Program-made: the position numbers and the translations under genes | Notes under the pieces: generated by a model | What the model was told of the DNA's origin: nothing | What the model saw: only the letters and a program-made list of their open reading frames with translations | Database searches by the model: none | Origin: an uncultured Alphaproteobacteria bacterium | Lineage (GTDB): Bacteria; Pseudomonadota; Alphaproteobacteria; Rhizobiales; Beijerinckiaceae | Reading direction: 5' to 3' | DNA: 64,000 bases | Assembly (NCBI GenBank): GCA_963820775.1 | Contig: CAWGBF010000013.1 | Coordinates: 168,258 to 232,257, forward strand | Shown here: positions 1 through 64,000 of the stretch, in pieces | How positions within the stretch are numbered: position 1 is the first letter of the stretch | Layout of the letters: each line of letters begins with the position of its first letter

Positions 1-1
1 C

Positions 2-238
2 TGCGCATGCGGCGAGGTACACCCGTCCGCGCTCACTCTCAGGCGCGGACGGTTCGCCTGTGGGAATTGTCTTGGCCGTGAGCGTGGAGCGAGAGAGGGC
101 CGATGCGCCAAATGCGGGAACATTGCACCACTTCAAGGACACCATGTGTTCGGCCGCGAGAACTCGGATGAGGTCGTGGACTGGTGCATCAATTGTCACC
201 AGAAACACCATAAAGGTCGGAAAACTAGGAATGGGTAG
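2..238 (+). CDS. HNH endonuclease / Zn-finger protein, 5' partial (absent from the ORF track)
   Basis: Frame 2 from the window start reads CACGEVHP...CGNC...CAKCGNIAPLQGHHVFGRENSDEVVDWCINCHQKHHKG...* (CxxC-HH-N-CxxCH-H pattern). Its TAG (236-238) overlaps the polB ATG (231). Confidence 0.72.
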   Translation, partial: CACGEVHPSALTLRRGRFACGNCLGRERGAREGRCAKCGNIAPLQGHHVFGRENSDEVVDWCINCHQKHHKGRKTRNG

Positions 239-3200
239 TCAGCCTCAAGAAATCTTCAATCCGGTCGTCGCCCGGCTCCGCGCCTTCTCCTGGCCTGACA
301 AAGACGTTGGTGGCCCCATAAAGCCCTTTTCCGAAACGGATGAGGAATTGCTCGTCTACATCTCAGAATGGGAGGACAACGAGCGAAAGGGCAAAAACGC
401 AAGGCAATATTGCCGCTTCCAGGGCGAACTGCAGCGCCGATACATCAAGCAGATTGCGGCCGCCATTCCTGAATGGGGAGCTTGGGGCGCTCGCACATGC
501 GTCCTCGACACAGAGACGCAGAACGTCGAAACGGGGCAGGCCATGCGCTTCGGCGTCGCCCAGATGCGAGGCTATAGCTACCATGAACTGATCGAATTCA
601 TGCAGCGTGAAAGCCGCCCACCTAATCGGGCCGAACTCGACACACTTCGCGAGGTCTACGTCTTCTACGACCCGAACATGATCGAAATCGATGCGGCCCT
701 CCGCGACGCCTCGCTTGCGCTATTGGAGACCGTGCGCAAGTCCCGTGAGGCCACGACGGGCATTCCTCACCATCTCGTCACGCGCGACCAATTTGTCGAG
801 GATATTCTGTTTCGCAATGAGCGGATCAAGGGCGCGGTCCCGATCCCTGTCCTAGTTTTGGGACACAAGCTCGACTTCGATCTTGAACGCCTGCCCGCAT
901 TCGGCGCCGGTATGGCAAAGGGTGATTTTTTCTACGGGGGATTTTCCCTCACCATGGGGCGAAGCGTCTTCAAGGGCGGCAAAAATAAAGGAAAGCCTAG
1001 CGGGCCGGTCATCCAACTCAAGAAGATAGGGCCTGGAAAAAACAATTACCGAGCGGTGAGCCGGTTCAACGCTCATCTTCATACGCATCAATTTGTCGAC
1101 ACGCTCATGCTCGCCAAGGCGCTGCTTGGGGCAGACACGCCAGGTAGCATGGATGCGCTCTGCGATCTGTTCAAGGGGCCATTGCCCAAAGAGGAAGTCG
1201 AGCACTTCAAGCCGCTCACCCGCGACTATGTGGAATACTGCCTAAACGATGTCGAACGGACATGGTTCATCTACACGCGGCTGCGCGAGCTTTACCAGCA
1301 GCATGGTCGGACAACGCCAATCTGGGGCTTGTACAGCGTCGCCTCGGTCGGAAAGGCCTATTACAAGGACTTCGGGATCGAGCCGTTCCTCCACAAAAAT
1401 ATGAAAGGCTCGGCGGCGAACAAGCTGAAGACCCTGAAGCTGTGTGGCGTGTCGATGGAAGCCATGATCGGCGCACGCGCGGAGTGCGGTATCCGTCATC
1501 AAATCCGCGAGGTCATCAACAAAGATTTCAAGTCCCAATATCCGACCATCAACATCAAGCTCGGCTTGCAGGACTTGCTGCTTGCAGAGCGCGTCGACAC
1601 TCATGAGGATGAATGCACAGCAAGCGGCGATTGGCTCAAGGGCGGCGAGGACGCCGCGTTCCTCGAAAGCGTCAGCATCCTCGATATGGATGATGGAGCA
1701 GGCGCTCCTTACATCTTCGGCGACCACGCATTGCTCGGCAAAGATAAGAGCCGGTCGGATAAGATGTGGCGACAATTGCTCGGCTTCGCGCTGATCGATC
1801 CGGCCGGAGCAATTCTTCCGCTGCGCACCGCCTTTCAAGACGCTGCCGACAATGATGACGGTAAAGCCTCGATCAATGTCGGTCTAACGGAAATAGAACA
1901 CGGCCCCGCTATATGGGTCACATATCTCGACGTTCTCGCCTCCAAGTTCCTGACCGGCAGGATGCCCCGACTTCTCAAGACCATGCGAATGGTCCCTGTC
2001 GGTCGCCAATCAAACCTGGAGAAAATCAGCTTCTTCGGCGACGCCGCCTATGAGATTGACTTGACGCAACCCGACGGCGACATATTCAAGCGCATCCTGG
2101 AAATGCGCGATGAGATCAAGGCGAAGATGAGTGATCTCGCCAAAGGAAGTCAGGAGTACAATCGGCTCAACGCCATGCAACTTGCGCTCAAGCTCATCGC
2201 CAACAGCACATCATACGGTGTCTTCGTGCAGGTCGATGTCGATGAGCGTGCAAAGCCGACAAAAATCTCAGTTCTTCATGGGACTGACGAGAGGAAAATC
2301 GTCGCCCGCCAAAGAACAAGAACTGATGACGGATCGCAGGAAGCATCCTCGATCAAGGTGGAGAAGCCGGGATCATGGTTTGCGCCGTGGGGGCCGTTGA
2401 TCACGGCAGGCGGGCGGATGTTGATAGCCATCGCAGAGACACTGGCGCGTCATGAGGGGCGAGCTTACGGCGGTATTCCCTATGGCATGTGCGACACGGA
2501 CAGCATGGCGTTCGTGCGCCCTGAGGCCATGCCTCGCGCCGAATTCCGCGCCGTCGTCGAACGCATCGGCCGCTATTTCCAGAGGATCAACCCTTACGCG
2601 TCAGTGAACGGCAAGGAGGTCGAAGTCTTTGCGACCGAGGACATCAACTTCGCGTTCACGAATGAGGGCGGCAAGTTCAAGATCGTCAAGCCGAAACAGA
2701 TGAAGCCGCTCTACATCCTGTCAATTTCCGCCAAGCGCTACGCCATAGCGAATATCGTCCGGCCGGACGGTTCGGACTATGACAGCCTCGAAGACCTTCA
2801 CGCAGACTGGCGCAACGCCGTCGTCATCCTGAGAAAGGTTTCCGCGCACGGCCTCGGTCCGATCACAGCGCCCGGCTATGCCTTGCCGCCCGACGACGGC
2901 GTTCATCTCGCCGTCCCGTTCAAGTACGGCGACGATGGCGAGCTTGTCTTGAAGGATGGCAAGCCAGTTCCCCTCTATAGCGAAGTATGCCACGGCAAGG
3001 GCAATGCCCGGCTTTTCCTCGACATGTGGAAGCGCGCATTTGAACTGTTTGTGCAACATGAAGGCCTGAAAACAGGCCGAGAGATTGCGCGCCTGATCGA
3101 AGTTGAAATGCACAAATGGCCAGGCCTCGATCAACCCCAGTTCAAGCAGCGATCCCTGAATACGTGGAGCCAGTTCAAGCAATATGGGAACCTGCGAAAT

Positions 3201-4661
3201 CGGCGGGCTGGAATGTTCTTCAACGTCCTTCCCGCGCCCCTTGACGCTGATTTTGGAATGGTCGGTCAATCGTTCGACATAGATCAATATTTCGGCAAGT
3301 CGCTTTATTGCCAAGGCGGCTCCGACATCAATGTCGTCAAACTGCTCGCTGAAGGCCAAGTATGGTGGCAGTCCGACAACGGGTCAGCCTCGAATTTCGT
3401 CGGCGAACATAAGCCCTATCGGCTGCAAACGGTCGCTGAAGCGATCGGCGATTATTTCGACCGGACGGAGTTCAAGGCAAAAGGGGAATACGGCAGGCTT
3501 GAACGCCACAGGGTAGCCGTCTCTCAGCGTGAATATGTGGGCAAGGAGACAAACTTCCTGCTGGACCCCGATCTGCCGGAGGATGATGAAACCCAGATTG
3601 AAGATGCTGCCGCCGCTCCATATTTTCGCTACGGTTTCAATCCGGTGTTGAGGGCTCAATATCTTGCCATTCCGGATATTGTCGAACTGCTTGATGTTGC
3701 GTCGCTCGATGCGCTCAAGGACATCCTGAACGGATATGCGCCATCCGATCATGCAAGGCGCGTCTTGGCGCATCTGCGCAAGGGAACGCGATACGATGAA
3801 CTAACAGGAACATGTGCGTTCGACAGCTTCATTCGTGAGGCCGATATAGCTGAGTGGCAGACGGCGCGTCTTGTCGACCTGGCGCGGCGTAGCTACCGCA
3901 AAATCAGCAAGGCTTGCGCCAACGTGAACCAGAAACCGCTTGTTGCGCTCGCTGCGCATTTCGGATTGCTTCCCAAACGCGATTATGATGCGTCACCCTT
4001 TGGTCAACACCATGATAGATTTGAAGAGAATTTAGCTCACGACCTGTTCAATCCGATGCTCTATCCCGACAAAGCAGCGGCCGTCATCAAGCTGGGTTTC
4101 GTGAGAGCGCGGTCGGGTCAGGAATTACGTGTGGACGAAGCCTTCGCCATGTTCGAAAGCTATCTCGGAATTGCGCAGCATAAAGAGCGCGCCGCAAAGT
4201 TCACGAAAAATCTCAATGTCGACCGCCGCGAACGGCGCGCTGCGCGGCGATTGCAGTCCAAGAAAATGTTGATGCAGGCAGTCTCCAAAATTCAGATGGC
4301 CACGCTAGACGATCATGTCCGGATGCTAAAGAAAATGTTTGTTGAAGATTACGGTTTTGATCCGGCCGACGTCGAGGAAAGCTCGCCGAATATCGTGAGA
4401 CTGGCGGTCTGTTGGCCGCTCGCTCATCCTGACTTTCAAATGCTGTTCCGCCGCCACACACAGACACGCCGGGCGCGACCCGAGATCAAACGCTTCGTAC
4501 ATGACTTGCTCGAACGTGCGACCGACCACGCTGAGCGCGTCAAGGCGCGAAAGCGCGTCCAGAAACGCCGCTCACGCATGAAACAGTCGCGCCAATTGAG
4601 AGACGGCAGCGTCCAAGTCGGCTTGGGAGATGGCGACGGCGTTAAGGAACTCGACGCTTAA
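231..4661 (+). CDS. polB: Family B DNA polymerase with 3'-5' exonuclease domain and long C-terminal extension (casposon-type)
   Basis: Exo I VLDTETQ, Exo II HKLDFDL, Exo III YCLNDV; pol motif A DFKSQYP, motif B KLIANSTSYG, motif C CDTDSM, and SAKRY. ATG 231 is preferred over the track's GTG 60 because it overlaps the HNH stop. Confidence 0.92.
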   Translation: MGSQPQEIFNPVVARLRAFSWPDKDVGGPIKPFSETDEELLVYISEWEDNERKGKNARQYCRFQGELQRRYIKQIAAAIPEWGAWGARTCVLDTETQNVETGQAMRFGVAQMRGYSYHELIEFMQRESRPPNRAELDTLREVYVFYDPNMIEIDAALRDASLALLETVRKSREATTGIPHHLVTRDQFVEDILFRNERIKGAVPIPVLVLGHKLDFDLERLPAFGAGMAKGDFFYGGFSLTMGRSVFKGGKNKGKPSGPVIQLKKIGPGKNNYRAVSRFNAHLHTHQFVDTLMLAKALLGADTPGSMDALCDLFKGPLPKEEVEHFKPLTRDYVEYCLNDVERTWFIYTRLRELYQQHGRTTPIWGLYSVASVGKAYYKDFGIEPFLHKNMKGSAANKLKTLKLCGVSMEAMIGARAECGIRHQIREVINKDFKSQYPTINIKLGLQDLLLAERVDTHEDECTASGDWLKGGEDAAFLESVSILDMDDGAGAPYIFGDHALLGKDKSRSDKMWRQLLGFALIDPAGAILPLRTAFQDAADNDDGKASINVGLTEIEHGPAIWVTYLDVLASKFLTGRMPRLLKTMRMVPVGRQSNLEKISFFGDAAYEIDLTQPDGDIFKRILEMRDEIKAKMSDLAKGSQEYNRLNAMQLALKLIANSTSYGVFVQVDVDERAKPTKISVLHGTDERKIVARQRTRTDDGSQEASSIKVEKPGSWFAPWGPLITAGGRMLIAIAETLARHEGRAYGGIPYGMCDTDSMAFVRPEAMPRAEFRAVVERIGRYFQRINPYASVNGKEVEVFATEDINFAFTNEGGKFKIVKPKQMKPLYILSISAKRYAIANIVRPDGSDYDSLEDLHADWRNAVVILRKVSAHGLGPITAPGYALPPDDGVHLAVPFKYGDDGELVLKDGKPVPLYSEVCHGKGNARLFLDMWKRAFELFVQHEGLKTGREIARLIEVEMHKWPGLDQPQFKQRSLNTWSQFKQYGNLRNRRAGMFFNVLPAPLDADFGMVGQSFDIDQYFGKSLYCQGGSDINVVKLLAEGQVWWQSDNGSASNFVGEHKPYRLQTVAEAIGDYFDRTEFKAKGEYGRLERHRVAVSQREYVGKETNFLLDPDLPEDDETQIEDAAAAPYFRYGFNPVLRAQYLAIPDIVELLDVASLDALKDILNGYAPSDHARRVLAHLRKGTRYDELTGTCAFDSFIREADIAEWQTARLVDLARRSYRKISKACANVNQKPLVALAAHFGLLPKRDYDASPFGQHHDRFEENLAHDLFNPMLYPDKAAAVIKLGFVRARSGQELRVDEAFAMFESYLGIAQHKERAAKFTKNLNVDRRERRAARRLQSKKMLMQAVSKIQMATLDDHVRMLKKMFVEDYGFDPADVEESSPNIVRLAVCWPLAHPDFQMLFRRHTQTRRARPEIKRFVHDLLERATDHAERVKARKRVQKRRSRMKQSRQLRDGSVQVGLGDGDGVKELDA

Positions 4662-5819
4662 GCCGCCGCTCGTCTTCACCGTACCATCGTTGACGCGTAT
4701 GAATTCGCCCGGCGCAAAGGACCGTCCGTCGATGAAGTTGAACACTGCGGCCTCAACATGAGGCCTGAGGGGCTCGATCACGTCATAGGCGAGCGGCCAG
4801 CGCGGGCTCTTATGCAGAACGCCAATGGCGGGATTGAAGCCTTGCGCTGCGAGCGCGACAACGAGACGCCCAATCGTGACAGCGAGCGCGAGATTGAGAA
4901 GCGCATTGATCGGGTCTGTCGCGTGATGGGAGAACTTGCGATCAAGACGCCTGCGCTGCGAAAAGGGAAGCTTCCACGATGCTGGAATATGCCCCGCCTC
5001 ACGCCAACGCATGACGATAGGCCTTTCGGCCCACGCAAGCCGCGCTGCTTGCGCTTCAGTCATCAGCAGGGACCGCTCTGTTTCGGCCGCTTGCACTGCA
5101 CTGAGCTTGCCCTGAGCCTTGTCGAAGGGCATCGCGCCAAGATGCATGTGAGCGCTGATTTTTGCAGCGATCAGCGCCTTCGCATGGGCGAGGGCATGGG
5201 CGGGCGACGCTATGGCCCCACTCTGCGCACGGGCTACGCGCGCTGCCCGCCGCGCCGGAAGCGCCATTGCGGTCATGAAGTCCCGATCCCAGTCGAGGAT
5301 GACGACAGCGATCTTGTGCTTTGCGCAGAAGCGCAACGCGGCAAGCGTAATGACGCCTCCCCACCCGGTCATGACGATGGCGCTCGGCTTGACGGCGCGG
5401 GGCTCATAAACGAGCGTCATCGCATCTCTTGCGGCGATGAGCGCTCCGCGTTTGACGCTGAGGCTCACGCTGTCTCCGGTCAGTGTGAGAACATTCGATG
5501 GCTTGACTGGTGTGCTGCTTTTGCCGCCGCTCAATCGAACGAGAGACGTTTGCGCGGGCGCGCAGCCCTCACTGTCTCTCGAGCTTTGCCTGCCCTCATG
5601 GCAACTGGCGTCGAGGGGCTGTCGAACCGCGCGGTCGTTTGCGGTCTTCAGAGCCTGTCGAAGGGCTCGCGAGCGCAACATGACGTCGAAACTCGACCGA
5701 GCATAAGGCCGCGCGGCTGTCGAGGCATAAACTTCATACGCCCGTCGCTCCGTAGTCTCGCCGCTCGCAATCGCCTCTCGGACGGCGCTCACGTCTATCG
5801 GGTCGCATCTCGCTCGCAT
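4572..5819 (-). CDS. cas1: Solo Cas1-family integrase (casposase) with N-terminal extension
   Basis: Cas1 motifs: ITLAALRFCAKHKIAVVILDW, LLMTEAQAARLAW (catalytic E), ATDPINALLN, GVLH (catalytic H), LAYDVIEPLRP (D/E). No cas2 or array nearby. Confidence 0.9.
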   Translation of the reverse strand: MRARCDPIDVSAVREAIASGETTERRAYEVYASTAARPYARSSFDVMLRSRALRQALKTANDRAVRQPLDASCHEGRQSSRDSEGCAPAQTSLVRLSGGKSSTPVKPSNVLTLTGDSVSLSVKRGALIAARDAMTLVYEPRAVKPSAIVMTGWGGVITLAALRFCAKHKIAVVILDWDRDFMTAMALPARRAARVARAQSGAIASPAHALAHAKALIAAKISAHMHLGAMPFDKAQGKLSAVQAAETERSLLMTEAQAARLAWAERPIVMRWREAGHIPASWKLPFSQRRRLDRKFSHHATDPINALLNLALAVTIGRLVVALAAQGFNPAIGVLHKSPRWPLAYDVIEPLRPHVEAAVFNFIDGRSFAPGEFIRVNDGTVKTSGGLSVEFLNAVAISQADLDAAVSQLARLFHA

Positions 5820-5949
5820 TCGGCAACGCTACGATGGACGGCGCGGCGCGTCATCCTGGCGCTGCCCGCACTCGCGAAAGCTGGTGTGGATAAGCCCGGC
5901 CGAGAAGGGGAACCCCCCAATCGTTGGTCTTCGTCGCAGTCGGACCTCA

Positions 5950-5999
5950 ACCTCCGCCAATTCTGTTGACCGAATTTCGAGTTCGGTCACATTGGAGGT
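5950..5999. repeat. Imperfect inverted repeat / hairpin
   Basis: TGACCGAA (5967-5974) / TTCGGTCA (5982-5989) perfect inner stem; outer arms CCAAT/ATTGG and ACCTCC/GGAGGT. Confidence 0.7.
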
Positions 6000-6089
6000 C
6001 GCCGATGCGTGCATGCAATTGTGACCGGGTGGACCGGCTTGCAATGGTACGTCGTCGTGAGGAGTTTGGTTAGGTTATTGAGTCTCCCA

Positions 6090-9000
6090 ATGCAACATCG
6101 TCCTCCCGACCCCCGGTCCTTGACCGCGAGCGATTTGTCCAAGATTCTAAGAGAGACAGAAGGACTAAAGCTTGAGTTTAAACTAGAATACGATCTCTCA
6201 GGGGGGGCCGGTAGCGAACAACGAAAAGGTGAGTTTGCCAAAGACATCCTTTCGCTCGTCAACACGGCAGGGCGAAACGCTTTTGACTTTGCCTATATGG
6301 TGATCGGAGCTGGAGATAAGATACAAGCGGACGGCAGCAGGCTTCGCAAGTCGATATTGTCCGGCCAGTATACATCTCCATTAGTACTGGACATCGTAAA
6401 CGCCTCCTGCGCTCCACAAATCAAAGAGATGATAATCACTGAAATCGAGGTCGATGAGACGCTGTACTGTGTTATCGTATTACCTCCGTCACCTCAAATC
6501 CATAGCTTCTCTAAGAATATCGTTACCCCGAAGCGTACGTGGCAAAAGAACGCTGTTCCACTTCGCAGCGGTGAGGGAGTTATTCTAGCGTCTCCAGACG
6601 ATCTATTTCTGATGCAGAAACAGAAGATGGCTTCGATTCTAACAGACGAGGCTGACGATTTCGAAAACATTGTCCCACTTTTTGCGAAATATACTCCCAC
6701 TCCCCTGCCATCCGGCATTCGTGCGAAGCGCGCCGTAAGCCAGCTCTTAGCGTTTTTGAATCCGCGGCCGCATGACGCAGGCGTTGTAGAGTCGACTAAA
6801 GATTTTTTGGGTCTGCTTCAGCAATACCGGCATATCGCACTGGAAGGGTCCTCGGGATCCGGAAAAACAACAACGCTGCGCCAGATTGAGACGTCGTTAC
6901 TCAAACGTGGGACTTCTGACTCTCCACCTATCCCACTTCGTATAGACATTGATGATTGGATCGCAGCGGACATTCCATTCCACATTTGGCTGCAGAAGTA
7001 CCTCTTAAAAAGAGGACTGAGCCACCTACCACTATCTAAATTCGCGTTGCTGATTGACGGCATTCAAGAGTTCGATACGGCTCAACCAAGCTTTACGCAC
7101 GATTTGATCCGCGGTATTTCAGATAAAGTGTCAGATATATGTTGTATAGTGACGGCACGGTCGTTCCCGCTCGAGGGCATGCCCTCCGATTTTTTGGTGG
7201 CGCGGCTCGAACCATTGTCGGGGACGCAAACTAACGTCTTTGTCGACGCTTACTTGGAACCTTCGCTCGCCGAGGAGTTTCGTAGTTGGCTTTCGCGATT
7301 TGAAATTGCGACGACCGCGACTCGACAATTATTGGAAGACATCGTTCGAAATCCACTTCGCCTTTCAATTTTGTTGAGCGTCTACGCAGTTGAGCGGGAG
7401 AAAACGCCTCGCGCCCTGGGTCAATTGCTACTGCAGTTCTTCACTATAGTCTGCGAGCGAGAGAAAGCCTTTCATGGGTTTGTCGACGTGACACTCGACG
7501 AAATTATTGAGTGGCTTGCTCCTGCTGCATTGAAGATGCTCGCCAACCCTAAAGTCAGTAGGGTGCTGCTGGAGGCACCGAGCGAACGAGAGAGAGTTTT
7601 AGGGCGACTTTTGGTCGGGTCGGAAATTATTTCAGCTATCGAGGAAAGGCCGGGCATCAACGTAAAATTTTGTCATACTCTTGTACGCGATTTTTTTGCC
7701 GCCCTTAATATTGCGAGACACCCAGAGCTTTTACAGAGAGGACTTCATCCTCCGAGATTTAAAAACGGAAGCCGGACCGTTAGCCCATGCGATGAGGTTC
7801 TGCTCCTTTTATCCTCCCTCGAAAACGCGCAGGAAGTTTTCCAGAAGGCCGCTAGTATTGACCCTCTAATTGTTTTAGAGTTATCCTCAACTGTCACTGA
7901 GGACGTAATCGACGGATCCGTTATTAAATCAGCCTGGACTAGTCTTTGTCTACTTCTGACTCATAAGACGAACGTCGTACGCACCCTCGCGCTTGAGCTA
8001 TGCCGCAGGCGGGCTGTACGACTTAGAGAGCTGGTCCCCGCTACTTACGCAGAAACCCACAATCCCGCATTGCGAAAGGTGTGCCTCCAGTTGGCGTGGT
8101 ATGCGAATGACGCGGAGAGCATCAAACTTATATGTCGCGCAATCTCTGATCAAAACAGAACTGTGCGAAGGTTAGCGCGGGACATTTTTCTTGGAATAGC
8201 CAACGAAGATCACGCGGAGGCAGCTCGCATCGCGAGAAACGTTGTCGATAGTCTTGATCGTGAGGAGCGTGACTTTTGGCGATCTTCCTTCGAAACGGTG
8301 GGAAACCACCTTAGCGATGAAGGGAGGAGATCTTTTTCTGATCTAATTTCGAATGTGGCGAGCCGTGACGTATCGGACGACTTTTCTAGCGTGTGGTGTT
8401 CTGGAGAGGCTCGTGAATCTCATAGTCTGGACGTAGACCAAAGCTCTGCGGAATTTATAGCCCTAATTACACGGCTAGGTTTCTGCGACGCTGATGACGC
8501 TGTCCAAGTCTTAGCCAAATTAAGGGATTTTGCAAATTCATATCTAAAAGAAGTTCATTTACTGGCAAAGTCAGGCAATCCGGTACTTGCGCGCCGACTG
8601 CCACGGCTAATGTCGTATGCCCAAGATCCAAGTTCAGTCGACGTTCTCTTTCGGCTCTTGGAGGTCGATGACTTAAGGGTAACCATGCATGTATTGAAGG
8701 CTCTATCTTCGTTTCGTAGATCGGACATAGCCGAGCGCGTTCGTGTATATTGCTACATCGCTGATCACCAAGTGAGGCTTCATGCTGTACGCGTTATGGC
8801 TAATCAAGACCACGTTGACGAACAGTTTTTGTTGAACTTTCTCTCGGATCGGCATCAAGAGACTCGTCGTGCGGCTGTGGTAGCGCTTGGACGAATAGGC
8901 AATGATGAGTTTGTAGTGCGGTGCTTGGACTTGCTAATTGATCCCGATGAACACGTAAGGATGGCGGCGTGTCGGACAGCCGTCCGAGCGGGACCGAAGG

Positions 9001-9347
9001 CGGTGCCACGGCTTACGTTGTGTCTGATGGGCGACGAGAGCGATCAAGTAAGGCGACGGGCGCTATTAGCTCTTTTCGAAGTCGATCCAGCTGAAGGAAG
9101 AAGAAAGGCCGTAGATTTTTTCTTCGATCCGGATACGCCAGATATATTGGCGGGTACCGCGTTAGCCCAACTTTTAGCGTTCGCGACCGGGGAGTTTCAA
9201 GAACATCTTCTGGCTTTTGGCGAGGTGCGGACGGGTAAAAGCGTAACAAAGGCCATCAGGGAGTGGAAAACCTCAAGAGACCCGGGCGGAGACAGCCTTT
9301 TTGCGGACCGCGGCAATGCCGGGACCCAGGGGCCCTCCAAAACCTGA
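6090..9347 (+). CDS. AlbA_2/Schlafen - NACHT-like STAND NTPase - HEAT repeat protein (putative anti-phage NLR-like protein)
   Basis: N-terminal EGLKLEFK...KDILSLVNT...MVIGAGD (Schlafen/AlbA_2); Walker A GSSGSGKT; Walker B-like LLIDGIQE; IVTAR; C-terminal HEAT-like repeats (VRRAAVVALG, VRMAAC, VRRRALLAL). Visibly AT-richer than the host genes. Confidence 0.8.
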   Translation: MQHRPPDPRSLTASDLSKILRETEGLKLEFKLEYDLSGGAGSEQRKGEFAKDILSLVNTAGRNAFDFAYMVIGAGDKIQADGSRLRKSILSGQYTSPLVLDIVNASCAPQIKEMIITEIEVDETLYCVIVLPPSPQIHSFSKNIVTPKRTWQKNAVPLRSGEGVILASPDDLFLMQKQKMASILTDEADDFENIVPLFAKYTPTPLPSGIRAKRAVSQLLAFLNPRPHDAGVVESTKDFLGLLQQYRHIALEGSSGSGKTTTLRQIETSLLKRGTSDSPPIPLRIDIDDWIAADIPFHIWLQKYLLKRGLSHLPLSKFALLIDGIQEFDTAQPSFTHDLIRGISDKVSDICCIVTARSFPLEGMPSDFLVARLEPLSGTQTNVFVDAYLEPSLAEEFRSWLSRFEIATTATRQLLEDIVRNPLRLSILLSVYAVEREKTPRALGQLLLQFFTIVCEREKAFHGFVDVTLDEIIEWLAPAALKMLANPKVSRVLLEAPSERERVLGRLLVGSEIISAIEERPGINVKFCHTLVRDFFAALNIARHPELLQRGLHPPRFKNGSRTVSPCDEVLLLLSSLENAQEVFQKAASIDPLIVLELSSTVTEDVIDGSVIKSAWTSLCLLLTHKTNVVRTLALELCRRRAVRLRELVPATYAETHNPALRKVCLQLAWYANDAESIKLICRAISDQNRTVRRLARDIFLGIANEDHAEAARIARNVVDSLDREERDFWRSSFETVGNHLSDEGRRSFSDLISNVASRDVSDDFSSVWCSGEARESHSLDVDQSSAEFIALITRLGFCDADDAVQVLAKLRDFANSYLKEVHLLAKSGNPVLARRLPRLMSYAQDPSSVDVLFRLLEVDDLRVTMHVLKALSSFRRSDIAERVRVYCYIADHQVRLHAVRVMANQDHVDEQFLLNFLSDRHQETRRAAVVALGRIGNDEFVVRCLDLLIDPDEHVRMAACRTAVRAGPKAVPRLTLCLMGDESDQVRRRALLALFEVDPAEGRRKAVDFFFDPDTPDILAGTALAQLLAFATGEFQEHLLAFGEVRTGKSVTKAIREWKTSRDPGGDSLFADRGNAGTQGPSKT

Positions 9348-9670
9348 ACTCCGCGACGCCGCTAAAGGGGTAGAACTCGCGGCAAAGTTCCTCGTCGGCT
9401 TTAGCAGTGGAGGATGGGCTGCTCCTCGCGCAATTCTCCCGCACCGAACGACCGCAAACGGGATGGCCAATATTTGTTGTGATTTTAAGCGGCTAAGGTG
9501 GCGCGCGTCGTAGTATTGTTTATGTATTGACGGAATTAGTTGTAGCAACTCAGTAGGCCGCCCGAAACGTGAGATCGTGCGAAAAAGCCGACGCAGGCGA
9601 GGGTGAGCTTCAGAAAAACAACATGTCGCCGAAAACGGTGGACTGTCCCGGCATCCTTACTTAGGGCTAT

Positions 9671-9720
9671 TTTGCTTGGATTTGTTTGGTCGGGCTTGGT
9701 CTGGCTTGGATTTGTTTGGC
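9671..9720. repeat. Tandem array of five degenerate 10-mers
   Basis: tttgcttgga tttgtttggt cgggcttggt ctggcttgga tttgtttggc. Confidence 0.7.
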
Positions 9721-9835
9721 AGGAACTCGCGCGTGGGTTGAATCCGGGGCTTCGCTCGGGACCGGCCCGCCGCTTGCCGCGACGTCGCGGTCGGCGCTTA
9801 ATGGCGGCCGATCGAGCCCGCGAACGGAGCCGCCC

Positions 9836-10132
9836 ATGCCGTCACGACCGAAAGCCAGCCCCCATGTCCATATCTCGGAGCCGCATGTGCGGGTCACCGA
9901 GTGGAGGTTCGCGCCCGGGGCGGAGACGGGGTGGCACCGCCATGAGGCCGATTATGTCGTGGTCCCGCTCGCCGACGGCGACCTCATGCTCGAGGAGCCC
10001 GGCGGCGGCTCGCGCACGACGACGCTCAAGCGGCATGTCCCTTACGCCCGCCGCGAGGGCGTCGAGCACAATGTGGTCAACGCCAATCTGTTCGATTACG
10101 CCTTCATGGAGATCGAGCACCTGAAGCCGTAA
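9836..10132 (+). CDS. Cupin domain protein
   Basis: VRVTEWRFAPGAETGWHRHEADYVVVP...GVEHNVVN cupin motifs; ATG 9836 chosen as start. Confidence 0.85.
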   Translation: MPSRPKASPHVHISEPHVRVTEWRFAPGAETGWHRHEADYVVVPLADGDLMLEEPGGGSRTTTLKRHVPYARREGVEHNVVNANLFDYAFMEIEHLKP

Positions 10133-10142
10133 GCCGCCCAAA

Positions 10143-10268
10143 CGTCATCGCGAGGAGCCGTAGGGCGTCGAGAGACGCCCGTCTTTCGACGGGCTATAGC
10201 GACGTGGCGATCCAGGACCATAGGTCCCCTACGTTCTCCTGGATTGCTTCGCTTCGCTCGCAATGACG
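10143..10268. repeat. Composite REP-like palindromic intergenic element
   Basis: Outer IR CGTCATCGCGAG / CTCGCAATGACG; inner ATCCAGGA/TCCTGGAT; nested hairpins GGGCGTC-GAGA-GACGCCC and CCCGTC-TTTC-GACGGG; lies between convergent genes. Confidence 0.8.
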
Positions 10269-10283
10269 CTGGCAAATCCTCGG

Positions 10284-11357
10284 CTACTCGGCCGCGGCCT
10301 TTTCCTCGAGCGCCGGATAGTCGGTGTAGCCGGCGGGCCCTTCGCTGTAGAAGGTGTCGGCGTTCCAGGCGTTGAGCGGGACGCCGAGAGAGAAGCGTCG
10401 CGGCAGGTCGGGGTTGGCGAGGAACAGCTTGCCGAACGCGACAGCGTCGGCTTCGCCGGCTTCGATCACCGCCTCGGCCGCCTCGCGCGAAAACCCTTCG
10501 TTGGCGACATAGACGCCGCCGAACGCCGCCTTGAGATCGGGCCCGAGCCGCGGCGCCTTGGTCGATTCCCGGGCGCAGAGGAAGGCGATCTTGCGTTTTC
10601 CCAGCTCGCGCGCGACATAGCCGAAGGTCGCCGGCAGATTGCTGTCGCCCATGTCATGCGCGTCGGCGCGCGGCGCGAGATGCATTCCGACCCGGCCAGG
10701 TCCCCACACGGAGACGACGGCGTCCGTCACTTCGAGCATGAGCCGAGCGCGGTTCTCGACGGATCCACCGTAGCCGTCGTCGCGCTTGTTCGTGCTGTCC
10801 TGCAGGAACTGGTCGATGAGATAGCCGTTCGCGCCGTGGATCTCGACGCCGTCGAAGCCAGCCGCTTTGGCGTTTTTCGCGCCTTGGCGGAAGGCCTCAA
10901 TAACGCCCGGGATCTCGGAGGTTTTCAAGGCGCGCGGCGTGACGTAATCGCGCTGCGGGCGAATGAGGCTCACGTGCCCCTTGGGCGCGATCGCGCTAGG
11001 CGCAACCGGCAGCCCCCCATCCTGGTAGATCGGATCGGAGATGCGCCCGACGTGCCAGAGCTGGAGGAGCATCCGCCCTCCGGCCGCATGCACGCCCTGC
11101 ACGATCTTGCGCCAGCCCTCGACCTGCTCGTCGGACCAAACGCCCGGGGTGTGCGGATAGCCGACGCCCGCGGGCGCGACCGAAGTCGCCTCGGAAATGA
11201 TCAGGCCGGCGGACGCGCGTTGCGCGTAATACTCGCCCATCATCGCGTTCGGAACCCGCCCTGGACCGGTCGATCGGTTGCGCGTCAGCGGCGCCAGGAA
11301 AATGCGGTTGGGAACTTCCAGATCGCCAATCTTCGCAGGGTCAAACAGCGTGGGCAT
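10284..11357 (-). CDS. Alkene reductase, Old Yellow Enzyme / NemA family
   Basis: NRIFLAPLTR, LQLWHVGR, VEIHGANGYLIDQFL, NKRDDGYGGS, FGKLFLANPDL. Confidence 0.93.
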   Translation of the reverse strand: MPTLFDPAKIGDLEVPNRIFLAPLTRNRSTGPGRVPNAMMGEYYAQRASAGLIISEATSVAPAGVGYPHTPGVWSDEQVEGWRKIVQGVHAAGGRMLLQLWHVGRISDPIYQDGGLPVAPSAIAPKGHVSLIRPQRDYVTPRALKTSEIPGVIEAFRQGAKNAKAAGFDGVEIHGANGYLIDQFLQDSTNKRDDGYGGSVENRARLMLEVTDAVVSVWGPGRVGMHLAPRADAHDMGDSNLPATFGYVARELGKRKIAFLCARESTKAPRLGPDLKAAFGGVYVANEGFSREAAEAVIEAGEADAVAFGKLFLANPDLPRRFSLGVPLNAWNADTFYSEGPAGYTDYPALEEKAAAE

Positions 11358-11497
11358 TGGGTTTCAATCTCCGACTTGAATGGCGCGACGGCGCCAATGA
11401 CCGCGTCGGCGGACATAGCGCCAGCCGAGGCTCATCTCTTTGTAGCTGGGGTTATGTGTGGAGAAGACGAGGAGTTCGCCCGGAACGGGTTACCGAG

Positions 11498-12322
11498 TCA
11501 ATGCCGGGCCTTGTCCTCTCCGAAAATAAGGAAGGTGCGCAATTCGATGCTCTCGCGCGGCGGCGCGTCTTGAGGCGCGGTCGGATCGATAAACGCGGTA
11601 TGCGGAGCGAAGCGCGCCACGGCGCCGTCGTCGCGCGAGTCATAACACTTGAGCAGCAGGACTTCGTCCGGGCGCATCGCCGGCGCATAGAACCAGCGTT
11701 GGCTCGGATTGTAAACGAGATTGTAAGTCTCGCCACGCCGGTCCCGGAAGACGAGATCGGAGGCGATGAGGTCCTGTGGCGCGACGCTGCGCGCGTCGCA
11801 GACGGCGAGCGGCGCATCGAGCGCGGGCGATCTGATCGGACGCCACAGATTGACGATGGTGACGCGGCGCCGGAGCAATTCATCCGCTTCGCCGGGATAT
11901 TCGATCCGAAGGCGATCCACCCCGGACGCCGCCGTCTGATCGACGTGGACGCGATTGGCGGGCTGGCGGGGAACGCCCGGCGCCGTCGAGCGGTCGTTCT
12001 CCCCGAGCACGCGGCGCCTCAGTGTGTGGTCAAACACGCGGACTTCGCTCGCCCCGGTGACGCGCTTCAGGAGGTCGATGGACTCGGGATAATAGACGCG
12101 CTTGATCTCGTCCTCGTCCCAGAAGTCCTTGACCGCGCTCTTATGGCTGAGAAGCTGGAACCCGACGTCCTCCAGCAGGAATTCCGACGCTGCAGGACGA
12201 AGATCGTAGATTGTGGTGGCATGCTCCTCGGCCCGGGCGGTCGACCACGGAACGCCAAGCGGCGGTTGGTAGGCATAGGTAACTGGCTTTTCATCCGTAG
12301 CGGCCAAATACTCGCCGCCCAT
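11498..12322 (-). CDS. CmcJ/NvfI-family oxidoreductase
   Basis: VFDHTLRR, VHVDQT, NLWRPI, PLAVCDARS, WFYAPAMRPDEVLLLKCYDS, PHTAF, RESIELR. Confidence 0.8.
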   Translation of the reverse strand: MGGEYLAATDEKPVTYAYQPPLGVPWSTARAEEHATTIYDLRPAASEFLLEDVGFQLLSHKSAVKDFWDEDEIKRVYYPESIDLLKRVTGASEVRVFDHTLRRRVLGENDRSTAPGVPRQPANRVHVDQTAASGVDRLRIEYPGEADELLRRRVTIVNLWRPIRSPALDAPLAVCDARSVAPQDLIASDLVFRDRRGETYNLVYNPSQRWFYAPAMRPDEVLLLKCYDSRDDGAVARFAPHTAFIDPTAPQDAPPRESIELRTFLIFGEDKARH

Positions 12323-12599
12323 GCTCGACCTCTAGCCGTTAACGGAGCTGAGAGTTGACGGCGCCCCGCTACCGCATCAGTCCCTAAGATCCGCAATGGG
12401 AAACGAATCCGACTCGAGAATGGCGCTTGCCCGCCGGACGTCAATCGCGAGAGGGTGAGCCGGTCTGCGCCGTGCGCCTCCTATTCAGGGCGATCTCGCG
12501 GGGAAATCCCGCATTGACGAAACTCTTCCTCTACCGTTCAGGAGGCGGCTCCCGGGATGAAGGCGGCGGCGACGAGCGCGATCAGCAACTTTGCCCGCT

Positions 12600-15122
<2,523 letters not shown>

Positions 15123-15271
15123 CTAGCCTGTTAGGCCCGCAAATGCACGTGTTAACGGGACTTCGGGCACCGGCAGATGAACCCCGCCGCAGCACCCGCA
15201 CGCAGACACTTCCAAGCCTACAATATATTGGTGTTCAAAGGGATTTTTCCAGTGGCGCGGGGGCTTGAGTT

Positions 15272-16049
15272 TCATCCCGCCCGAGCAGCTGCAAGTTCGT
15301 TTCGCGCCACGGCGCGCAGCATCGTCTGATCGCTGGAGATGGTGCACAGCTGAAAGCCGAGCACCTGCATCGCGCGTGCGTCGGCGCCGTCGAAACAGAA
15401 CATTACCGCATATTTCCCGTGCGCCTTGGCTCGGTCGACAACCCGCCGCGCCTCGCTCATCACCGCCGCGCCACGCGGCTCGACGCCGGCTCCGTTGCTC
15501 AAGGCGATCGAAAGATCCGACGGGCCGACGTACACGCCATCCAAACCTTCGACGCTCAGAATGTCATCGACGCGTCCAGCGCGGCGCGAGTCTCGATCAT
15601 GGCGATCGCCTGGGTCATCCCGTTGCCGGCTTTGAGATATGCGGCAGCCTCCAGGCCGCTCAGCGGCAACGCGGCCCGCGGGCCCCAGGAGCGGTGCCCC
15701 AGGGGCGGGAATTTGACCGACTCGACCAGGCGCCGCGCATCGTCGCCGCTGTCGATCATCGGCGCGAGGATTCCGCAGGCGCCAGAGTCCATGAGCTGGC
15801 TCGCCAAGGCAAATGCGCCGACCGGCACGCGAGCGATCGTTGGTTTACCCGCAAGCGCCACGCGTAGGATCGAACGCGCCGCGCCATCGAAGTCGACGGC
15901 GCCGTGCTGCATATCGAGCACAACCGCGTCGAAAGCCTCGCGCGCCAAGATCTCAGCGACAGCCGGCTCATTCATGGTGACCCAAGCGCAAGGCCTGCCC
16001 GCCTGCAGCCTTGACAATCGGAGAGCTTACTCAGCACAGAGTCGTTCAT
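15272..16049 (-). pseudogene. HpcH/HpaI aldolase, two apparent -1 frameshifts (~16015 and ~15570); possibly sequencing errors
   Basis: FDAVVLDMQHG, MIETRAAL, DGVYVGPSDLS motifs split across frames; ATG 16049 preceded by GAGGAGAGGG RBS. Confidence 0.75.
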
Positions 16050-16284
16050 TCCCTCTCCTCGTGATCAAACCACGCCGCGCGCGTTAATCCGCCGCTAACC
16101 ACAAATCTCTGCTAACGCGCAAACGCCTTCATTACGCCGAGTTCATTTGAAATTCATCTCGGAAGCGGTCAGCTGTATAGACCAGATGTTCGCCTGAGAT
16201 AGGGCGACCCGTCTCACAATATGCAGGTTGACGAGGGTTGCGCTGGATGGACCAGCGCCGAGCCTCACGCATAGGAGACGGGTC

Positions 16285-17395
16285 ATGGAGCAGCGTATCA
16301 TCTACGTCGGCCTGGATGTGCACAAAGATACAATCGCGGTGGCGCTTGCCGAGGCGGGCAAGCGGGGGGGAGCTGCGCGAGTATGGCAAGATCGCGAACA
16401 CGCCGGCGGCGCTGAGGACTCTGGCGGCGAAGCTGGCGAGTCATGGCTGGCGCCTTCGATTTTGCTATGAGGCTGGCCCTTGCGGTTACGGCATTCAGCG
16501 CCAGCTGAGCGAAGCCGGGCACGAATGCGTCGTAGTCGCCCCGTCGTTGATTCCGCGCAAGCCCGGCGATCGGGTCAAAACCGACCGACGCGACGCGATT
16601 AACCTGGCCAAATTGCACCGAGCGGGTGAACTGTCGTCGGTGTGGGTTCCAGACCCAGCCCATGAGGCGATCCGCGATCTGGTGCGCGCGCGACTGGCGG
16701 CGGTGCGCGTGTTGCGGCAGGCGCGCCAGCAACTCTCCGACTTTCTGCTGCGCCATGGCCGTCATTATAACCGGCCGGCCTGGACCCTGATGCACCGGCG
16801 CTGGCTCGCCGGATTGTCGTTCGAACACGCAGCGCATTACATCGTGCTGGAAGATTGCATCGCGGCCGTCGAGGCGGCGACGGCTCGGCGGGATCATCTT
16901 GAAGCCCACATCGAAGCCGCGCTTCCGGACTGGTCGCTGACGCCAGTGGTGAAGGCGCTGCAAGCGCTGCGTGGCCTCGCGCTGGTGGCCGCTGCGACGC
17001 TGGTGGCGGAACTCGGCGACATCACCCGTTTCGCCAATCCGCGGCAGTTCATGGCCTATCTGGGTCTCGTTCCTTCCGAGCATTCCAGCGGAAGCACGCG
17101 ACGCCAGGGCGGAATCACCAAGGCGGGCAATGGCGCGGCGCGGCGCATGTTGATTGAGGCGGCATGGAGCTACCGGTTTCCAGCCCGTATCGGTCGCGAT
17201 CTCCTTCTGCGCCAAGAAAAGTTGAGCAAGCCAATCCGAGACATAGCCTGGAAGGCCCAGGAGCGACTTTGCCGTCGATATCGCAAGCTCGCCCATGCGG
17301 GGAAATTGAAGACCGTGATCACCGCCGCGATTGCGCGCGAGCTTTCGGGCTTCGTTTGGGCGATCGCGAAACAGACGCGACCGGAAATCGCGTAG
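16285..17395 (+). CDS. IS110 DEDD recombinase/transposase; one extra G in the G7 run at 16364-16370
   Basis: YVGLDVHKD, CYEAGPCG, KTDRRDA (DEDD), YLGLVPSEHSSG (Tnp serine). Removing one G joins MEQRIIYVG... to ELREYGKIAN. Confidence 0.9.
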
Positions 17396-17706
17396 GGCGT
17401 CGAAGCTGAAGCCGAGGGATTGCGAAGAGGAGGCCATCGACCACAACTCATCCAAAGTTAGGCAAGGCTGGAGGCACGGTCACGGCCAGGAGAACCCTCG
17501 TTTCCACTAACAGCCGGATTCTATCCGACGCTGATCCTAGACAGAGGAAGCTCCGCGACGCATTACCGGTCCGGCGGTAACCAACCCGCGTATCAGAGCA
17601 TGATCAACCGTCGTTCTCATGATCGTGCCTCTTGCCCTGCCTAACGGCGGTCGATTTGAAACGCTCGATCGCGAGCAAAAGAATATTCGCGCCTGCAGCT
17701 TGAAAC
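17396..17706 (+). ncRNA. Predicted bridge/seek RNA-encoding region of the IS110 element
   Basis: Long non-coding segment between the transposase stop and the right sub-terminal IR, where IS1111-group elements encode their guide RNA. RNA boundaries not determined. Confidence 0.4.
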
Positions 17707-17744
17707 GGCGAACATGAGAGTGGAGCGGGGAACAGGGATCCGTG

Positions 17745-18263
17745 ATGAAACGCACACTCGTGGCGGCGCTTGTCGCAGGTTCCATGTCAGCTCCTATCTT
17801 TGCGCTGGCCGCCGATGGCGATCAGCAGGCTTTACGCGCGGAGCGGATGCAGCAATGGGCAGCCGACCGCGAGACGATGCTGGACGCAAAGCTCGCGGGC
17901 ATGAAGGCTGGCCTTGGATTGACAGCCGACCAGGAGAAGCTCTGGGGCGCGTTCGAGTCCGCGGTCAAGGACGCCGACAAGTCGCGCATTGACGCCATGG
18001 GTCAGATGATGCGGATGCGCTCGCAGGGCGAGCGGATGTCGCCCATCGATCACCTTGAAGCCATGGCCGACCGCCTATCGCAGGGCGCCACGAACATTAA
18101 GAAAATCGCAGACGCCGCCAAGCCCCTATACGGCATCCTCGACGAGTCGCAGAAGCATAAGTTTAGCATGCTCGGGCGCATGCTGATGCCGGAGCGGTCC
18201 CGGTTCGCCATGGACATGATGCGCCATCACATGGGTGAACGCGATCGCAACGGCGCCGAGTAG
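17745..18263 (+). CDS. Spy/CpxP-family (LTXXQ) periplasmic protein
   Basis: Signal peptide MKRTLVAALVAG...; LKAGLGLTADQEKLW-like and LYGILDESQK motifs; Met-rich. Confidence 0.8.
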   Translation: MKRTLVAALVAGSMSAPIFALAADGDQQALRAERMQQWAADRETMLDAKLAGMKAGLGLTADQEKLWGAFESAVKDADKSRIDAMGQMMRMRSQGERMSPIDHLEAMADRLSQGATNIKKIADAAKPLYGILDESQKHKFSMLGRMLMPERSRFAMDMMRHHMGERDRNGAE

Positions 18264-18290
18264 CCCCGGGGCCATTAGCCTCGGCGAAGA

Positions 18291-18330
18291 GAAGACGCGG
18301 CCGCATCCCCCCGGCCGCTTCTTCCATTTT
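18291..18330. terminator. Hairpin between convergent genes (likely terminator)
   Basis: GAAGAcGCGGCCG-loop-CGGCCGCtTCTTC followed by cattttt. Confidence 0.5.
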
Positions 18331-18469
18331 TGGCGCTCGCGACGCGAGAGCGAACGTCGCGCCGCACGATGAAACCATGCAGCCGCCTCCCCAGCGAGAA
18401 CATAGCGCCGATAGCGTTGGCGTCGTCTGGCGCCGCACTAGACGTCGTTCCGGCGCGGGTCAGCAGAGT

Positions 18470-19348
18470 TTAGGGCTTCCGGGCGGCGACGACGCGGTCA
18501 AGACCCGCGAGGTCCCTGTAAGACGTGATGTCGGTAAAGCCATGCAGCTTGGCGATTGCAGCCACTTTGGCGGCTTGCCCAGCGCCGAATTCGGCGAGCA
18601 ACCAACCGCCCGGGGCGAGTAAGGACCTCGATCCCGGCAGGATTCGGCGATAGGCGGCGAGTCCGTCAAATCCGCCGTCGAGCGCCAGCCAAGGATCGAA
18701 GTTGCGGACCTCGCGCGGCAGCCGTTGGAGATCGTTCGTCGGAATATACGGCGGATTCGACACGATCAGGTCAAATCGCCCTTCAAGACCGCTCGTCCAG
18801 TCGCCAATTCGAATCTCGGCCCTCTTAGACAGGCCGCATGTATCAAGGTTGCCGAGCGCCACGTCCGCCGCGCCGGCTGAGATATCGAGGCCGACTCCGC
18901 GCGCATTGGCGAATTCGGTTAACAGGGCGCACAATAGCGCGCCGGAGCCAACGCCAAGGTCGAGGATATGCAGCTGCTCATCGCGGCGATCGCTCAATAT
19001 CCCGATCGCGGCTTCGACAATCGTCTCCGTTTCGGGCCGCGGATCCAACACTTGCGGCGAAATCGTGAGTGGCAGCCCCCAGAATTCCCGTTTGCCAACG
19101 ATCCTCGACAGCGGTTCGCCGGCCGCCCGCCGCATCGCGAACTCTCGAACCGTCCCAGCCGCAGAGCCGAGCGCTTGGCACGGCTCCGTGAGCGACGCAA
19201 CTTGCGAAACACCGGAAGCAGCGCAGAGACTCAGCCGCGCCTCTCGCCTCGGGTTTTCGATTCCAGCGAGCCGAAACGTCTCGATGACGTTGGCGAGCGC
19301 TTCGGAGCGCGCGGTAGACGCCTCAAAAGTGAGGCGGTTTTTTGTCAA
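18470..19348 (-). CDS. prmC: Release factor glutamine methyltransferase PrmC/HemK
   Basis: [44 protein letters not shown] start overlaps the secA TGA. Confidence 0.93.
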
Positions 19349-22158
19349 GCGACCTGGCCATGGCAGTGCTTGAACTTCTTGCCTGATCCGCAGGGGCACT
19401 GTTCATTTCGACCGACACGCCCCCATGTCGCGGGATTTTTCGGGTCGCGATCGACCACGTCGACTCCGGACGACGTCGCCGCCAAAAGAGCCGCGTCCGC
19501 CGACGCCGGAAAGGGAGCAAGCGTATATTCATTTTCGCCGGTGGCGGGATCTATGTGCTGGTACTGCATGGGAGGCGGCGGCTCGGGTTGCTGGAACCGC
19601 ACCTCGACCCGCGATATTTGCGCGATTACGGCTTCGTGCCACTGGGCTATCAATTCTCGAAACAGCTCGAAAGCCTCGGACTTGTACTCGTTCAGCGGGT
19701 CTCGCTGGGCCATGCCTCGCCAGCCGATGACCTGGCGGAGATGGTCAAGCGTGACGAGATGCTCGCGCCATAAATGATCCAGCGACTGTAAGATAACCTG
19801 CTTTTCGATATATCGCATGACCTCGGGCGTATTGCGTTGAACGCGTTGGACATACGCGTCCTCCGCCGCCTTGTGCAGCCTTGCCGCGACTTCTTCGTCA
19901 GCAATACCCTCCTCCTTGGCCCATTCGTCGACCGGAAGATCGAGGCTCAGCTTATTCAGGACCTCGCTCCTTAGCCCCGCGATGTCCCAAGCCTCGGGAT
20001 ACGCATCGTGCGGGATATGCTTCGCGACAATGTCGTCGATCACGCCTGTTCGCATCTCCTCGATCGTCGACTCGAGGGATTCGGACGCCATCATCCTGCG
20101 TCGATCCTCAAATATGACCTTGCGCTGATCGTTCATAACGTTGTCAAATTTGAGAATATTCTTGCGGATGTCGAAATTGCGCGCCTCGACCTTCTGCTGC
20201 GCCTTTTCGAGAGCTTTATTGATCCACGGGTGGACAATCGCTTCGTCCTCCTTGAGGCCGAGGCGCTTGAGCATCGCGTCCATGCGCTCTGCTCCGAAAA
20301 TGCGCATGAGATCGTCCTGCAGAGACAGGAAGAACTTCGACCGGCCCGGATCTCCTTGGCGACCAGATCGGCCGCGCAACTGGTTATCGATGCGGCGGCT
20401 CTCGTGCCGCTCCGTGCCGATGATATAGAGCCCGCCGGCGTCGATCGCCTTCTGTTTGAAGGCGGCAACTTCCGCTCGGATTGACGCCTCGTGGACCTCG
20501 CGTTGCTCGTCAGGAGCAGCCGGATCGATCTCCTGTCTGACCCGCATTTCGACATTGCCGCCGAGCTGAATATCCGTCCCACGCCCCGCCATGTTGGTTG
20601 CGATCGTGATCGCGCCGGGAACCCCTGCTTCAGCGATGATGAAGGCTTCCTGCTCGTGGTGACGGGCGTTCAGGATCGCGAAGTTCTTTGAGGGCTTGCC
20701 GGCGCGCGCCGCAGCATAGAGCGCCTTCAATGCGTCAGGCTTGGTGAAATCAATCTTTTTGTACCCTTGCCGTTCGAGCACATCGCCAAGCTGCTCGGAT
20801 TTTTCAATTGATGTTGTGCCGACCAACATCGGTTGCAATTTGGTGTTGGCGCCTTCGATCTCGCGGACGACGGCGCGCGTCTTTTCGTCCGTGGTGCGAT
20901 AGACTTCATCATCCTCATCAAGACGCGAGATCGGCATGTTGGTCGGAATCTCGACGACAACGAGCTTGTAGATTTCCGCGAACTCGTCGGCTTCCGTCGC
21001 AGCGGTGCCAGTCATCCCGGCAAGCTTCTTGTAGAGACGGAAGTAGTTTTGAAAGGTGATGGAGGCCAGCGTGACGTTCTCAGGCTGGACCGTCACGCCC
21101 TCCTTTGCCTCAAGCGCCTGGTGCAGCCCCTCAGAATAGCGCCGCCCCGGCATCATGCGTCCCGTGAACTCGTCAACGATGACGACTTCGTCGTTGCGGA
21201 CGATGTAGTCCTTGTCGCGTTGGAACAGCTTGTGAGCCCGCGCCGCCTGATTAAGGTGGTGGACGAGTGTCGCGTTTGACGCCTCGTAGAGCGATCCTTC
21301 CTTCATCACGCCGGCCGAACGCAGCAGGGCTTCAGCGTGCTCGTTACCCGCGTCAGTCAGGTTGACGGTGCGTTGCTTCTCATCGAGCTCGAATTCCTCG
21401 CGGGCGAGTTCCGGTATGATCGCATTGACCGAAACATAGAGACCGGAGCGGTCTTCAGACGGGCCTGAGATGATGAGCGGGGTGCGCGCCTCGTCAACCA
21501 GGATCGAATCGACTTCGTCGACGATCGCGAAGGCGTGGCCACGCTGGACCATCTGCGCCATATCGTACTTCATATTGTCGCGCAGGTAGTCGAAGCCGAA
21601 TTCGTTGTTCGTGCCATAGGTCACGTCCGCAGCGTAGGCCTGTCGGCGCTGATCGTCGTCCAGGCCATGCACGATGACGCCGACAGTCATGCCGAGGAAC
21701 TGGTAAATCTGACCCATCCACTCGGAGTCGCGGCGGGCAAGGTAGTCATTCACCGTGACGACATGGACGCCCTCTCCGGCGAGCGCGTTGAGATAAACCG
21801 CAGTCGTAGCGACGAGCGTCTTGCCCTCGCCGGTGCGCATTTCGGCGATCGCGCCCTCGTGCAGCACCAGGCCGCCCATGAGCTGAACATCGAAGTGGCG
21901 CTGTTTGAGGGTCCGTTTCGCGGCTTCGCGCACAGCGGCGAACGCGGGCGGGATGAGGTCGTCGAGCGCCTTGCCGGCCTTGAGCTCGGCCCGGAACTCT
22001 TCGGTCTTGGCTCGCAGCTGATCGTCGCTTAGGGCCTCGAATTCAGGCTCCAGCGCGTTTATGGCGGCGACTTGGGGCCGGTAACCCTTGAGCCGGCGGT
22101 CGTTGGATGAGCCAAAGACCCGCTTCATCACGGTGTCGAACTTAAGCGCGCCGAGCAT
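19345..22158 (-). CDS. secA: Preprotein translocase subunit SecA
   Basis: [41 protein letters not shown]-terminal [18 protein letters not shown]. Confidence 0.99.
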
Positions 22159-22365
22159 TTTCGACCTTTCTTACCCCGCCGCCCGAAGCGGGTTTCCGCT
22201 TCTTTGCCCGGCCGAACGAGCGAGGCGGCGCGGACGATGGCGGCAACAATAAAAAGCGCGAAAAAGGCAAAAACCGCCCATTTTCGCGCAGCTAAACGGA
22301 ATTCTTGGTCAGATAGGAGCCGCGCTTCCCCTTGTCAATGATTGCGCTTCTCCGCGAGACGCAGC

Positions 22366-23244
22366 CTAGCGCTGGCATTTCGGACAATAGAACGTCGAGC
22401 GCCCGGACTGCATGATCCTGGCGATGATTCCGCGACAGCGCTCCCGCACGCATGGCGAGCCTTCGCGATCGTAGACCTTGAAGGCGTGCTGAAAATATCC
22501 CAATTCGCCGTTTGCCCGCCGGTGATCGCGCAGGGTCGAGCCGCCGGCTTCGACGGCTTCCTCCAGCACGGCTCGAATCGCCCCCGAAACGGCAATGGCG
22601 GCCTTGGTGGGGGCGCCGCGCGCGTCCGCCAAAATGCCAGCTGGTTTCGATGGCGCCAAACGGGCGCGGAAGAGAGCCTCGCAGACATAAATGTTGCCCA
22701 GGCCCGCAATGCGCTTCTGGTCGAGCAGAGCTGATTTCAGCGGCGCGCGCGAGCCGGCGAACAGGGCAGCGAGCCGCGCGGCGTCGAATTCAGGCGCGAG
22801 CGGCTCGGCGCCCAGTCCGCGCATCCGTGCGTGCTGCTCCAATGTCTCGGTCGGCGTGAGGTCCATGAAGCCGAAGCGTCGAGGGTCGTTATAGGTGACG
22901 ACCCATCCATTATCGAGGGCGAGAACGACGTGATCGTGCTTTGGATCTTTGGACCGTTGGTTATGGAACTTGCCCGGCGTTGAAACCGCGGTCTTTTCCA
23001 TGCGGAACGAACCGGACATGCCCAAGTGCGCGATGAGGGTCTCGCCGCCGTCCAATTGGAACAGGAGATATTTGGCCCGACGCTTGACGTCGACGATGCG
23101 CTGGCCGGAGAGCCTCTTGGCGAAAGAAGGGGGAAAGGGGAAGCGAATGTCCGCCCGGCGCAAGTCGACCTTGTCGATCCGGGCGCCGAGCATTGCGGGC
23201 GTGAGGCCGCGCCGCACAGTCTCGACTTCGGGCAGTTCCGGCAT
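22366..23244 (-). CDS. mutM: Formamidopyrimidine-DNA glycosylase
   Basis: MPELPEVET, RRAKYL, HLGMSG, DPRRFG, GLGNIY, C-terminal Zn finger RSTFYCPKCQ. Confidence 0.98.
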   Translation of the reverse strand: MPELPEVETVRRGLTPAMLGARIDKVDLRRADIRFPFPPSFAKRLSGQRIVDVKRRAKYLLFQLDGGETLIAHLGMSGSFRMEKTAVSTPGKFHNQRSKDPKHDHVVLALDNGWVVTYNDPRRFGFMDLTPTETLEQHARMRGLGAEPLAPEFDAARLAALFAGSRAPLKSALLDQKRIAGLGNIYVCEALFRARLAPSKPAGILADARGAPTKAAIAVSGAIRAVLEEAVEAGGSTLRDHRRANGELGYFQHAFKVYDREGSPCVRERCRGIIARIMQSGRSTFYCPKCQR

Positions 23245-23390
23245 CGCAGGGCCTCAGCTAACAGAAAGAAAGCCGGCCCAGCGGCTGCGCCCGCGCAGAT
23301 CCTGACCGTCGCCCGACTAGGTAAGGGCGTTTATGCGCCGCTTCAATCGGTCTCCGGCTGGAGGAAGAACCTCCGTCGGCCTCGCAAGCA

Positions 23391-23430
23391 AGCGCCAATA
23401 AACGCCAATAAACGTCAGTAAACGTTAGTA
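23391..23430. repeat. Tandem array of four degenerate 10-mers
   Basis: agcgccaata aacgccaata aacgtcagta aacgttagta in an AT-rich intergenic region. Confidence 0.7.
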
Positions 23431-23829
23431 AATTTACTTGCATTTGCTAGCGTTTATTTTTTGGAATCTTGCCTTTTCAATGGGTTGCAGCCGATTCAGA
23501 TAAAAAATTTCCCTGGCTCTAAGGCCAGTCGCAAACCGTATGAAAAAGTCACCCTTTCATCTCCATTCTTCCCCTGGATGAGGCTTTTGGCAGGCCGCCA
23601 ACCACAATCGGCGGGAAGAAGACTGTAGCATATAATTCTGATTCAACCAAGAGTTTGTTTTGACAAAGTGCGCCGAGCCTTGCCCTTCTCCAAGCCAGCT
23701 CCGTCGATCGGACTTGGAGACGCGGTGGCAGACCGCGTAGCCGTCGCGCTCAGCGAGCGCGGCTGCAATCGGCGCATCGACCCCAATGCAATCCGCCCTG
23801 GACTCTCGATCTACCCAAGGGGCTCCGGC

Positions 23830-25560
23830 CTAGTGGATTTCCGGGTCCGGCGTCGGGGCGCCGCGCTCGAGAAAATCGAAGTCGCACCCCTCGTTCGCCT
23901 GGCTCACGTGCTCAGAGAACATGCGCCCGTAGCCGCGAGCATAGCGGGGGGGCGGTTGCCGCCAGGCGGCGCGGCGCCGGTCGAGTTCTTCATCGCTCAC
24001 CTGCATGCTCAAGCGGCGACCGGGGATGTCGAGTTCGATCACGTCGCCGTCGCGCACCAGGGCAAGCGGGCCGCCGACGAAGGACTCTGGGGCGACATGG
24101 AGAACGCAGGCGCCGTAGCTGGTGCCGCTCATGCGCGCGTCGGAGACGCGAACCATGTCGCGGACGCCTTTGGCCAGCACCTTTTTCGGGATCGGCAACT
24201 GGCCCCATTCCGGCATGCCCGGCGCCCCGATGGGTCCGGCGTTCTTGAGCACCAGGACCGAATTCTCGTCCACGTCGAGATCGGGATCATCGATGCGGGC
24301 CGCCATGTCGTTATAATCTTCGAACACGACCGCCTTTCCGGCGTGCTTGTGCAGGTGGGATTCGGCGGCGGGCGGCTTGATAATCGCGCCGTCGGGAGCG
24401 AGGTTGCCGCGCAGCACGGCGAGGCTGTCGGACGCGACCAGCGGATTGTTTAGCGGCCGAATGACGTCATCGTTGTAAATTGCCGCGCGTTCGACATTCT
24501 CGCCGATCGTGGCGCCGTTCACCGTGCGCGCGCCGGTCTTCAGCCGGCCTCCAACGGCCAGTTGCTTGAGCACCGCGGGCAGGCCGCCGGCGTAGAAGAA
24601 ATCCTCCATGAGATAAGCGCCCGAGGGCCGGATGTTGGCGAGTTGCGGCGTCTCCCGCGCTTGCCTGTCGAACGCCTCCATATCGAGGGCAAGGCCCGCG
24701 CGGCGCGCAAGCGCGATCAGATGCACGACCGAGTTGGTCGAGCCGCCGATCGCGAGGACAGCGGAGACGGCGTTGTGGATTAACTCTTGGGTGATCAGAT
24801 CGGACGGCTTGAGATCGTCCCAGACCATGTCGACGATGCGTTTTCCCGTCAGCGTCGCCATCACGGCGTGCCGCGAATCGGCGGCGGGAATCGAGGCTGC
24901 GCCCGGCAAGGTCATGCCGAGCGCCTCGGCGGCGCTGGTCATGGTCGAGGCGGTGCCCATCGTCATGCAGTGACCAGGGGAGCGCGCGATGCCATGTTCG
25001 ATCTCCTCCCAATCCTTATCGGTGATCGTCCCCGCGCGCAGCTCCGCCCAGTATTTCCAGACGTCGCTGCCCGATCCCAGCGCGCCGCCTCGCCACGAGC
25101 CGCGCAACATGGGTCCTGCCGGCATGAAGATCGCCGGGAGGTTCATCGAGATCGCCCCCATCAGCAGCGCGGGCGTGGTCTTGTCGCAGCCGCCCATCAG
25201 CACCGCGCCGTCGGCAGGATAGGAGCGGAGCGCCTCCTCGGCCTCCATCGCAAGAAAGTTGCGATACATCATTGTCGTCGGCTTCTGGAACGGCTCGGAC
25301 AGCGTCATCGCAGGCAGTTCGACCGGGAAGCCTCCCGCCTCCCAAACGCCGCGCTTCACCTCCTCGACCCGTTGCTTGAAATGGGTGTGGCAGGCGTTGA
25401 TGTCGCTCCAGGTGTTGATGATCCCGATCACCGGCTTGCCTGCGTAATCGGAGCGGTCGTAGCCCATCTGGGCCGTGCGCGACCGATGGCCGAATGAACG
25501 CAGGTCGTTCACCCCATACCAGCGATGACTGCGAAGATCTTCGGGGCGCTTGCGGGCCAT
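23830..25560 (-). CDS. IlvD/Edd-family sugar-acid dehydratase (L-arabinonate dehydratase-like)
   Basis: [42 protein letters not shown]. Confidence 0.9.
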
Positions 25561-25594
25561 TGTTGAATTGTCCTCCGATTGGCTGGGATTCATC

Positions 25595-26893
25595 TTACAT
25601 CATGCTCGGCAGATAGAGCGCAATGGACGGAAACGCGATCAGAATGACGAGACGCAGCATATCCGTCGCGATGAATGGCAGGACGCCCTTGAATATGGTG
25701 GCGAAGCTTATGTCCTTGACCGCGGTCTTGATCACGAAAACGTTCATTCCGACCGGCGGATGGATCAGGCCGAGTTCGACCGTCATGACAATGATGATGC
25801 CGAACCAGATTGGGTCGAAGCCGAGCGCCGTCACGACGGGGAACACGATCGGCACCGTCAGAATGATCATCGCCATGGCGTCCATGAGACAGCCGAGCGC
25901 GAGATACATCAGCATGATCAGCCCCAGCACGCCGTAGCGACCCACGCCAAGGCCGGTCATGAATTCTGTCAGCTTTTGCGGGACCTCCGTTACGGTGAGA
26001 AAATAGCCGAACAGGAGCGCGCCGATGAGAACCGTGAACACCGCGGCGGCGGTTCGGGTCGCCTGCAACAGCGCGGCGAGCACGCCCGCAGGCTTGAGGC
26101 GGCGCCGAGCGACCGAGATCAGGAACGCGCCGCACGCGCCGACCCCGCCCGCTTCCGTCGGCGTGAACAGGCCGCCGTAAAGGCCGCCGATCACGAACAC
26201 GAACAGCGCGAGCGAAGCCCAGACGTCGCGCAAGGATTGGAGCCGTTCGCCCCAGCCGCTGCGGAGGCCAGCGGGCAGAAAGCCCGGCCTCATGAGGCCG
26301 ATGGCGGCGATTGTCAGCATGTACATCGAGACCGCGAGCAGGCCGGGAAGGATCCCGGCGATGAACAGCTTGCCGATGTCCTGCTGAGTGATGAGGCCGT
26401 AGACGGCGAGCACCGTCGAGGGCGGAAAGATCGCGCCAAGCGTTCCGCCGGCGGCGATCACGCCGGCGGCGAAGGACTGCGGATAGTCGTATCGCCGCAT
26501 CTCGGGATAGGCGACCGTTGCGAAAGTGGCGGCGGTTGCGACCGACGAACCGCTGATCGCCGCGAAGCCGCCGCAGGCGGCGATCGTCGCGAGGCCCAGT
26601 CCGCCCCGCCAATGGCCGATGAAACTGTTGGCCGCCCGGAACAATTCGCGGCTCATGCCGGAGGCCGACACGAAGGCGCCCATGAGCAGAAACATCGGGA
26701 TGACGCCGAACGTGTAGTCGGTGACCGTCCGCATCGAGGTCTGCCCGACCATCTTCAGCGCCGGAGCGAGGCCAACGATCGACGCATAGCCGACCACGCC
26801 GACCAAGCCCATCGCCATGCCCACGGGAACCCGCAGCAGAATCAGTCCGAACAAAGCGACGAAGCCGAGCAGAGCCGCCGCATCGGAACTCAT
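25595..26893 (-). CDS. TRAP transporter large permease (DctM)
   Basis: [47 protein letters not shown]. Confidence 0.93.
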
Positions 26894-26903
26894 CGCCCAA
26901 CCC

Positions 26904-27455
26904 TCATTCGAGCGCCTTGGCGATCGGATCGGGATTGAGCTTCTCGGGGTGGAAAATGAGCCGCCAGGTGCGCACGGCGATGAGAATGACGGCGGAGACG
27001 TCGCCCGCCCAGGCGACGGCGAAGAACGGCCAGGTCGGCAGGTGAAGATCGTAGGTCAGGACATGGTCGGCCCGCGTCGAACGCACCTTGTCGAACAGCA
27101 TCGCGGTCTGGACGGTGACTACGAACAAAAGCACGAGCGTTGCGAAGACATCGATCGCCCGCTTTCCTCGTGGGCCCGCCGCGGCCCATACGAGGTCGAC
27201 AGTGATGTGGCCACCGCGATAGCTCGTCGCCGCGATGCCCCAGAAGATGAGGATGCCGAGCAGCAGGCGGCCGAAATCATAAGAATCGGGAATCGACGTG
27301 TTGAACAGATAGCGGAGCAGCACGGAGACGAAAATATCGATCGCGACAATGCCGATGAACGCCGCCGCGGCAAGCTCGATGCCGTCGATGAACCGGTCCA
27401 TTACATTTGCATTGGCCGTGACGCCGACGCCCCGCCGGCGCTCGGACAAGGTCAT
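26904..27455 (-). CDS. TRAP transporter small permease (DctQ)
   Basis: Four hydrophobic segments, GGHITVDL motif; ATG overlaps the DctP TGA. Confidence 0.88.
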   Translation of the reverse strand: MTLSERRRGVGVTANANVMDRFIDGIELAAAAFIGIVAIDIFVSVLLRYLFNTSIPDSYDFGRLLLGILIFWGIAATSYRGGHITVDLVWAAAGPRGKRAIDVFATLVLLFVVTVQTAMLFDKVRSTRADHVLTYDLHLPTWPFFAVAWAGDVSAVILIAVRTWRLIFHPEKLNPDPIAKALE

Positions 27456-28537
27456 GGACCGGCGCCGTATTTGGCGATTGCCGCGTTGAGTTCGGTGAGC
27501 GCGGCGTCCGGATCGGCGCCCGCCTGCTTCACCGCTGCGGCCCAGCTCGTCTCGAGCGGCTTGACCGTCGCCCGCCACGCGGCCGTCTGGTCGGGGGTAA
27601 GCTTGTAGACGTCGTGATGAGCGGGATCGGCTCTCATCTTGTCGCGGCCGGCGGCTTCGAAATCGCCCCAGGGACCCGCAATCTTCACCGCCCAGTCGGT
27701 CGTGCAATGGTCGTCCATGACCTTTTTCTGCGCCAGGCTTAGCGATTCATATTTGTCCTTGTTCATCGAGAAGGTGAACACGGTCGTATAGAGCGGCGCG
27801 TCGATATGGTATTTGACCACCTTGTCGATGCCGAACAGATAGAGCGAGCCCCAGGGGAAGGTGATGGCGTCAGCGACGCCCCGCTCGAGAACCTCGCGCG
27901 CCTCCGGAGCGGAAGCCTGGACGTTCGTGCCGCCGAGCCGGGTGACAAGCTCGGCGATCGTGCTCTGCGCCGGGCGCACCTTCACCCCGCGCAGATCTTC
28001 CGGCATGACGATCTTCTTGCGGGCGGAGTGAAGGGCGCCGGGATCGTGAATGAAGGCGAAGCAGAAATGCGTGTCCTTCATTTCCGTCGGAGCGTATTTG
28101 CGATACCACGAGTTGAGCGCCGCGGTCCCTTTACGCGCATCGCCGAACATGAACGGCATCTGGCCGATGGCGATGATCGGGAAACGGCCCGGCTGATAGC
28201 CGGGGTTGACGTAAGTGATGTCCGCGATGTCGTCGCGCGCCATGTCGTAATGATCGAACGCCTTGCCGAGCTGCTCCGACGGAAAGACGGTGATCTTGAT
28301 CGTGCCGTTGGACGACTTGGCTATGTCCTCCGCCCATGCCTTGGTCACCCCCGTCAGCGGGTGCGCGGGCGGAACCCAGAGCGACAGCCTGAGGTCGACC
28401 TCCTTGTCCTGCGCGAACGCCGGAAGAGCGCTTCCGACCGCTAGAGCGAATATCACGCCGAGCGCCAGCGCCGTGCAGAATTGGCGAACGGCCGAGAGGC
28501 GTCCTCGGATCGCGCCGGGGTCAGTCAATCTCGGCAT
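27452..28537 (-). CDS. TRAP substrate-binding protein (DctP)
   Basis: Signal peptide; LRLSLWVPPAHP, VFPSEQLG, DLRGVKVR, LERGVADA. Confidence 0.92.
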   Translation of the reverse strand: MPRLTDPGAIRGRLSAVRQFCTALALGVIFALAVGSALPAFAQDKEVDLRLSLWVPPAHPLTGVTKAWAEDIAKSSNGTIKITVFPSEQLGKAFDHYDMARDDIADITYVNPGYQPGRFPIIAIGQMPFMFGDARKGTAALNSWYRKYAPTEMKDTHFCFAFIHDPGALHSARKKIVMPEDLRGVKVRPAQSTIAELVTRLGGTNVQASAPEAREVLERGVADAITFPWGSLYLFGIDKVVKYHIDAPLYTTVFTFSMNKDKYESLSLAQKKVMDDHCTTDWAVKIAGPWGDFEAAGRDKMRADPAHHDVYKLTPDQTAAWRATVKPLETSWAAAVKQAGADPDAALTELNAAIAKYGAGP

Positions 28538-28635
28538 GTCTCCTCCCGATATTTCTGGTTGTCAGACCATCTCGCAGGCGCGGGCTCGGATCGTCAAGCG
28601 CCGGGCCGGCCAACGACGCTTTCCCCCGGCCGGCT

Positions 28636-30039
28636 TCAGATCTTTCTGTTCTTCGCGTCCCAGTTGCGCTCGAGATTGGCGATCAGCGCCGGACTGAAGT
28701 GACAGTAGGCCTGCTCTCGCGCGTAGACAGAGGCGTAGCGGCGAAACAGATCGAGGGACTCCTGGCCGACCCTGATGGCGCGACGATTGCCGATGGCGCT
28801 GACCGCGCCGGCGCTGGTGAGCCCCTCGATAACGCGGTCGACCGCCGCGTCCATTTCGGCGGCGGGCGCAATCTCGTCGCAAATCAGGCGCCCTTCCGCG
28901 CTGTCGCACATGAGTTTGCGCTCGTAGAGGACGGCTTGTCGCGTCATGCGATCGCCGACGAACCGCGGCATGCGCAAATTCGCGAAGCCCGGAATGATTC
29001 CCTCCCTGCGCGCGGGCAAGGTCAGAAACGCGTCCGACGCGGCCAGAACATAATCCATGCACAACAGCGCCTGGCAATGGCCGCCGATGGCGAACGTGTC
29101 GACCGCGGCGATCCACAGCTTTTCGACCCCGCGTCCGTTCATGTCGTCAGGCACGCTCTCGGGCGTAGCGACGCCGCGCAAAAGCTTATGCACATAGCCG
29201 AGGTCGCGGATCAGGAACCAAAGGTATGGTATCTTGCCGAGGTAGAGATGGGTGAGATTGATGCCGGCGCCAAAAATGCGCTTACCCCGATATTTCTCGT
29301 TATCCACAACGACGCCGCGCATGACGGCGATTTCAGTCGTTCGATCGAGCGTCGCCACGTCGACGGCAATCTCGGTCTGAGCAAGGGTGGTGTCGTCCTC
29401 GGCGTTGAGGAAGCGCGGGTTGATCATGTCGAGATGGACGGCGTTGCCTTTTCGTGTGAGGCGCGCCGCGCCGAGGTCGAGCGAGCCCTGCGAGGCGAAT
29501 TCGGCGATGAGCTGGGCGCTCTCTGGTCGCGGCAGCAGCATGGCGTGACAGAGATGCTCGCCGATGCGCGGACGCGAAAGCGCTTGCGCAAGGAACAGGC
29601 CCTGGTCGATTTCGACGCCGTCCTTGTCGCGCTGCGGATGAACCGCCTCGGCCTCGACCTCCTCTCGTGTCGGGACCAATCCAGGAACCAGTTTCGCGGC
29701 GGCGTATACGAGGTCATCGAGGCGGCGGAAGATCGAGCCGCGCTCGGTCAAGCGGTCGTAGACCGGCTCGACATGGGCGGCGAGAAACGATTCGCGAGAC
29801 GCACGCGCGTCCGACATGAGCGCGTCCGCAGCCGCCTGTTCAGCTTCGTTCCGCCGCGGCTTTGGCGGCAGCTTCCGCACGAGAGTCTTCGACCGGCGCC
29901 AAAAGTCTCTGCATTCGTCGGCGTCGGACTCAAACTCGCCCGTCGCGACCGGGAAGGACTCGGACCATTCGCGCGCTTCCTGCTCGGGCAGACCGGCGGC
30001 GCGCATCGACGCAAGGGCGGATTCGGTCGCCGAGGTCAT
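28636..30039 (-). CDS. DpgC-like crotonase-fold acyl-CoA dioxygenase/thioesterase
   Basis: RFLNAED, IFGAGINL, RDLGYVHKLLRG, KLWIAAVDTFAIGGHCQ, LPARREGIIPG follow the DpgC pattern. ATG 30039 overlaps the paaK TGA; the track's N-terminal 180 aa are spurious. Confidence 0.8.
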   Translation of the reverse strand: MTSATESALASMRAAGLPEQEAREWSESFPVATGEFESDADECRDFWRRSKTLVRKLPPKPRRNEAEQAAADALMSDARASRESFLAAHVEPVYDRLTERGSIFRRLDDLVYAAAKLVPGLVPTREEVEAEAVHPQRDKDGVEIDQGLFLAQALSRPRIGEHLCHAMLLPRPESAQLIAEFASQGSLDLGAARLTRKGNAVHLDMINPRFLNAEDDTTLAQTEIAVDVATLDRTTEIAVMRGVVVDNEKYRGKRIFGAGINLTHLYLGKIPYLWFLIRDLGYVHKLLRGVATPESVPDDMNGRGVEKLWIAAVDTFAIGGHCQALLCMDYVLAASDAFLTLPARREGIIPGFANLRMPRFVGDRMTRQAVLYERKLMCDSAEGRLICDEIAPAAEMDAAVDRVIEGLTSAGAVSAIGNRRAIRVGQESLDLFRRYASVYAREQAYCHFSPALIANLERNWDAKNRKI

Positions 30040-31349
30040 GCCTTTGGCCTCTTGTCGATGACGCGCTTGGCCTTGCCCAGCGACCGTTCGATCTGCCCCG
30101 GCTTGAGCACGCTCACTCTCGCGGTAATGCCGATGTGCGCCTTCATCGCATGCGCGAGTTCGCTCGGGACATACGCGCGCGCCTGGTCCAGATCGGACGG
30201 TGATCGAGCCTCGACCTGGACCTCCAGCTCGTCCAGTCGGCCTTCCCGGGTCAAAATGAGCTGGTAGTGCCCGCAGAGGCTGGGATTGCTCAAGATGAGT
30301 TCTTCGATTTGGGTCGGAAACACATTGACGCCGCGCACGATCATCATGTCGTCCGTTCGACCGGAAACTTTTTCCATCCGGCGCATCGAGCGCGCGGTGC
30401 CGGGCGAGAGTCGGGTCAAATCTCCAGTGCGGTAGCGGATCACCGGCATCGCTTCCTTGGTCAGCGAGGTGAAGACGATCTCGCCGAACGCGCCGTCCGG
30501 CAGCGCGGCGCCGGTCGCCGGATCCACGATCTCGGGATAAAAATGATCCTCCCAAATGTGGAGGCCATCCTTGGTCTCTACGCACTCGCCCGCGACGCCG
30601 GGTCCGATCACTTCCGACAGCCCATAGCTGTCGAGCGCGTCCATATCGAACGCGTCTTCGAGTTCGTTACGCATCGCATTGGTCCAGGGCTCCGCGCCGA
30701 AGCTCCCAAGCTTCAGAGAACAACGGCGCGGGTCCAGTCCCTCAGCGCGGAACGCGTCGATGAGGCACAAGGCGTAGGACGGGGTCGCGAACAGGATGTC
30801 GGGCGCGAAATCGTTGATCAGCTGGACCTGCCTTTCAGTCATGCCCCCGGAAATCGGCACGAGCGTGCAGCCAAGCCGTTCGGCGCCATAATGATAGCCA
30901 AGCCCCCCGGTGAAGAGGCCGTAGCCATAGGCGTTATGGGCCATCATGCCGGCGCGCCCGCCGGCGGCGCGGATCGTCCGCGCGACCACTTCGCTCCACA
31001 CGGAAAGATCGTTGCGGGTATAGCCAACCACCGTAGGCTTTCCGGTCGTGCCGGAGGAAGCGTGAACGCGCGCCAGCTGATCCTTGGGCGCCGCAAAGAG
31101 GCCGAACGGATAGTTGGCTCTGAGATCAGCCTTGGCGGTGAAGGGAAAGCGCTTCAGATCCTCAAGGGTGTGGAAATCGTCCGGATGAACGCCGTGCTGA
31201 TCGAACTTGGCTCGCATCGCCGGGACAGCGTCGTAGGCGCGGCGCAGCGTGACGCTGAGCCGGCGCGTCTGCAGAGCGATAATCTCGTCGCGGGAAGCCG
31301 TCTCGATCGGATCGAGCAGGCTTTTGTCTGGCGCCTCCCCAAGTTTCAT
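30036..31349 (-). CDS. paaK: Phenylacetate-CoA ligase
   Basis: LARVHASSGTTGKPTVVGY, YGYGLFTGGLG, FGAEPW, YGLSEVIGPG, YRTGD, GRTDDMMIVRGVNVFP. Confidence 0.93.
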   Translation of the reverse strand: MKLGEAPDKSLLDPIETASRDEIIALQTRRLSVTLRRAYDAVPAMRAKFDQHGVHPDDFHTLEDLKRFPFTAKADLRANYPFGLFAAPKDQLARVHASSGTTGKPTVVGYTRNDLSVWSEVVARTIRAAGGRAGMMAHNAYGYGLFTGGLGYHYGAERLGCTLVPISGGMTERQVQLINDFAPDILFATPSYALCLIDAFRAEGLDPRRCSLKLGSFGAEPWTNAMRNELEDAFDMDALDSYGLSEVIGPGVAGECVETKDGLHIWEDHFYPEIVDPATGAALPDGAFGEIVFTSLTKEAMPVIRYRTGDLTRLSPGTARSMRRMEKVSGRTDDMMIVRGVNVFPTQIEELILSNPSLCGHYQLILTREGRLDELEVQVEARSPSDLDQARAYVPSELAHAMKAHIGITARVSVLKPGQIERSLGKAKRVIDKRPKA

Positions 31350-31503
31350 CAGGGCAGGCCGATGCTGCCTGCGTCAAGCGCCAAACTGCAGGCGGCGCTG
31401 ATCGAGCGGCGCATATCTCCTCCCTTGAGCGCAGAATTTATCGCGTGACGGCTCCATCTCGCCGGGGCGGCGGCCGGTGTCAAGCCGCGTCAATTGAGTC
31501 CTG

Positions 31504-31845
31504 TCAACGGCCGATGCCCCCACCCTCCGCCGCCCTGGTGTATCGCTCCACATCCTCCTCAAGGAGCATGCGACGGCGCTCGAGGTCGTGCGCGCTCTCG
31601 CCTACTGCGCGCACACAGGCGTCATGGTCAGGATAGCGCTCCTCAAGCGATAGCCGCGGGTCGGCGTTCGTCATCCGCTCCGCTTTTGTGCGCGCGAAAG
31701 GAATATTTCGGCCCTGCGTGTCGATTTCAGCAGCGCGCCATCCTTGGGCCAGCATTCGTTGTCGGAATTGGCCTCGACGATCTTCGGACAGGTGTCGTCC
31801 GCACCGCAAAGGCGGAGGCGGCGCCGCGCCGCAGCACATGCACAT
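31504..31845 (-). pseudogene. C-terminal remnant of an alpha/beta-hydrolase-domain protein
   Basis: IPFARTKAER...DPRLSLEERYP...LLEEDVERY resembles the conserved C-terminus of that family; the rest of the gene is not seen. Confidence 0.5.
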
Positions 31846-31985
31846 TTCTCAGGAAGTCGACGCGAGCTGGCTGATGCGCGCAGGCGCGATGTCGGATGGC
31901 GGGCGGTCGAAATCGCGTGCGACGGTGTAGCTTCGGCCAGCCATGGTGACATGGCCCAATTGCGGCGCCGTTGCCGCAGCGTAGG

Positions 31986-32732
31986 TCACTGCGCGGCCTC
32001 CCAATATGCAGCGAGCTTCGGTGACAGCCCCGTCGACGCCTTGGGCGCCGGACGCCGGAAACTGCTCAGAGAAGCCTTGATGGTCCGCAAGGCGATGAGC
32101 GCCTCGGCCTGCTTCACCGCAGCCGCGACCGGATCGATAACCGGCGCCCGGATCAGATCTCGCGCGCGGGTCGCGAGACCGGCGAGCGGCGCGCCGGCGA
32201 GGATGGCGACATCCGCGTCGCGCTCCGCAATCGCTTCGTTGGCGAGATCGACAAGCGCGGGCCAGTTTGCTTCGCGCGCGTCCTCCAACGAACCGAAGCT
32301 GCGATCGAGCGCTACAACGCCCGCACAGCGGCTTTCGAGGCCATGCGTCGCGACGCAGTCGCGATACCATGCGCACAGCGCGCTCGCAAAAGTGACGATG
32401 AGGAATTGTCCGCCAAGCATGCACGCGGTCAGCATCGCCGCCTCGGAGACGCCGATCACCGGAAAGTCGAACAGCTCCCGCGCACCAAACGGGCCCGGAT
32501 CGCCGAAGGCCGCAAGAATTGCAGCGTCATAGCGTCCGTTGGTTTCCGCCAGCATCTCCAAAGCGACAGCGCCGCCGATCTGCGCCTCGGCGCGGCTCGC
32601 GATATAGGGGAACCCCCTCGGCGCCGTGACGGCGTCGACTTCGACGCCCGGCGAAGCCACGGCGCGCCCGGCGTCGAGCATGAGCGCGGTGACCGCTTCA
32701 GTCGTGTTGGGGTTGAGAATCAGGATGCGCAT
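31986..32732 (-). CDS. Asp/Glu/hydantoin racemase-family protein lacking both catalytic Cys
   Basis: MRILILNPNTT; ILAAFGDPG and ILAGAPLAG where canonical enzymes have IACFGDPG and LGCAG. Confidence 0.85.
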   Translation of the reverse strand: MRILILNPNTTEAVTALMLDAGRAVASPGVEVDAVTAPRGFPYIASRAEAQIGGAVALEMLAETNGRYDAAILAAFGDPGPFGARELFDFPVIGVSEAAMLTACMLGGQFLIVTFASALCAWYRDCVATHGLESRCAGVVALDRSFGSLEDAREANWPALVDLANEAIAERDADVAILAGAPLAGLATRARDLIRAPVIDPVAAAVKQAEALIALRTIKASLSSFRRPAPKASTGLSPKLAAYWEAAQ

Positions 32733-32745
32733 GAATACCCGCGGT

Positions 32746-34071
32746 TCATTGGGCGGCGGCGCGCATGAGGCAGGCGGCCGCGCGCGTCAGTTCCCGATCG
32801 TACCCTGGCGCAGCGACGGCTTGCACGCCGACAGGCAAGCCTTTGGCGCCAGTCATAAGCGGCAGGCTGTAAGCCGGCGCCCCGATCAGCGTCCATAGGG
32901 TGGCGAAGATCGGATCGCCGGTTCCTTCAGACGCGAGCGGCGCCGAGCCGGAGGCGGCGAAGGTCAGGACGGCGTCGTAGTCCGAAACGCGCTCGACAAG
33001 GCTTGCGCGCAACTGGTCGCGGCGGGTCCAAGCGGCCATGACGTCGGCGCCGGAAAGGGCGCGGCCCGCTCGCACCAACTGCAGGACCAGTTCAGGGACT
33101 TTGGCGCTCGCGCGATCGATGTCGGGGCCGAGCGATTCGGCGACGCCCGCACACATAAGGTCGCGCATCGTAGCGTCGGCGGCGGCGAATTCCGGGCCGA
33201 CTTCGATCGCATCGACGCGCGCGGGCAGTTTCGCGACGAGAGCCGCGAAGGCCTCGCGGGTCGCAGGCTGGGCGCGGGTTTCGAACGGACCCAGCGTGTA
33301 GGCAAGCCGCGGAACTGGCGCGTCGCCGAGCGCGGCATCCAGCATCGAGGCCGTCGGATTGCGCGACAGGGAATCATGTGGATCCTCGCGGGCAATCGCG
33401 TGGACGATGAGCGCCGCGTCGGAGACGCTACGCGCCATGACCCCCGGATGGTCGATCAGCGTCGCTTGCCGCAAGACTCCGGTGCGCGGCAAGACGCCGA
33501 GGCTCGGCTTGAAGCCAACGACGCCACAATAGGAGGCGGGCCGGATGATCGAGCCATTCGTCTGCGTGCCAAGCGCCACGGGCGCAAGCTTCGCGGCGAC
33601 CGCTGCCGCCGATCCGCTCGACGACCCGCCCGGCGTATGCATGGCGTCGTGCGGATTCTTGGTCGGCCCTGGGACGAAGAGCGCATATTGCGAGGTGACG
33701 GTCTTGCCGATGATGATGGCGCCGGCGGCGCGCAACCTGTGGACGATGACGGCGTCCCGGTTCGGCCTCCGGCCAGCGAAGATTTCAGCGCCGAATTCGG
33801 TCGGCATGTCGGCGGTGTCGATGATGTCCTTAACGGCGACGGGCAAGCCATGGAGCGGTCCCGGCGCTAGGTTTGCCGCCCGCGTCTGATCGACGCGTTC
33901 GGCCGCCGCAAGCGCGGCGTCCGAATCGAGATAGGCGAAGGCCTTGAGTTTGGGGTCCAAGGCCGCGATGCGATCGAGAAACGCGCGCATCGTCTCGACC
34001 GCCGTGAGTTCGCCTCGTTGCATGCTGTCCACCAGCGAACATGCGGACAGGTCCAGAATCGGGTGATCCAT
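32746..34071 (-). CDS. Amidase signature family enzyme
   Basis: HGLPVAVKD, PGGSSSGSAAAVA, LGTQTNGSIIRPAS. Confidence 0.92.
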   Translation of the reverse strand: MDHPILDLSACSLVDSMQRGELTAVETMRAFLDRIAALDPKLKAFAYLDSDAALAAAERVDQTRAANLAPGPLHGLPVAVKDIIDTADMPTEFGAEIFAGRRPNRDAVIVHRLRAAGAIIIGKTVTSQYALFVPGPTKNPHDAMHTPGGSSSGSAAAVAAKLAPVALGTQTNGSIIRPASYCGVVGFKPSLGVLPRTGVLRQATLIDHPGVMARSVSDAALIVHAIAREDPHDSLSRNPTASMLDAALGDAPVPRLAYTLGPFETRAQPATREAFAALVAKLPARVDAIEVGPEFAAADATMRDLMCAGVAESLGPDIDRASAKVPELVLQLVRAGRALSGADVMAAWTRRDQLRASLVERVSDYDAVLTFAASGSAPLASEGTGDPIFATLWTLIGAPAYSLPLMTGAKGLPVGVQAVAAPGYDRELTRAAACLMRAAAQ

Positions 34072-34929
34072 CTACGCGCTCTGCGAGGACGGCGCCCAGA
34101 CGAGGAGGCGCGCGAACAGCCGCTGGATCACCCAGTAGCTTGCCGAGGTGTAGAGAATGAACAAAATCGCGATCAAGAACATCCGGTCGAGCAGTCCGAA
34201 CTGCTGCGCGTAAACGATGATGTAGCCGAGCCCTGATTGGGCGCCGAGATATTCCGCGGCGAGCACCGCGCCCCAACCAGCGCCAAGGCTAAGCAGGACG
34301 ACCGAGCGCATGGCTGGCAGGATCGCGGGCAGAACCACGGTTCGATAGAGCTGGAGGCGCGAAGCGCCGAGCGCGCGCGCGTTGTCGATAAAGATCCGCG
34401 GCACATTGCGCACCGCGTTGATGACGCCCGCAAAGACGATGACGCCAACGCCATAGGCGACGAACAAGACCTGCCCGAAGAAATAGGTTCCGAACCAGAG
34501 CTGAAACAGCGGCACCATCGCAAGCAACGGAAGCGCCCGCAAAAACTGCGTGGGCAATTGAACGAGCCTGCGGCTCCAGGGCGACCAGGACACCGCGAGG
34601 CCAAGCGCCAGGCCAAGCACGCCGCCGAGGACGAGGCCGCTCGCGAGACGCGCGATGGTCGCAAGCGAATGCGAGATCACCGAAAGCAGCGCGGCGAGAT
34701 AGCTGCGCGCCGCTCCATCGGCGACGGCGGGCACGCCCATTCCGCCCTGCCAGTAATCGGACAGGCTCAGGAACGTCTGGGTAAACAGCGTGCCCCAGCC
34801 AGCGACCATCGGCTCTCCGGACTGCGCCTCCACGGTGTAGACCCAGGAAAGGATCTCCCAGAGAACCGCAAGCGCCGCGAAGACGGCGAGTGAGACGATC
34901 CATCCCCGCTTGTCGGAAGCTGTGGTCAC
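34072..34929 (-). CDS. ABC transporter permease (SsuC/TauC-like)
   Basis: Hydrophobic; NARALGAS EAA-like loop; AEYLGAQSGLG. Confidence 0.88.
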   Translation of the reverse strand: MTTASDKRGWIVSLAVFAALAVLWEILSWVYTVEAQSGEPMVAGWGTLFTQTFLSLSDYWQGGMGVPAVADGAARSYLAALLSVISHSLATIARLASGLVLGGVLGLALGLAVSWSPWSRRLVQLPTQFLRALPLLAMVPLFQLWFGTYFFGQVLFVAYGVGVIVFAGVINAVRNVPRIFIDNARALGASRLQLYRTVVLPAILPAMRSVVLLSLGAGWGAVLAAEYLGAQSGLGYIIVYAQQFGLLDRMFLIAILFILYTSASYWVIQRLFARLLVWAPSSQSA

Positions 34930-35717
34930 GCCGCCGCTCCGCCCCGCAACGCCGCCGCCCGATGCTCCAGACCGAGATGGCCGAGCAGCCTGTGCTTGAT
35001 GGCGACCATTTCGGGCAGCAACAGGCTATCTGTGTCGCGGGGCCGCGCCGCTCGGACGGGGATATCGTCGACGATCGCTCCCGCCCGCATGGCGACGATC
35101 CGGTCTGCAAGGGTCAACGCCTCGTCGACATCGTGGGTGACGAACAGAACGGTCGGAACGGCGCGGCCGGGCTCTTCCCAGAGATCGAGCAGGACGTCCT
35201 GCAGTTGGCGTCGGGTGACATAGTCGAGGGCGCCGAACGGCTCGTCCAGGAGCAGCACTTCTCCGCCATTCGCAAAGACAGCCGCGATGGCGACCCGCTT
35301 CAGCATCCCGCCGGAAAGCTCGCGCGGCCAGGCCTGCTCGACCTGCGAAAGGCCGACCCGGCGCAGATAGTCGCGCGCGATCTCGCGGCGCGCGCTGGGC
35401 GCGACGCCGCCGCACTTGAGCCCATATTCAACATTGTCGACGACGCGCAGCCACGGAAACACGCTGTCGCGCTGAAAGACCATTCCACGTTCGCGGCCTG
35501 GTCCTGCGATCTCCTTGCCGTCAACGACAACGGCGCCCGAGGATGGCGCGTCGAGGCCGGCGACCATCTGCAGGAGCGTGCTCTTTCCGCAGCCGGACGG
35601 GCCGATCAGACAGACGAACTCGCCTTCCGGCACGAGGAGCGACACGTCGTCAACGGCATTGACCCGCTGTCCGTCGGCGCGCGTATAGGTTCGCCCCACA
35701 TGAGCGAGCTCAATCAT
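34926..35717 (-). CDS. ABC transporter ATP-binding protein (SsuB/TauB-like)
   Basis: [25 protein letters not shown]. Confidence 0.92.
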   Translation of the reverse strand: MIELAHVGRTYTRADGQRVNAVDDVSLLVPEGEFVCLIGPSGCGKSTLLQMVAGLDAPSSGAVVVDGKEIAGPGRERGMVFQRDSVFPWLRVVDNVEYGLKCGGVAPSARREIARDYLRRVGLSQVEQAWPRELSGGMLKRVAIAAVFANGGEVLLLDEPFGALDYVTRRQLQDVLLDLWEEPGRAVPTVLFVTHDVDEALTLADRIVAMRAGAIVDDIPVRAARPRDTDSLLLPEMVAIKHRLLGHLGLEHRAAALRGGAAA

Positions 35718-35754
35718 GCGACGATTGCGGTCGGTCGGCATCTCGCTCTGCTCG

Positions 35755-36603
35755 TCAGCGGGCGGCAAAATTCCATGCGGCGAATCGCGCGATAAGCGCG
35801 GCCGCCAATGCGTCTGCAAGGATGGCGGCCACCCCCAACACAAGAAGGGTCGCCAGAATTCCCTGCGGATCCGTGGCTCCTGCAAGCACCTCCAGGACCT
35901 TGCCGACGCCGGACTGGGAACCAAGCAGCTCCGCGACTGCTTCGAGTCCCCAGGAGCCCGCGAGCGCGATGCGGAAGCCGCCCAGGATTTCCGGCACGGT
36001 TGCAGGGATCAGGATGTCTCGCAGCATCTGTTGCTTGCCGGCGCCAAGGGTCAGCGCGGAATTCTCGTAGATCGGATCGAGATTGAGCGCGGCGCGCTGA
36101 GCGGAGACATAGAGAATGACGACCACGTAGAAGGCGACAAGGCTGACTGCGCTCGCCCTTCCGACGCCGAACCAGATGAGCAGGAATGGCTCGGCGATGA
36201 GGATCGGGACAGTCCCAGCTGTCATCATGATCGGGTCTATCGCCGCCCGCACGAACCAGATGCGTGCGGAGAGGAGGCCGAGCGTCACGCCGATCGCCGA
36301 GCCGAGCAAAACGGCGATCGCCACGTTCTCGACGGTGTAGAGGAGATTGGCGAAAAGACTTGGATTCTCGACGCCATAATAGGAAAGCGCCGGCGCCGAC
36401 CAGAAATCAGCCGCGGCCCGCTGTAATACGGAGAATGGCCCCGGCAGAATGATCGGGGAAACGACCGCGGTCGCCGCCTGCCAGAGCGCGATGAACAGAA
36501 CTGCTCCAGCAAGGCGCAACGGATCGAGCGCCGCCAGCGTCCTCATCATGGCGCCGAGCCAGGATGAGGAGGGGACGCCGCCGCGGACAGGCGCCTTCGT
36601 CAT
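35755..36603 (-). CDS. ABC transporter permease
   Basis: Hydrophobic; SALTLGA loop; AELLGSQSGVG. Confidence 0.86.
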   Translation of the reverse strand: MTKAPVRGGVPSSSWLGAMMRTLAALDPLRLAGAVLFIALWQAATAVVSPIILPGPFSVLQRAAADFWSAPALSYYGVENPSLFANLLYTVENVAIAVLLGSAIGVTLGLLSARIWFVRAAIDPIMMTAGTVPILIAEPFLLIWFGVGRASAVSLVAFYVVVILYVSAQRAALNLDPIYENSALTLGAGKQQMLRDILIPATVPEILGGFRIALAGSWGLEAVAELLGSQSGVGKVLEVLAGATDPQGILATLLVLGVAAILADALAAALIARFAAWNFAAR

Positions 36604-36637
36604 GGCTTTGGCGCTTCCAGCCACCGCTGGGTCTCCG

Positions 36638-37953
36638 TCAGCTCGACGCGGCCAACGCAAGGCGATAGGCGTCGAGGAAATCAAAGCTGGCGTAGAATGA
36701 CTTCGCCTTCTCGACGAGCTGCTGCTTCTCTGGGGTCAGGGTCGCTCCCGACAGTTTCTTTAGGAGGTCATCGCTCTTCGCCCGATATTCGACCATCTGG
36801 CGCCAGATCGGGCCCCCCCAGACGACATCGTCGGAAGTCACCTTGCCGGCTGGAATGACCTTGTGTTCCTCAAAGTTCTTGATGACCGCGTTCCAGACGT
36901 TGGCGTAGTAGGTCGTGCTCGCCTTGTCGTCGTAGTACTGCTTGTTGTCGTCGAAAGTTGTGAACGGATGCAGGATCGCAACCGTGTCCGCGACGCCCTT
37001 GCCGTCGAGACTCGTGCCGGCCATCGAGTTCAGATAGGGCGCCTGCAGATCATAGAGCGACGGGTCCTTCTTGGTCGCATCGATCACTCGCCACACGACT
37101 GAAAGGAAGCGCAGCACGGTGTTCGGGTGGCTGTTGATGTAGTCCGAATTGCCGCCGATTCCGACAATGCCGATCAAGGGTTCGATCGGCGAATCGACGC
37201 CGCCCAGGGCCGTGCTTGATGAGATCGTCGATGTCGATGAGATTCGTCCATCCCACCTGACGAAGGGTGTAGACAATCGGCGCGCCCTCGGGATTGACGA
37301 AATCTTCGCGTCCGGCCTTCGCGAGCACCAGCGACTTGGCGTCGTCCAGCACCTGCAGCTTGAACCCGGCGTCCGCAGTCTTGTTGACATATTCCTCGAA
37401 AGCCCGGTCGCTAAGCTCCGGCGCTCCCACCAGCGTCTTGCCCTTCATCGGGGCGAGAGCCGCCTTGATCGCTTCGTCGTAACTTTTTCCTTCGCCGACG
37501 TAGTCCTTGAAGGTCTTGAGCTTCAACGCGGGGTTGGCGAGAATCGCATTCGCGAGGAAATTGTCGGTGAAGGCGATGCATTTCAGCTTGTTTGCATCTT
37601 TGTAGGTCGGCAGCATCAGCGGGCAGAATTCCGAGATGATGTCGAGCTGGCCGTTCAGGAGCAGCGTCGTGACATTGGAGTCGTTGGCCTTAAGTCCATA
37701 GGGCGCCGGCTCGAATTTGACGCCGACCTCGTCGAACCAACCTTTCTTCATGCCGATGATGTAGAAGGTGTTGTCGGCATAGGGGCGCATGCCGAACTTG
37801 ATCGTTGCGGCCGGAATGTCCGTGCCCGGTTCGGGCCCCGCGGGCTGGAATCGATCCGCTGTCTCAGCACGCGCCGCGGTGCTCACGGGCCAGCATGGCG
37901 GCGAGAGCGAGTGAGCCGAGCGTGGAAGATTTCGGATGAATCCATGGGCGCAT
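36638..37953 (-). pseudogene. ABC substrate-binding protein with two +1 indels (~37890, ~37205); possibly sequencing errors
   Basis: Signal peptide MRPWIHPKSSTLGSLALAAMLA continues as VSTAARAETAD, and KHGPG continues as GVDSPIEPL, after removing one base from each short homopolymer. Confidence 0.75.
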
Positions 37954-38180
37954 AGTCTGGCTCCTTTTGCGCTTGCGCGCGACGCAGCGCGGGGCGCGGC
38001 TTCGGTGACTGTCGACTCAAAGCAAGCCGCGTGCCAGATGCGACCCTTTGTAAGCCATTGATTTATATGGGCAGAGCACATCGCCGCGGCGCTTGCATTT
38101 TGCATTTAGAATGCAAAATGATCATTTTCTATGCGCATCGGCGAAGGTATGCGAGATAGGCGATAAAACACGAGGCGACG

Positions 38181-38927
38181 TTGAGTGAATTCATCCGAGA
38201 GGCCCGCCCGCAACTCGGCGCGAGACGGCCCGTCGCCGTGATCGAACGCCCGAAACCGCTCCACGAGTCCGTAGTCGAGCGGTTGCGGAACATGATCGTC
38301 GAGGGGGATTTGGCGGTCGGGGAGCGCCTGCACGACGCCAATCTCGCGGCGACGCTTCAGGTTTCGCGCACGCCGATCCGTGAAGCCATCAAGCTGCTCG
38401 CGACCGAAGGGCTTGTCGACCTGTTGCCGGGTCGCGGCGCGCGCGTAAGCGATTTTTCAATCGACGACATCAAGCAATTGTTCGAGGCCATTGCCGGGAT
38501 CGAGCGTAACGCCTGCGAACTCGCCGCCGAGCGGATGACCGATCGGGATCTCGAAAAGCTGCAGCGCATGCACGAGCGCATGGCGCGTCATCATGCCGCT
38601 GGCGAACGCCCGCCGTATTTCAAGCTGAACCACGAAATCCATCTCGCGATCGTCGCCGCGTCAAACAACGCGATCCTGCAGGCGATCCACACGTCTCTGA
38701 TGACGCGCGCCCGCCGCGCGCGCTACGCCGCGCTCTCTTCGCAAGGACGATGGATCGAAGCGATGGCGGAGCATGAGCGTCTGATGGTCGCCCTCGCAGC
38801 ACATGACGCGCGGCGCGCCGGCGAGATCATGCAACAGCATGATCTCGGAACGGCTCATTCGATGGTGGCGTCGCTCGAATCGTTAGCGCCCGGATCTCGG
38901 GCCACGCCGACTTCGAACAAACGCTGA
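38181..38927 (+). CDS. GntR-family regulator (FCD domain)
   Basis: LQVSRTPIREA wHTH, FKLNHEIHLAI, EHERL. Confidence 0.92.
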   Translation: MSEFIREARPQLGARRPVAVIERPKPLHESVVERLRNMIVEGDLAVGERLHDANLAATLQVSRTPIREAIKLLATEGLVDLLPGRGARVSDFSIDDIKQLFEAIAGIERNACELAAERMTDRDLEKLQRMHERMARHHAAGERPPYFKLNHEIHLAIVAASNNAILQAIHTSLMTRARRARYAALSSQGRWIEAMAEHERLMVALAAHDARRAGEIMQQHDLGTAHSMVASLESLAPGSRATPTSNKR

Positions 38928-39171
38928 CGAGCGCGGCGCCCGCTCATCGTCTTCGGTGAAGAGCGACGCCGCGATTTTCGCTTCTGGCGACCCCAACTGC
39001 AGCTTGAGCCGTGGCGTCCGATCCCTCCGACGCGCGCACATTCACGGTTTTCGGGTGGTGGCGCCAGGATTGCTTGGCCCGGGATTGCTTAGCAAAGTCG
39101 CAACGCTATCGGACGGTCCCTCGGTGGGCGGCCCGATTGAAGCGACCTTTTTGGGAGAGGGCCAAATCCGC

Positions 39172-40191
39172 ATGACGACCACATCGCCGTTCCGCCGATT
39201 TTCCGCCTCGGTCGCAATCGTCTCGCTCCTCACTTCGTTCGCCGTCGCTTCCGCGGCAAGAGCCGAGGACAAGGCGGCTATCCTGTTGCCGGGGAGCGCC
39301 AACGACCAAAGCTGGAATGCGCTCGGCTACTCGATTCTGAAGAGTTTGGAGCCACATGGCTTCAAAACCGCTTACTCGGAAAATGTGTCGGACGCGGACG
39401 AAGCCGAAGCCATGCGCGACTACGCGAGCCAGGGCTATCGGATCGTGATGGGCCACTCGGGTCGTTTCGTCTCGGCGATAGAACAGGTTGCGCCGGACTT
39501 TCCCAAGACGCAGTTCATTGCGGTGAGCGGCAACGAAGGCAAACCGCCGAACGTGATGTCGATCGACTGGAACAATGCGCAATTTGGCTGCCAACTCGGC
39601 TTGCTTGCCGCGCAGATGAGCAAGACTCGCAAGGTGGGCGGCGTTTACGGACTACAAGGGGTGCCCAATATCACCGCGCAAGCGGGGGGTTTCCGAATCT
39701 GCGCGACCAAGGCCGGCGCGCAGGTGACGATCCTCTACATTAAGGACATGGAAGACGCCGCGGAGGCGAAAGAGGCGGCGCTCTCGCTCATCGCCCAGGG
39801 CGCGGATGTCATTACCGGCAAGCTGAATGCGGCGGAGGCGGGCCTCGTGCAGGCAGCCAAGGAGAAGAATGTCTATGCCACCGGCCGCGGCTTCGATCAG
39901 ACAAAAATCGCGCCGGACCTCGTGCTCACAAATATCATCGAGGATTGGCCGGGCATGTTCGGCAGCACTTCCGACCAGGTGAAGGGCGGCAAACTGTTCG
40001 GCGACTTCGTGCAATATGGCTACGATACGGCTCCTGTGACTGGCGCTTCGCTGCAATATGTGGAGGGCAAAGCCTTCAACCCGATCGTCCCCGCCGCCGT
40101 CATCAAGCAACTCGACGACATGGCGGCGCAGTTCAAGAGCGGAGCCTTGAAGATTACGCCCACCGAGAACGATGCGCGCAGCGGAAGCTGA
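39172..40191 (+). CDS. BMP-family ABC substrate-binding protein (nucleoside/purine type)
   Basis: GSANDQSWN, YASQGYRIVMGHS, LIAQGADVI. Confidence 0.88.
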   Translation: MTTTSPFRRFSASVAIVSLLTSFAVASAARAEDKAAILLPGSANDQSWNALGYSILKSLEPHGFKTAYSENVSDADEAEAMRDYASQGYRIVMGHSGRFVSAIEQVAPDFPKTQFIAVSGNEGKPPNVMSIDWNNAQFGCQLGLLAAQMSKTRKVGGVYGLQGVPNITAQAGGFRICATKAGAQVTILYIKDMEDAAEAKEAALSLIAQGADVITGKLNAAEAGLVQAAKEKNVYATGRGFDQTKIAPDLVLTNIIEDWPGMFGSTSDQVKGGKLFGDFVQYGYDTAPVTGASLQYVEGKAFNPIVPAAVIKQLDDMAAQFKSGALKITPTENDARSGS

Positions 40192-40288
40192 AGCCTCCTG
40201 CACGCAAAATGCTGCGCTAGCCGGCGCGGGCGGTCCGCTCTGGCGGCGAGTGAGTCGCTGACCGCCCCAGAACGGTCGACAGAGATAT

Positions 40289-41779
40289 GTGATGTCCTCG
40301 TTGCTCGAAATGCGGGGGATCGTCCGCTGCTTCGGGGCGGTTCGCGCCAACGACGGCATAGACCTGGGCGTCGAAGCCGGCGAAATCCTGGGGCTGCTCG
40401 GCGAGAATGGATCGGGCAAGAGCACCCTGATGAAGGTGCTGTTCGGGATGATGGCGTCCGATTCCGGCACGATCGTTTTTCGCGGCCGCCCTCTTTCGGG
40501 CCATCGCCCGGCCGAGGCGATGGCGGCGGGCGTGGCCATGATCCACCAGCACTTCATGCTGATCGAGGCGATGACAATCGTCGAAAACGTAATGCTCGGT
40601 TGGTCGCGAGCAGGATGGGTTCTCAAGCGAGCCGAGGTCGCAGCGCGCATACGCGAGACGAGCCGGCGGTTTGGGCTCGATCTCGATCCCGACGCGGTCA
40701 TCGGGGATCTGCCGCTCGGTCGTCGCCAGCGCGTCGAAATTCTCAGAGCGCTCCTGCGCGATGCGGAACTGCTGATCCTCGACGAGCCGACCTCCAATCT
40801 GGCGCCAAGCGAGGTCGCCGAGCTCCTTACAATCCTTCGCCGGCTGCGCGCGGAAGGAAAGGGCATCGTGTTCATCAGCCACAAGCTGCCGGAGGTTCTC
40901 GAGGTCTGCGATCGGGTTGTCGTGTTGCGCGCGGGTCGAGTGACTGGAAGGGCGCCGATCGGCTCGGTGACCATGGAGCAACTCGCGGAGATGATGGTCG
41001 GGCGGGAGGTCGCCGCGCCGCCCGCTCACCGTCCTTTGACCAACGGCAAGATCCGGCTCGCGGTCGACAATCTGCGAGGTCCGGCTCTTGGCCCGCTCTC
41101 GTTTGAGGTGCGGGGAGGCGAAGTTCTCGGCGTCGCTGGCGTGGATGGCAACGGACAGATTGAACTCGTCGAGACGCTGGCGGGCCTTCGCCGCGCCGAT
41201 GGCGGCTCAATCACGCTCAAGGGGCGCGACATAACCCGCGTGTCGGTCGCGGGCCGAACGCGATCGGGAATAGCTTACATGCCGGCCGACCGAGCCTCGA
41301 CGGCGCTGGTCAAGAGCCTATCGATTCGTGAGAATCTCATGTTGCGCGACAGCGATCGCCCGCCCTATGCAAGCGGGCGGTTCCTTTCGCCCGCCGGATC
41401 GGACCGGAAGGCGCGCGAACTGATGCGCGAATACGACATAAGGGCGCCGGGGCCGTACACGCTCGCCGCGCGGCTGTCCGGCGGCAATCAGCAGAAGATC
41501 GTCGTCGCGCGCGAACTCGACAGGAAGCCCGCAGTGCTGATCGCCCATCAGGCCGCATGGGGTCTTGATCCCGGCGCGACCCGGTTCGTGATCAATCGGG
41601 TTCTTGCGTTGCGCGAGGCGGGGGCGGCGATCGTCTATGTGTCATCCGAACTCGAAGAGGTGCTCGAAGTCTCCGATCGCGTCGCGGTGATGGCGAACGG
41701 GAGTTTCGCAGGCTTCACCACCCGAGAGGGCGCAGATCTCGGGCAGATCGGCTTGTGGATGTCCGGGCGAACGGCGTGA
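40289..41779 (+). CDS. ABC transporter ATP-binding protein, two-domain sugar/nucleoside type
   Basis: GENGSGKSTL, LDEPT, LSGGNQQK, VSSELEE. Confidence 0.93.
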   Translation: MMSSLLEMRGIVRCFGAVRANDGIDLGVEAGEILGLLGENGSGKSTLMKVLFGMMASDSGTIVFRGRPLSGHRPAEAMAAGVAMIHQHFMLIEAMTIVENVMLGWSRAGWVLKRAEVAARIRETSRRFGLDLDPDAVIGDLPLGRRQRVEILRALLRDAELLILDEPTSNLAPSEVAELLTILRRLRAEGKGIVFISHKLPEVLEVCDRVVVLRAGRVTGRAPIGSVTMEQLAEMMVGREVAAPPAHRPLTNGKIRLAVDNLRGPALGPLSFEVRGGEVLGVAGVDGNGQIELVETLAGLRRADGGSITLKGRDITRVSVAGRTRSGIAYMPADRASTALVKSLSIRENLMLRDSDRPPYASGRFLSPAGSDRKARELMREYDIRAPGPYTLAARLSGGNQQKIVVARELDRKPAVLIAHQAAWGLDPGATRFVINRVLALREAGAAIVYVSSELEEVLEVSDRVAVMANGSFAGFTTREGADLGQIGLWMSGRTA

Positions 41780-42840
41780 CTGAAGCGTCTCCTTCCAGGA
41801 CGCCAACCCGGACCACGATCGGCGCTTCGTTTCGCCTGCATGTGGGCGAGGGAATCGCGCCGCGCATGGCGCTCGCAATCGCCCTCTCGCTGATCAGCGC
41901 CGCGCTTCTCGTCGGCGTCTCGGGACACAATCCGCTAACCGCATTTGCCGCAATGGCGATGGGCGCGGTCGGATCGCCGCACCAGATCGGAGTCGCGCTC
42001 AACCGGGCGACCCCGTATTTGCTTGCGGGCGGAGGCGTTGCAATTTGCTTTCGCGCAGGCGTCATCAACATCGGCGCGGAAGGCCAGATCGCGTTAGGCG
42101 GCGCAGGCGCCGCCGCCGTCGCGTTGCACTGGCCGAACAGCGCTTCCGCGCTAACGGTCGTCGCGACTTTGCTAGGCGCGGCCGCGGTCGGCGCGTTGTG
42201 GGCCGCTGTGGCGACGGCGATCCATTTGGGCCGGCGCGTGCACGAAGTCCTCGTGACCCTGCTGCTCAATTTCGTCGCCCTGTTGCTGGTGCAACAGGCC
42301 CTCAGCGGACCGCTCGGCCAGTTCGGCGCGGGCTTCCTTCAATCTCCGGCGATGCCGCCCGCGGCGACGCTCTGGCGGCTGCCGGAGCTCGGCGCGCATG
42401 TCGGCTTTCTCATCGCGCTTGTCGCTGCGGCGGCATTGTCGTTTGCGCTTTGGCGCACGCCGTTCGGCTTCGCTGTGCGCGTCATGGGAAGTTCGCGCCG
42501 CGCCGCCGCTTACGCTGGCTTCTCAGTTCCGCGCATCACTTGGGGGGTCATGCTTCTGGCTGGCGCGTTGGCGGGATTGGCGGGCGGCGTCGAAGTGCTC
42601 GGCGTCCATCACCGCCTTATCGAAGGCTTCTCGCTCGGCTTCGGCTTCAAGGCCGTAACCGTCGCATTGCTCGGAGCTCTCGAGCCTCTCGCGGTCGTGC
42701 CGGCTGCGATCTTCGTCGGCATGCTGGAAGCAGGCTCTCTCTCGATGCAGCGTCAGATTGGCGTTCCCTCGGCGCTCATCTTCGTGATCGAAGGCGTCAC
42801 AATGCTGTTTGTCCTCGCGGCGACGGTGCGCCGAGCGTGA
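41755..42840 (+). CDS. Nucleoside-type ABC permease
   Basis: FRAGVINIGAEGQ, HEVLVTLLLN, GALAGLAG. Confidence 0.9.
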   Translation: MDVRANGVTEASPSRTPTRTTIGASFRLHVGEGIAPRMALAIALSLISAALLVGVSGHNPLTAFAAMAMGAVGSPHQIGVALNRATPYLLAGGGVAICFRAGVINIGAEGQIALGGAGAAAVALHWPNSASALTVVATLLGAAAVGALWAAVATAIHLGRRVHEVLVTLLLNFVALLLVQQALSGPLGQFGAGFLQSPAMPPAATLWRLPELGAHVGFLIALVAAAALSFALWRTPFGFAVRVMGSSRRAAAYAGFSVPRITWGVMLLAGALAGLAGGVEVLGVHHRLIEGFSLGFGFKAVTVALLGALEPLAVVPAAIFVGMLEAGSLSMQRQIGVPSALIFVIEGVTMLFVLAATVRRA

Positions 42841-43751
42841 TTGACTTTCTCGCCGCCGCCATCCGGATCGCAACGCCGCTGCTGCTTGCGGCGCTGGGCG
42901 GCATCCTTTCCGAGCGCGCGGGTGTGTTCGCGGTCGGCCTCGAGGGCATGATGCTGATGGGCGCGTTTTCAGCCGTCGTCGGGGCCTGGGCGAGCGGAAG
43001 TTCTCTAGTCGGGGTGGGCCTTGCGCTTGCCGGCGGCGCCGCGATCGGACTCGTCGTCGCGATCGTGACGGTGAGGCATCGCGCGGACAACATGGTCACG
43101 GGCCTAACGGCCAATATCGTGGCGGTAGGTCTGACAAGCTACCTTCTCCGCGTGCTCTCGGGCTCAGGTCGGCCAATCGCGATCCATCTGACTCCGTTGC
43201 CGCCCTGGCCGATCCCAGGCCTGGCCGACCTCCCCATGATAGGCCCGTTGCTGTTCGTCCTACCGGCGTTGACCTATTTGGCGTTTCTCGGCTGCATCGC
43301 CCTCGACGTTTTCCTGCGTCGCACGCAAGCGGGCCTGACTTTACGCGCGACCGGCGAAAATCCCGAGGCGGTCTTCGCCTCGGGCGTCGAGCCCATGCGG
43401 GTGCGTATCATCGCCGTCGTCGCCTGCGGCGCCGTAGCCGGCCTCGGCGGAGCCGTGCTGTCCCTTCAACAGGTCGGAACCTTTACCGACGGCATGATCG
43501 GAGGCAGAGGCTATCTTGCGCTAGCGTCGCTGATCGTGGCGCGCTGGAACCCGCTTGGGGCCGCGCTGGCATGCCTCGTCTTCGGCGCCGCGGAGGCCTT
43601 CGAATTGCGGCTGCAAAGCTTCAACATCCCCGTCAGTTCCTATGTCGTGCAGATGGCGCCTTACCTGATCGCGCTCGCCGTGCTCGCAGGACTGGGCCGC
43701 GCGTCGAGAATGCCGGCGTCCATCGGACAGCCGCTGTCCTGGGACCGGTGA
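42837..43751 (+). CDS. Nucleoside-type ABC permease
   Basis: ERAGVFAVGLEGMML, LRATGENP, GRGYLALA; GTG start overlaps the upstream TGA. Confidence 0.9.
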   Translation: MIDFLAAAIRIATPLLLAALGGILSERAGVFAVGLEGMMLMGAFSAVVGAWASGSSLVGVGLALAGGAAIGLVVAIVTVRHRADNMVTGLTANIVAVGLTSYLLRVLSGSGRPIAIHLTPLPPWPIPGLADLPMIGPLLFVLPALTYLAFLGCIALDVFLRRTQAGLTLRATGENPEAVFASGVEPMRVRIIAVVACGAVAGLGGAVLSLQQVGTFTDGMIGGRGYLALASLIVARWNPLGAALACLVFGAAEAFELRLQSFNIPVSSYVVQMAPYLIALAVLAGLGRASRMPASIGQPLSWDR

Positions 43752-43799
43752 GCGCCGAAACCTTCGAGGGGCGGATTGCGCTCGAGCGATGATGGGAGC

Positions 43800-44556
43800 T
43801 TATTCCGGCGACAGGCGCGCGCTAAAGTTGACGCGTTGCGGGAGCGCCAACCAGCTTTTCATGGCGTCTTCATCGGAGAAGCGACCACCGCTCGGTAGTG
43901 GACGCGCTTCCCCCTCGACTACGAGTTCACTCGAGCGGAAGTGCCAGGGAGAAATGACGAAATCGAATGAACGCTGAGGGCGCTCCGCGAACTCGAATGG
44001 TTAGAGCGTTCCCGTCTCGATCGGGCGCCTCCAAATTGAGAGGCGTCTTCAGTTCGCCGCATAGCGCCAAAGATAGAGTGTCGGAGAAAGCCAGAAGTCC
44101 CGTCTCTGTCTCCAACTCGGCAGCTTCCAATCCGAGCGCTCGCGACCAGACCGTCTCCATTGGCGCTTGAGCATTCAAATAATTTTGCGCTGCCGCGGCG
44201 TCTGCCTCGCTCACGCGATGACGATCCGTGTAGCGGCGGTAAATGACCCCGCCGTGGCGCGAAATAAGGAGGGCGACGTGGGTTCCCCATGCTCCGACCG
44301 CGCGCTGCACGCCACGCGTCCACATCGGCGCATGAGCCGATGCGCCGATTTCGCGAAAGAGATGCGGCCGCCCGGTTTCCGTGTTGAATGTAGGCTCGGC
44401 TTCCCAGTCGATCCAACCGATGTCGTGCTGCTCCGCCGCCAACAGAAGCGTCTCAGACAGGTTTCCATCCCAAGCACGCAATATCTGGCCCGAGATCCAA
44501 GCGTGGGTCAGTTGGCTGATGGCGAGAGCGCCGGATGGTTGGTCACGAAACAGCAT
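43800..44556 (-). CDS. DUF3891-family protein, with a +1 indel near 43986
   Basis: ISQLTHAWISGQ, AEQHDIGWIDWE. Removing one G continues the frame as ERPQRSFDFVISPWHF... to TAA at 43800. Confidence 0.72.
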
Positions 44557-44627
44557 CAGGGCAAGCTATCTGGCATGGGCGAATTTCGAAAGAAGAAGGC
44601 AGCGGACTTTCTACAAGCACGGGCACC

Positions 44628-45119
44628 TTACGCCTCGATAACGACTTCATGCGGCAGATCGACGAATTGCTCATCAGCCGCCGTTCCGTCGACAAAGGTC
44701 AAGACCGCGAAGCGCCCCGTGCGCTCCAGCGCCGACAGCGGATGGTGCCAAGTGTCCGCACGATAATTTATGCCCGTGTCGCCGGGCATCCTAAAAGCGC
44801 GAAGCTTGCCGAGGTCAGGCATTTCGTCAGCGCCGTGCGGCGCAACGAGCACGAGATAACTCGCGCAATCGACCGGAACGAAGGCCTGCGACGAATGGAC
44901 GTGCCGCTCCATCTGGACTGCCGCAAGCGGGAGCGTCTTCGGCGCGACGGTCGTCATCGAGAGCCGCACCCGCGCGGAAGGCCGATTGTTCTGCAACTCT
45001 TCGAGGAGCTCCTGCCGTCCGTGCCCTGGCGCCTGGGGCGGAATAAGTTGGCCGAAAGGCATGAACGACGCCGCGTCAATAGGCTGGATTTTGAGACGCA
45101 TCACGAGGCGGTCTCGCAA
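44628..45119 (-). CDS. Ureidoglycolate lyase/hydrolase (AllA family)
   Basis: FMPFGQLI, MERHVHSSQAFVP, GINYRADTWHHPL. Confidence 0.88.
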   Translation of the reverse strand: MRDRLVMRLKIQPIDAASFMPFGQLIPPQAPGHGRQELLEELQNNRPSARVRLSMTTVAPKTLPLAAVQMERHVHSSQAFVPVDCASYLVLVAPHGADEMPDLGKLRAFRMPGDTGINYRADTWHHPLSALERTGRFAVLTFVDGTAADEQFVDLPHEVVIEA

Positions 45120-45350
45120 GGATGTTCCTTAAGCCAATGCCGGGCGATGTCCTCGCGCTTGCAAATCCAGACGTCCGTTTTGCCGGACGCGTAGTCGGGG
45201 AAGCGCGCGAGGCCCGACGCTCTGCCCGGATGGCCGAGAAGGCGCATATGCATGCCGACGTTCATCATCTTGGGCCTCTCCCTGCCTTCTTCGTACAGAA
45301 GATCGAACGCCTCGCACAAGATCGCGAAGAAATCTTCGCCGGCGTGGTGG
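45101..45350 (-). pseudogene. C-terminal remnant of PuuE-like allantoinase / polysaccharide deacetylase
   Basis: GEDFFAILCEAFDLLYEEG..PKMMNVGMHMRLLGHPGR...VWICKREDIARHW; the N-terminal part is absent. Confidence 0.75.
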
Positions 45351-45673
45351 CGCCGCGTGTTCGGCATCACTCTGCCTTTGGGACGGCCGGCCCCCACAAG
45401 ATCGAATGGGTTTTCGGATCGACAATCCGCACCACCGTTTTTGGCGGCATGCTCATTTAGGAGATGAACGAGCTCCGTGCATTGAACTCGATGCTGGCCC
45501 GTCTCGGGGTCGGTCCGTTCCCGCACGGCTCTCGCCTGCAAATTGAGCTCCTGGCCGTCGCGCCGCACGATTCGTGGTCAACCGCCGCCGCCTTAGCCTG
45601 CACGCTGCAGTGGGAAATCCCTGAAATCGCAAGGAATCGCTTTCGCTCCAAACTGGCACGCATATTGCGCCGA

Positions 45674-45701
45674 GTATTACGCAATCGTGTTTTCGTAATA
45701 T
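45674..45701. promoter_or_regulatory. Candidate NikR-type operator GTATTA-N16-TAATAT
   Basis: Palindrome TATTACG...CGTAATA ending 18 nt upstream of the operon start; same spacing as the E. coli NikR operator GTATGA-N16-TCATAC; the operon encodes a NikR-like protein. Confidence 0.68.
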
Positions 45702-45719
45702 TAGCAATCGAAGAGCGTC

Positions 45720-46709
45720 ATGCATCGCAATCTGCGTCTCGGTTTCACCTTCGGGCTAATTCTGTCCGGCGTTTTGGCGGTCTCAAAGCCAGCATCGGCC
45801 GCGGGGTTGACGATCGGCTACAGCGATTGGCCGGGATGGGTCGCCTGGCAAGTCGCCATCGACAAAGGCTGGCTCAAGCAGGCCGGCATTGATGCGACGT
45901 TTCAATGGTTCGACTATTCGGCGTCAATGGACGCCTACTCCGCCGGTAAAATCGACGCGGATTTGGTCACCAACGGGGATGGACTTGTCACCGGCGCCGG
46001 CGGCGCCAAGGGCATCATGGTCATGTTGACCGACTATTCCAACGGCAACGACATGATCGTCGGCAAGCCCGGCGTTAAGACCATCAAAGATCTCAAGGGT
46101 AAAAAGGTCGGCGTCGAAACCGGTCTGGTTGAGCATCTCTTGCTGCTCAACGGCCTCAAGGACGCCGGCATGAGCGAACAAGACGTCACGTTGGTGAATG
46201 CAAAGACCAACGAGACGCCGCAAGTGCTGGCCTCAGGTCAGGTCGACGCCATCGGGGCATGGCAGCCTGTTTCGGGAAGCGCGATGAAGGCGCTGCCCGG
46301 TTCGCGGCCAATCTACACTTCGGCTCAGGCCCCCGGACTGATCTACGACGTCCTCTACGCCAGCCCGGCGAGCCTGAGCGCCCATCGCGCCGACTACATG
46401 AAGCTGGCCAAAGTGTGGGATCGCGTCGTTTCCTATATCAACGATCCCAAAACCCAGGACGACGCCGTCAAGATCATGTCGGCGCGGGTCGGGCTGACGC
46501 CAGCCGCCTACAAGCCATTGCTCAAGGGCACCCATCTCATAGGTCTGGCGGAAGGCAAGAAGACCTATGGGAAGGGCGATGGGCTGGCCTCGCTCTATGG
46601 CTCGTCCAAAATCGCCGACGACTTCAACGTGAAGAATGGGGTCTACAAGGCCGCCCAGGACATTGATGCCGCCATCGATCCGTCCGTGACGAACGACGCC
46701 CTGAAATAG
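45720..46709 (+). CDS. ABC substrate-binding protein (urea-carboxylase-region / NMT1-like)
   Basis: Signal peptide; GYSDWPGW, DYSNGNDMI, WQPVS. Confidence 0.88.
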   Translation: MHRNLRLGFTFGLILSGVLAVSKPASAAGLTIGYSDWPGWVAWQVAIDKGWLKQAGIDATFQWFDYSASMDAYSAGKIDADLVTNGDGLVTGAGGAKGIMVMLTDYSNGNDMIVGKPGVKTIKDLKGKKVGVETGLVEHLLLLNGLKDAGMSEQDVTLVNAKTNETPQVLASGQVDAIGAWQPVSGSAMKALPGSRPIYTSAQAPGLIYDVLYASPASLSAHRADYMKLAKVWDRVVSYINDPKTQDDAVKIMSARVGLTPAAYKPLLKGTHLIGLAEGKKTYGKGDGLASLYGSSKIADDFNVKNGVYKAAQDIDAAIDPSVTNDALK

Positions 46710-46735
46710 CGCGATCGGGACCGGCGTAATTCACG

Positions 46736-47695
46736 ATGAAACTGTTTCAACTTCACGTGGCGCTGGCGCCACGCGCGAAGTTCCTGATCGGCGTCTTGTC
46801 CTTCGTGCTGCCGATCGCACTTTGGTGCATCGTGAGTTACGTCCCCGCCGTCTGGCATCCGCAAATGCTAATTACCGATCCCGGCTCCACCGACTATCTG
46901 CAGATCGGCATGCGCATGGACCGCGCGGCTTTTGACAGCGAGGTCGCGGCCGCCAAGGCCGAGGGCCGGGCGCCGCCTGCCGGCGTTCGATCGAATCCGA
47001 TCTATTTGCCTTCGCCCGGCGAAGTCGCAGCCGCGTTCTACCAGTCCTTCACGACGCCGCCGCCAACCCAGGACGGCGAGTGGCTGCATCAAAGCCTCTG
47101 GCACAGCATTCAGATCATTTTCTGGGGCTTCCTGATCTCGTCCATCATCGGCGTGCCGCTCGGAATTCTTTGCGGCGCCTACGCCGCCGTCTCCAGGCTG
47201 TTCGAGCCTTTCGTCGAGTTTTTCCGCTATCTGCCCGCGCCGGCGTTCGGCGCGTTGGCTGTCGCCATCTTGGGCATCTACGATGGGCCGAAAATCACGA
47301 TCATCGTCATCGGCACGCTGTTCCAGCAGATTCTCATCATCGCGAACACGACCCGCAAACTGGACGGCGCGCTGGTTGAAGCCGCCCTCACCCTCGGCGC
47401 CAAGAATTCACAGCTCCTCAGGCGCGTCGTGCTGCCCGGAATTCTGCCTGATCTCTATCGCGATCAGCGCATTCTGCTTGGCTGGGCCTGGACCTATCTG
47501 ATCGTCGCCGAATTGATCGGCACCACAAGCGGCATCACCTGGTTCATCACGCAACAGGCCCGCTACCAGCATTTCCCCAACGTCTATGCGGCGATCACGA
47601 TGATCGGCATCCTCGGCCTGGGCACGGACATGATCCTGGCGCTGCTCAGCCGCCGTTTATTCCCGTGGGACCGGTCTCTTGCAAAATCCAATTGA
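46736..47695 (+). CDS. ABC permease
   Basis: [29 protein letters not shown]. Confidence 0.9.
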
Positions 47696-48623
47696 AGGGC
47701 TGGCGAGGACTCCGTCCAGTTCTGAGGCCGGTCTTTTGCCGTCCTATCTGGATCAGTCGGACGATGTGCGCGAGCGCTTCGACCGTATGAAGGCGCGCGA
47801 TGTCATTCTGAAAGTCGAGCGTCTGGGCAAGACGTTCCAGTCGGCGGCCGGCGCAACGTTGGCGCTCGACGACATCAACTTTTCGACGCATCGGCGCGAA
47901 TTTCAGTGCGTAGTCGGGCCGTCAGGCTGCGGCAAGTCCACCCTTATTCGGATTCTGGCCGGCCTTGAAGAAAAAACCTGCGGCCAAGTCCTGCTGCAGG
48001 GCAAGCCTGTCTCCGGACCCGGCCGCGATCGCGGCATGGTCTTTCAAGGCTATACGCTGTTTCCCTGGCTGACGGTCAAGAAGAACGTGATGTTCGGGCT
48101 GGAAGTCAACGGCGCCGGCGGTCACCAGGCCGAGCGCGAAGCGCTGCAATGGCTGCAACTCGTCGGTCTCGAGAAATTCGCCGACGCCTACCCGCACCAG
48201 CTGTCCGGCGGCATGAAACAGCGCGTCGCGATCGTCCGCGCGCTCGCCAATCAGCCGCGCATTCTTTTGATGGATGAGCCGTTCGGCGCGCTCGACGCAC
48301 AGACGCGCGCACGCATGCAAGCTCATCTTCTGGAGATATGGAAGAAGATCGACATCACCATCATCTTCATCACCCATGACCTCGACGAGGCGATATTTCT
48401 CGGCGACCGCATTCTGGTTCTGTCTCCCCATCCCGGCCGCGTGCAGGAACTGATCGAAGTGCCGGTCCCGCGGCCGCGCACGCCGATGCAATGCATCTTG
48501 CCGGAATTTCTCGCCGCCAAGGCCCGGCTGGAAGAACTCATCCATCAATCGACGGCGCATGACGAGCTTGAAACTTATCCGGCCGTCGTCCGCCTCACGA
48601 ACGTTGCCGACGATGTCGAATAG
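47679..48623 (+). CDS. ABC ATP-binding protein
   Basis: [27 protein letters not shown]; start uncertain. Confidence 0.92.
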
Positions 48624-48632
48624 GCGTCCGCG

Positions 48633-49403
48633 ATGATGTGGTCCGAGCGCAGCTGGGTCGAACTCCCGCACGATCTGGAAAGGGTCGGGCGCGCCGCGAT
48701 CCTGCCCGTCGGCGCGACCGAGCAGCATGGCCCGCATCTGGGCGCGGGCGTCGACGCCGTTCTGGCCGATCGCCTGTGCGCGGAGGCGTCGAAACGCACC
48801 CAGGTGCCGATGCTGCCGACGCTGCCTTACGGCTGCTCGCTCGGGCATAGCCGGCGCTGGGCGGGCGCGCTCGCCGTGCAGCCGGTCACGCTAATCCACT
48901 TCGTCAAGGACATCGGCGAGTGGGCGTATCACAGCGGCGTGCGCCGGCTGTTCATCGTCAACACCCATGTCACCAATGCCGCGCCGTTGCGTTGCGCGCT
49001 TGAAATGCTGCGCAGCGAGCTCGACGACCTGATGGTCGCGCTCATCGATTCTGCAACGGTCAGCGCGCGCGTGCGCGCCGTCCATTTTTCCGACGCCGAG
49101 GATTGGCACGCCAATGACGCCGAAACTTCCCTGATGCTGGAGGTCGCGCCCGAACTCGTGCGCAAGACGCTTGTCACCGCCGCCGACGATCCGGATCGCA
49201 CGACCGGGCTGGTGTTCGCGCATCCCATCAATCGCACCAGCAGCAACGGCGTGACGGGAGCGCCGAGCCGGGCAAGCGCGGACAAGGGTCGGCTCTGGTT
49301 CTCCTGGATGGTGGACGACCTGTGCGCGCAGATCCGCCTGGGCTTGGTGGAAACGCCCCCGCTCGATCATTCCTACTTCGGCAAAGCCGATCAGTCCGAA
49401 TAG
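48633..49403 (+). CDS. Creatininase-family amidohydrolase
   Basis: [33 protein letters not shown]. Confidence 0.88.
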
Positions 49404-49414
49404 GGCACAGACCG

Positions 49415-50776
49415 ATGTACACAAAAGAAAAAATATTCGAGATTGAGCAAAAGTTGCGCGCTCGCGGAATCAAATATTGCATCGGCGCCTATGTCGACAT
49501 CCATGGCGCGCCGAAGGCGAAAGTCGTGCCGCTCTCGCATCTCTCACACATGGCCCACGGTTCGGAGCGCTTTACCGGCTATGCGCTGGACGGCCTCGGC
49601 CAGGCGCCGAACGACGACGAAATCACCTCGCTCCCCGATCTCGATCACATCATTCAATTGCCGTGGGAGCCGAAAGTCGCCTGGCTGCCCGCCGACAATA
49701 TGTTTCAGGGCAAGCCCTATCCCCTAAACACGCGCGTCGCGCTCAAGAATGTCTTGGCGCGGGCCGGGGAACTGGGTTTCGGGTTCAATCTTGGTATTGA
49801 ATGCGAGGTCTATGTTCTCCGGCAGGGCGCCGACGGCGCGCTGTTGGTTCCCAATCCGGATGATAAGCTCGTCAAGCCTTGCTACGACGTGCGTTGCTTT
49901 CTCGACAACTTTACCTGGCTCGACAAGGTGGCGAGCTGCATCAATGATCTCGGCTGGGACCTGCATTCCTTCGATCATGAGGATGCGAACGGCCAATATG
50001 AATTCGACTTCAGTTATGCCGATGCGCTCACAATGTGCGACCGCTTCATTTTCTTCCGCTATATGGCCAAGCATTATGCGCGCGAACAAGGGCTGCTGGC
50101 GACGATCATGCCCAAGCCTTTTGCCGACAAAACCGGCACTGGCGCGCATTTCAACATGTCGCTTTATGATCTCAAGAGCGGCGCAAATATGTTCGCCCGG
50201 TCAGCGTCCGACGATCCGCGCGGCATCGGGCTGACTGAGACCGGCTATCACTTCATCGGCGGCGTGCTGAAGCATGGCCGCGCGCTTTGCGCCGCGTTCG
50301 CGCCCACCGTCAACAGTTACAAGCGTTTGGTGCGCCGGGGCGCGATGAGTTACTTTTCCTGGGCGCCGGTCTTCAATTCCTATGGTTCGAACAATCGCAC
50401 GAATTCGATGCGGGTTCCGGCCGGCGGCGGGCGTTGCGAGTCCCGCAACGCCGACGGCGCCGTCAATCCTTACCTGGCGGCTGCGCTTGTGCTGGCGGCC
50501 GGTCTCGACGGCGTCAAAAACAAGATCGATCCCGGCAGACCCAACGACGACAAGCTCTATGAAATGACCGATGCGGAGCGTCTCGATCGCGGGATCGAGT
50601 TCCTACCGCAGACGCTTCAAGAAGCCGTCGCGGCCTTTGCCGCCGATCCTTTGATCGAAGCAACGTTGGGTAAGGAGCTCCGCGACGAATTCATCAAGTA
50701 CAAAACGATCGAATGGGAATCCTATCATTTGTCTGTCAGCAAATGGGAGATCGAACACTATAGCCATCTCTTTTAG
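49415..50776 (+). CDS. Type III glutamine synthetase-like (GlnT) gamma-glutamyl ligase
   Basis: [40 protein letters not shown]. Confidence 0.88.
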
Positions 50777-50791
50777 ATCGGGAAGGAAACG

Positions 50792-51259
50792 ATGAGCGCC
50801 CACATACGGGGGAACAACAAACCTGTTTCGAGAATCAGTATGTCTCTGCCGGAGACTTTGTTGTGCGATCTCGACCGCATGGTGGAGGAGCGTGGTTTTG
50901 ACAGCCGCTCGCAAGCGATCGCGGACATGCTCTATCAGTCGCTGGTGGAACACAAAAGCGATGTCGGCCAAGATGTCATGGTCGGCGTCGTCACGCTGTT
51001 TTACGACAATTCGGTCGCAGGCCTTCAGAAGCAGCTTGCCGATCTGCAATTTCGCCATATCGCCGAAGTCATCAGTTCGCTGCACGTCCATTTGATGCAC
51101 AATCAGACAATGGAGGTGATCCTGGTGCAGGGCCCGGCGCAAAAGCTCCGCGTGATCGCCGACGAAATGACATCGCGTCGCGGCGTCATTTCCGGGAAAA
51201 TGCATCTGATCGCGGCCCTTATTCCCCAACTTCATCCCTTCCGCCAGGAAAGAGACTAG
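50792..51259 (+). CDS. NikR-like ribbon-helix-helix regulator with degenerate Ni site
   Basis: RISMSLPETLL..LD.MVEERGF.SRSQAI RHH; SSLHVHL kept, but QF replaces QH and TMEV replaces CLE. Confidence 0.85.
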   Translation: MSAHIRGNNKPVSRISMSLPETLLCDLDRMVEERGFDSRSQAIADMLYQSLVEHKSDVGQDVMVGVVTLFYDNSVAGLQKQLADLQFRHIAEVISSLHVHLMHNQTMEVILVQGPAQKLRVIADEMTSRRGVISGKMHLIAALIPQLHPFRQERD

Positions 51260-51260
51260 G

Positions 51261-52074
51261 ATGAGCGAGACAAATCCGACGCCCGAAGACTATCGCCGGC
51301 GCTATTTCGAATTGAAGGCGAAAGCGCGGGAAGCCAACGCCCCTCGTTCATCGGCGATCCAGGCGGCCAACCCGAAGATTTCTGGCCGCCGATCGAATCG
51401 AACGGGAAGAAACGATTCCGGCGGGTTGGTATTGGACGGGTCGCATGAAGCGCGGGCAAAGCCTGCGCATCGTCAATATTCACGCGACGCACGGGGTCTC
51501 GGCATTGTTTTGGAACGCACGCGATACGAGCGAGCGATTCAACCCGGCAGATTCGGTGAAGGTGCAATGGTCGGCTCGGCTTGCGCGCGGAAAACTTCTG
51601 CTTTCGGATATGGGGCGGGTGCTCGCATGCATCACCGACGACACCTGCGGCCAGCATGATTGCGTCGCCGGGGCGAGCACACGCAGCGGCGATGCGCGAA
51701 AATATGGCGCCAATCCCACTCGCCGCAATTCCCACGAGAATTTCGTTCTGGCCGCCGCCAAGCACGGCATGTCGGCGCGTGACGTTGGCCCTTGCATCAC
51801 TTTCTTTGCGCCTGTCGTCACCGATCAGGGCGGTCGCTTCGAATGGCGCGAAGACGCCGTGAAGCCCGGAGATTATGTGGATCTGCGCGCCGAGATGGAC
51901 TTGATCGTGGCGCTGTCCAACTGCCCGCACCCCTTAAGTCCGCGCGGCGATTGGCGCGCTGAACCCGTTCGTGCGTGTCTCTGGCGCTCCCCGGAGGCCG
52001 CCGACGACGATCTTTGTCGCACCGCGACGCAAGAGGCGGTGCGCGCATTCGAGAATACGGCGGCCATGTCATGA
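51261..52074 (+). CDS. DUF1989 protein, carboxyguanidine deiminase subunit CgdA-like; +1 indel near 51380
   Basis: ERFNPADSVKVQW, LLLSDMGRVL, VDLRAEMDLIVALSNCPHP. Removing one T joins the N-terminal ORF in frame. Confidence 0.82.
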
Positions 52075-52715
52075 TGATCGCAAAATCCCTCCTCGATCCG
52101 ACCAAGGCCGCCTACGATCACGTGGTCCCCGCCTGCACGCCGTGGTCCGGTCTCGTGCGCAAAGGACAATGTTTGCGGATCATCGATGTCGCCGGCCAGC
52201 AAGCGGTCGACACGCTGTTTTACCGCGCGGACAAATTCGCCGAACGCTACGACGCCCAGGGCACATTGGCCGCGCAGGGCTCCGCCTATGTCGCCGCGGG
52301 AACGCAACTTCTTTCCAATGAGGGAAATGTGATGGCGACGATGATCGCAGACACCTGCGGCGATCACGATACTTCGGCGGGTGCGTGCAGCTGCGAGGCC
52401 AATACCGTGCGCTTTGGCCACCACACACGCTACATGCACGCCTGCCGCGAAAATTTTCTGATCGAACTGGCCAAATACGGCATGGATAAGCGCGACATCG
52501 TCAGCAACATCAATTTCTTCATGAATGTGCCGATCTTGCCCGACGGCGAATTGGCGATCGTCGATGGGGTGTCCAAGGCGGGTGATTACGTCGAGTTGCG
52601 CGCGGAGATGGATGTGCTTTGCGTCATCTCGAATTGCCCGCAGGTCAACAATCCGTGCAACGGCTTTGATCCCACGCCGATTCGGGTCCTCATCTGGGAC
52701 GCTCCTGGCGATTAA
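52071..52715 (+). CDS. DUF1989 protein, carboxyguanidine deiminase subunit CgdB-like
   Basis: DTCGDHDTSAGACSCEANTVRF, INFFMNVP, SNCPQVNNPCN. Confidence 0.9.
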   Translation: MMIAKSLLDPTKAAYDHVVPACTPWSGLVRKGQCLRIIDVAGQQAVDTLFYRADKFAERYDAQGTLAAQGSAYVAAGTQLLSNEGNVMATMIADTCGDHDTSAGACSCEANTVRFGHHTRYMHACRENFLIELAKYGMDKRDIVSNINFFMNVPILPDGELAIVDGVSKAGDYVELRAEMDVLCVISNCPQVNNPCNGFDPTPIRVLIWDAPGD

Positions 52716-52723
52716 GAACGGCC

Positions 52724-55700
52724 ATGTTCAAAACGGTGCTGGTCGCTAACCGCGGCGAGATTGCAGCGCGCGTCATCCGCACGCTGCGCAGGCTTGGCGT
52801 TCAAGCCGTCGGCGTCGCCTCCGACGCCGACCGGTTCACCGCGCCGATGCGCGACGTCGACAAGCTGGTCAGGCTCGGCGCCGGGCCGGCCGCGGAAACC
52901 TATCTCAATATCGACGCCATCGTCGCCGCCTGCCATGCGACGGGAGCGGAGGCGGTTCATCCAGGTTACGGCTTTCTTTCCGAGAACATCGGCTTTGCCG
53001 GGCGGCTGGCCGCCGAGGGCATCGCGTTCATCGGGCCGCGCCCTGACCATCTCGGCGCCTTTGGCCTGAAACACTCGGCGCGCGAGATTGCCGCGCGTTG
53101 CGGCGTCCCGCTATTGCCCGGCAGCGGCCTTCTCGAGAGCGAGACGCATGCGCAGACCGAAGCGGCGCGCATCGCCTACCCCGTGATGCTGAAGAGCACC
53201 GCGGGCGGCGGCGGCGTCGGCATGCAGCTCTGCCGCACGCCGGGTGAGCTTTCGCAACGCTATGCGAGCGTGGCGCGGCTCGCGTCCAGCAATTTTGCCG
53301 ATGCGCGGCTCTATCTTGAGCGGTTCGTGGCGCGCGCGCGCCATATCGAAGTGCAAATCTTCGGCGACGGCGACGGGGGCGTCGTCGCGCTTGGCGAGCG
53401 CGATTGCTCGTTGCAGCGCCGCAACCAGAAAGTCGTGGAGGAAGCGCCAGCGCCCAATCTGAGCGAGACCATGCGCGAATATCTTCGCGACGCAGCGATC
53501 GCCTTGGGAAAGGCGGTTCGCTATGAATCAGCCGGCACGGTTGAATTCGTCTATGATGTCGAGCGCCAACAGCCCTATTTCCTGGAGGTCAATACGCGCC
53601 TTCAGGTCGAACATCCCGTGACGGAAGAAGTTTTCGGCGTCGATCTTGTCGAATGGATGATCCGCCAGGCGGCGGGCGAATTCACGCTGCCGCCGCAAGC
53701 CGCGTTGACGGCGCGCGGCCATGCCATCGAGGCGCGCCTTTACGCGGAAAATCCGGCGCAGGATTTTCGACCCTCGACTGGCGTCATCACCCAATTGTCT
53801 CTCCCTTCCGACGCGCGCATTGAAAGCTGGATTGAAGCAGGGGTCGAAGTCTCGCCATTCTACGATCCCATGCTCGTCAAGATCATTGCGCATGGCGGCG
53901 ATCGCGCCGCCGCGCTGTCGCGACTGGCGGATGCGCTCGATCAAACCAGCGTATGGGGCGTCGAGACTAACCTTGGCTATCTCCAACAAATCCTGCGTTG
54001 CGAAGCGTTTGGCTCCGGCGTCGCCACCACCGCGACGCTTGGGGATTTCGCCTTCCGGCCCCGCAGCGTCGAGGTGTTGGCGCCCGGCGCGCAATCTAGC
54101 CTGCAGGACTGCCCGGGACGGTTGGGATATTGGGATGTCGGCATTCCGCCGAGCGGTCCGATGGACGAGCGCTCGCACCGGCTCGTTAATAAGATTGTTG
54201 GCAATGACGAAGGCGCTGCGGTGCTGGAATGCACCCTCGCGGGGCCGAGCTTGCGGTTCGTCAGCGACAGCGTGATTGCGCTCGGCGGCGCGATGATGGC
54301 GGCGACGCTCGATGGCGCGCCCGTTCCGTACTGGCGTCCAGTTGACGTGAAGACGGGCCAGGTGCTGGCGCTCGGCCGGGTCGCCGGGAGCGGAATGCGC
54401 GCCTACCTTGCGGTCCGCGGAGGCTTCGACGCGCCACTCTATCTTGGTTCGCGCTCGACTTTCTCGCTGGGGGGGTTCGGCGGCCACGCAACGGGCGTCC
54501 TCAAAGCGGGAGACACGCTGCGCATTCGCCGCGAGCCGGTCTCAGCGGTCATGGACGACATTCCAAGCGATCTGCCCGCCTTGACGGACCGATGGGAGAT
54601 CGGGGTTCTCTACGGCCCCCAGGGCGCTCCGGAGTTTTTCACGAAAGACGACATCGCGTCGCTGTTCGAGGAGGAGTATGAGGTCCATTTCAACAGCGCC
54701 CGCACAGGCGTTCGCCTGATCGGCCCGCGTCCGCAATGGGCGCGCGCCGATGGCGGCGAAGCAGGCTTGCATCCCTCCAACATTCACGACAACGCCTACG
54801 CCGTCGGCGCCATCGATTTTACCGGCGACATGCCGATCATTCTGGGACCAGACGGTCCGAGCCTTGGCGGGTTCGTCTGTCCCGCCGTCGTGGCGAGCGG
54901 CGAACTCTGGAAACTCGGCCAGTTGAAGCCCGGCGACAAAATCGTCTTCCGCGCGATCACGCAAGAGCAGGCGATCGCGCTGCGCGCATCCGCACCCGTG
55001 GTTTTTCCCCGCAAGGCGCCGGAGGGCGATGTTCTTCGCAGCCTGGGTGGGCGCACGCCCAAAGTCGCCTACCGCGCCGCGGGCGACGACTATTTGTTGG
55101 TCGAATATGGAGCGATGACTTTGGACATCGCCTTGCGCTTGCGCGTGCATCTTTTGATGGAAGCCGTGCGCGCCGCTAAACTGCCCGCGATCATCGATCT
55201 GACGCCCGGCATCCGTTCGCTGCAAATCCACTACGACAGCCGGATATTGCCGCGAGCGCGCCTGCTCGAAGCGCTGGTCGCGCTGGAAGGCGATTTGGCG
55301 GATCCGAGGTCCGTGTCCGTGGAAAGCCGGATCGTCCATTTGCCGCTGGCATGGAACGACGAGCAGGCCGTGCTCGCGATGAAGAAATATTGCGAACTGG
55401 TGCGGCCGAACGCGCCCTGGTGCCCGTCGAACATCGAGTTCATTCGCCGGATCAACGGGCTCGAGAGCGAAGATGAGGTCCGCCGAATCGTTTTCGACGC
55501 GAGCTATCTTGTTCTGGGCCTGGGCGACGTCTACCTCGGAGCGCCAGTCGCGACGCCGCTCGATCCGCGCCATCGCCTCGTCACCACCAAGTACAATCCC
55601 GCGCGCACGTGGACGCCCGAAAACGCAGTCGGCATCGGCGGCGCCTATCTCTGTGTATATGGCATGGAGGGTCCGGGCGGTTACCAACTCGTCGGGCGCA

Positions 55701-56272
55701 CCATTCAGATGTGGAATCGCTGGCGGCAAACCGATTGTTTCGAAAAACCCTGGCTGTTGCGTTTCTTCGATCAGCTTCGTTTCTTTCCCGTTTCGGGCGA
55801 GGAACTGGTCGAAGCGCGCGCCGCGTTCCCACACGGCCGCTATCCCCTGCGCATCGAAGAAGGCCGCTTCACGCTACGCGAACACGAGAAATTTCTCGCC
55901 GCCAACGCGGAAGAGATCTCGCGCTTCAAATCTCGACAGCAAAGAGCCTTCTATGCCGAACGCCATCGCTGGCGTGATCTCGGTCTGGATAGCCATGTCG
56001 CCGACGCCGACATGGGGGCATTCCCAATGGTCGAGGAGACTTGGCCGGAAGGCATAAGTCCCGTGCATGCTTCGACCACCGGTACGGTCTGGAAACTAGA
56101 AGTCTCCATCGGCGAACCTGTGATAGCGGGTCAAACGCTTATCGTCACCGAATCGATGAAAATGGAGATCGCAATCACCGCGCCTGTCAGCGGCAAGTTA
56201 CGCGAATTGCGCTGCCAGCCGGGCCGAGTGGTCAGGGCAGGCCAGATCGTTGCGGTGATCGGACAGAACTGA
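52724..56272 (+). CDS. uca: Urea/guanidine carboxylase (biotin-dependent)
   Basis: VANRGEIA, HPGYGFLSEN, FLEVNTRLQVEH, SNIHDNAYAVGAIDFTGD, EGPGGYQ, biotin site ESMKM. Confidence 0.95.
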   Translation: MFKTVLVANRGEIAARVIRTLRRLGVQAVGVASDADRFTAPMRDVDKLVRLGAGPAAETYLNIDAIVAACHATGAEAVHPGYGFLSENIGFAGRLAAEGIAFIGPRPDHLGAFGLKHSAREIAARCGVPLLPGSGLLESETHAQTEAARIAYPVMLKSTAGGGGVGMQLCRTPGELSQRYASVARLASSNFADARLYLERFVARARHIEVQIFGDGDGGVVALGERDCSLQRRNQKVVEEAPAPNLSETMREYLRDAAIALGKAVRYESAGTVEFVYDVERQQPYFLEVNTRLQVEHPVTEEVFGVDLVEWMIRQAAGEFTLPPQAALTARGHAIEARLYAENPAQDFRPSTGVITQLSLPSDARIESWIEAGVEVSPFYDPMLVKIIAHGGDRAAALSRLADALDQTSVWGVETNLGYLQQILRCEAFGSGVATTATLGDFAFRPRSVEVLAPGAQSSLQDCPGRLGYWDVGIPPSGPMDERSHRLVNKIVGNDEGAAVLECTLAGPSLRFVSDSVIALGGAMMAATLDGAPVPYWRPVDVKTGQVLALGRVAGSGMRAYLAVRGGFDAPLYLGSRSTFSLGGFGGHATGVLKAGDTLRIRREPVSAVMDDIPSDLPALTDRWEIGVLYGPQGAPEFFTKDDIASLFEEEYEVHFNSARTGVRLIGPRPQWARADGGEAGLHPSNIHDNAYAVGAIDFTGDMPIILGPDGPSLGGFVCPAVVASGELWKLGQLKPGDKIVFRAITQEQAIALRASAPVVFPRKAPEGDVLRSLGGRTPKVAYRAAGDDYLLVEYGAMTLDIALRLRVHLLMEAVRAAKLPAIIDLTPGIRSLQIHYDSRILPRARLLEALVALEGDLADPRSVSVESRIVHLPLAWNDEQAVLAMKKYCELVRPNAPWCPSNIEFIRRINGLESEDEVRRIVFDASYLVLGLGDVYLGAPVATPLDPRHRLVTTKYNPARTWTPENAVGIGGAYLCVYGMEGPGGYQLVGRTIQMWNRWRQTDCFEKPWLLRFFDQLRFFPVSGEELVEARAAFPHGRYPLRIEEGRFTLREHEKFLAANAEEISRFKSRQQRAFYAERHRWRDLGLDSHVADADMGAFPMVEETWPEGISPVHASTTGTVWKLEVSIGEPVIAGQTLIVTESMKMEIAITAPVSGKLRELRCQPGRVVRAGQIVAVIGQN

Positions 56273-56603
56273 TGAAAGGCACGCACGGGTAGAGACAGCA
56301 GGCGTAGGTAATCGACCAGCCGGTTTCTTCGCATGTTCGAATTGCATGCGCGATGACCGGAACGGTCGGCGCGCTATCATCGGAAAGCTCCACCGGCCGC
56401 TTGAACGGTAGTTCGGCGCCAAAGCTGCGCGCGATGGCGCCGATCTCCTCGTCGTCGGTGGAAACTATGACTTTGTCGAAGAGCTGCGACTGGTAAGCTG
56501 CGCCGATTGCATAGGCGATCATTGGCCTTCCCGCGAACGCCAGCACGTTTTTCCGTGGAATTCGCTTGCTCCCGGCCCGCGCGGGTATGATGGCAACCTT
56601 CAC
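56232..56603 (-). pseudogene. N-terminal fragment of acylneuraminate/pseudaminate cytidylyltransferase (NeuA/PseF)
   Basis: VAIIPARAGSKRIPRKN, VIVSTDDEEI, RPVELSDD; homology ends at CCLYPCVPFI, where the carboxylase gene ends on the opposite strand. Confidence 0.8.
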
Positions 56604-56867
56604 TGGTTCAAATACCCCCTTTTTGAGAGAATTATTCTCGCGGACAGAACTTGAGCCAGCATTCGCCTCGACGCCGATGATTGCCAGATCCGACGTCGCG
56701 GTCGCGCCGTTGTTTTTATATGCGTCCGTCCTGCGTACAACATTTAGCGCAGGGAAGACTTTCGCAAACACATCTTCGCAATCAGGCGGACTCTTGAGAA
56801 AGTGGATGCGCGCCTTGCGCATTGTCGAACGCCTCGCGGGCGCGAAAAACCCCATTTCCTCGTTTGA

Positions 56868-58026
56868 TACCAAGACTCGGTGATCATGACCGATAGGCCC
56901 AGTCCCGAAGGCCGATCGACATGATCCTCCAGGGCTGGTTTATGAGCTTGTTCCATGCTTCGCAGCAGTGATCGACGATGTCGTCGAAGCAATTGAAGAT
57001 CCGATTTGAGAGCCAGTTGTCGCGCAGGAACTGCCAGATGTTTTCCTGCGGGTTGAGCTCTGGGCACTTTGCGGGGAACGGGATCAGCGTCATGTTGGGC
57101 GGGACGATCAATCTGCCGGACAAATGCCAGCCGGCCTGATCGACCAGCAGCACGGCGTGCGCTCTCGGCGCGATCTGGGTGGCGATTTCGGCGAGATGGA
57201 GGTTCATCGCCTCCGTGTTGCAGCGTGGCATGACCAGGGCCGCGCCTTTGCCGTCCTTGGGACAGATCGCGCCGAAGATATAAGCCGAGGCGGTTCGCTG
57301 ATCTTTGGGAGCGCTTGGACGCGCGCCGCGCTTGGCCCAGCGCCGGGTGATCTTGTTCTTCTGGCCGACGCGCGCCTCGTCGGCGAACCAGACCTCTATG
57401 GCGCTGGGCTCGACGTCCTTCTCGCGCCCGATCGCTTCCAGGCGCGCGGAAAAGCTTTTTTAAAATCTTCGATCGCGCCTGCGGCCTGAGCATGATGGCG
57501 GGGACGGGCCGAGAGCTTGCGATAACCCATGGCGCGCAGTTCGCGGCTCAACGTCTGCTTGGCGACGACGACGCGAAACTCCTCGAAAATCCATTGGCAG
57601 AGATCGACAATCCGCCAGCGCACGACCCCATGAACCGCCGGGATCGGGCCGCTCTCGATGATCGCGGCGAGCGCGGCGCGGTGTGCGCCGTTCAGCCGGG
57701 GAGCCTGTCCGGGCGGCTTGCGATCAATCAAGCCTTCCGGTCCATGGGCGTTGAACTTCATCACCCAATCGCGAATGATTTGAAGCGTCACCCCGCCGAT
57801 CTTCGCCGCCTCGGTGCGCGTCGCGCCTTCGTAAACCGCCGCCAGAGCCAAAAGCCGCCTGGCCTGCGGCCCGTCCTTCGACCGCTTGGCCGCAGCTCTC
57901 ACCATCTCAGCGTCATAATCGCCCCGAAGCGGAATGGGCATGGCGAACCTCCTCTGTTCGCCACCTTGAATCAGACGCCAGGCGATTCGGGAATCCCAAC
58001 CGAGTCATCCCTTCAGAGATTTGGTA
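56868..58026 (-). mobile_element. IS630-family insertion sequence
   Basis: Ends TACCAAgaCTC / TACCAAatCTC with TA at both ends; HTH ORF plus DDE ORF. Confidence 0.85.
56884..57941 (-). CDS. IS630 transposase in two ORFs joined by a -1 shift at TTTAAAAAAG (57455-57464)
   Basis: QARRLLAL, IIRDWVMKFN (HTH); WFADEARVG, VDQAGWH, PELNPQENIW (DDE). Confidence 0.85.
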
Positions 58027-58123
58027 TGAGCCTAACGCCACCGCGCCACACCTCGACTCTACCGACTCGGCGGTATTGGGGGTCGGAACCAAGCAGAGCG
58101 TTCCAGCGGCTTCTCTGGCAACT

Positions 58124-59408
58124 GGACGCTTCTAAGAACCTCGCGCCTTCCAGCGTTTTCTGATTCACTCCCAGGTGGAGTGGGAGGCGAATCGATGCGT
58201 GGCCAGGGGGGACTTTTCGACGTCGACGAGCGGCTGAAGCGGCTGAGCGATCTCGGCGATCAGTTGCAGGCTTTCGCAGCGGCGGTCGATTTCGAGATTT
58301 TCCGGTCCGAGCTGACGCGGGCGCTGGCCTACTCGGACGGCTCGCAGGGCGGCCGACCGCCGTTCGACCCTGTGATGATGTTCAAGATCCTGGTGATCCA
58401 GGCGGCCAACACCCTCTCGGACGAGCGTACCGAGTTTCTGATCAACGACCGCCTGTCGTTCATGCGGTTTCTCGGGTTGAGCCTATCCGATCGGGTTCCC
58501 GACGCTCGCACGATCTGGCTGTTCCGGGAAAAGCTGACCAGGGCCGAGGCGATTAAGCCACTGTTCGACCGGTTCGACGCGGCGCTGCGCGAGGCTGGCT
58601 ACGTCGCTATGGGCGGCCAGATCGTCGACGCCTCGCTGATCGCCGCGCCCAAGCAGCGCAACACCGAGGAGGAGAAGAAGGCGGTCAAGGAGGGGCGCAT
58701 TCCGCAGGCCTGGAAAGCCCAGCCAGCCAAGCTCCGGCAGAAGGACCGCGACGCGCGCTGGACGGTCAAGTTCAGCAAGGCCAAGGCCAGGCCGGATGGG
58801 ACGGTTCCTCCGGTCGACATCGCCATTCCGACATTCGGCTACCAAAACCATGTCTCGATCGACCGCGAACATGGGCTGATCCGGCGGTGGGAGGCGACCG
58901 ACGCTGCGGCCTACGAGGGCGCGCGGCTGCGTGAGGGGCTGCTCGACAAGACCAACACCGCGAGCGCCGTCTGGGCCGACACGGCCTACCGCTCGAAGGC
59001 CAATGAGGCGTTCCTCGAAAAGAATGGGTTCGTCAGCCGCGTCCATCGCAAGAAGCCGGCGGGCCGGCCCATGCCGGAGACGACGCGGCGCGCCAACGCG
59101 CTCAAGTCCAAAGTCCGCTCCGGCGTCGAACACGTCTTCGCCGTGCAGAAGGACAAGATGGACCTCTTCGTCCGCACCATCGGCATCGCCCGGGCGAAAA
59201 CCAAGATCGGCATGGCCAACCTCGTCTACAACTTCCGCAGGCTCGTCTTCCTCGATCGTCTCGCTGCCGCCTGACCCCCGCGCCAAAGGGCCGCCCGGTC
59301 GCCGCAGCATGCGGCGCCCTATGCCGCATCCAAAACCGAGATCCCGCACCTCAAAATCGCGTCACTCGACCCGTCTCCGTCCGGAAAAACGCGTTTATAG
59401 AACCGTCC
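58124..59408 (+). mobile_element. IS5-family insertion sequence
   Basis: IR GGACGCTTCTAAGAAC / GGACGGTTCTATAAAC (13/16); flanks fit a GGCA-AGCT-TGCC target with AGCT duplication, the left copy missing one base. Confidence 0.85.
58195..59274 (+). CDS. IS5-family transposase
   Basis: GGRPPFD, LSDERTE, VPDARTIW, IVDASLI, WADTAY, RSGVEHVF. Confidence 0.92.
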   Translation: MRGQGGLFDVDERLKRLSDLGDQLQAFAAAVDFEIFRSELTRALAYSDGSQGGRPPFDPVMMFKILVIQAANTLSDERTEFLINDRLSFMRFLGLSLSDRVPDARTIWLFREKLTRAEAIKPLFDRFDAALREAGYVAMGGQIVDASLIAAPKQRNTEEEKKAVKEGRIPQAWKAQPAKLRQKDRDARWTVKFSKAKARPDGTVPPVDIAIPTFGYQNHVSIDREHGLIRRWEATDAAAYEGARLREGLLDKTNTASAVWADTAYRSKANEAFLEKNGFVSRVHRKKPAGRPMPETTRRANALKSKVRSGVEHVFAVQKDKMDLFVRTIGIARAKTKIGMANLVYNFRRLVFLDRLAAA

Positions 59409-59476
59409 AGCTTGCCCTTGTAAAGGGCAGCAGGACATTGGCGCTTTCGTACAGCAGTATCAGCGCCCGCCGGCGC

Positions 59477-61755
59477 TCATTCCAATATTGGCTGAGAATT
59501 CCGCCGCAGAATTGTGACATTTCCGTAGCTGACCGACTTCGGTAACAATGGTAGCAAAATCTCCTCAATCAGAACTAGAAGATCTTTCGCTTCCTTATGC
59601 GCAAGCAGCGCATCTAGTTGACGGTTAAATTCGCCAATACCACGCCTGCCCAACGCCTTCCACAGAAAGGCGTTGTTGAGAAGGAGTCCGTACGGCGCGA
59701 TTTGCACCACCTCCAGGCCGCATTCAGCAGCCTTTTTGTGCATCTCTTGCTCGTGAGCAACGGCATAGAACTTTGCGGGATCACCTACATCACCACAATA
59801 AGGAAAATCATCCTGGCTTCCAAGATTCGGATCGCACGCATTCACGTGCTCGCGATTGCCGAAATCGAACAGAACGATTCCCCCGGCACGCGTGGGTCAA
59901 GGCGCGGATTTGCTGGAAACGCGGGGCTGGGATGACCGGGCCAGTGGCGTGGTGGAAGTCTGATATTCGTCGTTGAGATCCTTTCGAACGGCGGCGATCT
60001 GGCGCAGTTCGAACTCGGTGAAGCGCAAGCCGCGCCAGCGCTCGGCGGCTCGAATGAGCGCGCCGAACATAAGCTTGAGCACCGGCTTCTCGCCGTTCGA
60101 GCAGATTCGTCGTGCGAACGAAGCGGCGATGGGTGACCGGCAATCTCAGGTGCGCGATGCACGCCTCGAAATCGTCCTCGAAACAGGCGAGCGCGCTCGG
60201 CAGGAGATCGGCGTCGTCGGCGCGGATGCCGGCCGCCAGTTGGCGGGCAATCGCCCGCGACGGCGCCTGATAGCAGGCGCTGACGCGCGCCTTGGGCCAT
60301 AGGTCGGTCGGGACCTTCACCGCGAGGTTGCGCATGCGGTGCGCCAGGCAGCGCTGGCGCGCCGAGCGTGGAAAACATTCCTCGATCGCCCGGATGATCC
60401 CCGGCGCGCCGTCGGATACGACGAGCAACGGATCGCCGAGCCCGCGGGCGCGCAGATCCTGGAAGAACGCGCGCGCCGTCTCGACGTCCTCCTTGGAGCC
60501 CGCCATCAACGCCAACAGGACCTTGCGCCCGTCCTCGCCAATCCCCCAGGCTGCGAGCACGGCCTCACGCCGCTGGCCGGGCCGCAGCCGCTCAGCGATG
60601 CCGTCGACGATGGCGTGCTCGGAAAGATCGCGTTTGCAGAAGTCCTCATATTCGGCCCACAGCCGCTCGGTGATCTCGCTGACTGCCGCCCGCGATAGAA
60701 GCCGTCGGCCCGTCTCGTCGGTGAACGCATCCTCGATGTCGCGCGTCGACAGGCCTCGCGCGTAAAGTTCGACCGCCAGCCGCTCAAGTTCGCGCGTGCG
60801 CCCCGAAAGCGCCGCCCGCACGCCCGAAACAAAGGGTTCGGGCGTGTCGCGAACCTGCGGCGCCGAATATTCCACCGCGCCCTCCGCGGTCTTCACCTTG
60901 CCCGGCCGATAGCCGTTGCGGTAGCCGGCCTTTTCGCCGGCGCCGCGCTCATAACGCTCGCGGCCAAGGACATCGGAGACCTCGCCCTCGAGCGCCTCCT
61001 CGACGATCAGGCGCAGCGCCAGGCGGACCAGATCGCTTCGCCCCGCCGCCGTTCCCAAATCTCCGTTCATCAAGGCGCGAAGCTCCTCGCGCGTGCGTTC
61101 GGGTGCGGATAGTCTCTCCATCGGGATGCTCCCTGGGGCCTCCGGCGCCAACCGAAAGCCCGTTCTCCTGCTTCTCTTCAGGAAGGGTGCATCCCAACCC
61201 CATTTTCCAGCAAGCCTACGCCTTCACCGCACGCGTGACCCTGGCTTTTTCCCGAAGTATCCTAGGCCAGTCGGGAAAGTGCTGGAGGAACATGCGGGAG
61301 CTGACCACATCGAACTCTCCATTTTCTGCCGGAATGTCGGCGCCATTGCCTTGGCGCAGCTCGAAAGCCCGCTCTCCGCGTTCGGCCGACAATCTGCTCA
61401 GCATTCCCGAGCTCACGTCGCAAGCGACGACCCTATAACCAAGGTCATGCAGCGCAATCGATATCAACCCGGTGCCACAGCCAAGGTCCAGGATGCGCGC
61501 GCCAGGATCTGCATTGCGCTGCACATAACGGACGTAAAGATCACGGCGCAGCAGCTTGAAAAGCTCCGACGCCCCGATGGTGGCTGCGTGGTACCGGTCG
61601 GCGTCCTGTCGGGTCGCCCAGGCGCCAGTCTTGAACCCGGAAATTCCGCTCGAATCAGGTTCTCGCGTACTTTTCCCGGCAGCTGAAACCAACCTCCTGA
61701 GGCTGAATTGGCGAACGATGAAAGTGGGAAAAGCCGGTAGCCATCCGCCTCCCAA
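59477..61755 (-). pseudogene. Class I SAM-dependent methyltransferase interrupted by IS256
   Basis: ILDLGCGTG...EKARVTRA joins in frame to GGIVLFDFGN... once the IS and one TSD copy are removed; start codon uncertain. Confidence 0.82.
59895..61228 (-). mobile_element. IS256-family insertion sequence with degraded transposase (61121-59897)
   Basis: 25-bp IR, 20/25 identical (GGTCAAGGCGCGGATTTGCTGGAAA vs GGTGAAGGCGTAGGCTTGCTGGAAA); 9-bp TSD GCACGCGTG (59886-59894, 61229-61237); YRNGYR, SDGAPG, QRCLAH, RTTNLLER, with small deletions. Confidence 0.9.
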
Positions 61756-61899
61756 CCACTTCCTGTGAGCAACTGGTCCTCAACAGACTGCTTGTAACCT
61801 TCCATGATGCTCAACGGCTGAGGCTTAGTGCCGAGGTGAACGCAATCGTGCCTATCACAGGTCGCGGATGCAACCGAGATTCAGCCAGCGCCTTTGCCA

Positions 61900-62128
61900 G
61901 TAGTCCTGGCGAACTCATTCGCGCGTCGTCAATACACGTCCCAACCAAATCGGCGCGAGCCAGTCCGAAGCCGCGAGGCGTCTTTCGCTCGGTCGATGAC
62001 CTCGGAAGCGCGACTATCCGCTACTCGCCCCCACCAACAGGCACCCAAGCCCTTCGTCTGGACCGCTACCGCAAAAACCATTCAGGCCAAGCTCAGGCTG
62101 AACCATCCGTTTGAACTCGGTGCACTAG
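61900..62128 (+). mobile_element. 3' remnant of an IS630-family element
   Basis: RGVFRSVDDL...PKPFVWTATAKTIQAKL across frames, ending ...TCGGTGCACTAG. Confidence 0.55.
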
Positions 62129-62754
62129 CCTTTGGTCGGAGGGACTTTAAACGCGACGAAGGCTAAGCAGTGACTTTCCAGCGACTCCCCAACAACTTGA
62201 ATGTTGACGGCGCCAGCCGAGTCCAGAGTGTCGGTAATAGGTTCATGGTAGGCGATGATCTGACTCCGCACAGTTGATCGTGGGTCGGACAGATATCCAG
62301 AAACCAAACCTCCTCGCGTGGTAGATCTAACAAGATTTTCCACTAGCCGATGATAATCATTAGCAACATGTTGATGTATCAACACTTCAAGGCAAAGAAC
62401 AACATCAGATTTAAATTTGATAGACTCCGTTGCGTCCGTGAAATCCGCACTAACAAACGCCTTACCGGCAAACCTAGTCGAATTTTCTTTGACAATGATT
62501 TCGGACACATCAATGCCAACATATCTTGCGTGCAATTCTAGTTCCGCGATAACTTTATGATCGCCGCAGCCAATATCGAGAATACTTTCTGGTCTCATTG
62601 ATTCCAGGAAGGTCTTGATAATGGTGCGCTTGCGGAGAAGGTTCTCACCCCGGGAACCAATCCCTGAACCTAAGATTGGATTCTCCGTATAGCGCCTATC
62701 CCAAAAGTCTCGATTACAAAAATTTTTGTCGTTATCAAATCGGCCGCCCTGCAT
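62125..62754 (-). CDS. Class I SAM-dependent methyltransferase
   Basis: FWDRRY...GSGIGSRG, SILDIGCGD, YVGIDVS, VVLCLEVLIH. Confidence 0.82.
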   Translation of the reverse strand: MQGGRFDNDKNFCNRDFWDRRYTENPILGSGIGSRGENLLRKRTIIKTFLESMRPESILDIGCGDHKVIAELELHARYVGIDVSEIIVKENSTRFAGKAFVSADFTDATESIKFKSDVVLCLEVLIHQHVANDYHRLVENLVRSTTRGGLVSGYLSDPRSTVRSQIIAYHEPITDTLDSAGAVNIQVVGESLESHCLAFVAFKVPPTKG

Positions 62755-62763
62755 TTTCGCCCC

Positions 62764-63822
62764 CTACCGCGACCAGAAGGGATTTAAGAATTTGTCGTAG
62801 TGTTCGCGAGTCGAGTGCAGCTCTGCAATTTTCTTTGTAGCATCCAAAATCGCTCTGTTTAAACGCTCTAGGCTATCCGCCATGTCTTCGGAAAGTCCAT
62901 CGGACTTTAGCGTTCGATCTGCATTAAAACGCTCAGGAAAGCTTGGGATATGACCAGTCGTGAGATGCACGGCAATGCAGCTTGATACCTCTTCAAGGAG
63001 ACGAAGAATCGTGTTCACTTGAGGCGGAAGAAATTCGACATCTTCCCCAAGCTCTTCGAGCGCTAAAGCGAACGCAACCTGATCAATATGAACCGCCCAG
63101 CGGCCCAGCAAATTTCGATTTTCGACGAGCCAAAGAGCCCACTTCTTCCACCTTCGTGCTAATTCGTTCGCGCGCCCGCTGGGCGCCACAATTATACCAG
63201 CTGACACATTATTGATATGCGTTTCGCGTCTCCCGTCAATGCCTTTGAAGAGCGAGATACCTGGTCTATAGGGCCGGTTCAGTCCGCTCTCAAGTAAAAT
63301 AGTTCTAAATATATGTGCTGGTGGATTACAACCATTATTCGGCGCCGCACGAAAACGGTCGGACTTGAGAAGGCCAATTGGGTCGTCTACAAAAAACAGA
63401 TCTGTATCACATACCGCGATTAGGTCGGTTAAGTGATTATAAAAAAATGGAGCGATCTTGTTGGCATGGGGAGACCCTTCGACGACAGTGTCAGTCCGTT
63501 GAATCGAAATCCCTAAGCTTTCGACCCACGCAACCAAATCTGAAGGCACATCGCCAACTGTATAAACAATACATCGAAACGTGTCATGGGGAAGGTGCCG
63601 TCGTGCGCAAAGGGCCCATAGAACGAGCTCCACGTGAAAACGTGGATGTTCGTCGACAACACAGCACAATGTGCATGTTGGTGCCCTTTCCGATCGCTCA
63701 GCGGTATACCTCGCAGAGAGAGCGGCGGAGACCCAGCTTTTTCGAAAGTATCCCTTTATAGTCAAACCAAGCTCCATAGAACCGTGATGCCAGCCCTCGG
63801 ACGCCAAGACCTCAGCCGCCAT
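62764..63822 (-). CDS. Hypothetical protein, GT-A glycosyltransferase-like
   Basis: HANKIAP..., AVCDTD (DxD), HIDQVAFALA; low-GC glycan-locus context. Confidence 0.5.
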   Translation of the reverse strand: MAAEVLASEGWHHGSMELGLTIKGYFRKSWVSAALSARYTAERSERAPTCTLCCVVDEHPRFHVELVLWALCARRHLPHDTFRCIVYTVGDVPSDLVAWVESLGISIQRTDTVVEGSPHANKIAPFFYNHLTDLIAVCDTDLFFVDDPIGLLKSDRFRAAPNNGCNPPAHIFRTILLESGLNRPYRPGISLFKGIDGRRETHINNVSAGIIVAPSGRANELARRWKKWALWLVENRNLLGRWAVHIDQVAFALALEELGEDVEFLPPQVNTILRLLEEVSSCIAVHLTTGHIPSFPERFNADRTLKSDGLSEDMADSLERLNRAILDATKKIAELHSTREHYDKFLNPFWSR

Positions 63823-64000
63823 TGTCTCTCAGGGTTTTACATCTTGCCCGCGACTTTTCTATATTACTGGGCATCAGGAGCATCTGAGATCCATATCCGA
63901 TGGGTGATTCGATGGTGATGACCTTCTTATACTCAGTCCCAGGATCTAAACCAAAGGACTGGATTACTTCGAACGGTAGCGGGGTCGACGTGTTCATCTT
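63812..64000 (-). CDS. C-terminal part of a hypothetical protein running off the window
   Basis: Open frame overlapping the start of the 62764-63822 gene; no recognisable motif. Confidence 0.35.
   Translation of the reverse strand, partial: KMNTSTPLPFEVIQSFGLDPGTEYKKVITIESPIGYGSQMLLMPSNIEKSRARCKTLRDNGG

Follow-up and report, generated by a model that had tools for sequence, protein, structure and literature searches.

An HNH-PolB-Cas1 element, very probably a casposon, inserted in a dispersed palindromic repeat of an alphaproteobacterium

Core genes of the element

The locus lies at the beginning of a stretch of 64,000 nucleotides (the window) from an uncultured Beijerinckiaceae bacterium. 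Its first gene encodes a small HNH nuclease of 87 amino acids (1-238, plus strand, frame 2), and the true ATG of this gene is found 25 nt before the window (L002:19976). The HNH stop codon overlaps the polB ATG at position 231. The polB gene (231-4661, plus strand) encodes an enlarged family B DNA polymerase of 1476 amino acids, while cas1 (4572-5819, minus strand) encodes a solo Cas1 homologue of 415 amino acids, the putative casposase. A first-pass annotation had proposed this triad, together with unusual domain additions on PolB and Cas1. We confirmed all three genes with corrected coordinates, and the additions turned out to be real and conserved throughout the clade. A further gene, orf187, was found 5' of the HNH gene across the clade and shows faint conservation in a sister clade; considered as a possible counterpart of the conserved HTH protein that families 2 and 3 of the casposons share, it had no match in Pfam or PADLOC. 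Translational coupling links orf187, the HNH gene and polB, all three of which are convergent with cas1, and this block of ~6.5 kb is kept in relatives. With dN/dS values of 0.14-0.34 (PolB 0.135, Cas1 0.166, orf187 0.24 and HNH 0.34, the last calculated against L008), the core genes are under purifying selection.

The HNH protein has the motif pattern CxxC...HH...CxNCH and has homologues in the small HNH genes that other casposons carry, with an invariant alignment core (CxxC/H/CxxCH). The family profile matched the McrA HNH structure 6GHC (E 3.7e-5), and the Pfam HNH model PF01844 was matched by 7 of 21 family members. The gene is located directly 5' of polB in all close relatives. PolB reached 21.6 bits in Pfam, below the cut-off of 23, and its profile matched family B polymerase structures only. 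The E-values against Pfam and PDB are weak; conserved motifs and homology to other casposon PolBs are the main grounds for the identification. In a 19-sequence casposon PolB alignment the key residues of Exo I/II/III, motifs A/B/C and KxY are mostly invariant and otherwise nearly so. A core of about residues 78-1166 is common to other casposon PolBs, and the N-terminal ~57 residues and the C-terminal ~310 residues (1167-1476) are specific to the clade, in which PolB size ranges from 1277 to 1702 amino acids.

Cas1 is composed of an N-terminal three-helix module (residues ~1-66), a disordered linker (66-103) and the Cas1 fold (~105-415). The helical module is conserved across the clade. Of the catalytic residues, E255 and H336 show no variation and D346 and E349 almost none. 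The protein matched Pfam Cas_Cas1 (PF01867) with an E-value of 1e-25 and TIGR00287 with 74.4 bits, above the cut-off of 71.7. Both Pfam and TIGRFAM thus label it as CRISPR Cas1, and public annotations of its homologues read "CRISPR-associated Cas1", as would be expected for the remnant of a CRISPR-Cas adaptation module. We give this reading almost no credence, as none of the subtype-specific Cas1 models reached its cut-off and a casposase is the best match in both sequence and fold. The best PDB sequence match was the casposase 6OPM from Methanosarcina mazei (1.2e-16; CRISPR Cas1 no better than 7e-9), and the three top Foldseek matches of the AF2 model (pLDDT 80, Cas1 fold) were 6OPM chains. 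Furthermore, neither cas2 nor other cas genes nor an array were found near the element, as had been stated for the window from the sequence alone. Tandem arrays were absent from the window and from 20 kb upstream, and the genome's sole Cas2-like match, a weak one, lies about 224 kb away. Instead, the HNH gene was always found beside cas1 and polB in the loci that we examined, and polB and cas1 occur together in about 50 related loci.

We next placed the protein in a tree of 72 Cas1 sequences with six CRISPR references, in which family 3 of the casposons was represented by modern proxies and not by the published reference sequences. The Cas1 falls into a 12-member clade (SH-aLRT 98), and a large PolB adjoins Cas1 in 10 of the 11 other members. 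Four CRISPR references (I-C, I-U and two gammaproteobacterial) split off at an SH-aLRT of 99, and the Cas1 did not group with these stable references. The other references (E. coli I-E and type II) had long branches and an unstable placement inside the casposase polytomy, and therefore this tree does not show casposases to be monophyletic with respect to CRISPR Cas1 as a whole. Judged by its sequence and by this six-reference tree, the Cas1 belongs with the casposases (Cas1-solo group 2) and not with CRISPR-associated Cas1. The clade and its sister clade form one group (94) that is placed outside the Henriciella/Sphingomonas/Caulobacter-type clade (32 rows, 99) and also outside a Nitrosomonas and Chloroflexota clade; with proxies standing for the published elements, the tree did not place the Cas1 in family 3. 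Cas1 relatives were detected in 12 of 61 genus genomes, only one of them close. Related MAGs carry several copies per genome, and other genomes hold the same core with differing cargo at differing genomic sites. A Cas1 search of plasmids returned no relatives of the element and only seven weak CRISPR Cas1 matches, which served as outgroups.

Ends, cargo and empty site

The first-pass annotation had assigned positions 1-5920 to a casposon. This stretch holds the core only, and the full element extends from -5791 to 9666 of the window (C13:162466-177923 of the assembly), so that 1-9666 is its in-window part. Its whole length is 15,458 bp, and an automated end scan returned the same value. The element is bounded by imperfect terminal inverted repeats (TIRs) of 125-150 nt with a 44-nt core that is 95% identical (E 1.6e-13). 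The right TIR is located at 9517-9666 (minus strand; core 9623-9666, 95% identity to the left end) and thus within 9350-9720, one of two regions suggested beforehand as possible termini. The other region, 5820-6000, had no inverted copy. It belongs to the divergent intergenic region between cas1 and the downstream NACHT gene (5820-6008), which is internal to the element and had neither inverted nor direct copies. The right terminus reads ...CCTTACTTAGGG-3' and the ends are 5'-CCCTAAG...CTTAGGG-3', the TIR proper beginning at CCCTAAG. An outer inverted segment, ACCAAAYAAATCCAAGC, was rejected as part of the TIR, since a genome-wide motif search traced it to a palindromic host repeat.

The element is flanked by a perfect target-site duplication (TSD) of 14 bp, CTATTTTGCTTGGA, or of 15 bp when an ambiguous G is counted. 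The left copy lies at L002:14195-14208 (window -5805 to -5792) and the right copy at 9667-9680 (plus strand). The orthologous site is uninterrupted in two genomes of the same genus (G024 and G008), where an intact repeat is found and the gene order ureC...repeat...right flank is retained; the alignment of the empty site was made for one of the two.

Besides its core, the element carries a gene for a STAND/NACHT NTPase of 1112 amino acids with C-terminal HEAT repeats (6009-9347, plus strand; Pfam and PADLOC matches). The gene is missing from the closest relatives, L007 and L008, whose loci were covered up to a point short of the far ends, and is therefore variable cargo. The left arm contains an EcoRI-like methyltransferase gene and a GmrSD/HNH-type restriction gene, both read as frameshifted in the assembly; their split over several frames reflects either decay or Nanopore indel error. 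Genes for TIR-domain proteins and BrnT/A are located nearby, outside the casposon TIRs.

Defence-rich surroundings (TIR-domain proteins, BrnT/A, the restriction-modification-like pair and the NACHT-HEAT NTPase) and a single full copy in the host genome would also fit an immobile, domesticated Cas1-PolB module in a defence island, that is, a host defence or repair system and not a transposon. We regard this as very unlikely. A domesticated module would explain neither the precise TIRs, the 14-bp TSD and the empty sites in relatives nor the same core with different cargo at different sites elsewhere, and one offset rule holds across eight independent insertions (see below). In addition, the TIR-domain and BrnT/A genes are not part of the element. 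The casposon identity claimed at the outset is favoured by the TIRs, the TSD, the empty site, the co-occurrence of polB and cas1 and the Cas1 tree alike. Hence, we are highly confident that the element is a genuine casposon, a self-synthesizing DNA transposon with a Cas1-family casposase as integrase.

Insertion at a fixed distance within a host repeat

The target of the casposon is a dispersed, intergenic, hairpin-forming repeat with about 116 copies in the host genome. Insertion took place within the hairpin, at its loop and 3' arm. The 3' remainder of the split repeat, at 9681-9722 (plus strand), comprises the right hairpin arm and GCTTGG iterations, and joining the two flanks restores an intact copy with a 17-bp stem and a 6-nt loop. 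Of 106 copies in a crude, ORF-based count, 73 have their downstream gene on the opposite strand and 56 have their upstream gene on the same strand. This count yielded no clean rule, and we rejected a role of the repeat as promoter or terminator. A tRNA or known RNA at the conserved left-flank motif was likewise rejected, as ARAGORN and Rfam gave no matches.

For each of the eight insertions that were resolved in the clade (the element described here, L004, L006, L007, L013, L014, L020 and L115), the TSD starts exactly 36 nt after the conserved repeat motif CGTAACCCATTGAAAAG. TSDs of 14 bp were also found in L013, L014, L020, L021, L023 and L025. Both the type of end sequence and the insertion offset vary together with the Cas1 clade, the offset being 36 nt here versus about 26 nt in the sister clade. 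This covariation speaks against the idea that the inverted repeats and the duplication stem from another transposon or from the palindromic host repeat, with Cas1 and PolB as mere passengers. Such an origin might be suspected because the target is palindromic, so that the ACCAAAYAAATCCAAGC part of the apparent outer inverted repeat is host sequence, and because IS elements are found close by at other loci. However, no other transposase or recombinase gene was found between the casposon ends, the TIR proper (CCCTAAGTAAGG...) occurs at both ends with no third copy genome-wide, and a 14-bp TSD is a signature of casposases (PMC9939771, PMC4046053). A passenger role of Cas1 and PolB is thus highly improbable.

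How a casposon of this type may integrate can be deduced from the casposases of Aciduliprofundum boonei and M. mazei. A casposase oligomer would direct the element's 3'-OH ends against both strands of the target at a stagger of 14 bp, and repair of the resulting gaps would then yield the 14-bp duplication. Because the offset is fixed at 36 nt, the repeat probably sets the position of the enzyme. Either the upstream motif, in a leader-like manner, or the hairpin itself could serve as the cue, and the N-terminal helical module conserved in the clade is a candidate for the positioning part, on its own or together with orf187. Replication may be carried out by the element's own PolB, possibly with nicking by HNH. 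We tentatively propose, while holding it to be somewhat less than probable, that the casposase is a proto-CRISPR-like integrase that reads a leader-like motif, applies a 36-nt ruler and generates a 14-bp duplication in a palindromic repeat of ~116 copies, with the N-terminal module, with or without orf187, as the reader. If true, bacteria would offer a natural example in which "leader plus palindromic repeat" directs integration by a Cas1-family enzyme, with a multi-copy target versus a single tRNA or EF-2 site, and in the sister clade a ruler of about 26 nt would act on the same repeat.

The CRISPR adaptation machinery is believed to descend from casposons. To our knowledge, experimental work on casposases covers three archaeal enzymes, and only a handful of bacterial elements have been published. 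We found no published description of the alphaproteobacterial casposon lineage to which this element belongs. The lineage that it defines is bacterial and combines clean ends and a verified empty site with a core under purifying selection and a precise 36-nt targeting rule, and the element is a casposon that carries defence-type cargo in soil Alphaproteobacteria. The 36-nt rule bears on how Cas1 enzymes gained recognition of a leader and a palindromic repeat, and casposon replication and target choice could be approached through the enlarged polymerase and the N-terminal module of the casposase.

Comparison with known casposons and related elements

Pipolins (piPolB; PMC5695915, PMC11551731) are likewise bacterial integrative elements with a family B polymerase and defence cargo. 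They use tyrosine recombinases, usually at tRNA genes, and are flanked by direct repeats, whereas the element described here has Cas1, TIRs and a 14-bp TSD and lacks a recombinase. Its PolB aligns with casposon PolBs, and we therefore rejected a pipolin reading.

Bacterial casposons have already been published as family 3, with HenMar-C1 of Henriciella marina and NitAL212-C1 of Nitrosomonas sp. AL212 (Krupovic et al., 2014; PMC4046053). Their hosts include Alphaproteobacteria, as here. Both groups share a solo Cas1, PolB, a small homologous HNH gene, TIRs and cargo of the methyltransferase and restriction type, and the 14-bp TSD is close to the published median of 15 bp (PMC4046053). The PolB core is 26-32% identical over about 800 amino acids to the Cas1-adjacent PolBs of Henriciella, Sphingomonas, Marinicauda and Nitrosomonas loci. 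In contrast, the Cas1, compared with modern proxies, has 25-30% identity to family 3-type proteins in the Cas1 domain only and forms a separate well-supported clade. Here cas1 and polB are convergent with overlapping 3' ends, whereas in family 3-type elements polB is encoded on the other strand, about 2 kb upstream. PolB of our clade measures 1277-1702 amino acids with the C-terminal ~310 residues, compared to about 830-1090 in family 3-type elements, and family 3 Cas1 has no extra domain or a C-terminal HTH (PMC4046053) instead of the N-terminal helical module.

The sister alphaproteobacterial Cas1 clade (L019-L039; SH-aLRT 94) shares the host group and the 14-bp TSDs, and two or three of its members are inserted in the same repeat family. 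However, its TIRs are 160-440 nt long with ends GGGGGG... and its offset is about 26 nt, compared to 36 nt here. L021, the sole member examined, has a 785-amino acid polymerase that matches the protein-primed type DNA_pol_B_2.

Family 2 (A. boonei AciBoo-C1 and M. mazei) contains 6OPM, the best sequence and fold match, and has TSDs of 14-15 bp as found here. Unlike our element, family 2 has archaeal hosts, a C-terminal HTH on the casposase and a smaller polymerase, and it targets the 3' end of a single-copy tRNA gene and not a repeat of about 116 copies. For family 2 casposases, published work shows that the site of integration is constant with respect to an upstream motif and to the palindromic T-psi-C arm of the tRNA (PMC5137440, PMC6977970, PMC9939771). 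This tRNA targeting is the closest mechanistic counterpart of the 36-nt offset.

Core genes and cargo of the element

The operon is already running where the window (positions 168258-232257 of contig CAWGBF010000013.1, here C13, in an assembly of 17 contigs) begins. It includes a 187-aa open reading frame, orf187 (L002:19410-19973; L002 is the 20 kb upstream of the window), whose stop overlaps the start of the HNH gene in TGAGATG. The 87-aa HNH gene (window -25..238, negative positions lying upstream) overlaps with its stop the ATG of a very long frame, the PolB gene (231-4661). On the opposite strand, cas1 (4572-5819, 415 aa) converges on PolB, and the 3' ends of the two genes share an overlap of 90 nt. 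The 415-aa protein was identified as Cas1 by Pfam (PF01867, E 1e-25) and scored over the cut-off of the general TIGR00287 model, while none of the CRISPR-subtype Cas1 models came near its own cut-off. Identification of PolB by Pfam was just sub-threshold. We aligned PolB with 18 PolBs that adjoin Cas1 genes elsewhere. Exo II D217, Exo III Y336 and D340, motif A D432, S435 and Y437, motif B Y662 and G663, motif C D755, T756 and D757, and K835-R836-Y837 were invariant in all 19 sequences; Exo I D93 and E95 and motif B K654 were near-invariant. The PDB matches of the alignment profile were exclusively family B polymerases, and the motifs place the long protein in polymerase family B. In the HNH protein, CxxC...H...CxxCH is invariant; of the HH pair, the first His is near-invariant. 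It is homologous to small PolB-adjoining HNH genes in Nitrosomonas, Marinicauda, Kordiimonas and Thermoplasmata loci; the family profile matches McrA (6GHC, E 3.7e-5), and 7 of the 21 family members have a Pfam HNH match. Judged by these residues and matches, the 87-aa product belongs to the HNH proteins. The HNH, PolB and Cas1 triad proposed in the first-pass annotation is hence present, identified by Pfam and TIGRFAM models, motif alignment and profiles. Its report of a window devoid of cas2 and arrays also held: no CRISPR array was found across the window and the 20 kb preceding it, and the sole Cas2-like match of the genome (C13:401653-401844, 27 bits, E 2.2e-5, inside a 190-aa open frame) is weak and lies ~224 kb from the casposon.

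Comparison with the closest related loci, L008 and L007, revealed conservation at the DNA level only in window -689..5860, which holds orf187, HNH, PolB and Cas1. The dN/dS values between the element and L008 were low (PolB 0.135, Cas1 0.166, orf187 0.24, HNH 0.34), so purifying selection acts on the core genes. PolB measures 1277-1702 aa in the clade defined by the query Cas1, compared to ~830-1090 aa in other bacterial casposon loci; the extra portions are an N-terminal stretch of ~57 aa and a C-terminal one of ~310 aa. The left arm carries as cargo an EcoRI-like methyltransferase and a GmrSD_N/HNH-type restriction gene in four or five overlapping frames (L002:14711-17342, window -5289..-2658), the right arm a NACHT-HEAT STAND NTPase. 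The frame breaks reflect pseudogenisation or, alternatively, assembly indel errors. The relatives derive from a Nanopore MAG catalogue and, if the query assembly does so too, the frameshifts may be such errors. With the restriction cargo on one side and the core on the other, the element also contains a 30-nt tandem repeat (6.4 copies, 77% matches; L002:17609-17799, window -2391..-2201). It lies within a 202-aa minus-strand ORF, whose product would contain QRSAAPSAPT-like repeats, and may be either coding sequence or an array of iteron type.

Ends, target-site duplication and empty site

Self-comparison yielded a single significant inverted repeat, window -5791..-5748 against 9666..9623, with a 44-nt core (95% identity, E 1.6e-13) and an imperfect extension to ~125-150 nt. 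Both ends are flanked immediately by a perfect direct repeat, CTATTTTGCTTGGA (L002:14195-14208 and window 9667-9680). The inverted repeat ends and the flanking duplication therefore delimit an element of 15,458 bp with the termini 5'-CCCTAAGTAAGG...CCTTACTTAGGG-3'. The first-pass annotation had placed the element at 1-5920; the core genes do lie there, but the full element reaches from -5791 to 9666. At 14 bp, the duplication is near the casposon median of 15 (PMC4046053) and within the 14-15 bp made by the A. boonei casposase (PMC9939771).

Both flanks, joined with one copy of the duplication kept, were searched in 40 relatives. Junction-spanning matches were found in two same-genus genomes, G024 and G008. 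G024 keeps the order ureC, repeat, right-flank genes, and its repeat is unbroken at the insertion point of the query element. On the left, ureC is separated from the end of the casposon by a low-GC (44-56%) stretch (L002:11200-14100, window -8800..-5900) that contains two TIR-domain genes, one of them (348 aa) with ThsB/SAVED-TIR-like matches, and a BrnT/BrnA-like toxin-antitoxin pair. This stretch lies outside the terminal inverted repeats and is a separate accessory region; ~1.7 kb of different DNA replaces it in G024.

A dispersed target repeat and a fixed insertion offset

The left flank of the casposon matches several related loci, because the element sits within a dispersed intergenic repeat (pieces at window 9681-9722 and L002:14120-14208). 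This repeat combines a T-run with the conserved motif CGTAACCCATTGAAAAG, a hairpin whose stem measures 17 bp, and short iterations of the GCTTGG/TTTATTTG type; several sequence variants of it exist. The motif occurs 116 times in the query genome (<=2 mismatches in 17), 106 of these copies being outside long ORFs. The repeat is also present in same-genus genomes, and a search of Rfam returned no entry for it. Folded as DNA, the rebuilt target forms a hairpin (17-bp stem, 6-nt loop, -15.4 kcal/mol); the duplication begins at the final base of its 5' arm, spans the loop and takes in 7 nt of the 3' arm. Eight independent insertions from the query Cas1 clade (the query element, L004, L006, L007, L013, L014, L020 and L115) share a single spacing, the duplication starting exactly 36 nt past the motif, with elements inserted in either orientation relative to it. 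Within this repeat family, sister-clade elements with 14-bp duplications (L025, L026 and probably L033) have an offset of ~26 nt; at least one sister-clade element, L023, is inserted elsewhere. Casposon targets in the literature searched are tRNA 3' ends, the aEF-2 gene and unspecified intergenic sites (PMC4046053, PMC9939771).

If the query Cas1 acts like the A. boonei and M. mazei casposases, the 3'-OH ends of the element would attack the target at points separated by 14 bp, with repair of the resulting gaps afterwards. The fixed offset suggests positioning by the repeat, via either the upstream motif or the hairpin, and candidate readers are the N-terminal module of Cas1 or orf187. PolB would presumably replicate the element.

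Casposase relatives and comparison with known casposons

At least 120 relatives of the query Cas1, nearly all metagenomic, were found among 90%-identity clusters; they have in common an N-terminal module of ~50 aa, RCDPFD...ETT..RAYE.YASTAARPYARSSFE. A scan of species-representative genomes gave 79 loci, with a homologous PolB adjoining Cas1 in ~50. The close relatives are all soil Alphaproteobacteria MAGs, some with several loci: MFD05377.bin.2.157 has five of the query and sister clades (L009, L012, L016, L018 and L023) and MFD01716.bin.1.139 three more, which suggests proliferation in some hosts. In the AlphaFold model (pLDDT 80), three N-terminal helices (pLDDT 80-92) are followed by a disordered linker and the Cas1 fold. 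The three top Foldseek matches of this model are chains of the M. mazei casposase 6OPM, which is also the top PDB sequence match (1.2e-16, compared to 7e-9 or worse for CRISPR Cas1).

In a tree of 72 proteins, the query Cas1 falls in a 12-member clade (SH-aLRT 98); a large PolB is adjacent in 10 of the 11 other members, and none was seen for L017. Its sister (94) is a second alphaproteobacterial clade, and both stand apart from the Henriciella/Sphingomonas/Caulobacter-type clade (99), as well as from one of Nitrosomonas and Chloroflexota and one of archaeal Thermoplasmata. Four CRISPR Cas1 that have cas2 next to them branch away at 99. The I-E Cas1 of E. coli and one of type II form long branches of unstable placement. 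Sister-clade elements of ~17-18 kb from the same Alphaproteobacteria group (L021:2957-21082, L025:2823-20319 and L023:2050-18687) have terminal inverted repeats of 160-440 nt, GGGGGG ends and 14-bp duplications. In place of the large PolB, L021 encodes a 785-aa polymerase matching the protein-primed type DNA_pol_B_2 (E 5.6e-6).

Further traces were observed on C2, another contig of the assembly. A second solo Cas1 (C2:324120-325352, L090:10120-11352, minus strand; 411 aa, Pfam 1.7e-35) groups with the Henriciella/Sphingomonas-type clade; no PolB, cas2 or array is adjacent, and nearby are a Cas1 fragment, an IS110 transposase, a group II intron RT and a 1186-aa CHAT-domain protein. A frameshifted PolB of family 3 type, the published bacterial casposons such as that of Henriciella marina, lies 230 kb away (C2:91587-94439, L091). 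It shares 37-49% identity with the casposon PolBs of Sphingomonas and Henriciella and probably represents a second, decayed casposon. An isolated 43-aa fragment (C2:224329-224457, L092:6329-6457), 65% identical to the N-terminal module of the query casposase, may be a relic of another copy.

Taken by its sequence anatomy, with terminal inverted repeats, target-site duplication, empty site and a Cas1/PolB/HNH core, the element is a genuine casposon, which bears out the first-pass reading. Bacterial casposons have already been published. In the 72-protein tree, where modern proxies represent family 3, the query Cas1 lies outside the family 3 clade. Compared to family 3 casposons, the element has a common PolB and HNH ancestry but differs in its Cas1 clade.

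Follow-up and report, generated by a model that had tools for sequence, protein, structure and literature searches.

The 64,000-nt stretch of DNA analysed here, referred to as the window, carries a polB gene and its neighbours. The element hosting polB is a complete, recently inserted 15.5-kb bacterial casposon (a "self-copying" transposon driven by Cas1) from a soil alphaproteobacterium. The features of interest are reported below, with coordinates counted along the window; residue numbers refer to the polB product.

1 to 238, + strand: 3' part of an HNH/zinc-finger nuclease gene, with CxxC...HH...N...CxxCHxxHH in the translation
231 to 4661, + strand: polB, 1476 codons plus the stop codon (translation)
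231 to 494, + strand: N-terminal extension of 88 aa, predicted by AF2 to form a beta-hairpin with a conserved LRAF, then two helices
495 to 1310, + strand: 3'-5' exonuclease domain, with Exo I (D93-x-E95), Exo II (H212KLDFD217) and Exo III (Y336xxxD340)
1311 to 2741, + strand: palm and fingers, with motif A (D432FKSQYPT), motif B (K654LIANSTSYG663), motif C (C754DTDS758) and K835RY837
2742 to 3638, + strand: C-terminal polymerase module shared family-wide, located at the thumb position (residues 838-1136; conservation, dN/dS, AF2)
3639 to 3821, + strand: probable diverged XRE/LacI-type helix-turn-helix (HTH) with a beta-hairpin (predicted helices 1138-1185, hairpin 1186-1197; AF2 and transitive profile evidence)
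3822 to 4592, + strand: clade-specific basic alpha-helical extension, residues 1198-1454 (AF2, charge, homology searches)
4593 to 4661, + strand: last 22 residues, predicted to be disordered (pLDDT below 50), plus the stop codon
4572 to 5819, - strand: cas1 (casposase), 415 aa, convergent with polB (Pfam Cas_Cas1, E 1e-25)
6009 to 9347, + strand: NACHT/STAND NTPase-HEAT cargo gene (Pfam), inside the casposon, between cas1 and the right terminal inverted repeat (TIR)
9623 to 9666, - strand: right TIR; the element ends at 9666 (...GCATCCTTACTTAGGG)
9667 to 9680, + strand: 14-bp target-site duplication (TSD) CTATTTTGCTTGGA, a second copy of which lies directly before the left TIR

The left TIR begins 5791 nt ahead of window base 0 (contig C13:162466) and is not part of the window. 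The TIR arms, of about 44 bp, are identical at 42 of 44 positions, and a weaker similarity extends further inward. Joining the flanks, with one copy of the TSD retained, gives a sequence that is colinear through the junction with intact copies of a dispersed repeat of about 130 nt, the equivalent of an empty site. GC content is 0.50-0.60 within the element, versus 0.62-0.68 in the host, and weak partial matches were found in only 3 of 40 related genomes.

The HNH-like ORF begins 70 nt before the window and gave no significant match in Pfam; its stop codon overlaps the polB ATG by 8 nt, and the two genes are translationally coupled. At the opposite end, polB and cas1 overlap at positions 4572-4661, where the final 30 codons of polB are antisense to the final 30 codons of cas1. 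Convergent overlaps are also found in related loci (87 nt in L003, 105 nt in L017, 156 nt in L018): Cas1 adjoins polB in L003, L005, L017 and L019, while in L018 the convergent overlapping ORF is cut by the contig end. Compared to its counterpart in a short-type casposon, the element Cas1 shows 27% identity (E 1e-23). Neither cas2 nor a CRISPR array was seen among the element ORFs scanned, and repeat searches gave the TIRs only; in the same set of ORFs, no clamp or helicase gene was identified. No terminal-protein (TP) gene was detected for the element; its small upstream ORFs lack a Pfam assignment, and a divergent TP may still be among them.

The product of 231-4661 is an intact family B DNA polymerase (PolB), in which all exonuclease and polymerase motifs are kept. 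The preliminary description, made from the sequence, had proposed an oversized PolB of about 1476 aa, carried by a casposon. This is borne out by the translation and by the publicly available gene call, which is identical in length (1476 aa); the C-terminal region is real, and all the strings quoted at the time are found in the translation (SAKRY at 833-837, NSTSYG at 658-663, GRLERHRVAVSQREYVGKETN at 1088-1108, RRERRAARRLQSKK at 1332-1345, RKRVQKRRSRMKQSR at 1440-1454). The ATG at 231 is supported by the end of the upstream HNH-like ORF at 238 (overlap ATGGGTAG) and by homologues, which align from residue 1.

Scans of the whole protein against Pfam, NCBIfam, PHROGs and PDB sequences gave nothing beyond weak matches to motif B and the exonuclease: in Pfam, DNA_pol_B at motif B and one exonuclease match, the latter, like a PHROG one, within residues 283-365. 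No match was found by tblastn in plasmid and phage collections. With the family profile, matches covering motifs B and C were obtained to the sequences of archaeal PolB and Pol alpha of solved structure. Residues 1-1200 are modelled by AF2 as a single confident body (pLDDT 87.8, pTM 0.88), for which Foldseek reports 202 matches in PDB at E<=1e-3, the best 50 of the 202 all being PolBs. The top match among those listed is phi29 DNAP (E 1e-10, TM about 0.5 on the target), with Pol alpha and archaeal PolBs close behind in score.

The large N-terminal domain of PolBs is absent, and Exo I is found at residue 93; short relatives have it at 38-53, phi29 at 9. Exo I-III, motifs A-C and K-x-Y are conserved across 15-42 relatives; motif C reads, in context, YGMCDTDSM (residues 751-759). 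Motif B does contain, as already noticed, one residue more than the usual K-x3-N-S-x-Y-G, reading K654-LIA-N-S-T-S-Y-G663. The additional residue marks the family: across 42 relatives, K654, Y662 and G663 do not vary, N658 and T660 hardly do, and relatives of about 1050 aa also carry it, in the form KILANATSYG. Two beta-rich insertions are predicted by AF2, one at about 454-610, between motif A and the fingers, corresponding to the TPR1 position, the other at 668-713 (about 45 aa), after motif B, corresponding to the TPR2 position. Motif spacing is 222 aa from A to B and 101 aa from B to C, compared to 134 and 73 in phi29. When the family profile is compared to phi29 DNAP by hhalign, motif A alone is aligned and TPR1/TPR2 are not placed; a TPR2-like geometry is suggested just by secondary structure and a contrast in pLDDT.

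The catalytic core had been thought to end near SAKRY, followed by about 600 uncharacterised residues. K-x-Y, on the contrary, sits in the palm, before the thumb position, and the core continues past it, since conservation in residues 838-1136 equals that of the core, with which they form, in the 1-1200 model, one confident body. Their assignment as a thumb is suggested by position and co-folding in the model; Foldseek searches of PDB and BFVD with the tail model, which includes this segment, gave no significant fold match. The module is common to the whole family, the relatives of about 1050 aa included, and contains invariant RKxSxHGLG (868-876), CxGxGNxR (920-927), W933, Y1075 and G1104-K-E1106, the latter within EYVGKETN. 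Values of dN/dS are 0.07-0.11 for residues 841-1080 and drop to 0.03-0.04 for 1081-1140. Residues 1081-1136 score a pLDDT of 33-41 in the tail-only model, while 1081-1110 reach about 89-92 in the 1-1200 model; from secondary structure and this contrast alone, 1081-1136 may be seen as a latch, ordered in the models only when the core is present. About 300 of the supposedly uncharacterised residues (838-1136) thus belong to a polymerase module found family-wide, and about 60 more (1137-1197) probably to an HTH already annotated on casposon PolBs. The term may be maintained for the last 280 or so (1198-1476), and is withdrawn for 838-1197.

The HTH assignment is transitive. Segment 1137-1197 is in register with the segment of the relatives of about 1050 aa which matches Pfam HTH_3 above cut-off; the long-type and short-type profiles align by hhalign with a probability of 76% (E 2e-5), and the short-type profile matches solved LacI, XRE and HigA HTH domains, with E values down to 1.6e-7. 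Solved HTH domains are not reached by the long-type profile by itself. In the long-type clade a diverged HTH is probable, and the helices predicted by AF2 agree with it. When the tail was compared by BLASTP to the Cas1 of the same element, nothing significant emerged (E 0.05), and the shared-HTH feature of family 2 casposons is not seen here.

Beyond the HTH, AF2 predicts long helices at about 1314-1357 and 1419-1454 (44 and 36 residues). The extension has a net charge of +16 or +17 and a pI of about 10: for residues 1201-1476 the values are +17 and 10.1, and the pI of 1321-1476 is 10.7. No match was found in Pfam with residues 840-1476, nor in PDB sequences and Pfam with profiles of 1196-1476, and Foldseek, run with the tail model against PDB and BFVD, gave no match at E<=1e-3; BAR-domain and tape-measure proteins, which appear in its output, were dismissed as long-helix noise. 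A phmmer search of 1.84 billion representative proteins with the tail produced 76 matches, all of them from the same polymerase family or from contig-edge fragments, and in that set no proteins other than those closely resembling the query match the 1198-1454 part. [quoted passage not shown] Each of the 12 tails compared is basic (pI 8.8-10.8, net charge +3 to +20), at a mean column identity of only 31%: composition is preserved, and most conserved columns contain Arg or Lys. In 5 of the 12 related tails there is a hydrophobic 19-mer resembling a TM segment (Kyte-Doolittle 1.8-2.7), which is absent here (1.0); it is a hint that in part of the clade the tail may have a tethering role not involving DNA. 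The sole pattern match to a beta-clamp/PIP motif falls within the motif B helix, and was rejected.

The closest published counterparts are suggested to be the family 3 casposon polymerases, the C-terminal HTH of which is annotated as "PolB-HTH" (NAL212_0249 of NitAL212-C1; also HenMar-C1; Krupovic 2014, PMC4046053). They share with the protein described here the location within a casposon, directly after a small HNH gene, a 14-bp TSD and the TIRs, and probably the C-terminal HTH. Kinship to them would pass through the relatives of about 1050 aa, which feature all the motifs, the thumb-position module, E-Y-I-G-K-E and the HTH; in one of them a HenMar-like order is found (Cas1, two small ORFs, a 121-aa ORF, PolB). 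The 1476-aa protein is about 420 aa longer than this type, because of an N-terminal extension of about 50 aa, larger internal insertions and, as the largest difference, about 280 additional residues after the HTH. Gene order also differs: cas1 is downstream here, convergent and overlapping the 3' end of polB, whereas in PolB-HTH systems it is upstream and divergent.

By its motif C, the polB product may be assigned to the casposon-type group PolB_CDTDS, a cluster named after that motif, which includes the A. boonei casposon PolB (Kazlauskas 2020, PMC7544198). Casposon coding and likeness to both the main and the protein-primed PolB groups are further common traits, as far as described in the parts of that paper considered here, where neither an extra motif B residue nor a long tail is mentioned. 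Phi29-type PolBs (1XHX, 2PYJ, 2EX3), the best structural match among those listed, similarly have the exonuclease domain near the N-terminus, with no large domain preceding it, and carry insertions where TPR1 and TPR2 are located. In contrast to phi29, neither a TP gene nor a TP-like domain was detected for this element, sequence profiles of the family reach archaeal PolB and Pol alpha instead, and K-x-Y is followed by 640 aa, versus 77. PiPolBs (Redrejo-Rodriguez 2017, PMC5695915) are also PolBs of self-replicating bacterial mobile elements lacking a primase gene, and feature an invariant Lys 10 residues before the K of the motif equivalent to K-x-Y. Identity with piPolB was nevertheless rejected: SxTTDG and KTRG, its signatures, are replaced here by the canonical CDTDS and KRY (AKRY), and the integrase is Cas1 rather than the tyrosine recombinase of pipolins. 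The priming mode, as had been anticipated, cannot be read from the motifs; the absence of piPolB signatures and the phi29-like layout may be added to that description.

Identity, anatomy and conservation of the polymerase, as well as the borders of the element, are established. The preferred reading, to which a probability of about 0.6 may be assigned, is that of a casposon replicase equipped with a latch module, an HTH and a basic extension restricted to its clade, where the tail would act as a DNA tether; we infer tethering, end recognition and processivity. After K-x-Y, the chain would form the thumb-position module, latched onto the core by the near-invariant E-Y-x-G-K-E strand, and would continue into the diverged XRE/LacI-like HTH, the basic helical extension of about 260 aa and the short disordered end. 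The HTH may direct the polymerase to casposon DNA, with the TIR ends as the most plausible site, while the basic helices could supply non-specific affinity, in place of a clamp. HTH, basic helices and the beta-rich insertion after motif B might thus allow one polypeptide to perform processive copying with strand displacement. The most likely role of the tail would be to keep the polymerase attached to DNA or to the ends of the element. The HTH and the conserved basic character make binding of origin or other DNA by the tail plausible; for residues 1198-1454 a DNA-binding function would be conjectural, as the tail model gave no significant structural analogue in PDB or BFVD.

An artefactual origin of the long ORF, by read-through, frameshift or assembly joining of polB to a downstream gene, might be suspected from a length unusual for a PolB, from a window belonging to a 17-contig assembly, the closest database relatives of which are metagenome-assembled genomes, and from the fragmentary state of many database relatives. 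Its probability is negligible. The same single-ORF architecture, 1422-1702 aa in length, is found in independent assemblies, where full-length homologues, at 32-85% identity, keep the tail. For residues 1141-1476, dN/dS is 0.17-0.20, compared to 0.11 for the core, which indicates that the tail is under purifying selection in frame. Loss of the tail in homologues and a read-through or assembly join had been named beforehand as grounds for discarding the region; the data above speak against both. Fusion with a neighbouring gene was also considered, and rejected: the tail profile found no separate ORF in short-type casposons or in ten related loci, and the apparently "stand-alone" tail matches are contig-edge fragments, one of which begins inside motif C.

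With the tail accepted as a genuine part of the protein, its two long helices could also suit a protein-protein scaffold or tether, directed to the casposase, the HNH nuclease, the host replisome or a second polymerase molecule, or serving as a membrane anchor in relatives. Conservation of the polB-cas1 pairing, with overlapping 3' ends, throughout the clade is in line with this option, as are the TM-like segment, found at the same place of the tail in 5 of the 12 relatives, and the low sequence conservation with composition kept, typical of scaffolds. We consider it rather unlikely: the hydrophobic segment is missing from the 1476-aa protein, its tail resembles neither Cas1 nor any known interaction domain, a clamp-binding motif is absent, and a strong positive charge beside an HTH fits nucleic-acid binding better. 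The preliminary description had also suggested a priming role. The extension would then be a TP-like module fused in cis, or would assist a primer-independent start at the TIR ends, dispensing with host primase. The TIRs themselves, the phi29-like layout and the rank of phi29 DNAP among the Foldseek matches listed may be invoked in its favor, together with the size and helical character of the extension, which approximate those of phi29 TP, and, as a lead only, with an invariant K825, 10 residues before K835, the same spacing as that of the lysines in the KH-x8-KTRG of piPolB. Against it, hhalign of the tail profile with phi29 TP gives a probability of 0.3%, so that TP homology was rejected at that sensitivity, and no conserved Ser, Thr or Tyr is found in residues 1196-1476. 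The tail is, moreover, strongly basic, whereas a priming domain must mimic DNA in the polymerase tunnel, and the TP-PolB fusions known to us are N-terminal. Proximity of Pol alpha and archaeal PolBs to phi29 in Foldseek, and their recovery by profile-to-sequence matches, further weaken the argument from layout, as the missing piPolB signatures do for a primer-independent start. Priming by the tail is therefore left without support, and this explanation is judged highly improbable. A broader version is very unlikely as well, though less so: the clade might be a self-contained replication machine, starting synthesis at the TIR ends without host primase, where the HTH would recognise the ends and the basic extension, with the K825-x9-K835 element of the palm, would provide a protein primer in cis or stabilise de novo initiation.

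Priming and completion of replication in family 2 and 3 casposons are still conjectural, host primase having been suggested, and no biochemical study of a casposon polymerase was found in the literature searched. If the initiation reading were true, a new solution would be added, among family B polymerases, to the protein-primed and primer-independent ones. Under the preferred reading of a replicase tethered to DNA, processivity, strand displacement and end specificity bear on the spread of casposons, the ancestors of the CRISPR adaptation module, and a new clamp-independent polymerase scaffold might result; a merely non-specific DNA tether would be a modest addition to casposon biology. Features united in this enzyme are the phi29-like layout, a motif B peculiar to the family, the conserved putative latch, a probable HTH and the basic extension restricted to its clade; it defines a small clade with a distinct gene order, polB and cas1 being convergent with overlapping 3' ends. 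Members of the clade come so far from metagenome assemblies only; the four traced to genomes are soil Alphaproteobacteria.

The polymerase (PolB) is encoded by an open frame of 1476 residues, whose product is identical to a protein in the public collection, encoded on a 441-kb contig. The frame is open upstream as far as the window edge. The start was placed at ATG 231 because the stop of a small upstream ORF overlaps this codon, as ATGGGTAG, and because the alignment of PolB homologues begins at Met1. The upstream ORF, which ends at 238, features the pattern CxxC...HH...N...CxxCHxxHH of an HNH-like zinc nuclease. A Cas1 homologue (Pfam E 1e-25) is convergent with polB. The borders of the casposon were located by using the whole genome, where the window corresponds to positions 168258-232257 of contig CAWGBF010000013.1 (C13).

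Features of the casposon, in window positions
Starting 5791 nt before the window: left terminal inverted repeat (TIR)
231-4661, forward strand: polB
4572-4661, opposite strands: overlap of the polB and cas1 3' ends, 90 nt
4572-5819, reverse strand: cas1
9623-9666: right TIR
9667-9680: right-hand copy of the 14-bp target-site duplication

The TIRs are imperfect (42 of 44 positions identical; first bases CCCTAAGTAAGGATGC). The element is 15,458 bp long and is immediately bordered at each end by a 14-bp direct repeat, CTATTTTGCTTGGA. With the flanks joined and the 14-mer kept once, the sequence aligns colinearly, across the junction, with intact copies of a dispersed repeat of about 130 nt, which makes the borders exact and identifies one copy of this repeat as the target. 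This genome has about 30 intact copies, 82-91% identical to the joined flanks, and genomes of the genus contain many more. The interrupted copy lies within window positions 9667-9880 and about 200 nt on the left (C13:162252-162465); the repeat contains the palindrome TCCAAGC-N6-GCTTGGA, and the 14-bp target-site duplication is part of it. GC content is 0.50-0.60 in the in-window part of the element, against 0.62-0.68 around it, and weak partial matches to PolB were found in only 3 of 40 related genomes. A 14-bp duplication, TIRs and the order HNH, then PolB, are also reported for the bacterial casposons NitAL212-C1 and HenMar-C1 (PMC4046053 supplement), which this element resembles.

All of the motifs expected of a family B polymerase are complete and conserved in relatives, and the strings quoted in the preliminary description occur in PolB at the positions assigned to them.

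Polymerase and exonuclease motifs of PolB
Exo I: D93xE95
Exo II: H212KLDFD217
Exo III: Y336xxxD340
Motif A: D432FKSQYPT
Motif B: K654LIANSTSYG663
Motif C: C754DTDS758
K-x-Y: K835RY837

The extra residue noticed in motif B is confirmed as a signature of the family: relatives of about 1050 residues, the short type, feature KILANATSYG. Pfam recognizes DNA_pol_B over motif B only (E 1e-4), and the NCBIfam scan gave no match; the PolB sequence profile reaches archaeal PolB and Pol alpha, via motifs B and C. Residues 1-1200 could be modelled confidently with AlphaFold2 (pLDDT 87.8, pTM 0.88), and the model has 202 Foldseek matches in the PDB at E<=1e-3; each of the 50 listed is a family B polymerase. 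phi29 DNA polymerase ranks first (E 1e-10; on the target, TM is about 0.5), but only by a narrow margin over Pol alpha, archaeal PolBs and RB69. The CDTDS form of motif C gives its name to a divergent cluster, PolB_CDTDS; according to PMC7544198, this cluster is related to both the main and the protein-primed PolB groups, and the casposon polymerase of Aciduliprofundum boonei is among its members.

The catalytic core had been thought to end near SAKRY, at the K-x-Y motif. This motif, however, sits in the palm (PMC5695915), so that residues 838-1136, which are conserved to the same degree as the core, are a thumb-position module rather than a post-core addition. RKxSxHGLG (868-876), CxGxGNxR (920-927), W933, F996, Y1075, E1080, K1082 and G1104-K-E1106 are invariant, or nearly so, in 28-42 sequences, and the short type aligns across the whole module, EYIGKESN included. 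The label "thumb" rests on position, since the tail-only model, which contains 838-1136, has no significant Foldseek match. The stretch 1081-1136, within which GRLERHRVAVSQREYVGKETN is found as previously described, is disordered in the tail-only model (pLDDT 33-41), while 1081-1110 are ordered when the core is included (pLDDT about 89-92, strand at 1094-1103). From this contrast in confidence, the stretch is read as a latch, with a predicted docking on the core.

Residues 1137-1197 are modelled as four short helices and a beta-hairpin. The equivalent segment of the short type scores above cut-off as Pfam HTH_3, and its profile matches solved helix-turn-helix (HTH) domains of LacI, XRE and HigA (E 1.6e-7 to 1e-3). 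The profile of the long type, the full-length relatives carrying the tail, aligns in register with this segment (hhalign probability 76%, E 2e-5); alone, it does not reach solved HTH domains. A C-terminal HTH has already been described on casposon PolBs (PMC4046053).

Beyond this putative HTH, the model shows only alpha-helices for residues 1198-1454, among them one of 44 and one of 36 residues, and disorder for 1455-1476. Residues 1201-1476 carry a net charge of +17 (pI 10.1; 10.7 for the last 156 residues). The sequence is weakly conserved (mean column identity 31%), the conserved columns being mostly Arg or Lys, and basic character is preserved in all 12 tails compared (pI 8.8-10.8). The extension has no match in Pfam, PDB sequences, plasmids or phages, nor the tail model in PDB or viral predicted folds.

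That the long ORF is an artefact of read-through or assembly joining is rejected, and the large C-terminal region is real, as proposed. In full-length relatives from independent assemblies (1422-1702 residues, 32-85% identity) the tail is within one ORF. In comparisons with the two closest orthologues, dN/dS is lowest for residues 1081-1140 (0.03-0.04); it is 0.11 for 1-840, 0.07-0.11 for 841-1080 and 0.17-0.20 for 1141-1476. Searches of related and short-type casposons with a profile built on the last 280 residues revealed no separate gene; short "stand-alone" database matches are contig-edge fragments, one of them beginning inside motif C. The long type occurs in only 4 genomes among 185,579 species representatives, all from uncultured Alphaproteobacteria.

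A priming function was suggested earlier for the tail. Its reading as a terminal protein, a priming module in cis, finds no support: comparison with the phi29 terminal protein gives an hhalign probability of 0.3%, the tail alignment has no conserved hydroxyl residue, and the tail is basic. PolB is not a piPolB, as it features CDTDS and KRY instead of SxTTDG and KTRG. The priming mode, as previously stated, cannot be read from the motifs: piPolB signatures are absent, and the layout is phi29-like, with beta-rich insertions at the TPR1 (motif A to fingers) and TPR2 positions, the latter (668-713) directly after motif B. Exo I is at residue 93, compared to 38-53 in the short type and 9 in phi29; PolB therefore lacks a large N-terminal domain. 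K835 is preceded, at a distance of exactly 10 residues, by the invariant K825-P826 (K825-Y837, window 2703-2741); this is the spacing of the piPolB KH-x8-KTRG element, important for de novo priming, and is a resemblance only. A role of the tail as a protein-interaction or membrane tether has some support in relatives, as 5 of 12 tails (P0018, P0019, P0020, P0021 and P0024) contain, between basic residues, a transmembrane-like hydrophobic 19-mer (Kyte-Doolittle 1.8-2.7) that aligns to about residues 1385-1400; neither this PolB nor its closest relatives have it. Anchoring of a casposon polymerase to the membrane would be unusual.

The identity, anatomy and conservation of PolB are established by these data; each functional step is inferred, as follows. 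PolB would copy the casposon; the putative HTH would bring it to the element's DNA, with the TIRs as plausible sites; the basic helices would contribute non-specific affinity; and clamp-independent processivity and strand displacement may come from the TPR2-position insertion together with the latched thumb module. A search of PolB found no clamp-binding motif, and no clamp, helicase or primase gene was identified among the element ORFs scanned.

The closest known proteins, compared by way of the short type, are the family 3 casposon PolB-HTH enzymes and the CDTDS cluster. PolB differs from them by an extension of about 280 residues past the HTH, by an N-terminal extension, by larger internal insertions, and by the convergence of polB and cas1 with overlapping 3' ends. 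Overlaps of 87, 105 and 156 nt are found in relatives at 36-85% identity, with Cas1 confirmed in two of these loci (L003 and L017); in a short-type relative, cas1 lies upstream of polB, an order like that of HenMar. The overlap may be simply compaction, or may couple the two genes by antisense or transcriptional-interference effects. Within it, the final 30 codons of polB run antisense to the final 30 of cas1, whose C-terminus seems to be helical; because of this, the C-terminal PolB peptide recurring in close relatives may reflect constraint on cas1, and the overlap confounds its conservation.

Between cas1 and the right TIR the casposon encodes a NACHT/STAND-HEAT protein (6009-9347), and in L017, the locus of a 40%-identical relative, an nSTAND1-LRR protein adjoins the polB module, which suggests that STAND NTPases are recurring casposon cargo. 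The left part of the element (window -5289 to -3064; L002:12711-14936 in the locus extended leftwards) contains what is probably a cargo gene broken by frameshifts: an EcoRI-like adenine methyltransferase is split across three frames that overlap, with a GmrSD_N (DUF262) domain fused to the final piece. An islet of very low GC (0.45; L002:9494-11873, outside the window) adjoins the casposon on the left and encodes a TIR-domain protein and a fused BrnT-like/CopG-antitoxin ORF; a urease alpha-subunit gene lies beyond it. Elsewhere in the genome, contig C2 carries a second, frameshifted polB-like sequence (92195-93743, 28-38% identical), a second Cas1-like gene (324219-325133, 25% identical) and an isolated 43-residue copy of the casposase N-terminal module (224329-224457, 65% identical).

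Follow-up and report, generated by a model that had tools for sequence, protein, structure and literature searches.

The 1.54-kb insertion sequence at positions 16179-17718 of the window, by which we mean the whole 64,000-nucleotide stretch of DNA analysed, is very probably an IS1111-group relative of ISSfr2 whose right end carries a two-armed RNA that specifies both the target and the element's own ends. It is a fresh relative of ISSfr2 and a clear example of a known RNA-guided kind, with no new mechanism, and it adds a well-resolved natural example to the RNA-guided recombinases now being developed for genome engineering. In the target arm of this RNA, two loop strands change together with the sequences flanking the insertions, over at least 7 natural specificities.

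Boundaries, termini and genomic copies of the element

Searching the host genome and aligning the hits recovered 8 copies of this IS110-family element, 99-100% identical and with sharp common boundaries. Aligned together with their flanks, the copies fix a conserved block whose left edge reads AG|ACCAGATGTTCGCC and whose right edge reads GGCGAACATGAG|AG, so that the element ends at 16179 and 17718, followed by a second AG at 17719-17720. The initial annotation, which had proposed an IS1111-type IS110 element and suggested comparing it with other copies in the genome, had placed it at exactly these coordinates. The flanks of the 8 copies are otherwise unrelated, with a left flank ending in (C)T and a right flank starting with YGG. 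A scan of a genome collection provided 80 related loci with recombinases 73-100% identical to that of the window. In 7 of the 8 own-genome copies the AG core borders the element on both sides, and the eighth has CAG at its left junction. Among the relatives, 63 of 68 sites have AG at both junctions; in both sets, insertion occurs at the 2-nt core with no target-site duplication beyond it, a trait of the IS110 family.

The anatomy of the window copy can be read directly from these alignments, with all features on the plus strand. The left target flank (LT, AGCTGTAT, 16171-16178), whose agreement with the guide and with the family consensus (C)CT is limited to the final T, is followed by the core dinucleotide AG at the left junction (16179-16180), a left terminal extension ACCAG (16181-16185) that corresponds to the right-donor half of the circle junction and was delimited with the copies and distant relatives, and the left sub-terminal inverted repeat ATGTTCGCC (16186-16194). 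At the other side, the right sub-terminal inverted repeat GGCGAACAT (17707-17715) precedes the right terminal extension GAG and the AG of the right junction (17716-17720), after which the right target flank begins (RT, TGGAGCGGGG, 17721-17730), its first 4 nt matching the guide that we call G1 below. The extensions beyond the repeats thus measure 5 nt on the left and 3 nt on the right, plus the core. The 9-bp repeats, already proposed in the initial annotation, are real because distant relatives alter both arms together: joint changes were seen in the relatives L102, L112, L113 and L114 and in IS-B, a second IS of the same genome (54% identical, 3 copies), and the arm pairs of distant relatives include ATGACCGT/ACGGTCAT, ATGGCCTT/AAGGCCAT and ATGTTTGCC/GGCAAACAT.

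The two non-coding ends differ in length, 106 nt on the left vs 325 nt on the right, the latter counted from the tnp stop codon (17393-17395) and close to the ~320 nt estimated beforehand. In the left end, a 5' leader hairpin spans 16206-16284, where GACCCGUCUC (16206-16215) pairs with GAGACGGGUC (16275-16284); its fold has an energy of -52.5 kcal/mol (z -3.84) and buries the ribosome-binding site just 5' of the ATG. In the right end, an outward-facing -35-like hexamer, TTGAAA (17700-17705), is conserved in position and reads TTGAC in distant relatives. Across the circle junction it would sit 17 nt before CAGATG, a weak -10. Junction promoters are known for the circular intermediates of IS110/IS1111-type elements, and it is plausible, from its position and conservation, that TTGAAA is half of such a promoter.

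The window copy lies between an HpcH/HpaI aldolase gene on the minus strand and a gene for an LTXXQ (Spy/CpxP-like) protein, in the flanks TAT-AG-TGGAGCGGGG, as had been anticipated for a target with an AG core between the aldolase and spy genes. The insertion there cuts the spy-like gene off from its native promoter region. When we sought the exact empty site in 40 related genomes, the same intergenic region was uninterrupted in five congeneric ones, but the few bases at the site itself had diverged in them, so the pre-insertion sequence is deduced rather than observed.

The recombinase gene and a frameshift in the window copy

The gene tnp (16285-17395) encodes, in its intact form, a DEDD/Ser recombinase of 369 aa. 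It matches PF01548, the N-terminal DEDD, RuvC-like domain (E 5e-13), and PF02371 (E 5e-22), and the intact form reaches 276 bits with the model NF033542 ('IS110 family RNA-guided transposase'), where the cut-off is 140. The catalytic residues D11, E62, D100 and D103 align with those of ISCro4, and the C-terminal motif GLVPSEHSSG (S268-G269) fits the pattern G--P----SG with the catalytic Ser. The DEDD and catalytic-Ser motifs reported at first sight are therefore present, but in the window copy a +1 frameshift, which had escaped the initial annotation, splits the DEDD domain: the long open reading frame of this copy begins in the wrong frame, and the true N-terminus, MEQRIIYVGLDVHK..., starts at the ATG at 16285 in another frame, so that the first catalytic Asp (D11) is not in the reading frame that encodes the remainder of the protein.

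The shift maps to a run of G at 16364-16370, which has 7 residues in the window copy, 6 in six of the copies and 5 in one. The G6 form gives an unbroken 369-aa frame, and the gene is intact in 5 of the 8 copies, the frameshifted ones being the window copy, L004 and L008; for annotation purposes, these 3 of the 8 copies are flagged as non-autonomous. We considered a programmed frameshift at the G run and rejected it, because six of the eight copies have G6, five of them with the intact 369-aa frame, and because both the closest relative (L017) and an ISSfr2-family copy (L097) are translated through in a single frame. The frameshift may be genuine, a slippage mutation, or an error in sequencing the homopolymer, and the window copy is accordingly either non-autonomous or mis-sequenced; in the former case, its mobility would depend on recombinase provided by the five intact copies.

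Placement in the IS1111 group

Among annotated relatives, the nearest lies on a Sinorhizobium plasmid and is labelled 'IS110-like element ISSfr2 family transposase', and comparison with an ISSfr2-family copy gave a DNA identity of ~73% over the whole element and a protein identity of 77% over 366 aa. The recombinases of ISEc45 and ISSso6 are ~51% identical to that of the window, and the solved IS110-group recombinases ISCro4 and IS621 (PDB) match it weakly, with E about 1e-12. Supplementary Table 5 of Durrant et al. 2024 assigns ISSfr2, ISEc45, ISSso6 and ISCARN28 to the IS1111 group and places the predicted bridge RNA of each in the right end. Members of this group are recognized by their 7-17-bp sub-terminal repeats and by having the longer of the two ends on the right, and the element shows both, in its 9-bp repeats and its unequal ends. 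Its assignment to the IS1111 group is thus supported, as far as sequence goes, by the repeats, the long right end, the identity to the ISSfr2 family and the listing of ISSfr2 itself.

The size of the recombinase raises the alternative of a place for the element in the IS110 group proper, within a sub-clade that has a downstream non-coding region. At 369 aa, the window-type protein is longer than IS1111 transposases are stated to be (330-350 aa; Siddiquee et al. 2024, PMC11187229) and fits the 345-385 aa of the ISEc21 cluster of the IS110 family, and a downstream non-coding region exists in some IS110-type elements. We regard this placement as very unlikely, given that compensatory variants occur in the 9-bp sub-terminal repeats of the element, that its recombinase motif reads GL-P----SG, that the guide with the top-strand match sits 5' of the one with the bottom-strand match, and that the closest named relatives (ISSfr2, ISEc45 and ISSso6) are all IS1111 members with the RNA in the right end.

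Within the IS1111 group, the element shares with ISSfr2 of Sinorhizobium fredii a short left end, tnp and a long right end, together with the AG core and the ATGTTCGCC/GGCGAACAT repeats, and differs from it in the left extension, ACTAA there vs ACCAG here. Copies are named as the same IS by the ISfinder rule on copy identity, and the divergence between these two elements is well past the usual same-IS level.

A conserved two-armed RNA structure in the right end

The right ends of most of the ~80 relatives are 75-90% identical to that of the window over ~270 nt. We folded alignments of 33 relatives and then of 40, including plasmid relatives and IS-B, and both gave the same structure, a predicted bridge/seekRNA of ~190 nt at 17457-17645 that rests on the alignment fold, covariation and a covariance model; the initial annotation had expected a guide within 17396-17706, and the structure narrows that interval. 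Two arms extend from a basal stem of about 20 bp, formed by 17457-17480 and 17622-17645. In the first, the target-binding arm (17489-17554), the stems GGAG/CUCC and CCUC/GAGG close an internal loop that contains a central hairpin (17511-17532), and in the second, the donor-binding arm (17555-17614), the stem GCGACG/CGUCGU closes a multi-loop with two small hairpins.

Covariation of this structure is directly observed in the 40-sequence alignment, where 98.3% of the cells are paired and 17 of the 51 base pairs show compensatory changes, in line with the folding and covariance-model checks suggested at the outset. None of 500 shuffles was as good, and sliding the partners by 1-3 columns left 3-7 such pairs. 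Most of the covariation sits in the basal stem; the helices of the second arm are invariant across the 40 sequences and, since they never vary, they are neither supported nor contradicted by it. The window sequence folded alone gave a z of -5.26. In its own genome, the covariance model found exactly the 8 + 3 IS-borne copies, with ~227 bits on the sense strand vs ~35 bits on the antisense strand, and a search of the same genome for orphan copies of the RNA returned none. The model matched in 3 of 150 other genomes sampled across the class. An Rfam scan of 15900-18000 with E up to 10 gave no relevant family, and a CRISPR-repeat match inside tnp was due to chance.

Target-arm guides covary with the insertion flanks

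Two short patches of the first arm are hypervariable among the relatives and track the insertion flanks. The first, the right-target guide G1 (UUUCCACUA, 17501-17509), is complementary to the top strand of T-AG-TGGA(AA). The second, the left-target guide G2 (AUCCUAGACA, 17534-17543), has the same sense as CCT-AG-AC and thus spans the LT, the core and the first bases of the left end; a G just 5' of it is absent in the window copy and L006 and present in the other copies. Read 5' to 3', the RNA has its match to the top strand first and its match to the bottom strand second, with an overlap of both at the core, as reported for IS1111-type seekRNAs.

Relatives with other right flanks have correspondingly different G1 sequences: TACA.. 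goes with GUGUACUA, AGTC.. with AGACUCUA, TGTC.. with AGACACUA and, in IS-B, CTAG with CCUAGUUA. In L098 the right flank ATGTTTCG compares with the G1 reverse complement ATGTTTCC, in L102 CAGAACC with CAGAACA, and in L113 TGCACTG with TGCACA. The right-flank specificities that have their own matching guide are TGGA, TACA/TACC, AGTC, TGTC, ATGTTTC, CAGAAC, CTAG and TGCAC. Over 63 distinct sites, G1 and the right flank share 3.19 contiguous matches vs 1.82 after shuffling (0 of 5000 shuffles), with the signal concentrated at right-flank positions 1-4. G2 tracks the left flank at position -2, its contiguous matches were likewise reached in 0 of 5000 shuffles, and it matches exactly over 8-10 nt in L097 and L102. 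In L114, where the left flank is GGCC instead of ..CT, the guide reads GGCCAG and matches GGCC-AG. The window's own site pairs over 7 nt with G1, but just T-AG-AC matches G2. The demonstrably covarying target code is short, comprising about 2 nt of the LT, the core and 4-7 nt of the RT.

These data also bear on a reading in which the conserved right end acts as DNA, as recombinase sites or as a hairpin for end recognition, and the flank matches reflect a preference of the protein. The inverted repeats and the adjoining TTGAA motif are indeed DNA-level features and are conserved in all relatives. We give this reading almost no credence, since the RNA helices are maintained through G-U intermediates and compensatory changes, the covariance model distinguishes the sense from the antisense strand by the wide margin given above, the guide segments, although 180-220 nt into the element, vary with its flanks, and relatives in the family have experimentally shown RNAs (PMC11187229, PMC11208160).

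Donor-arm segments and the element's own tips

The initial annotation had suggested looking for loops that match both the flanking target and the circle junction; complementarity to both is present and covaries across relatives, for the element's own tips in part, with candidate segments at 17566-17571 and 17592-17598 in addition to the two target guides. Inside the close clade the element tips are nearly invariant, and for this reason mutual information between the left-end variants (ACCAG, ACTAC and ACCAC) and the RNA columns yielded clade (phylogenetic) signal alone. Divergent lineages were more informative for the putative left-donor guide D2 (AUCAGAG, 17592-17598), which has the sense of the right tip AT-GAG-AG. 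It is exact in L102 (AUGAGAG, tip ATGAGAG), in IS-B and L113 (AUAAGAG, tip ATAAGAG) and in L114 (AUAGGAG, tip ATAGGAG), and agrees at 6 of 7 positions in the window's clade (AUCAGAG, tip ATGAGAG), where the mismatch, a C where G is expected, is conserved. On the 5' strand of the donor multi-loop, CCGGUC (17566-17571) is a candidate right-donor guide, D1, with 5 of 6 positions complementary to G-ACCAG, for which the perfect complement would be CUGGUC; in L114, the corresponding GUCAUC is fully complementary to GATGAC (6/6), and in IS-B and L113 the complements are 3 nt long. Because D2 is exact for three tips and the covariation of D1 among relatives is patchy, we consider D2 as a supported left-donor guide and D1 as a candidate right-donor guide, partly supported.

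Two other segments were tried and rejected as donor guides. UCUCAUG (17615-17621), the reverse complement of CATGAGA, varies in relatives whose right tips are constant, and the similarity of GAGCAUGAUC (17597-17606) to the right-end GAACATGAGA (8 of 10) has no matching change in IS-B and L102.

The imperfect pairing in the window's own clade (6/7 and 5/6), the patchy D1 and the purely phylogenetic mutual information are what one would expect of a seekRNA that specifies the target only, with the protein reading the ends through the sub-terminal repeats and the second arm serving as a protein-binding scaffold, and Siddiquee et al. 2024 (PMC11187229) describe target matches alone in IS1111 seekRNAs. 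We find this unlikely, though less so than the alternatives weighed above: the second-arm 7-mer equals the right tip exactly in four divergent lineages with three tip sequences, L114 has GUCAUC opposite GATGAC, and donor-binding nucleotides are reported by Durrant et al. 2024 to lie often in multi-loops of IS1111 RNAs.

Proposed mechanism and comparison with characterized systems

According to the two-armed reading, the element would encode its DEDD/Ser recombinase and, downstream, the ~190-nt RNA with its long basal stem and two arms, which we infer to be transcribed and bound by the recombinase. The 5' loop strand of the target arm, UUUCCACUA, would pair with the top strand of T-AG-TGGA. Its 3' counterpart in the loop, AUCCUAGAC, would pair with the bottom strand of CCT-AG and continue into the first bases of the element. 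In the donor arm, AUCAGAG would mirror the right tip ATGAG-AG and CCGGUC would act as a near-complement of the left-tip G-ACCAG. By analogy with IS621 and ISEc11, the recombinase-RNA complex would excise the element as a circle joined RE-AG-LE, with the expected junction ..GAACATGAG-AG-ACCAGATG.., and this junction would then be paired with an AG-bearing target, the strands being exchanged at AG without target duplication.

This arrangement resembles that of ISEc11, ISPa11, ISKpn4 and ISPst6, whose seekRNAs have been experimentally shown and whose downstream non-coding region is essential (PMC11187229). They share with our element the top-strand match 5' of the bottom-strand match with overlap at the insertion point, the sub-terminal repeats and the natural reprogramming between relatives, and differ in having distantly related recombinases and another target. 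Their seekRNAs include 'long' forms of 148-172 nt and a peak species of 82-96 nt (PMC11187229), and our predicted RNA, at ~190 nt, comes closer in length to the former. IS621 and ISCro4 (Durrant et al. 2024, Hiraizumi et al. 2024; PDB 8WT6, 9T56) have in common with it the DEDD RuvC-like domain and the Ser-bearing C-terminal domain, an RNA with two arms, each of them reading the two DNA strands around a 2-nt core, and a guide that continues into the partner DNA, like the handshake guide. In contrast to those systems, the RNA here lies 3' of the gene instead of 5', its guides come in the opposite order, the donor nucleotides are in a multi-loop and not in a simple internal loop, and the sub-terminal repeats are long, while the protein similarity is low.

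The clade offers, in a single group with at least 7 natural retargetings, changes in the target guide and the right tip (LD) that are matched to DNA and changes in the left tip (RD) that are partly so. This makes it a ready-made resource for finding out which positions of the RNA can be programmed in systems of the IS1111 type, on which far less work exists than on IS621.

Insertion into the tips of IS630-family elements

The preferred target of this lineage is a TA-flanked IS630-family tip (..CTA|G TGGA.CGAATCTAAC..). The 1.1-kb stretch between L003 and L004, two copies in facing orientation, encodes an IS630-family transposase (NF033545, 245 bits, with DDE_3 and HTH domains). Both tips of this IS630 copy read TA|G TGGAKCGAAYCTAAC, and the element thus occupies both ends of one IS630 copy. 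With a strict pattern, an IS630-type tip was found at 18 or more of 70 distinct sites of the relatives, in many genomes. The sites of L097 and L112 have the same IS630 tip, and in the ISSfr2-family copy L097 the RNA arm matches the junction over 10 nt. Other relatives adjoin genes of the IS481 and IS5 families. IS630 elements have a CTAG/TA target habit, and the preference for CT on the left of our element fits it.

A fixed-position insertion into the terminal repeat of another element is also described, in the account of Partridge & Hall 2003 cited in PMC11208160, for the IS1111-family elements IS4321 and IS5075, whose hosts there are Tn21-family (Tn3-family) transposons instead of the IS630-family IS, and probably other IS families in sister lineages, seen here. 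In the IS110/IS1111 literature consulted, we found no mention of IS1111-type elements targeting IS630 tips. On balance, we lean towards viewing the ISSfr2-like clade as an RNA-guided 'parasite of parasites', with a loop tuned to IS630 tips (to other IS tips in sister lineages) and naturally reprogrammed at least 7 times through a code of ~7-10 nt; one IS family would thereby use the termini of another as safe landing pads.

Many further sites of the relatives resemble variants of the IS630 tip. The window site upstream of the spy-like gene is a partial match to the preferred target, limited to T-AG-TGGA, and neither the IS630 preference nor this partial match had been noticed in the initial annotation. 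A perfect unoccupied IS630-tip site, ..C-T-AG-TGGATGGAACC.., is left in the element's own genome.

The element alters the surroundings of the LTXXQ gene

The LTXXQ (Spy/CpxP-like) gene (17742-18263) lies 21 bp beyond the 1.54-kb element (window 16179-17720), which separates it from the sequence that natively precedes it. Within its right end the element contains a sigma-70-like site (17656-17684), TTGAAA and AAGAAT with a 17-nt spacing, that faces outward to the LTXXQ gene and might now drive it. On the other side, the adjoining HpcH/HpaI aldolase gene (15272-16017, minus strand) has its reading frame broken in two by a 1-nt deletion near 15545-15560 (..ALDA / VDDILSVEGLDGVYVGPSDL..), where no homopolymer is found; the gene has either decayed to a pseudogene or been misassembled.

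Related elements in the same genome and in others

The same genome carries a second IS1111-type element, IS-B, in 3 copies (L010, G000:C3:37336-38441; L011, C6:41575-42680; and L012, C8:621954-623059), whose recombinase is 54% identical to that of the window element. Its left end reads CT/AG/ACGTC-ATGTTCGCGG and its right end CCGCGAACAT-AAG/AG/CTAG. The RNA architecture is common to both elements, but the guides of IS-B differ, reading CTAG.

At another host locus, L003, a 1.1-kb IS630-family element (L003:3044-4180; G000:C9:84781-85910) bears IS1111-type copies at both tips, facing inward, and the three elements together form a nested composite.

A metagenome-assembled genome labelled Rhizomicrobium sp. 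contains a near-identical copy of the element (L017, DATNNS010000248.1), with a recombinase 100% identical by tblastn and, in a separate comparison, 1 residue different from that of the host copy L002. The organism that carries the window is therefore probably the same one or a very near relative. In one relative, L056, the right-end RNA region is duplicated in tandem (about 2663-3227), with the two copies about 290 nt apart.

Follow-up and report, generated by a model that had tools for sequence, protein, structure and literature searches.

NikR is a textbook metalloregulator, and to our knowledge all of its characterised members are nickel sensors. In the 64-kb window (the whole stretch of DNA analysed here) a gene for a NikR-like protein lies among genes for guanidine assimilation, which has recently come to be seen as part of the nitrogen cycle. 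This raises the question of what such a protein controls there and to what signal, if any, it responds.

The operon and its NikR-like protein

The predicted operon would run from an NMT1-type ABC importer through a creatininase-like hydrolase, a glutamine-synthetase (GS)-like ligase, nikR-like and cgdAB to a guanidine carboxylase (Table 1). The best NCBIfam match of the first gene, TIGR03427 (urea-carboxylase-associated ABC binding protein), fell under its cut-off, and the GS-like ligase is closest to glutamate-methylamine ligase. The guanidine carboxylase pathway is represented by the two DUF1989 genes and the TIGR02712 carboxylase within the operon, and by an allophanate hydrolase C-domain gene on another contig of the genome. 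No nickel enzyme or nickel transporter is encoded in the window operon. cgdA starts 2 nt past the stop codon of the NikR-like gene and is split in this assembly by a +1 frameshift near 51380: in tblastn the L003 orthologue aligned to it in two frames, and compared with L002 it has an extra T.

Table 1. Features of the guanidine-assimilation operon and its upstream region (window coordinates).
Feature	Position	Strand	Evidence or remark
Sigma-54 type promoter, -24/-12 elements TGGCAC-N5-TTGC	45654-45668	+	exact motif match
Predicted operator of the NikR-like repressor	45674-45701	.	GTATTACG-N12-CGTAATAT
NMT1/SsuA-type periplasmic substrate-binding protein, first gene of the operon	45720-46709	+	Pfam NMT1 3.6e-15
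ABC transporter permease	46736-47695	+	Pfam BPD_transp_1 6.8e-22
ABC transporter ATPase	47679-48623	+	Pfam ABC_tran 2.1e-33
Creatininase-family amidohydrolase	48633-49403	+	Pfam Creatininase 3.1e-63; PDB creatininases ~1e-16
Type III glutamine-synthetase-like ligase	49415-50776	+	Pfam Gln-synt_C 8.2e-87; PDB 9qur 4.9e-112; TIGR03105 above cut-off
NikR-like ribbon-helix-helix regulator, 155 aa	50792-51259	+	Phe87/His98/His100/Thr106 at the four Ni-ligand positions; conserved C-terminal IPxxHP extension
cgdA (DUF1989, urea-carboxylase-associated protein)	51262-52074	+	Pfam DUF1989 1.2e-49
cgdB (DUF1989, UAAP2)	52068-52715	+	Pfam 1.9e-68; TIGR03424 above cut-off
Urea/guanidine carboxylase, biotin-dependent, last operon gene in the window	52724-56272	+	TIGR02712 1780 bits, cut-off 1304

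Wherever the contig extended far enough, the order substrate-binding protein, permease, ATPase, (creatininase), (GS-like ligase), NikR-like was common to 80 loci, the two genes in brackets being optional modules; the creatininase-family gene was present in about two thirds of the related loci. cgdAB-UC comes after the operon or flanks it; in 14 of the 80 close homologue loci a guanidine hydrolase of the GdmH type (1e-162 to 7esr/7oi1) takes the place of the carboxylase and is followed by a gene for a His-rich protein.

The NikR-like product has an N-terminal ribbon-helix-helix (RHH) domain and a C-terminal NikR_C (ACT-like) domain. It matched Pfam NikR_C (PF08753) at 5e-23 and, over residues 13-139, P. 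horikoshii NikR (2bj1), its closest solved structure, at 1.8e-28 with 38% identity. The AF2 model, in which the C-terminal extension was of low confidence, superposed on NikR C-domains at 0.8-1.5 Å, and every top Foldseek match was a NikR. The DNA-reading Arg-x-Ser-x-Ser strand was kept in alignments, matching the RxSxS recognition strand of P. horikoshii NikR.

The canonical high-affinity, square-planar nickel site consists of His76′, His87, His89 and Cys95 (E. coli numbering). Alignment with the E. coli and P. horikoshii proteins placed Phe87 (in DLQF) at the first of these positions and Thr106 (in NQTME) at the last, with His87 and His89 kept as His98 and His100 (LHVH), in agreement with a sequence-only reading of this DNA, which had claimed an H-x-H retained with the first His and the Cys replaced. 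Phe, His, His and Thr at the four positions support a NikR-fold regulator that would be unable to form the canonical His3Cys nickel site. Relative to E. coli NikR, the protein is also without Glu30 of the second site. In contrast, the His3Cys site is complete in the H. pylori and P. horikoshii NikRs, and the genes under their control are nickel-related.

Predicted operator and sigma-54 promoter

The palindrome GTATTACGCAATCGTGTTTTCGTAATAT was located at 45674-45701 (+), ending 18 nt ahead of the ATG at 45720. It contains the GTATTA-N16-TAATAT that the sequence-only reading had placed directly upstream of the operon, and this was the single match in the window at up to two mismatches (0.28 expected by chance); GTATTAC-N14-GTAATAC likewise had a single site at up to one mismatch in the 5.84-Mb genome, the same one. 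Two palindromic half-sites about 16 bp apart at a promoter are characteristic of NikR-type regulation. The E. coli nik operator, read directly 5′ of nikA in MG1655, is GTATGACG-N12-CGTCATAC; its half-sites have the same 16-bp separation, and its GTATGAC-N14-GTCATAC differs from the window sequence by one base per half-site.

Footprinting upstream of orthologous operons, which the same reading had proposed as a check, found the palindrome kept. In 63 related loci, distributed over Alpha-, Beta- and Gammaproteobacteria and Verrucomicrobia, GTATTAC-N14-GTAATAC lay 5′ of the orthologous ABC-transporter operon, at a distance of 7-66 nt (median 19) from the start codon; the family consensus is GTA(T/A)TAC-N14-GTA(A/T)TAC. 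Scores of such palindromes in 1.29 Mb of related-locus DNA were bimodal, with six sites at 11 and 65 at 12-14 (maximum 14). Of the 65 sites scoring at least 12/14, 63 fell one ahead of each operon's first gene, and L025 and L031 each had one more; the palindrome was otherwise essentially absent from that DNA. It also precedes nikR-like-cgdAB-UC-AH in distant subfamilies (∼48% identity). Since it is conserved in 63 loci and shares the geometry and nearly the sequence of the E. coli nik operator, the palindrome was read as a predicted operator, very probably that of the NikR-like protein.

Alternatively, another factor such as IHF or a sigma-54 activator might bind the palindrome, or it might belong to the structure of the promoter or 5′ leader, and the target of the NikR-like protein would then lie elsewhere; this would be compatible with the palindrome also ending up in the leader RNA, over its first ∼22 nt. 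Such a reading is very improbable, however, given a sequence and spacing near identical to those of the NikR operator known from experiments in E. coli and a strict co-occurrence with the NikR-like gene, with which the site moves, in the 63 loci and in distant subfamilies. Moreover, sigma-54 activators bind upstream of the promoter rather than at +1, and the genome is without a further site. This only predicted operator of the genome fronts the guanidine operon, not a nickel-uptake or nickel-enzyme regulon, and a single operator per genome would define a clean regulon.

Exact TGGCAC-N5-TTGC occurs twice in the window (0.24 expected), and transcription from the copy in Table 1 is predicted to start near 45680. 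A sigma-54 promoter abutting the operator had been overlooked in the sequence-only reading. Within 45 nt 5′ of the operator, all 63 related loci had a relaxed GG-N10-GC, and in 43 of the 63 the strict TGGCAY-N5-TTGC was present, for which 0.001 occurrences would be expected in a stretch of 45 nt. The gap between promoter and operator is 5 nt in the window and 5-9 nt in 53 of the 63 loci. Since the predicted operator starts 5 nt after the -12 element, it would cover approximately -6 to +22. The genome encodes RpoN (Sigma54_DBD match 2.3e-61 on contig C1), and no sigma-70-like promoter was found on the + strand within 45300-45800. NtrC-type boxes at ≥9/10 occurred in 6 of the 63 upstream regions versus a 1% background; no conserved upstream activator site was found in these regions, nor a conserved neighbouring gene for an enhancer-binding activator among related loci.

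Our main reading, with a probability of roughly 0.6, is that the NikR-like protein has abandoned the canonical nickel site and would serve as an autoregulated repressor specific to this operon, whose guanidine-assimilation genes would depend on sigma-54. Both binding of the operator and repression are what we infer from sequence. As a tetramer, the protein would set two RHH dimers on the two half-sites; bound over about -6 to +22, it would block open-complex formation or promoter escape of the sigma-54 holoenzyme, and transcription would need both an enhancer-binding activator (presumably carrying a nitrogen-limitation signal) and release of the repressor. The arrangement mirrors E. coli nikABCDE-nikR, with the regulator gene behind an ABC importer whose promoter it (here predictedly) controls, and the two regulators are alike in their RHH domain, ACT-like tetramerisation domain and Arg-x-Ser/Thr-x-Ser/Thr DNA-reading strand. 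The operons differ in promoter (sigma-54 type in the window, sigma-70 in E. coli), importer (NMT1/SsuA type as opposed to the NikA peptide/nickel type) and pathway (guanidine assimilation as opposed to nickel uptake).

Guanidine riboswitches in related loci

The gene set of cgdAB, urea/guanidine carboxylase and NitT/TauT-type ABC transporters is also the one controlled by guanidine-I (ykkC) and guanidine-II (mini-ykkC) riboswitches, which sense as RNA and act once transcription has been initiated, whereas the NikR-like regulator is a protein. An Rfam scan, suggested alongside the earlier claim that no riboswitch motif was present, gave no Rfam match at all in the whole window at the gathering threshold and noise only (E ≥ 0.5) in 45000-46000 at a relaxed threshold, and no Guanidine-I riboswitch was matched across the whole genome. 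The further proposal that the protein replaces the riboswitch was only partly borne out: it fits the window and its genome, where none was found, but not the relatives, since in 16 of 37 related loci the cluster with the NikR-like gene also has a guanidine-I or -II riboswitch ahead of cgdA or UC. Judged from these clusters, the two controls are predicted to be layered, with the protein as an added layer and not an alternative; such a protein layer would be new to a pathway hitherto credited to riboswitch control. The riboswitch spacer was absent only in the window and its closest relatives, L002 and L003, where the carboxylase genes are fused to the NikR-like-controlled transcript. Several distant loci also were without a riboswitch.

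Riboswitches beside cgdA or UC in relatives show that the guanidine-carboxylase module responds to guanidine. As these are guanidine ON-riboswitches that share clusters with the NikR-like gene, the signal of the protein may not simply be that guanidine is present.

The Cys-less clade and its possible signal

Cys-less NikR-like proteins form essentially one clade, nested within the canonical NikRs. H76, H87, H89, C95 and E97 were invariant in 61 canonical NikRs. Among 58 clade members all four nickel-ligand positions drift, Cys95 being missing throughout, H62 largely lost and E30 never Glu. The residue at position 76 is F, V, Y, A, S, C or H among orthologues in the same context, and sister subfamilies have RHQR, RHLT, RQQV, RNLT, YNNT and other ligand sets; such drift in an unchanged context argues against a conserved new ligand pocket at that site. 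The subfamily C-domain is very highly conserved elsewhere (GLQKQLADLQ, EVISSLHVHL, LVQGP), and the clade has a C-terminal PPxHP extension of its own that is kept across phyla; in the window protein the LVQGP motif and a conserved extension of ∼15 residues (IPxxHP) distinguish it from E. coli NikR. All clade members whose context was examined lie in guanidine carboxylase (CgdAB-UC) or guanidine hydrolase operons, so that the notion of a repurposed NikR fits a regulator dedicated to guanidine assimilation across the whole clade. In our reading the clade represents a functionally new variant within the NikR family, labelled NikR by current pipelines.

Many RHH proteins are effector-free autorepressors, and the NikR-like protein could be another, its C-domain a mere tetramerisation scaffold that spaces two RHH dimers while all signal input comes from the activator and, in relatives, from the guanidine riboswitches. 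Since the gene lies inside the operon that it would repress, such a protein would simply damp and stabilise sigma-54-driven expression. The drift of the ligand positions, H62 and E30 under an unchanged context and operator is consistent with this, as is the guanidine signal supplied by riboswitches in the relatives. We nevertheless regard it as unlikely: the conservation of the C-domain and the PPxHP extension seem more than a scaffold needs, and substrate-specific input would be lost in the window and the distant loci that are without a riboswitch.

In 43 subfamily members His98 and the C-terminal His148 are invariant and His100 is conserved at ≥90%, so that a metal site is conceivable. The protein might then still be a metalloregulator, binding nickel or another metal at a site rebuilt from these residues (and from the His at 76 in gammaproteobacterial members) and tying guanidine assimilation to the supply of metal, for instance for GdmH, an enzyme family reported to be Ni-dependent. 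Basal clade members have H-H-H-T and Aquabacterium members C-H-H-M, plausible as a metal ligand set, a GdmH-type hydrolase and then a His-rich protein come next in 14 loci, and the window protein passes the NikR equivalog cut-offs of NF003381 (117.6, cut-off 105) and NF002815 (89.1, cut-off 83), although it misses that of TIGR02793 (86.5 versus 175). Against this stand the clade-wide loss of Cys95, the change of His76 to Phe here and to F, V, Y, A or S in close orthologues, the loss of His87 and/or His89 in sister subfamilies of the same operon context (RNLT, RQQV, YNNT), the consistent absence of Glu at E30 of the second (K+/low-affinity) site, and an operon free of nickel genes, which together make a metal signal quite improbable.

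For the operon-specific repressor favoured here, we infer that the signal read by its C-terminal domain is a small molecule other than a metal. Our best guess at this effector is guanidine itself or the compound imported by the ABC transporter, acting as an inducer or, like nickel for NikR, as a co-repressor. MetJ, an RHH repressor that responds to a small molecule, has its affinity for DNA tuned by a metabolite of the pathway under its control; its behaviour is like that proposed for the NikR-like protein, but its effector domain is unrelated. A bolder suggestion, put forward tentatively, is that the clade may comprise the first protein (as opposed to RNA) that senses either free guanidine or a guanidino compound closely preceding it, with the nickel site dismantled, a new effector site at LVQGP and PPxHP, and the sigma-54 promoter repressed at about -12 to +20. 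If so, occupancy of -12 to +20 would be an unusual gating of sigma-54 transcription.

In a full-text search of an open-access library, no paper turned up that connects NikR-type regulators with operons for guanidine or urea carboxylase. If the readings above are correct, the clade shows how a metal sensor can become a pathway-specific regulator, shedding its metal site while keeping its DNA-binding geometry, and its recruitment to guanidine assimilation would span Alpha-, Beta- and Gammaproteobacteria and Verrucomicrobia. Biosensors for guanidine or nitrogen would likewise gain a candidate component. Since the clade proteins pass NikR equivalog thresholds, they are probably misannotated as nickel-responsive, and such annotation can mislead genome-based inference of nickel use.

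Predicted operator and promoter of the operon

The palindrome reported in the sequence-only reading was found just upstream of the operon, 18 nt ahead of the start codon (coordinates are collected in the table). It is the only site with one mismatch or fewer in the 5.84-Mb genome, and since the window holds this single site, no second operator or internal promoter was found ahead of the nikR-like gene. When one genome per species was searched, 80 loci with close homologues (57-100% identity) turned up in Alpha-, Beta- and Gammaproteobacteria and Verrucomicrobia, mostly from metagenome-assembled genomes. The order binding protein-permease-ATPase-(creatininase)-(GS-like)-NikR-like is kept in these loci wherever the contig extends far enough. 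Phylogenetic footprinting, which the sequence-only reading had proposed, showed the palindrome to be conserved as GTA(T/A)TAC-N14-GTA(A/T)TAC, 7-66 nt (median 19) ahead of the first gene, in the 63 loci with sufficient upstream sequence. Because resemblance to the window palindrome was the criterion for choosing these sites, the invariant positions of the logo are so partly by construction. Free of that bias is the distribution of match scores over 1.29 Mb of related loci, which is bimodal: 6 positions score 11/14 and 65 score 12-14, the latter being one per operon front plus second sites in two loci (L025 and L031). Together, footprinting and bimodal scores rule out a chance AT-rich repeat.

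Features of the operon, its surroundings and related loci
Feature	Location	Strand	Remark
Ureidoglycolate lyase gene	44628-45119	-	intact; upstream of operon
ORF with C-terminal match to PuuE allantoinase	45101-45568	-	only last ~79 residues match (226-304 of 308)
Sigma-54 motif	45654-45668		TGGCACGCATATTGC
Palindrome	45674-45701		GTATTACGCAATCGTGTTTTCGTAATAT
Operon	45720-56272	+	nine genes; gaps of at most 32 nt; two pairs overlap
NMT1/SsuA-type periplasmic binding protein	gene 1, 45720-46709	+
ABC permease	gene 2	+
ABC ATPase	gene 3	+
Creatininase-family hydrolase	gene 4	+
Type III glutamine-synthetase-like (GS-like) ligase	gene 5, 49415-50776	+	nearest: glutamate-methylamine ligase 9qur, 4.9e-112
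NikR homologue, 155 aa	gene 6, 50792-51259	+	Pfam NikR_C 5e-23
Two DUF1989 proteins, CgdA/CgdB-type 'urea carboxylase associated'	genes 7-8	+
Biotin-dependent urea/guanidine carboxylase	gene 9 (last), to 56272	+
Transposase, DDE/DUF772	58180-59274		downstream of operon
Transposase, Mutator family	59808-61151	-	downstream of operon
Guanidine-I riboswitch	before cgdA		L040, L048, L054, L077
Guanidine-II riboswitch	between nikR-like and cgdA		L004, L014, L036, L039, L040
Guanidine-II riboswitch	between cgdB and carboxylase		L027, L070, L071, L079, L080, L081, L091
Guanidine-II riboswitch	L074 1053-1100		outside cluster
GdmH-type hydrolase	example, L013:10462-12172		L010-L013, L015, L016, L018, L020, L021, L025, L030, L031, L033, L055

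The E. coli nik operator, as read in MG1655, is GTATGACG-N12-CGTCATAC; it equals the family consensus, GTATTACG-N12-CGTAATAC, in length and spacing and differs from it by one symmetric base per half-site. A further likeness is that E. coli nikR comes last, after the ABC importer genes that NikR represses. The Arg-x-Ser-x-Ser strand by which DNA is read is conserved in the NikR-like protein, and we strongly infer that this protein binds the window palindrome.

Not noticed in the sequence-only reading was a predicted sigma-54 promoter adjoining the operator, its motif ending 5 nt before the palindrome. In the 45 nt before the operator, relaxed GG-N10-GC is present in 63/63 loci and strict TGGCAY-N5-TTGC in 43 (expected, 0.001 per 45-nt stretch), with a gap of 5-9 nt between motif and operator in 53 of the 63. 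RpoN is encoded in the genome. A sigma-70 promoter with TAATAT as its -10 box was considered and rejected, no sigma-70-like site being found on the plus strand and the conserved motif being that of sigma-54. With the -12 C at 45668, the predicted start lies near 45680, so that the operator covers about -6 to +22. A protein occupying this stretch would be expected to block open-complex formation or promoter escape, and it is for this reason that the NikR-like protein is read as a repressor. NtrC-like boxes are weakly enriched upstream (6/63 loci), and no conserved activator gene was found beside the operon among the related loci, whose upstream neighbours vary.

The minus-strand ORF next to the ureidoglycolate lyase gene is, by its match, a truncated remnant of PuuE allantoinase; since only this C-terminal part is left, the ~370 nt before the operon (45350-45719) are non-coding regulatory DNA. 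A second exact TGGCAC-N5-TTGC, at 38022-38036 on the minus strand, is possibly another sigma-54 promoter in a nitrogen-scavenging neighbourhood. Several Xanthobacteraceae loci (L010, L011, L030 and others) have a divergent urea ABC transporter (UrtA/UrtB-like) upstream of the operator, linking the cluster controlled by the NikR-like protein to urea scavenging.

A NikR family clade without the nickel site

The window protein matches P. horikoshii NikR at 1.8e-28. All structure matches of its AF2 model (mean pLDDT 78.7) were to NikR, with the C-domain superposing at ~1 Å; in this monomer model the C-terminal extension is of low confidence and its placement relative to His98/His100 is uninformative. 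The E. coli nickel ligands His76, His87, His89 and Cys95 correspond to Phe87, His98, His100 and Thr106, which bears out the earlier observation that H-x-H is kept while the first His and the Cys are replaced. The protein belongs by phylogeny to the NikR family and is predicted to act at DNA as NikR does, but it differs from canonical NikR in lacking both a nickel regulon and the His3Cys site that defines NikR function. Because it scores above two of the NCBIfam equivalog cut-offs for NikR, pipelines will name it 'nickel-responsive regulator NikR', a name that is probably wrong here.

Searching 1.84 billion cluster representatives identified 1329 relatives, and the best 150 of the 1329 were analysed. 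In 61 canonical sequences among these 150, there is no variation at His76, His87, His89, Cys95 or Glu97 and hardly any at His62. The sequences lacking Cys95 (64 rows) make up essentially one clade, which branches within the canonical set; just 2 changes on the tree account for the HHHC label. Common to members of the Cys-less clade, and missing from canonical NikRs, are an LVQGP motif and a C-terminal (I/L)P(P/Q)xHP extension. All four ligand positions drift in the clade (RHQR, RHLT, RQQV, RNLT, YNNT, HLHT and others). Most members no longer have His62, and none has Glu at the position of Glu30, a second-site ligand in E. coli NikR.

Gene context was examined for five distant subfamilies (42-48% identity). 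In all five, the regulator gene is flanked on one side by genes for an ABC importer or for creatininase/GS-like/Rieske oxygenase proteins, and on the other by two DUF1989 genes, carboxylase and allophanate hydrolase. Where the DNA was readable, palindrome and sigma-54 motif precede the nikR-like gene (L085, at 8959; L086; L089, at 8970) and, in L089, also the binding-protein gene (981). The idea that the former ligand positions determine specificity for different substrates was rejected in that form, since RHQR, RHLT, RQQV, RNLT and YHYT subfamilies occur in the same operon type. In four metagenome contigs of distant subfamilies (L085, L086, L089, L090) the operons are longer than the creatininase and GS-like set, with added genes for a Rieske oxygenase, an FGE-sulfatase-like protein and an AP_endonuc_2 TIM-barrel; all but L089 also have an SDR and a polysaccharide deacetylase. 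Together these genes seem to form a pathway that supplies the carboxylase with some, perhaps N-methylated, guanidino compound.

Guanidine assimilation and riboswitches

The GS-like protein passes the type III glutamine synthetase model, and together with the creatininase-like gene it suggests that a methylated substrate (methylguanidine or creatinine, for example) is processed ahead of guanidine. The nikR-like gene follows the GS-like gene after 15 nt. In the window cgdA is broken by a +1 frameshift near 51380 (51262-51445), which places the N-terminal 39 residues and the remainder in different frames; the sequence is CCGAAGATTTCTGG in the window and CCGAAGATTCTGG at the corresponding place in the near-identical locus L002. 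The frameshift is either a homopolymer error of a long-read assembled genome or a genuine inactivation of carboxyguanidine deiminase subunit A. No allophanate hydrolase gene follows the carboxylase, where the operon stops (window 56232-61151), and an allophanate hydrolase C-domain gene lies on a separate contig (C11:182773-183141).

In place of the carboxylase module, 14 of the 80 close loci encode an arginase-family protein, whose gene follows the nikR-like gene after 36-116 nt. This protein matches 7esr/7oi1, presumably the Synechocystis guanidine hydrolase GdmH, at 1e-162. With carboxylase or GdmH contexts throughout the loci examined, guanidine assimilation, by one or other of its two known routes, is therefore common to the whole clade. 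A His-rich protein of ~163 aa without a Pfam match (starting MHAGHEHHH...) comes next in 11 of the 14 GdmH loci, and is possibly a nickel chaperone.

Rfam scanning of the window found no family at threshold and only noise at a relaxed threshold in 45000-46000, and no Guanidine-I aptamer was found in the genome. A riboswitch in the operon leader is thereby ruled out for the window (Rfam) and the genome (Guanidine-I), in agreement with the sequence-only reading. Among 37 related loci scanned with Rfam, 16 carry guanidine riboswitches, all beside carboxylase genes save the sixteenth, L074; L040 has both types. These riboswitches independently confirm guanidine as the predicted substrate of the module. 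Their co-occurrence with the NikR-like protein shows that the two predicted controls are layered and not alternatives. The proposal that the NikR-like protein replaces a riboswitch thus holds in so far as window and genome lack one, but is not supported as a general account of the related loci. In L004, whose regulator is 79% identical, nikR-like and cgdA are separated by a mini-ykkC and a Shine-Dalgarno sequence, where the window has 2 nt from stop to start; the window lineage is without this riboswitch spacer. In the window, then, no control of the carboxylase genes can be recognised other than the sigma-54 promoter with the operator. In L027 a Guanidine-I riboswitch (17773-17880, 92.9 bits) precedes a long ORF resembling a TonB-dependent outer-membrane receptor, a hint that uptake of guanidine or a related compound across the outer membrane may be under riboswitch control.

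Candidate effectors of the NikR-like protein

No paper linking NikR-type regulators to guanidine, urea carboxylase or guanidine hydrolase operons was found in open-access full text, and the evidence for the regulatory model is all computational. We favour, at a probability of roughly 0.6, a non-metal small molecule as the effector. Were guanidine or an imported precursor the inducer, the protein would act at initiation as the riboswitch does downstream. Were it instead a co-repressor, in the way that nickel is with NikR, the protein would limit import in a loaded cell while the riboswitches turn catabolism on, which would explain their co-occurrence. The protein might also have no effector and serve as a pure autoregulatory damper, as the drift of the former ligand positions would allow; we consider this unlikely, and prefer a small molecule, mainly because the C-domain and the clade-specific extension are so highly conserved. 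A metal site rebuilt in the subfamily of the window protein would fit its invariant His98 and His148, its nearly invariant His100, and the H-H-H-T of basal and C-H-H-M of Aquabacterium members. It is nevertheless ranked as less probable still, because Cys95 is lost throughout the clade, His76 in the window protein, and His87/His89 in sister subfamilies of the same context. Six Aquabacterium/Aquincola loci (L057, L059, L072, L073, L075, L077) have Cys-His-His-Met at the former nickel-ligand positions, plausibly a metal (copper-like) ligand set, which is accounted for by none of these readings.

Follow-up and report, generated by a model that had tools for sequence, protein, structure and literature searches.

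Organization and control of the locus

The DNA that was analyzed, referred to here as the window, is 64,000 nucleotides long. Positions 45654–56272 of its plus strand contain a sigma-54-type promoter, an operator, and the genes of an ABC importer, a hydrolase, a ligase, a NikR-like protein, the CgdA and CgdB subunits, and a carboxylase, in this order. All of the genes named in the original prediction are present on the plus strand, and the distances from one gene to the next are between −17 and +26 nucleotides. Insertion sequences are located directly downstream.

45654–45668, plus strand: sigma-54-type −24/−12 promoter, TGGCACGCATATTGC, an exact match to TGGCAC-N5-TTGC
45677–45698, plus strand: palindromic operator TTACG-N12-CGTAA, 8 nucleotides past the −12 element, the only match in the window
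45720–46709, plus strand: periplasmic binding protein of a NitT/TauT (SsuA/NMT1) type ABC importer (PF09084, PF13379)
46736–47695, plus strand: ABC permease (PF00528), conserved in 61 of 80 related loci
47679–48623, plus strand: ABC ATPase (PF00005)
48633–49403, plus strand: creatininase-fold metallohydrolase (PF02633, 214 bits)
49415–50776, plus strand: GmaS/GlnT-type ATP-dependent glutamate–amine ligase with an altered amine pocket (TIGR03105, 635 bits, cut-off 470)
50792–51259, plus strand: NikR-like ribbon-helix-helix regulator (PF08753, 82 bits; NF003381, 118 bits)
51261–52074, plus strand: cgdA, UAAP1-type carboxyguanidine deiminase subunit (TIGR03425, 255 bits, cut-off 206)
52071–52715, plus strand: cgdB, UAAP2-type carboxyguanidine deiminase subunit (TIGR03424, 326 bits, cut-off 285)
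52724–56272, plus strand: biotin-dependent guanidine carboxylase (TIGR02712, 1781 bits, cut-off 1304)

The NitT/TauT-type ABC importer is a probable guanidine importer, and orthologues of its binding protein with 62–69% sequence identity are encoded downstream of guanidine-I riboswitches. The binding protein scores 141 bits against TIGR03427, below the cut-off of 334, and therefore it does not belong to the standard carboxylase-associated type. The family matches of the ATPase begin at residues 44–63, and the true start of the protein is probably later than position 47679.

The sequence TGGCAC-N5-TTGC occurs twice in the window, compared to an expected number of 0.21. Of 55 related loci, 27 have the same element, with at most one mismatch, in front of the binding-protein gene; the background is 0.008 per 260 nucleotides. 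The sigma-54 promoter suggests that the operon is controlled by nitrogen limitation. If at most one mismatch is allowed, 30 of the 38 loci that contain a NikR-like gene have the operator 35–100 nucleotides before the binding-protein gene, compared to 2 of the 17 loci that lack a NikR-like gene; the background is 0.002 per 260 nucleotides. The sigma-54 element precedes the operator by 8–17 nucleotides in 21 loci. The operator is presumed to be the binding site of the NikR-like repressor, the gene of which is positioned between those of the ligase and CgdA.

The NikR-like regulator resembles NikR repressors in the combination of a ribbon-helix-helix with a C-terminal domain, in the palindromic operator with a spacer of fixed length, and in a score above the NF003381 cut-off. 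By contrast, it lacks His76 and Cys95, and the genes that it would regulate are not connected to nickel. Relative to what we take to be the sequence of Escherichia coli NikR, the residues of the high-affinity nickel site, His76′, His87, His89, and Cys95, correspond to Phe, His, His, and Thr, and the cysteine is missing from 40 of 40 NikR-like homologues. The regulator is predicted to lack the canonical nickel site and to be incapable of binding nickel in the canonical manner.

Searches with the Rfam models of the guanidine-I, -II, -III, and -IV aptamers gave no match in the window. In all 11 Methylobacterium/Methylorubrum loci without a NikR-like gene, the importer, hydrolase, and ligase genes follow a guanidine-I riboswitch, and cgdA follows a guanidine-II riboswitch. 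The locus very probably constitutes a single nine-gene nitrogen-scavenging operon for the import and breakdown of guanidine, in which the NikR-like repressor occupies the place that the guanidine-I riboswitch has in orthologous operons.

Operons of the guanidine carboxylase pathway were reportedly described by Schneider et al. in 2020. Such operons are known from Pseudomonas syringae, Raoultella terrigena, and Vreelandella boliviensis (Sinn et al. 2021; PMC12508155). They encode an importer, CgdAB, guanidine carboxylase, and allophanate hydrolase. Like them, the locus described here encodes CgdA, CgdB, an ABC importer from the same superfamily, and a carboxylase whose two diagnostic positions are occupied by Asp. 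However, it differs from them in the two additional enzymes encoded between the importer and cgdA, in having a regulatory protein together with a sigma-54 promoter instead of a guanidine-I riboswitch, in the binding protein that is below the TIGR03427 cut-off, and in the location of the allophanate hydrolase gene on another contig.

The carboxylase branch

The match of the carboxylase to TIGR02712 spans profile positions 1–1200, and includes the biotin carboxylase, carboxyltransferase, and biotin carrier parts of the architecture. The biotinyl-lysine is located within the motif SMKME, residues 1145–1147. The motif GAIDFTGD, in which the original prediction recognized an enzyme of the guanidine type, is formed by residues 695–702. 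In the alignment to structures 3va7 and 5i8i, Asp698 (codon 54815–54817) corresponds to Asn1330 of the urea carboxylase of Kluyveromyces lactis, which has the motif GAINFTGD, and Asp935 corresponds to K. lactis Asp1584. Asp residues at K. lactis positions 1330 and 1584 identify a guanidine carboxylase, whereas position 1330 is occupied by Asn in urea carboxylases (PMC11410670). Judged from the alignment, the carboxylase carries the guanidine-type signature at both diagnostic positions.

As the original prediction stated, the carboxylase gene is accompanied by a cgdAB pair. CgdA and CgdB are two adjacent DUF1989 proteins, both with scores above the family cut-offs, and the start codon of cgdB overlaps the stop codon of cgdA. 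It was also correctly noted that the window contains no allophanate hydrolase. The only amidase-signature match in the window, at approximately 32722–33933 on the minus strand, was rejected as an allophanate hydrolase, with 173 bits against the cut-off of 511 and an in-frame TGA. A search of the genome identified a bona fide allophanate hydrolase on another contig (C11:181567-183141; TIGR02713, 759 bits, cut-off 511). Allophanate hydrolase-like genes are present in 21 related loci, mostly right after the carboxylase gene.

The cgdA gene contains a +1 frameshift caused by one extra T at position 51379. The TIGR03425 match covers the gene from position 51445 onward, the N-terminus is encoded in another frame, and the downstream frame of cgdA provides no alternative start codon. 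The carboxylase branch may therefore be broken in the organism. If the frameshift is real, the branch is dead, and either the operon is decaying or only its importer–hydrolase–ligase part is used; however, this is unlikely. The insertion sequences next to the operon, the location of the allophanate hydrolase gene outside it, and the extra T relative to the 96% identical locus L011, which has TT where the window has TTT and encodes an intact CgdA of 270 residues, agree with such a loss. By contrast, every other gene of the operon is intact. Moreover, L011 has a single-base indel of its own in the binding-protein gene, the window copy of which fits the family profile to its end, so that such indels resemble assembly errors. 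The frameshift in cgdA may be an assembly error too.

The hydrolase–ligase pair

The creatininase-fold hydrolase and the GmaS-type ligase were regarded in the original prediction as additions that the breakdown of plain guanidine does not require. Among 80 related loci, which belong to Alpha-, Beta-, Gamma-, and Zetaproteobacteria and Verrucomicrobia, 77 have the two genes side by side, and 57 of 59 evaluated genomes with the pair encode the carboxylase. In 44 loci, the carboxylase gene is located within 10 kb of the pair; of 15 further genomes, 13 have it at another place. Every one of the 41 complete carboxylases linked to the loci is of the Asp type. In a background sample of 300 Alphaproteobacteria, the carboxylase is encoded in 11 genomes (3.7%) and an orthologue of the hydrolase in two. 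The association of the pair with the carboxylase is far beyond chance, and the co-occurrence in other genomes that had been proposed as a test is thus observed. However, 10 of the 11 carboxylase-bearing genomes of the background sample lack the hydrolase, and the pair is a conserved addition to the pathway rather than a requirement of it. Urease was rejected as an obligatory partner of the pair, since ureC is present in only 17 of 28 carrier genomes. Both carriers that lack the carboxylase have ureC, but two genomes are too few for a conclusion. A literature search on the pair, on gamma-glutamylguanidine, and on creatininase together with guanidine or ykkC returned nothing relevant.

The AlphaFold model of the hydrolase (pLDDT 87.6) has a TM score of 0.82 to creatininase. 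The hydrolase shares this fold with creatininase CrnA of Pseudomonas putida (PDB 1j2t, 1q3k), as well as four of its five metal ligands and the catalytic His178. In creatininase numbering, residues Glu34, His36, Asp45, His120, His178, and Glu183 are retained; Glu34, His36, Asp45, His120, and the catalytic His178 are invariant among the homologues, as are the acidic motifs DAEDWH and ADDPDR. By contrast, the sequence identity to CrnA is only 26%, Glu122 is replaced by Thr, and the score against the creatininase equivalog TIGR04448 is 112 bits, below the cut-off of 235. The residues that we take, from the structure papers on CrnA, to contact creatinine are Ser78, Tyr121, Glu122, Trp154, Asp155, and Trp174. 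None of the six is present in the hydrolase; among 70 homologues, they are replaced by Leu or Ile, Val, Thr or Ser, two deletions, and Ala, respectively. The loss of six of six substrate contacts argues that the enzyme is not a creatininase. Creatinine is unlikely as its substrate and was rejected on these grounds.

The closest relatives of the ligase, in both sequence and structure, are the methylamine ligases of the GmaS type, represented by PDB 9qur (378 bits) and RhGmaS, PDB 7cql (342 bits). The roles of the residues were adopted from the study of GmaS (PMC7948447). The ligase retains Asp177, Glu179, Glu186, Tyr147, Lys30′, Trp300, and Arg312. All 74 homologues have the catalytic residues Asp177, Glu186, and Arg312; in each of them, Trp300 takes the position of the catalytic Glu in the Glu flap, and Thr that of the ammonium-binding Asp50′. 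These features, shared with GmaS, support the GmaS type of the ligase, which the original prediction had called GlnT-like. Plain assimilation of ammonia was rejected as the function of the ligase because of these residues. Five of the seven residues of the methylamine pocket (Tyr147, Gln175, Asp177, Glu179, Glu186, Asn188, and Lys30′) are kept. However, Gln175 is replaced by Ser, Asn188 by Asp, and, in addition to the pocket residues, Trp189 by Phe in all 74 homologues. From the sequence alignment, the substitutions Gln175Ser and Asn188Asp are predicted to make the pocket roomier and more acidic, and the change from Asn to Asp parallels the switch from urea to guanidine in the carboxylase. The gene also differs from that of GmaS in its surroundings, as it adjoins the hydrolase gene and is not located beside genes of the N-methylglutamate pathway; the operon contains no genes for N-methylglutamate synthase or N-methylglutamate dehydrogenase. 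The genome encodes no other TIGR03105-type ligase and, apart from the large glutamate synthase gene, its only other match to the GXGXG domain is weak, with 38 bits.

Proposed function of the operon

Guanidine has only recently been recognized as a widespread nitrogen source. To our knowledge, there are two routes for its breakdown, the carboxylase pathway and the nickel guanidinase. The account that we favor, although it falls a little short of being probable, is that of a guanidine-use operon that includes a pair of guanidine-acting enzymes. For the operon as a whole, the following reading is very probable. Nitrogen limitation would switch the operon on through the sigma-54 promoter, and the NikR-like repressor would act on the operator located just past it. 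The ABC importer would take up guanidine, the Asp-type carboxylase would convert it to carboxyguanidine, CgdAB would produce allophanate, and the allophanate hydrolase encoded on the other contig would complete the breakdown.

It is possible, albeit with considerable doubt, that the additional enzymes act as a fixed pair in the ATP-dependent gamma-glutamylation of guanidine or a close derivative, and in the subsequent hydrolysis of the acylguanidine. The GmaS-derived ligase would form gamma-glutamylguanidine from glutamate, ATP, and guanidine or a very close derivative. Acylation would render the very stable guanidinium hydrolysable, in the same way as the carboxylation step of the known pathway. 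The linear acylguanidine thus formed would be the substrate of the creatininase-fold enzyme, whose characterized relative, CrnA, cleaves the amide bond of creatinine, a cyclic acylguanidine. A ligase and a hydrolase that acted on the same acyl bond would constitute a futile cycle, and therefore the hydrolase would have to attack the guanidino carbon, for which we know of no precedent in the creatininase fold. Glutamine-synthetase-like ligases are likewise combined with hydrolases of gamma-glutamyl conjugates in PuuA/PuuD (putrescine), IpuC/IpuF (isopropylamine), and AtdA1/AtdA2 (aniline). There, however, the hydrolases belong to the glutamine amidotransferase type and are not known to have the creatininase fold. 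Unlike in those pairs, no oxidizing step is encoded between the ligase and the hydrolase in the locus.

In a more far-reaching version of this proposal, which is doubtful, the pair would represent a third means of guanidine activation, requiring neither biotin nor nickel, in which the hydrolase would split gamma-glutamylguanidine (5-oxo-arginine) and the NikR-like protein would sense guanidine, as the first protein to do so. Nitrogen would be delivered directly as glutamine, or as ammonia and a ureido compound, which would be cleared by the carboxylase and allophanate hydrolase branch or by urease. The pair occurs without the carboxylase in just two of 59 genomes, and thus a dependent or accessory role fits better than a parallel, self-sufficient route.

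Both enzymes of the pair are well conserved, and methylotrophs, soil bacteria, and oxidizers of sulfur and iron have them in their guanidine operons. The operons that contain the pair are controlled by guanidine riboswitches or, in the window, by what is predicted to be a repurposed nickel regulator, which makes the NikR-like protein a testable candidate for a guanidine-sensing protein. Knowledge of the reaction of the pair would either supply a missing piece of the guanidine pathway or uncover another pathway, and would allow the labels “creatininase” and “type III glutamine synthetase” to be corrected across the gene family.

The original prediction proposed instead that the substrate is a substituted or cyclic guanidine, with a released amine such as methylamine captured as a gamma-glutamylamide. 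In its general form, in which an acyl-, alkyl-, or cyclic guanidine is imported, the hydrolase frees guanidine, and the ligase captures the co-released amine, this explanation is distinctly unlikely. A feeder of this kind would require the carboxylase, which nearly all genomes with the pair encode, and it agrees with a binding protein that is not of the standard TIGR03427 type and with a GmaS-like ligase that lacks the ammonium site. Some loci with the pair also contain oxygenase genes: Mariprofundus and Hyphomicrobium have one for a 2-oxoglutarate dioxygenase, and in loci L062 and L078 a fatty-acid-desaturase-like gene is located behind guanidine-II riboswitches. However, the residue changes in both enzymes give little support to the combination of a cyclic guanidine with methylamine capture: the hydrolase has lost every contact to creatinine, and two of the seven methylamine-pocket residues of the ligase, Gln175 and Asn188, are replaced without exception. 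With no second TIGR03105 ligase and only the weak GXGXG match, it is doubtful that the organism has a route for using gamma-glutamylmethylamide. Since the hydrolysis of an acylguanidine frees an acid rather than an amine, the ligase would have no function. The only characterized route of methylguanidine degradation yields formaldehyde and no amine (PMC12508155). Two loci, one from Mariprofundus and one from a Zoogloeaceae genome, combine the pair with the standard TIGR03427 importer and no other, and this, together with the guanidine-I riboswitches upstream of orthologous operons, argues against the substituted or cyclic guanidine. Nevertheless, riboswitch control is not proof of free guanidine as the substrate, because the methylguanidine-degrading operon of V. 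boliviensis is also located behind a guanidine-specific riboswitch (PMC12508155). Of the proposed substrates, a substituted guanidine is still conceivable.

The formation of gamma-glutamylguanidine could alternatively serve as a safety valve, in which the ligase reversibly conjugates excess imported guanidine to glutamate and thereby limits the toxic guanidinium, and the hydrolase releases it again. This function needs exactly a ligase and a hydrolase acting on one acyl bond, it suits a pair that almost always occurs with a high-affinity importer and the carboxylase, and a comparable pairing exists in the aniline dioxygenase system, where a hydrolase removes the excess of gamma-glutamylanilide made by a glutamine-synthetase-like ligase. 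It is nonetheless highly improbable: ATP would be spent with no net gain, excess guanidine is normally handled by Gdx exporters in bacteria, and most of the carboxylase-bearing Alphaproteobacteria in the background sample do without the pair. The last alternative, that the ligase is a glutamine synthetase for the ammonia from the pathway and the hydrolase an unrelated amidase, is in keeping with the NCBIfam name of TIGR03105, type III glutamate–ammonia ligase, with the release of three ammonia molecules per guanidine (PMC11410670), and with the weak use of ammonium by RhGmaS (PMC7948447); however, it can be set aside as extremely improbable, because the residues Asp50′ and the flap Glu are replaced in every homologue of the ligase, and the strict adjacency of the hydrolase and ligase genes argues for consecutive steps.

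Organization of a probable guanidine operon

Nine plus-strand genes within 45654–56272, with intergenic gaps of −17 to +26 nt, form an operon that very probably serves the use of guanidine as a nitrogen source, through import, carboxylation, the carboxyguanidine deiminase CgdAB, and an allophanate hydrolase encoded elsewhere. It represents a variation on the published guanidine carboxylase operons.

Features of the operon and its surroundings in the window (coordinates, strand, description)
38022–38036, −, second exact sigma-54-type element TGGCACGCGGCTTGC, upstream of genes there
45654–45668, +, sigma-54-type element TGGCACGCATATTGC, exact match
45677–45698, +, palindrome TTACG-N12-CGTAA, the sole such site in the window, 8 bases after the sigma-54-type element
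45720–46709, +, binding protein of SsuA/NMT1 type (PF09084, PF13379)
46736–47695, +, permease (PF00528)
47679–48623, +, ATPase (PF00005)
48633–49403, +, creatininase-family protein (PF02633, 214 bits)
49415–50776, +, GlnT-type ligase (TIGR03105, 635 bits, cut-off 470)
50792–51259, +, NikR-like regulator (NF003381, 118 bits)
51261–52074, +, cgdA (TIGR03425, 255 bits)
52071–52715, +, cgdB (TIGR03424, 326 bits)
52724–56272, +, carboxylase (TIGR02712, 1781 bits, cut-off 1304)
58180–59274, +, transposase, DUF772/DDE_Tnp_1, insertion sequence just downstream of the operon
59808–61151, −, transposase, Mutator family, insertion sequence just downstream of the operon

The motif GAIDFTGD occupies residues 695–702 of the carboxylase, and alignment places Asp698 and Asp935 opposite Asn1330 and Asp1584 of the K. 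lactis urea carboxylase, the two positions that separate guanidine from urea carboxylases in a published survey (PMC11410670; also PMC12186494). The original prediction had described a GAIDFTGD carboxylase with a CgdAB-like pair, a creatininase-like gene, and a GlnT-like gene; the family matches and the aspartates at both signature positions therefore show that it was correct. It mentions neither the upstream regulatory elements nor the cassette-like character of the operon, nor that the cgdA gene is split. A change of reading frame separates the first 39 codons of cgdA from the DUF1989 body; position 51379 reads TTT in the window and TT in the closest related locus, L011 (96% identical). The binding-protein gene of L011 (L011:7086–8096) has its own single-base indel, at window position 46331, and probably encodes a scrambled C-terminus, whereas the window copy fits the family profiles to its end. 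The indel in L011 suggests that such single-base differences, including that in cgdA, may be assembly errors.

As predicted, the window contains no allophanate hydrolase; the proposed genome search for atzF locates one on contig C11 of the same genome (C11:181567–183141; 759 bits, cut-off 511), surrounded by amidase-signature genes and an ABC transporter. The cluster (G000:C11:171508–185366) includes two further amidase-signature genes, a 127-residue NTF2-like protein, a hydantoin-racemase-like protein, and a sugar-type ABC transporter, and somewhat resembles the AtzE/AtzH/AtzF genes for degrading cyanuric acid or biuret. An allophanate hydrolase-like gene, defined as a cluster of proteins of about 600 residues by clustering rather than by a family scan, is present in 21 related loci, usually immediately 3' of the carboxylase. 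An amidase-signature gene in the window (about 32722–33933, −) contains one in-frame TGA, scores 173 bits against the allophanate hydrolase model, far below the cut-off, and is possibly a pseudogene or a sequencing error.

The similarity of the window to L011 is confined to 45530–56276 (L011:6897–17645; 95.9%), beginning 190 nt 5' of the operon and ending 4 nt past the carboxylase stop codon. Transposase genes lie downstream of the operon in both genomes, which together with the limited similarity points to reshuffled flanks; the operon has the appearance of a cassette that was moved or whose surroundings were rearranged. A truncated cytidylyltransferase-like frame occupies 56232–56873 (−).

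Association of the hydrolase–ligase pair with the carboxylase pathway

A search with the creatininase-fold hydrolase identified 80 loci from Alpha-, Beta-, Gamma-, and Zetaproteobacteria, Verrucomicrobia, and others, with identities of 55–96%. Within 10 kb of the hydrolase are the ligase in 77 of the 80 loci, the ATPase in 65, the binding protein in 64, the permease in 61, CgdA and CgdB in 49, the NikR-like regulator in 46, and the carboxylase in 44; these counts are lower bounds because several loci are short contigs. Thirteen of 15 genomes without a carboxylase at the locus have one elsewhere (nine above the cut-off, four as fragments at contig ends), and it is absent only from Acidisoma silvae (L040) and one gammaproteobacterial metagenome-assembled genome (MAG; L060). 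Carboxylases thus occur in 57 of 59 evaluated carriers of the pair, and all 41 complete carboxylases linked to it have the Asp-type motif. A sample of 300 evenly drawn Alphaproteobacteria contained 11 with the carboxylase and two with the hydrolase orthologue. Therefore, the pair is closely linked with the guanidine carboxylase pathway, and most organisms with that pathway dispense with the pair, in agreement with the earlier proposal that the extra genes are superfluous for plain guanidine. Urease (ureC) was rejected as a universal partner, since it is present in only 17 of 28 carriers. A literature search turned up no mention of the pair in connection with guanidine carboxylase operons.

Possible functions of the hydrolase and ligase

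The AlphaFold model of the hydrolase (pLDDT 87.6) superposes on creatininase with a TM score of 0.82 at 26% identity. Glu34, His36, Asp45, His120, His178, and Glu183 are conserved; however, all homologues lack Glu122, Ser78, Tyr121, Trp154, Asp155, and Trp174, the creatinine-contact residues of the CrnA structures. The loss of these six residues and a score of 112 bits against the creatininase equivalog model (cut-off 235) indicate that the hydrolase is not a creatininase. New invariant motifs are GCSxGHSRRW, DAEDWHAN, and ADDPDRT.

The closest solved relatives of the ligase are glutamate–methylamine ligases (9qur, 378 bits; 7cql, 342 bits). Compared with the residue roles in RhGmaS (PMC7948447), all 74 homologues retain Lys30', Tyr147, Asp177, Glu179, Glu186, Trp300, and Arg312, whereas Gln175 is changed to Ser, Asn188 to Asp, Ala48' to Thr, and Trp189 to Phe. 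The ligase lacks the ammonium-binding Asp and flap Glu of true glutamine synthetases. On this alignment it is a GmaS-type enzyme whose amine pocket is enlarged and more acidic, and specificity for either ammonia or methylamine is improbable.

The chemistry that we prefer, tentatively and at less than even odds, is that the ligase would attach glutamate to guanidine and the hydrolase would then cut the acylguanidine product; carboxylation and the subsequent CgdAB step share this chemical logic. The chief argument against it is the near absence of the pair from genomes that lack the carboxylase, a pattern that points to a dependent rather than an independent route. The original prediction, a cyclic or substituted guanidine whose methylamine is captured by the ligase, is poorly supported. 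A substituted guanidine may still be the substrate, because a guanidine-specific riboswitch can govern a methylguanidine pathway, as in the V. boliviensis operon, and because some loci with the pair also carry oxygenase genes. Against the prediction, the characterized methylguanidine route releases formaldehyde (PMC12508155), the ligase pocket and hydrolase residues differ from those of methylamine ligases and creatininase, the window's genome lacks a second TIGR03105 ligase and clear N-methylglutamate genes, and in Mariprofundus ferrooxydans and a Zoogloeaceae MAG the pair adjoins a standard TIGR03427 importer instead of the window's importer type.

Regulation and additional genes in related loci

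All 11 Methylobacterium/Methylorubrum loci without the NikR-like gene have a guanidine-I riboswitch 5' of the binding-protein gene (76–81 bits; gathering score 63) and a guanidine-II riboswitch before cgdA; guanidine-I elements were found in none of seven NikR-bearing loci. In L042, one of the related loci, about 440 nt separate the end of the aptamer from the start codon, and this interval holds no convincing gene. Allowing one mismatch, the operator TTACG-N12-CGTAA occurs in 30 of 38 loci with the NikR-like gene and in two of 17 without it (background 0.002 per 260 nt). This distribution suggests that the NikR-like protein takes the place of the guanidine-I riboswitch. Of 55 loci, 27 have a sigma-54 element, which in 21 cases lies 8–17 nt upstream of the operator. 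Relative to the nickel site of E. coli NikR, the regulator lacks His76 and Cys95, the latter missing in 40 of 40 homologues, and may act as a sensor of guanidine or a pathway intermediate. In the riboswitch-controlled operons of L030 (12169–12540) and 12 other Methylobacterium/Methylorubrum loci, the gene after the ligase encodes an EutQ-like cupin (PF05899), in the position that the NikR-like gene takes in the window.

A guanidine-II riboswitch directly precedes a fatty-acid-desaturase-like membrane di-iron protein in two loci (L062:12292–14289; L078:4928–7695), followed by a conserved 280-residue protein without a Pfam match. This gene pair occurs together with the hydrolase–ligase module in 13–15 loci and could be an alkylguanidine oxygenase module comparable to MgdH/MgdL. 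In the window's genome, the desaturase-like gene has a 94% counterpart whose neighbor is a different, TIM-barrel-like gene (C14:110953–112736). 2-Oxoglutarate/Fe(II) dioxygenases (DIOX_N and 2OG-FeII_Oxy) that share 47% identity are located beside the hydrolase–ligase pair in M. ferrooxydans and a Hyphomicrobium MAG (L070:7706–8986; L031:5210–6253) and may be relatives of methylguanidine hydroxylase; a 38% homologue is located on contig C6 of the window's genome. In the carboxylase-less gammaproteobacterial MAG, the ligase gene is followed by one for a MOSC-domain protein (L060:12321–13235), a class of enzymes that reduce guanidines and amidines carrying an N-hydroxyl group.
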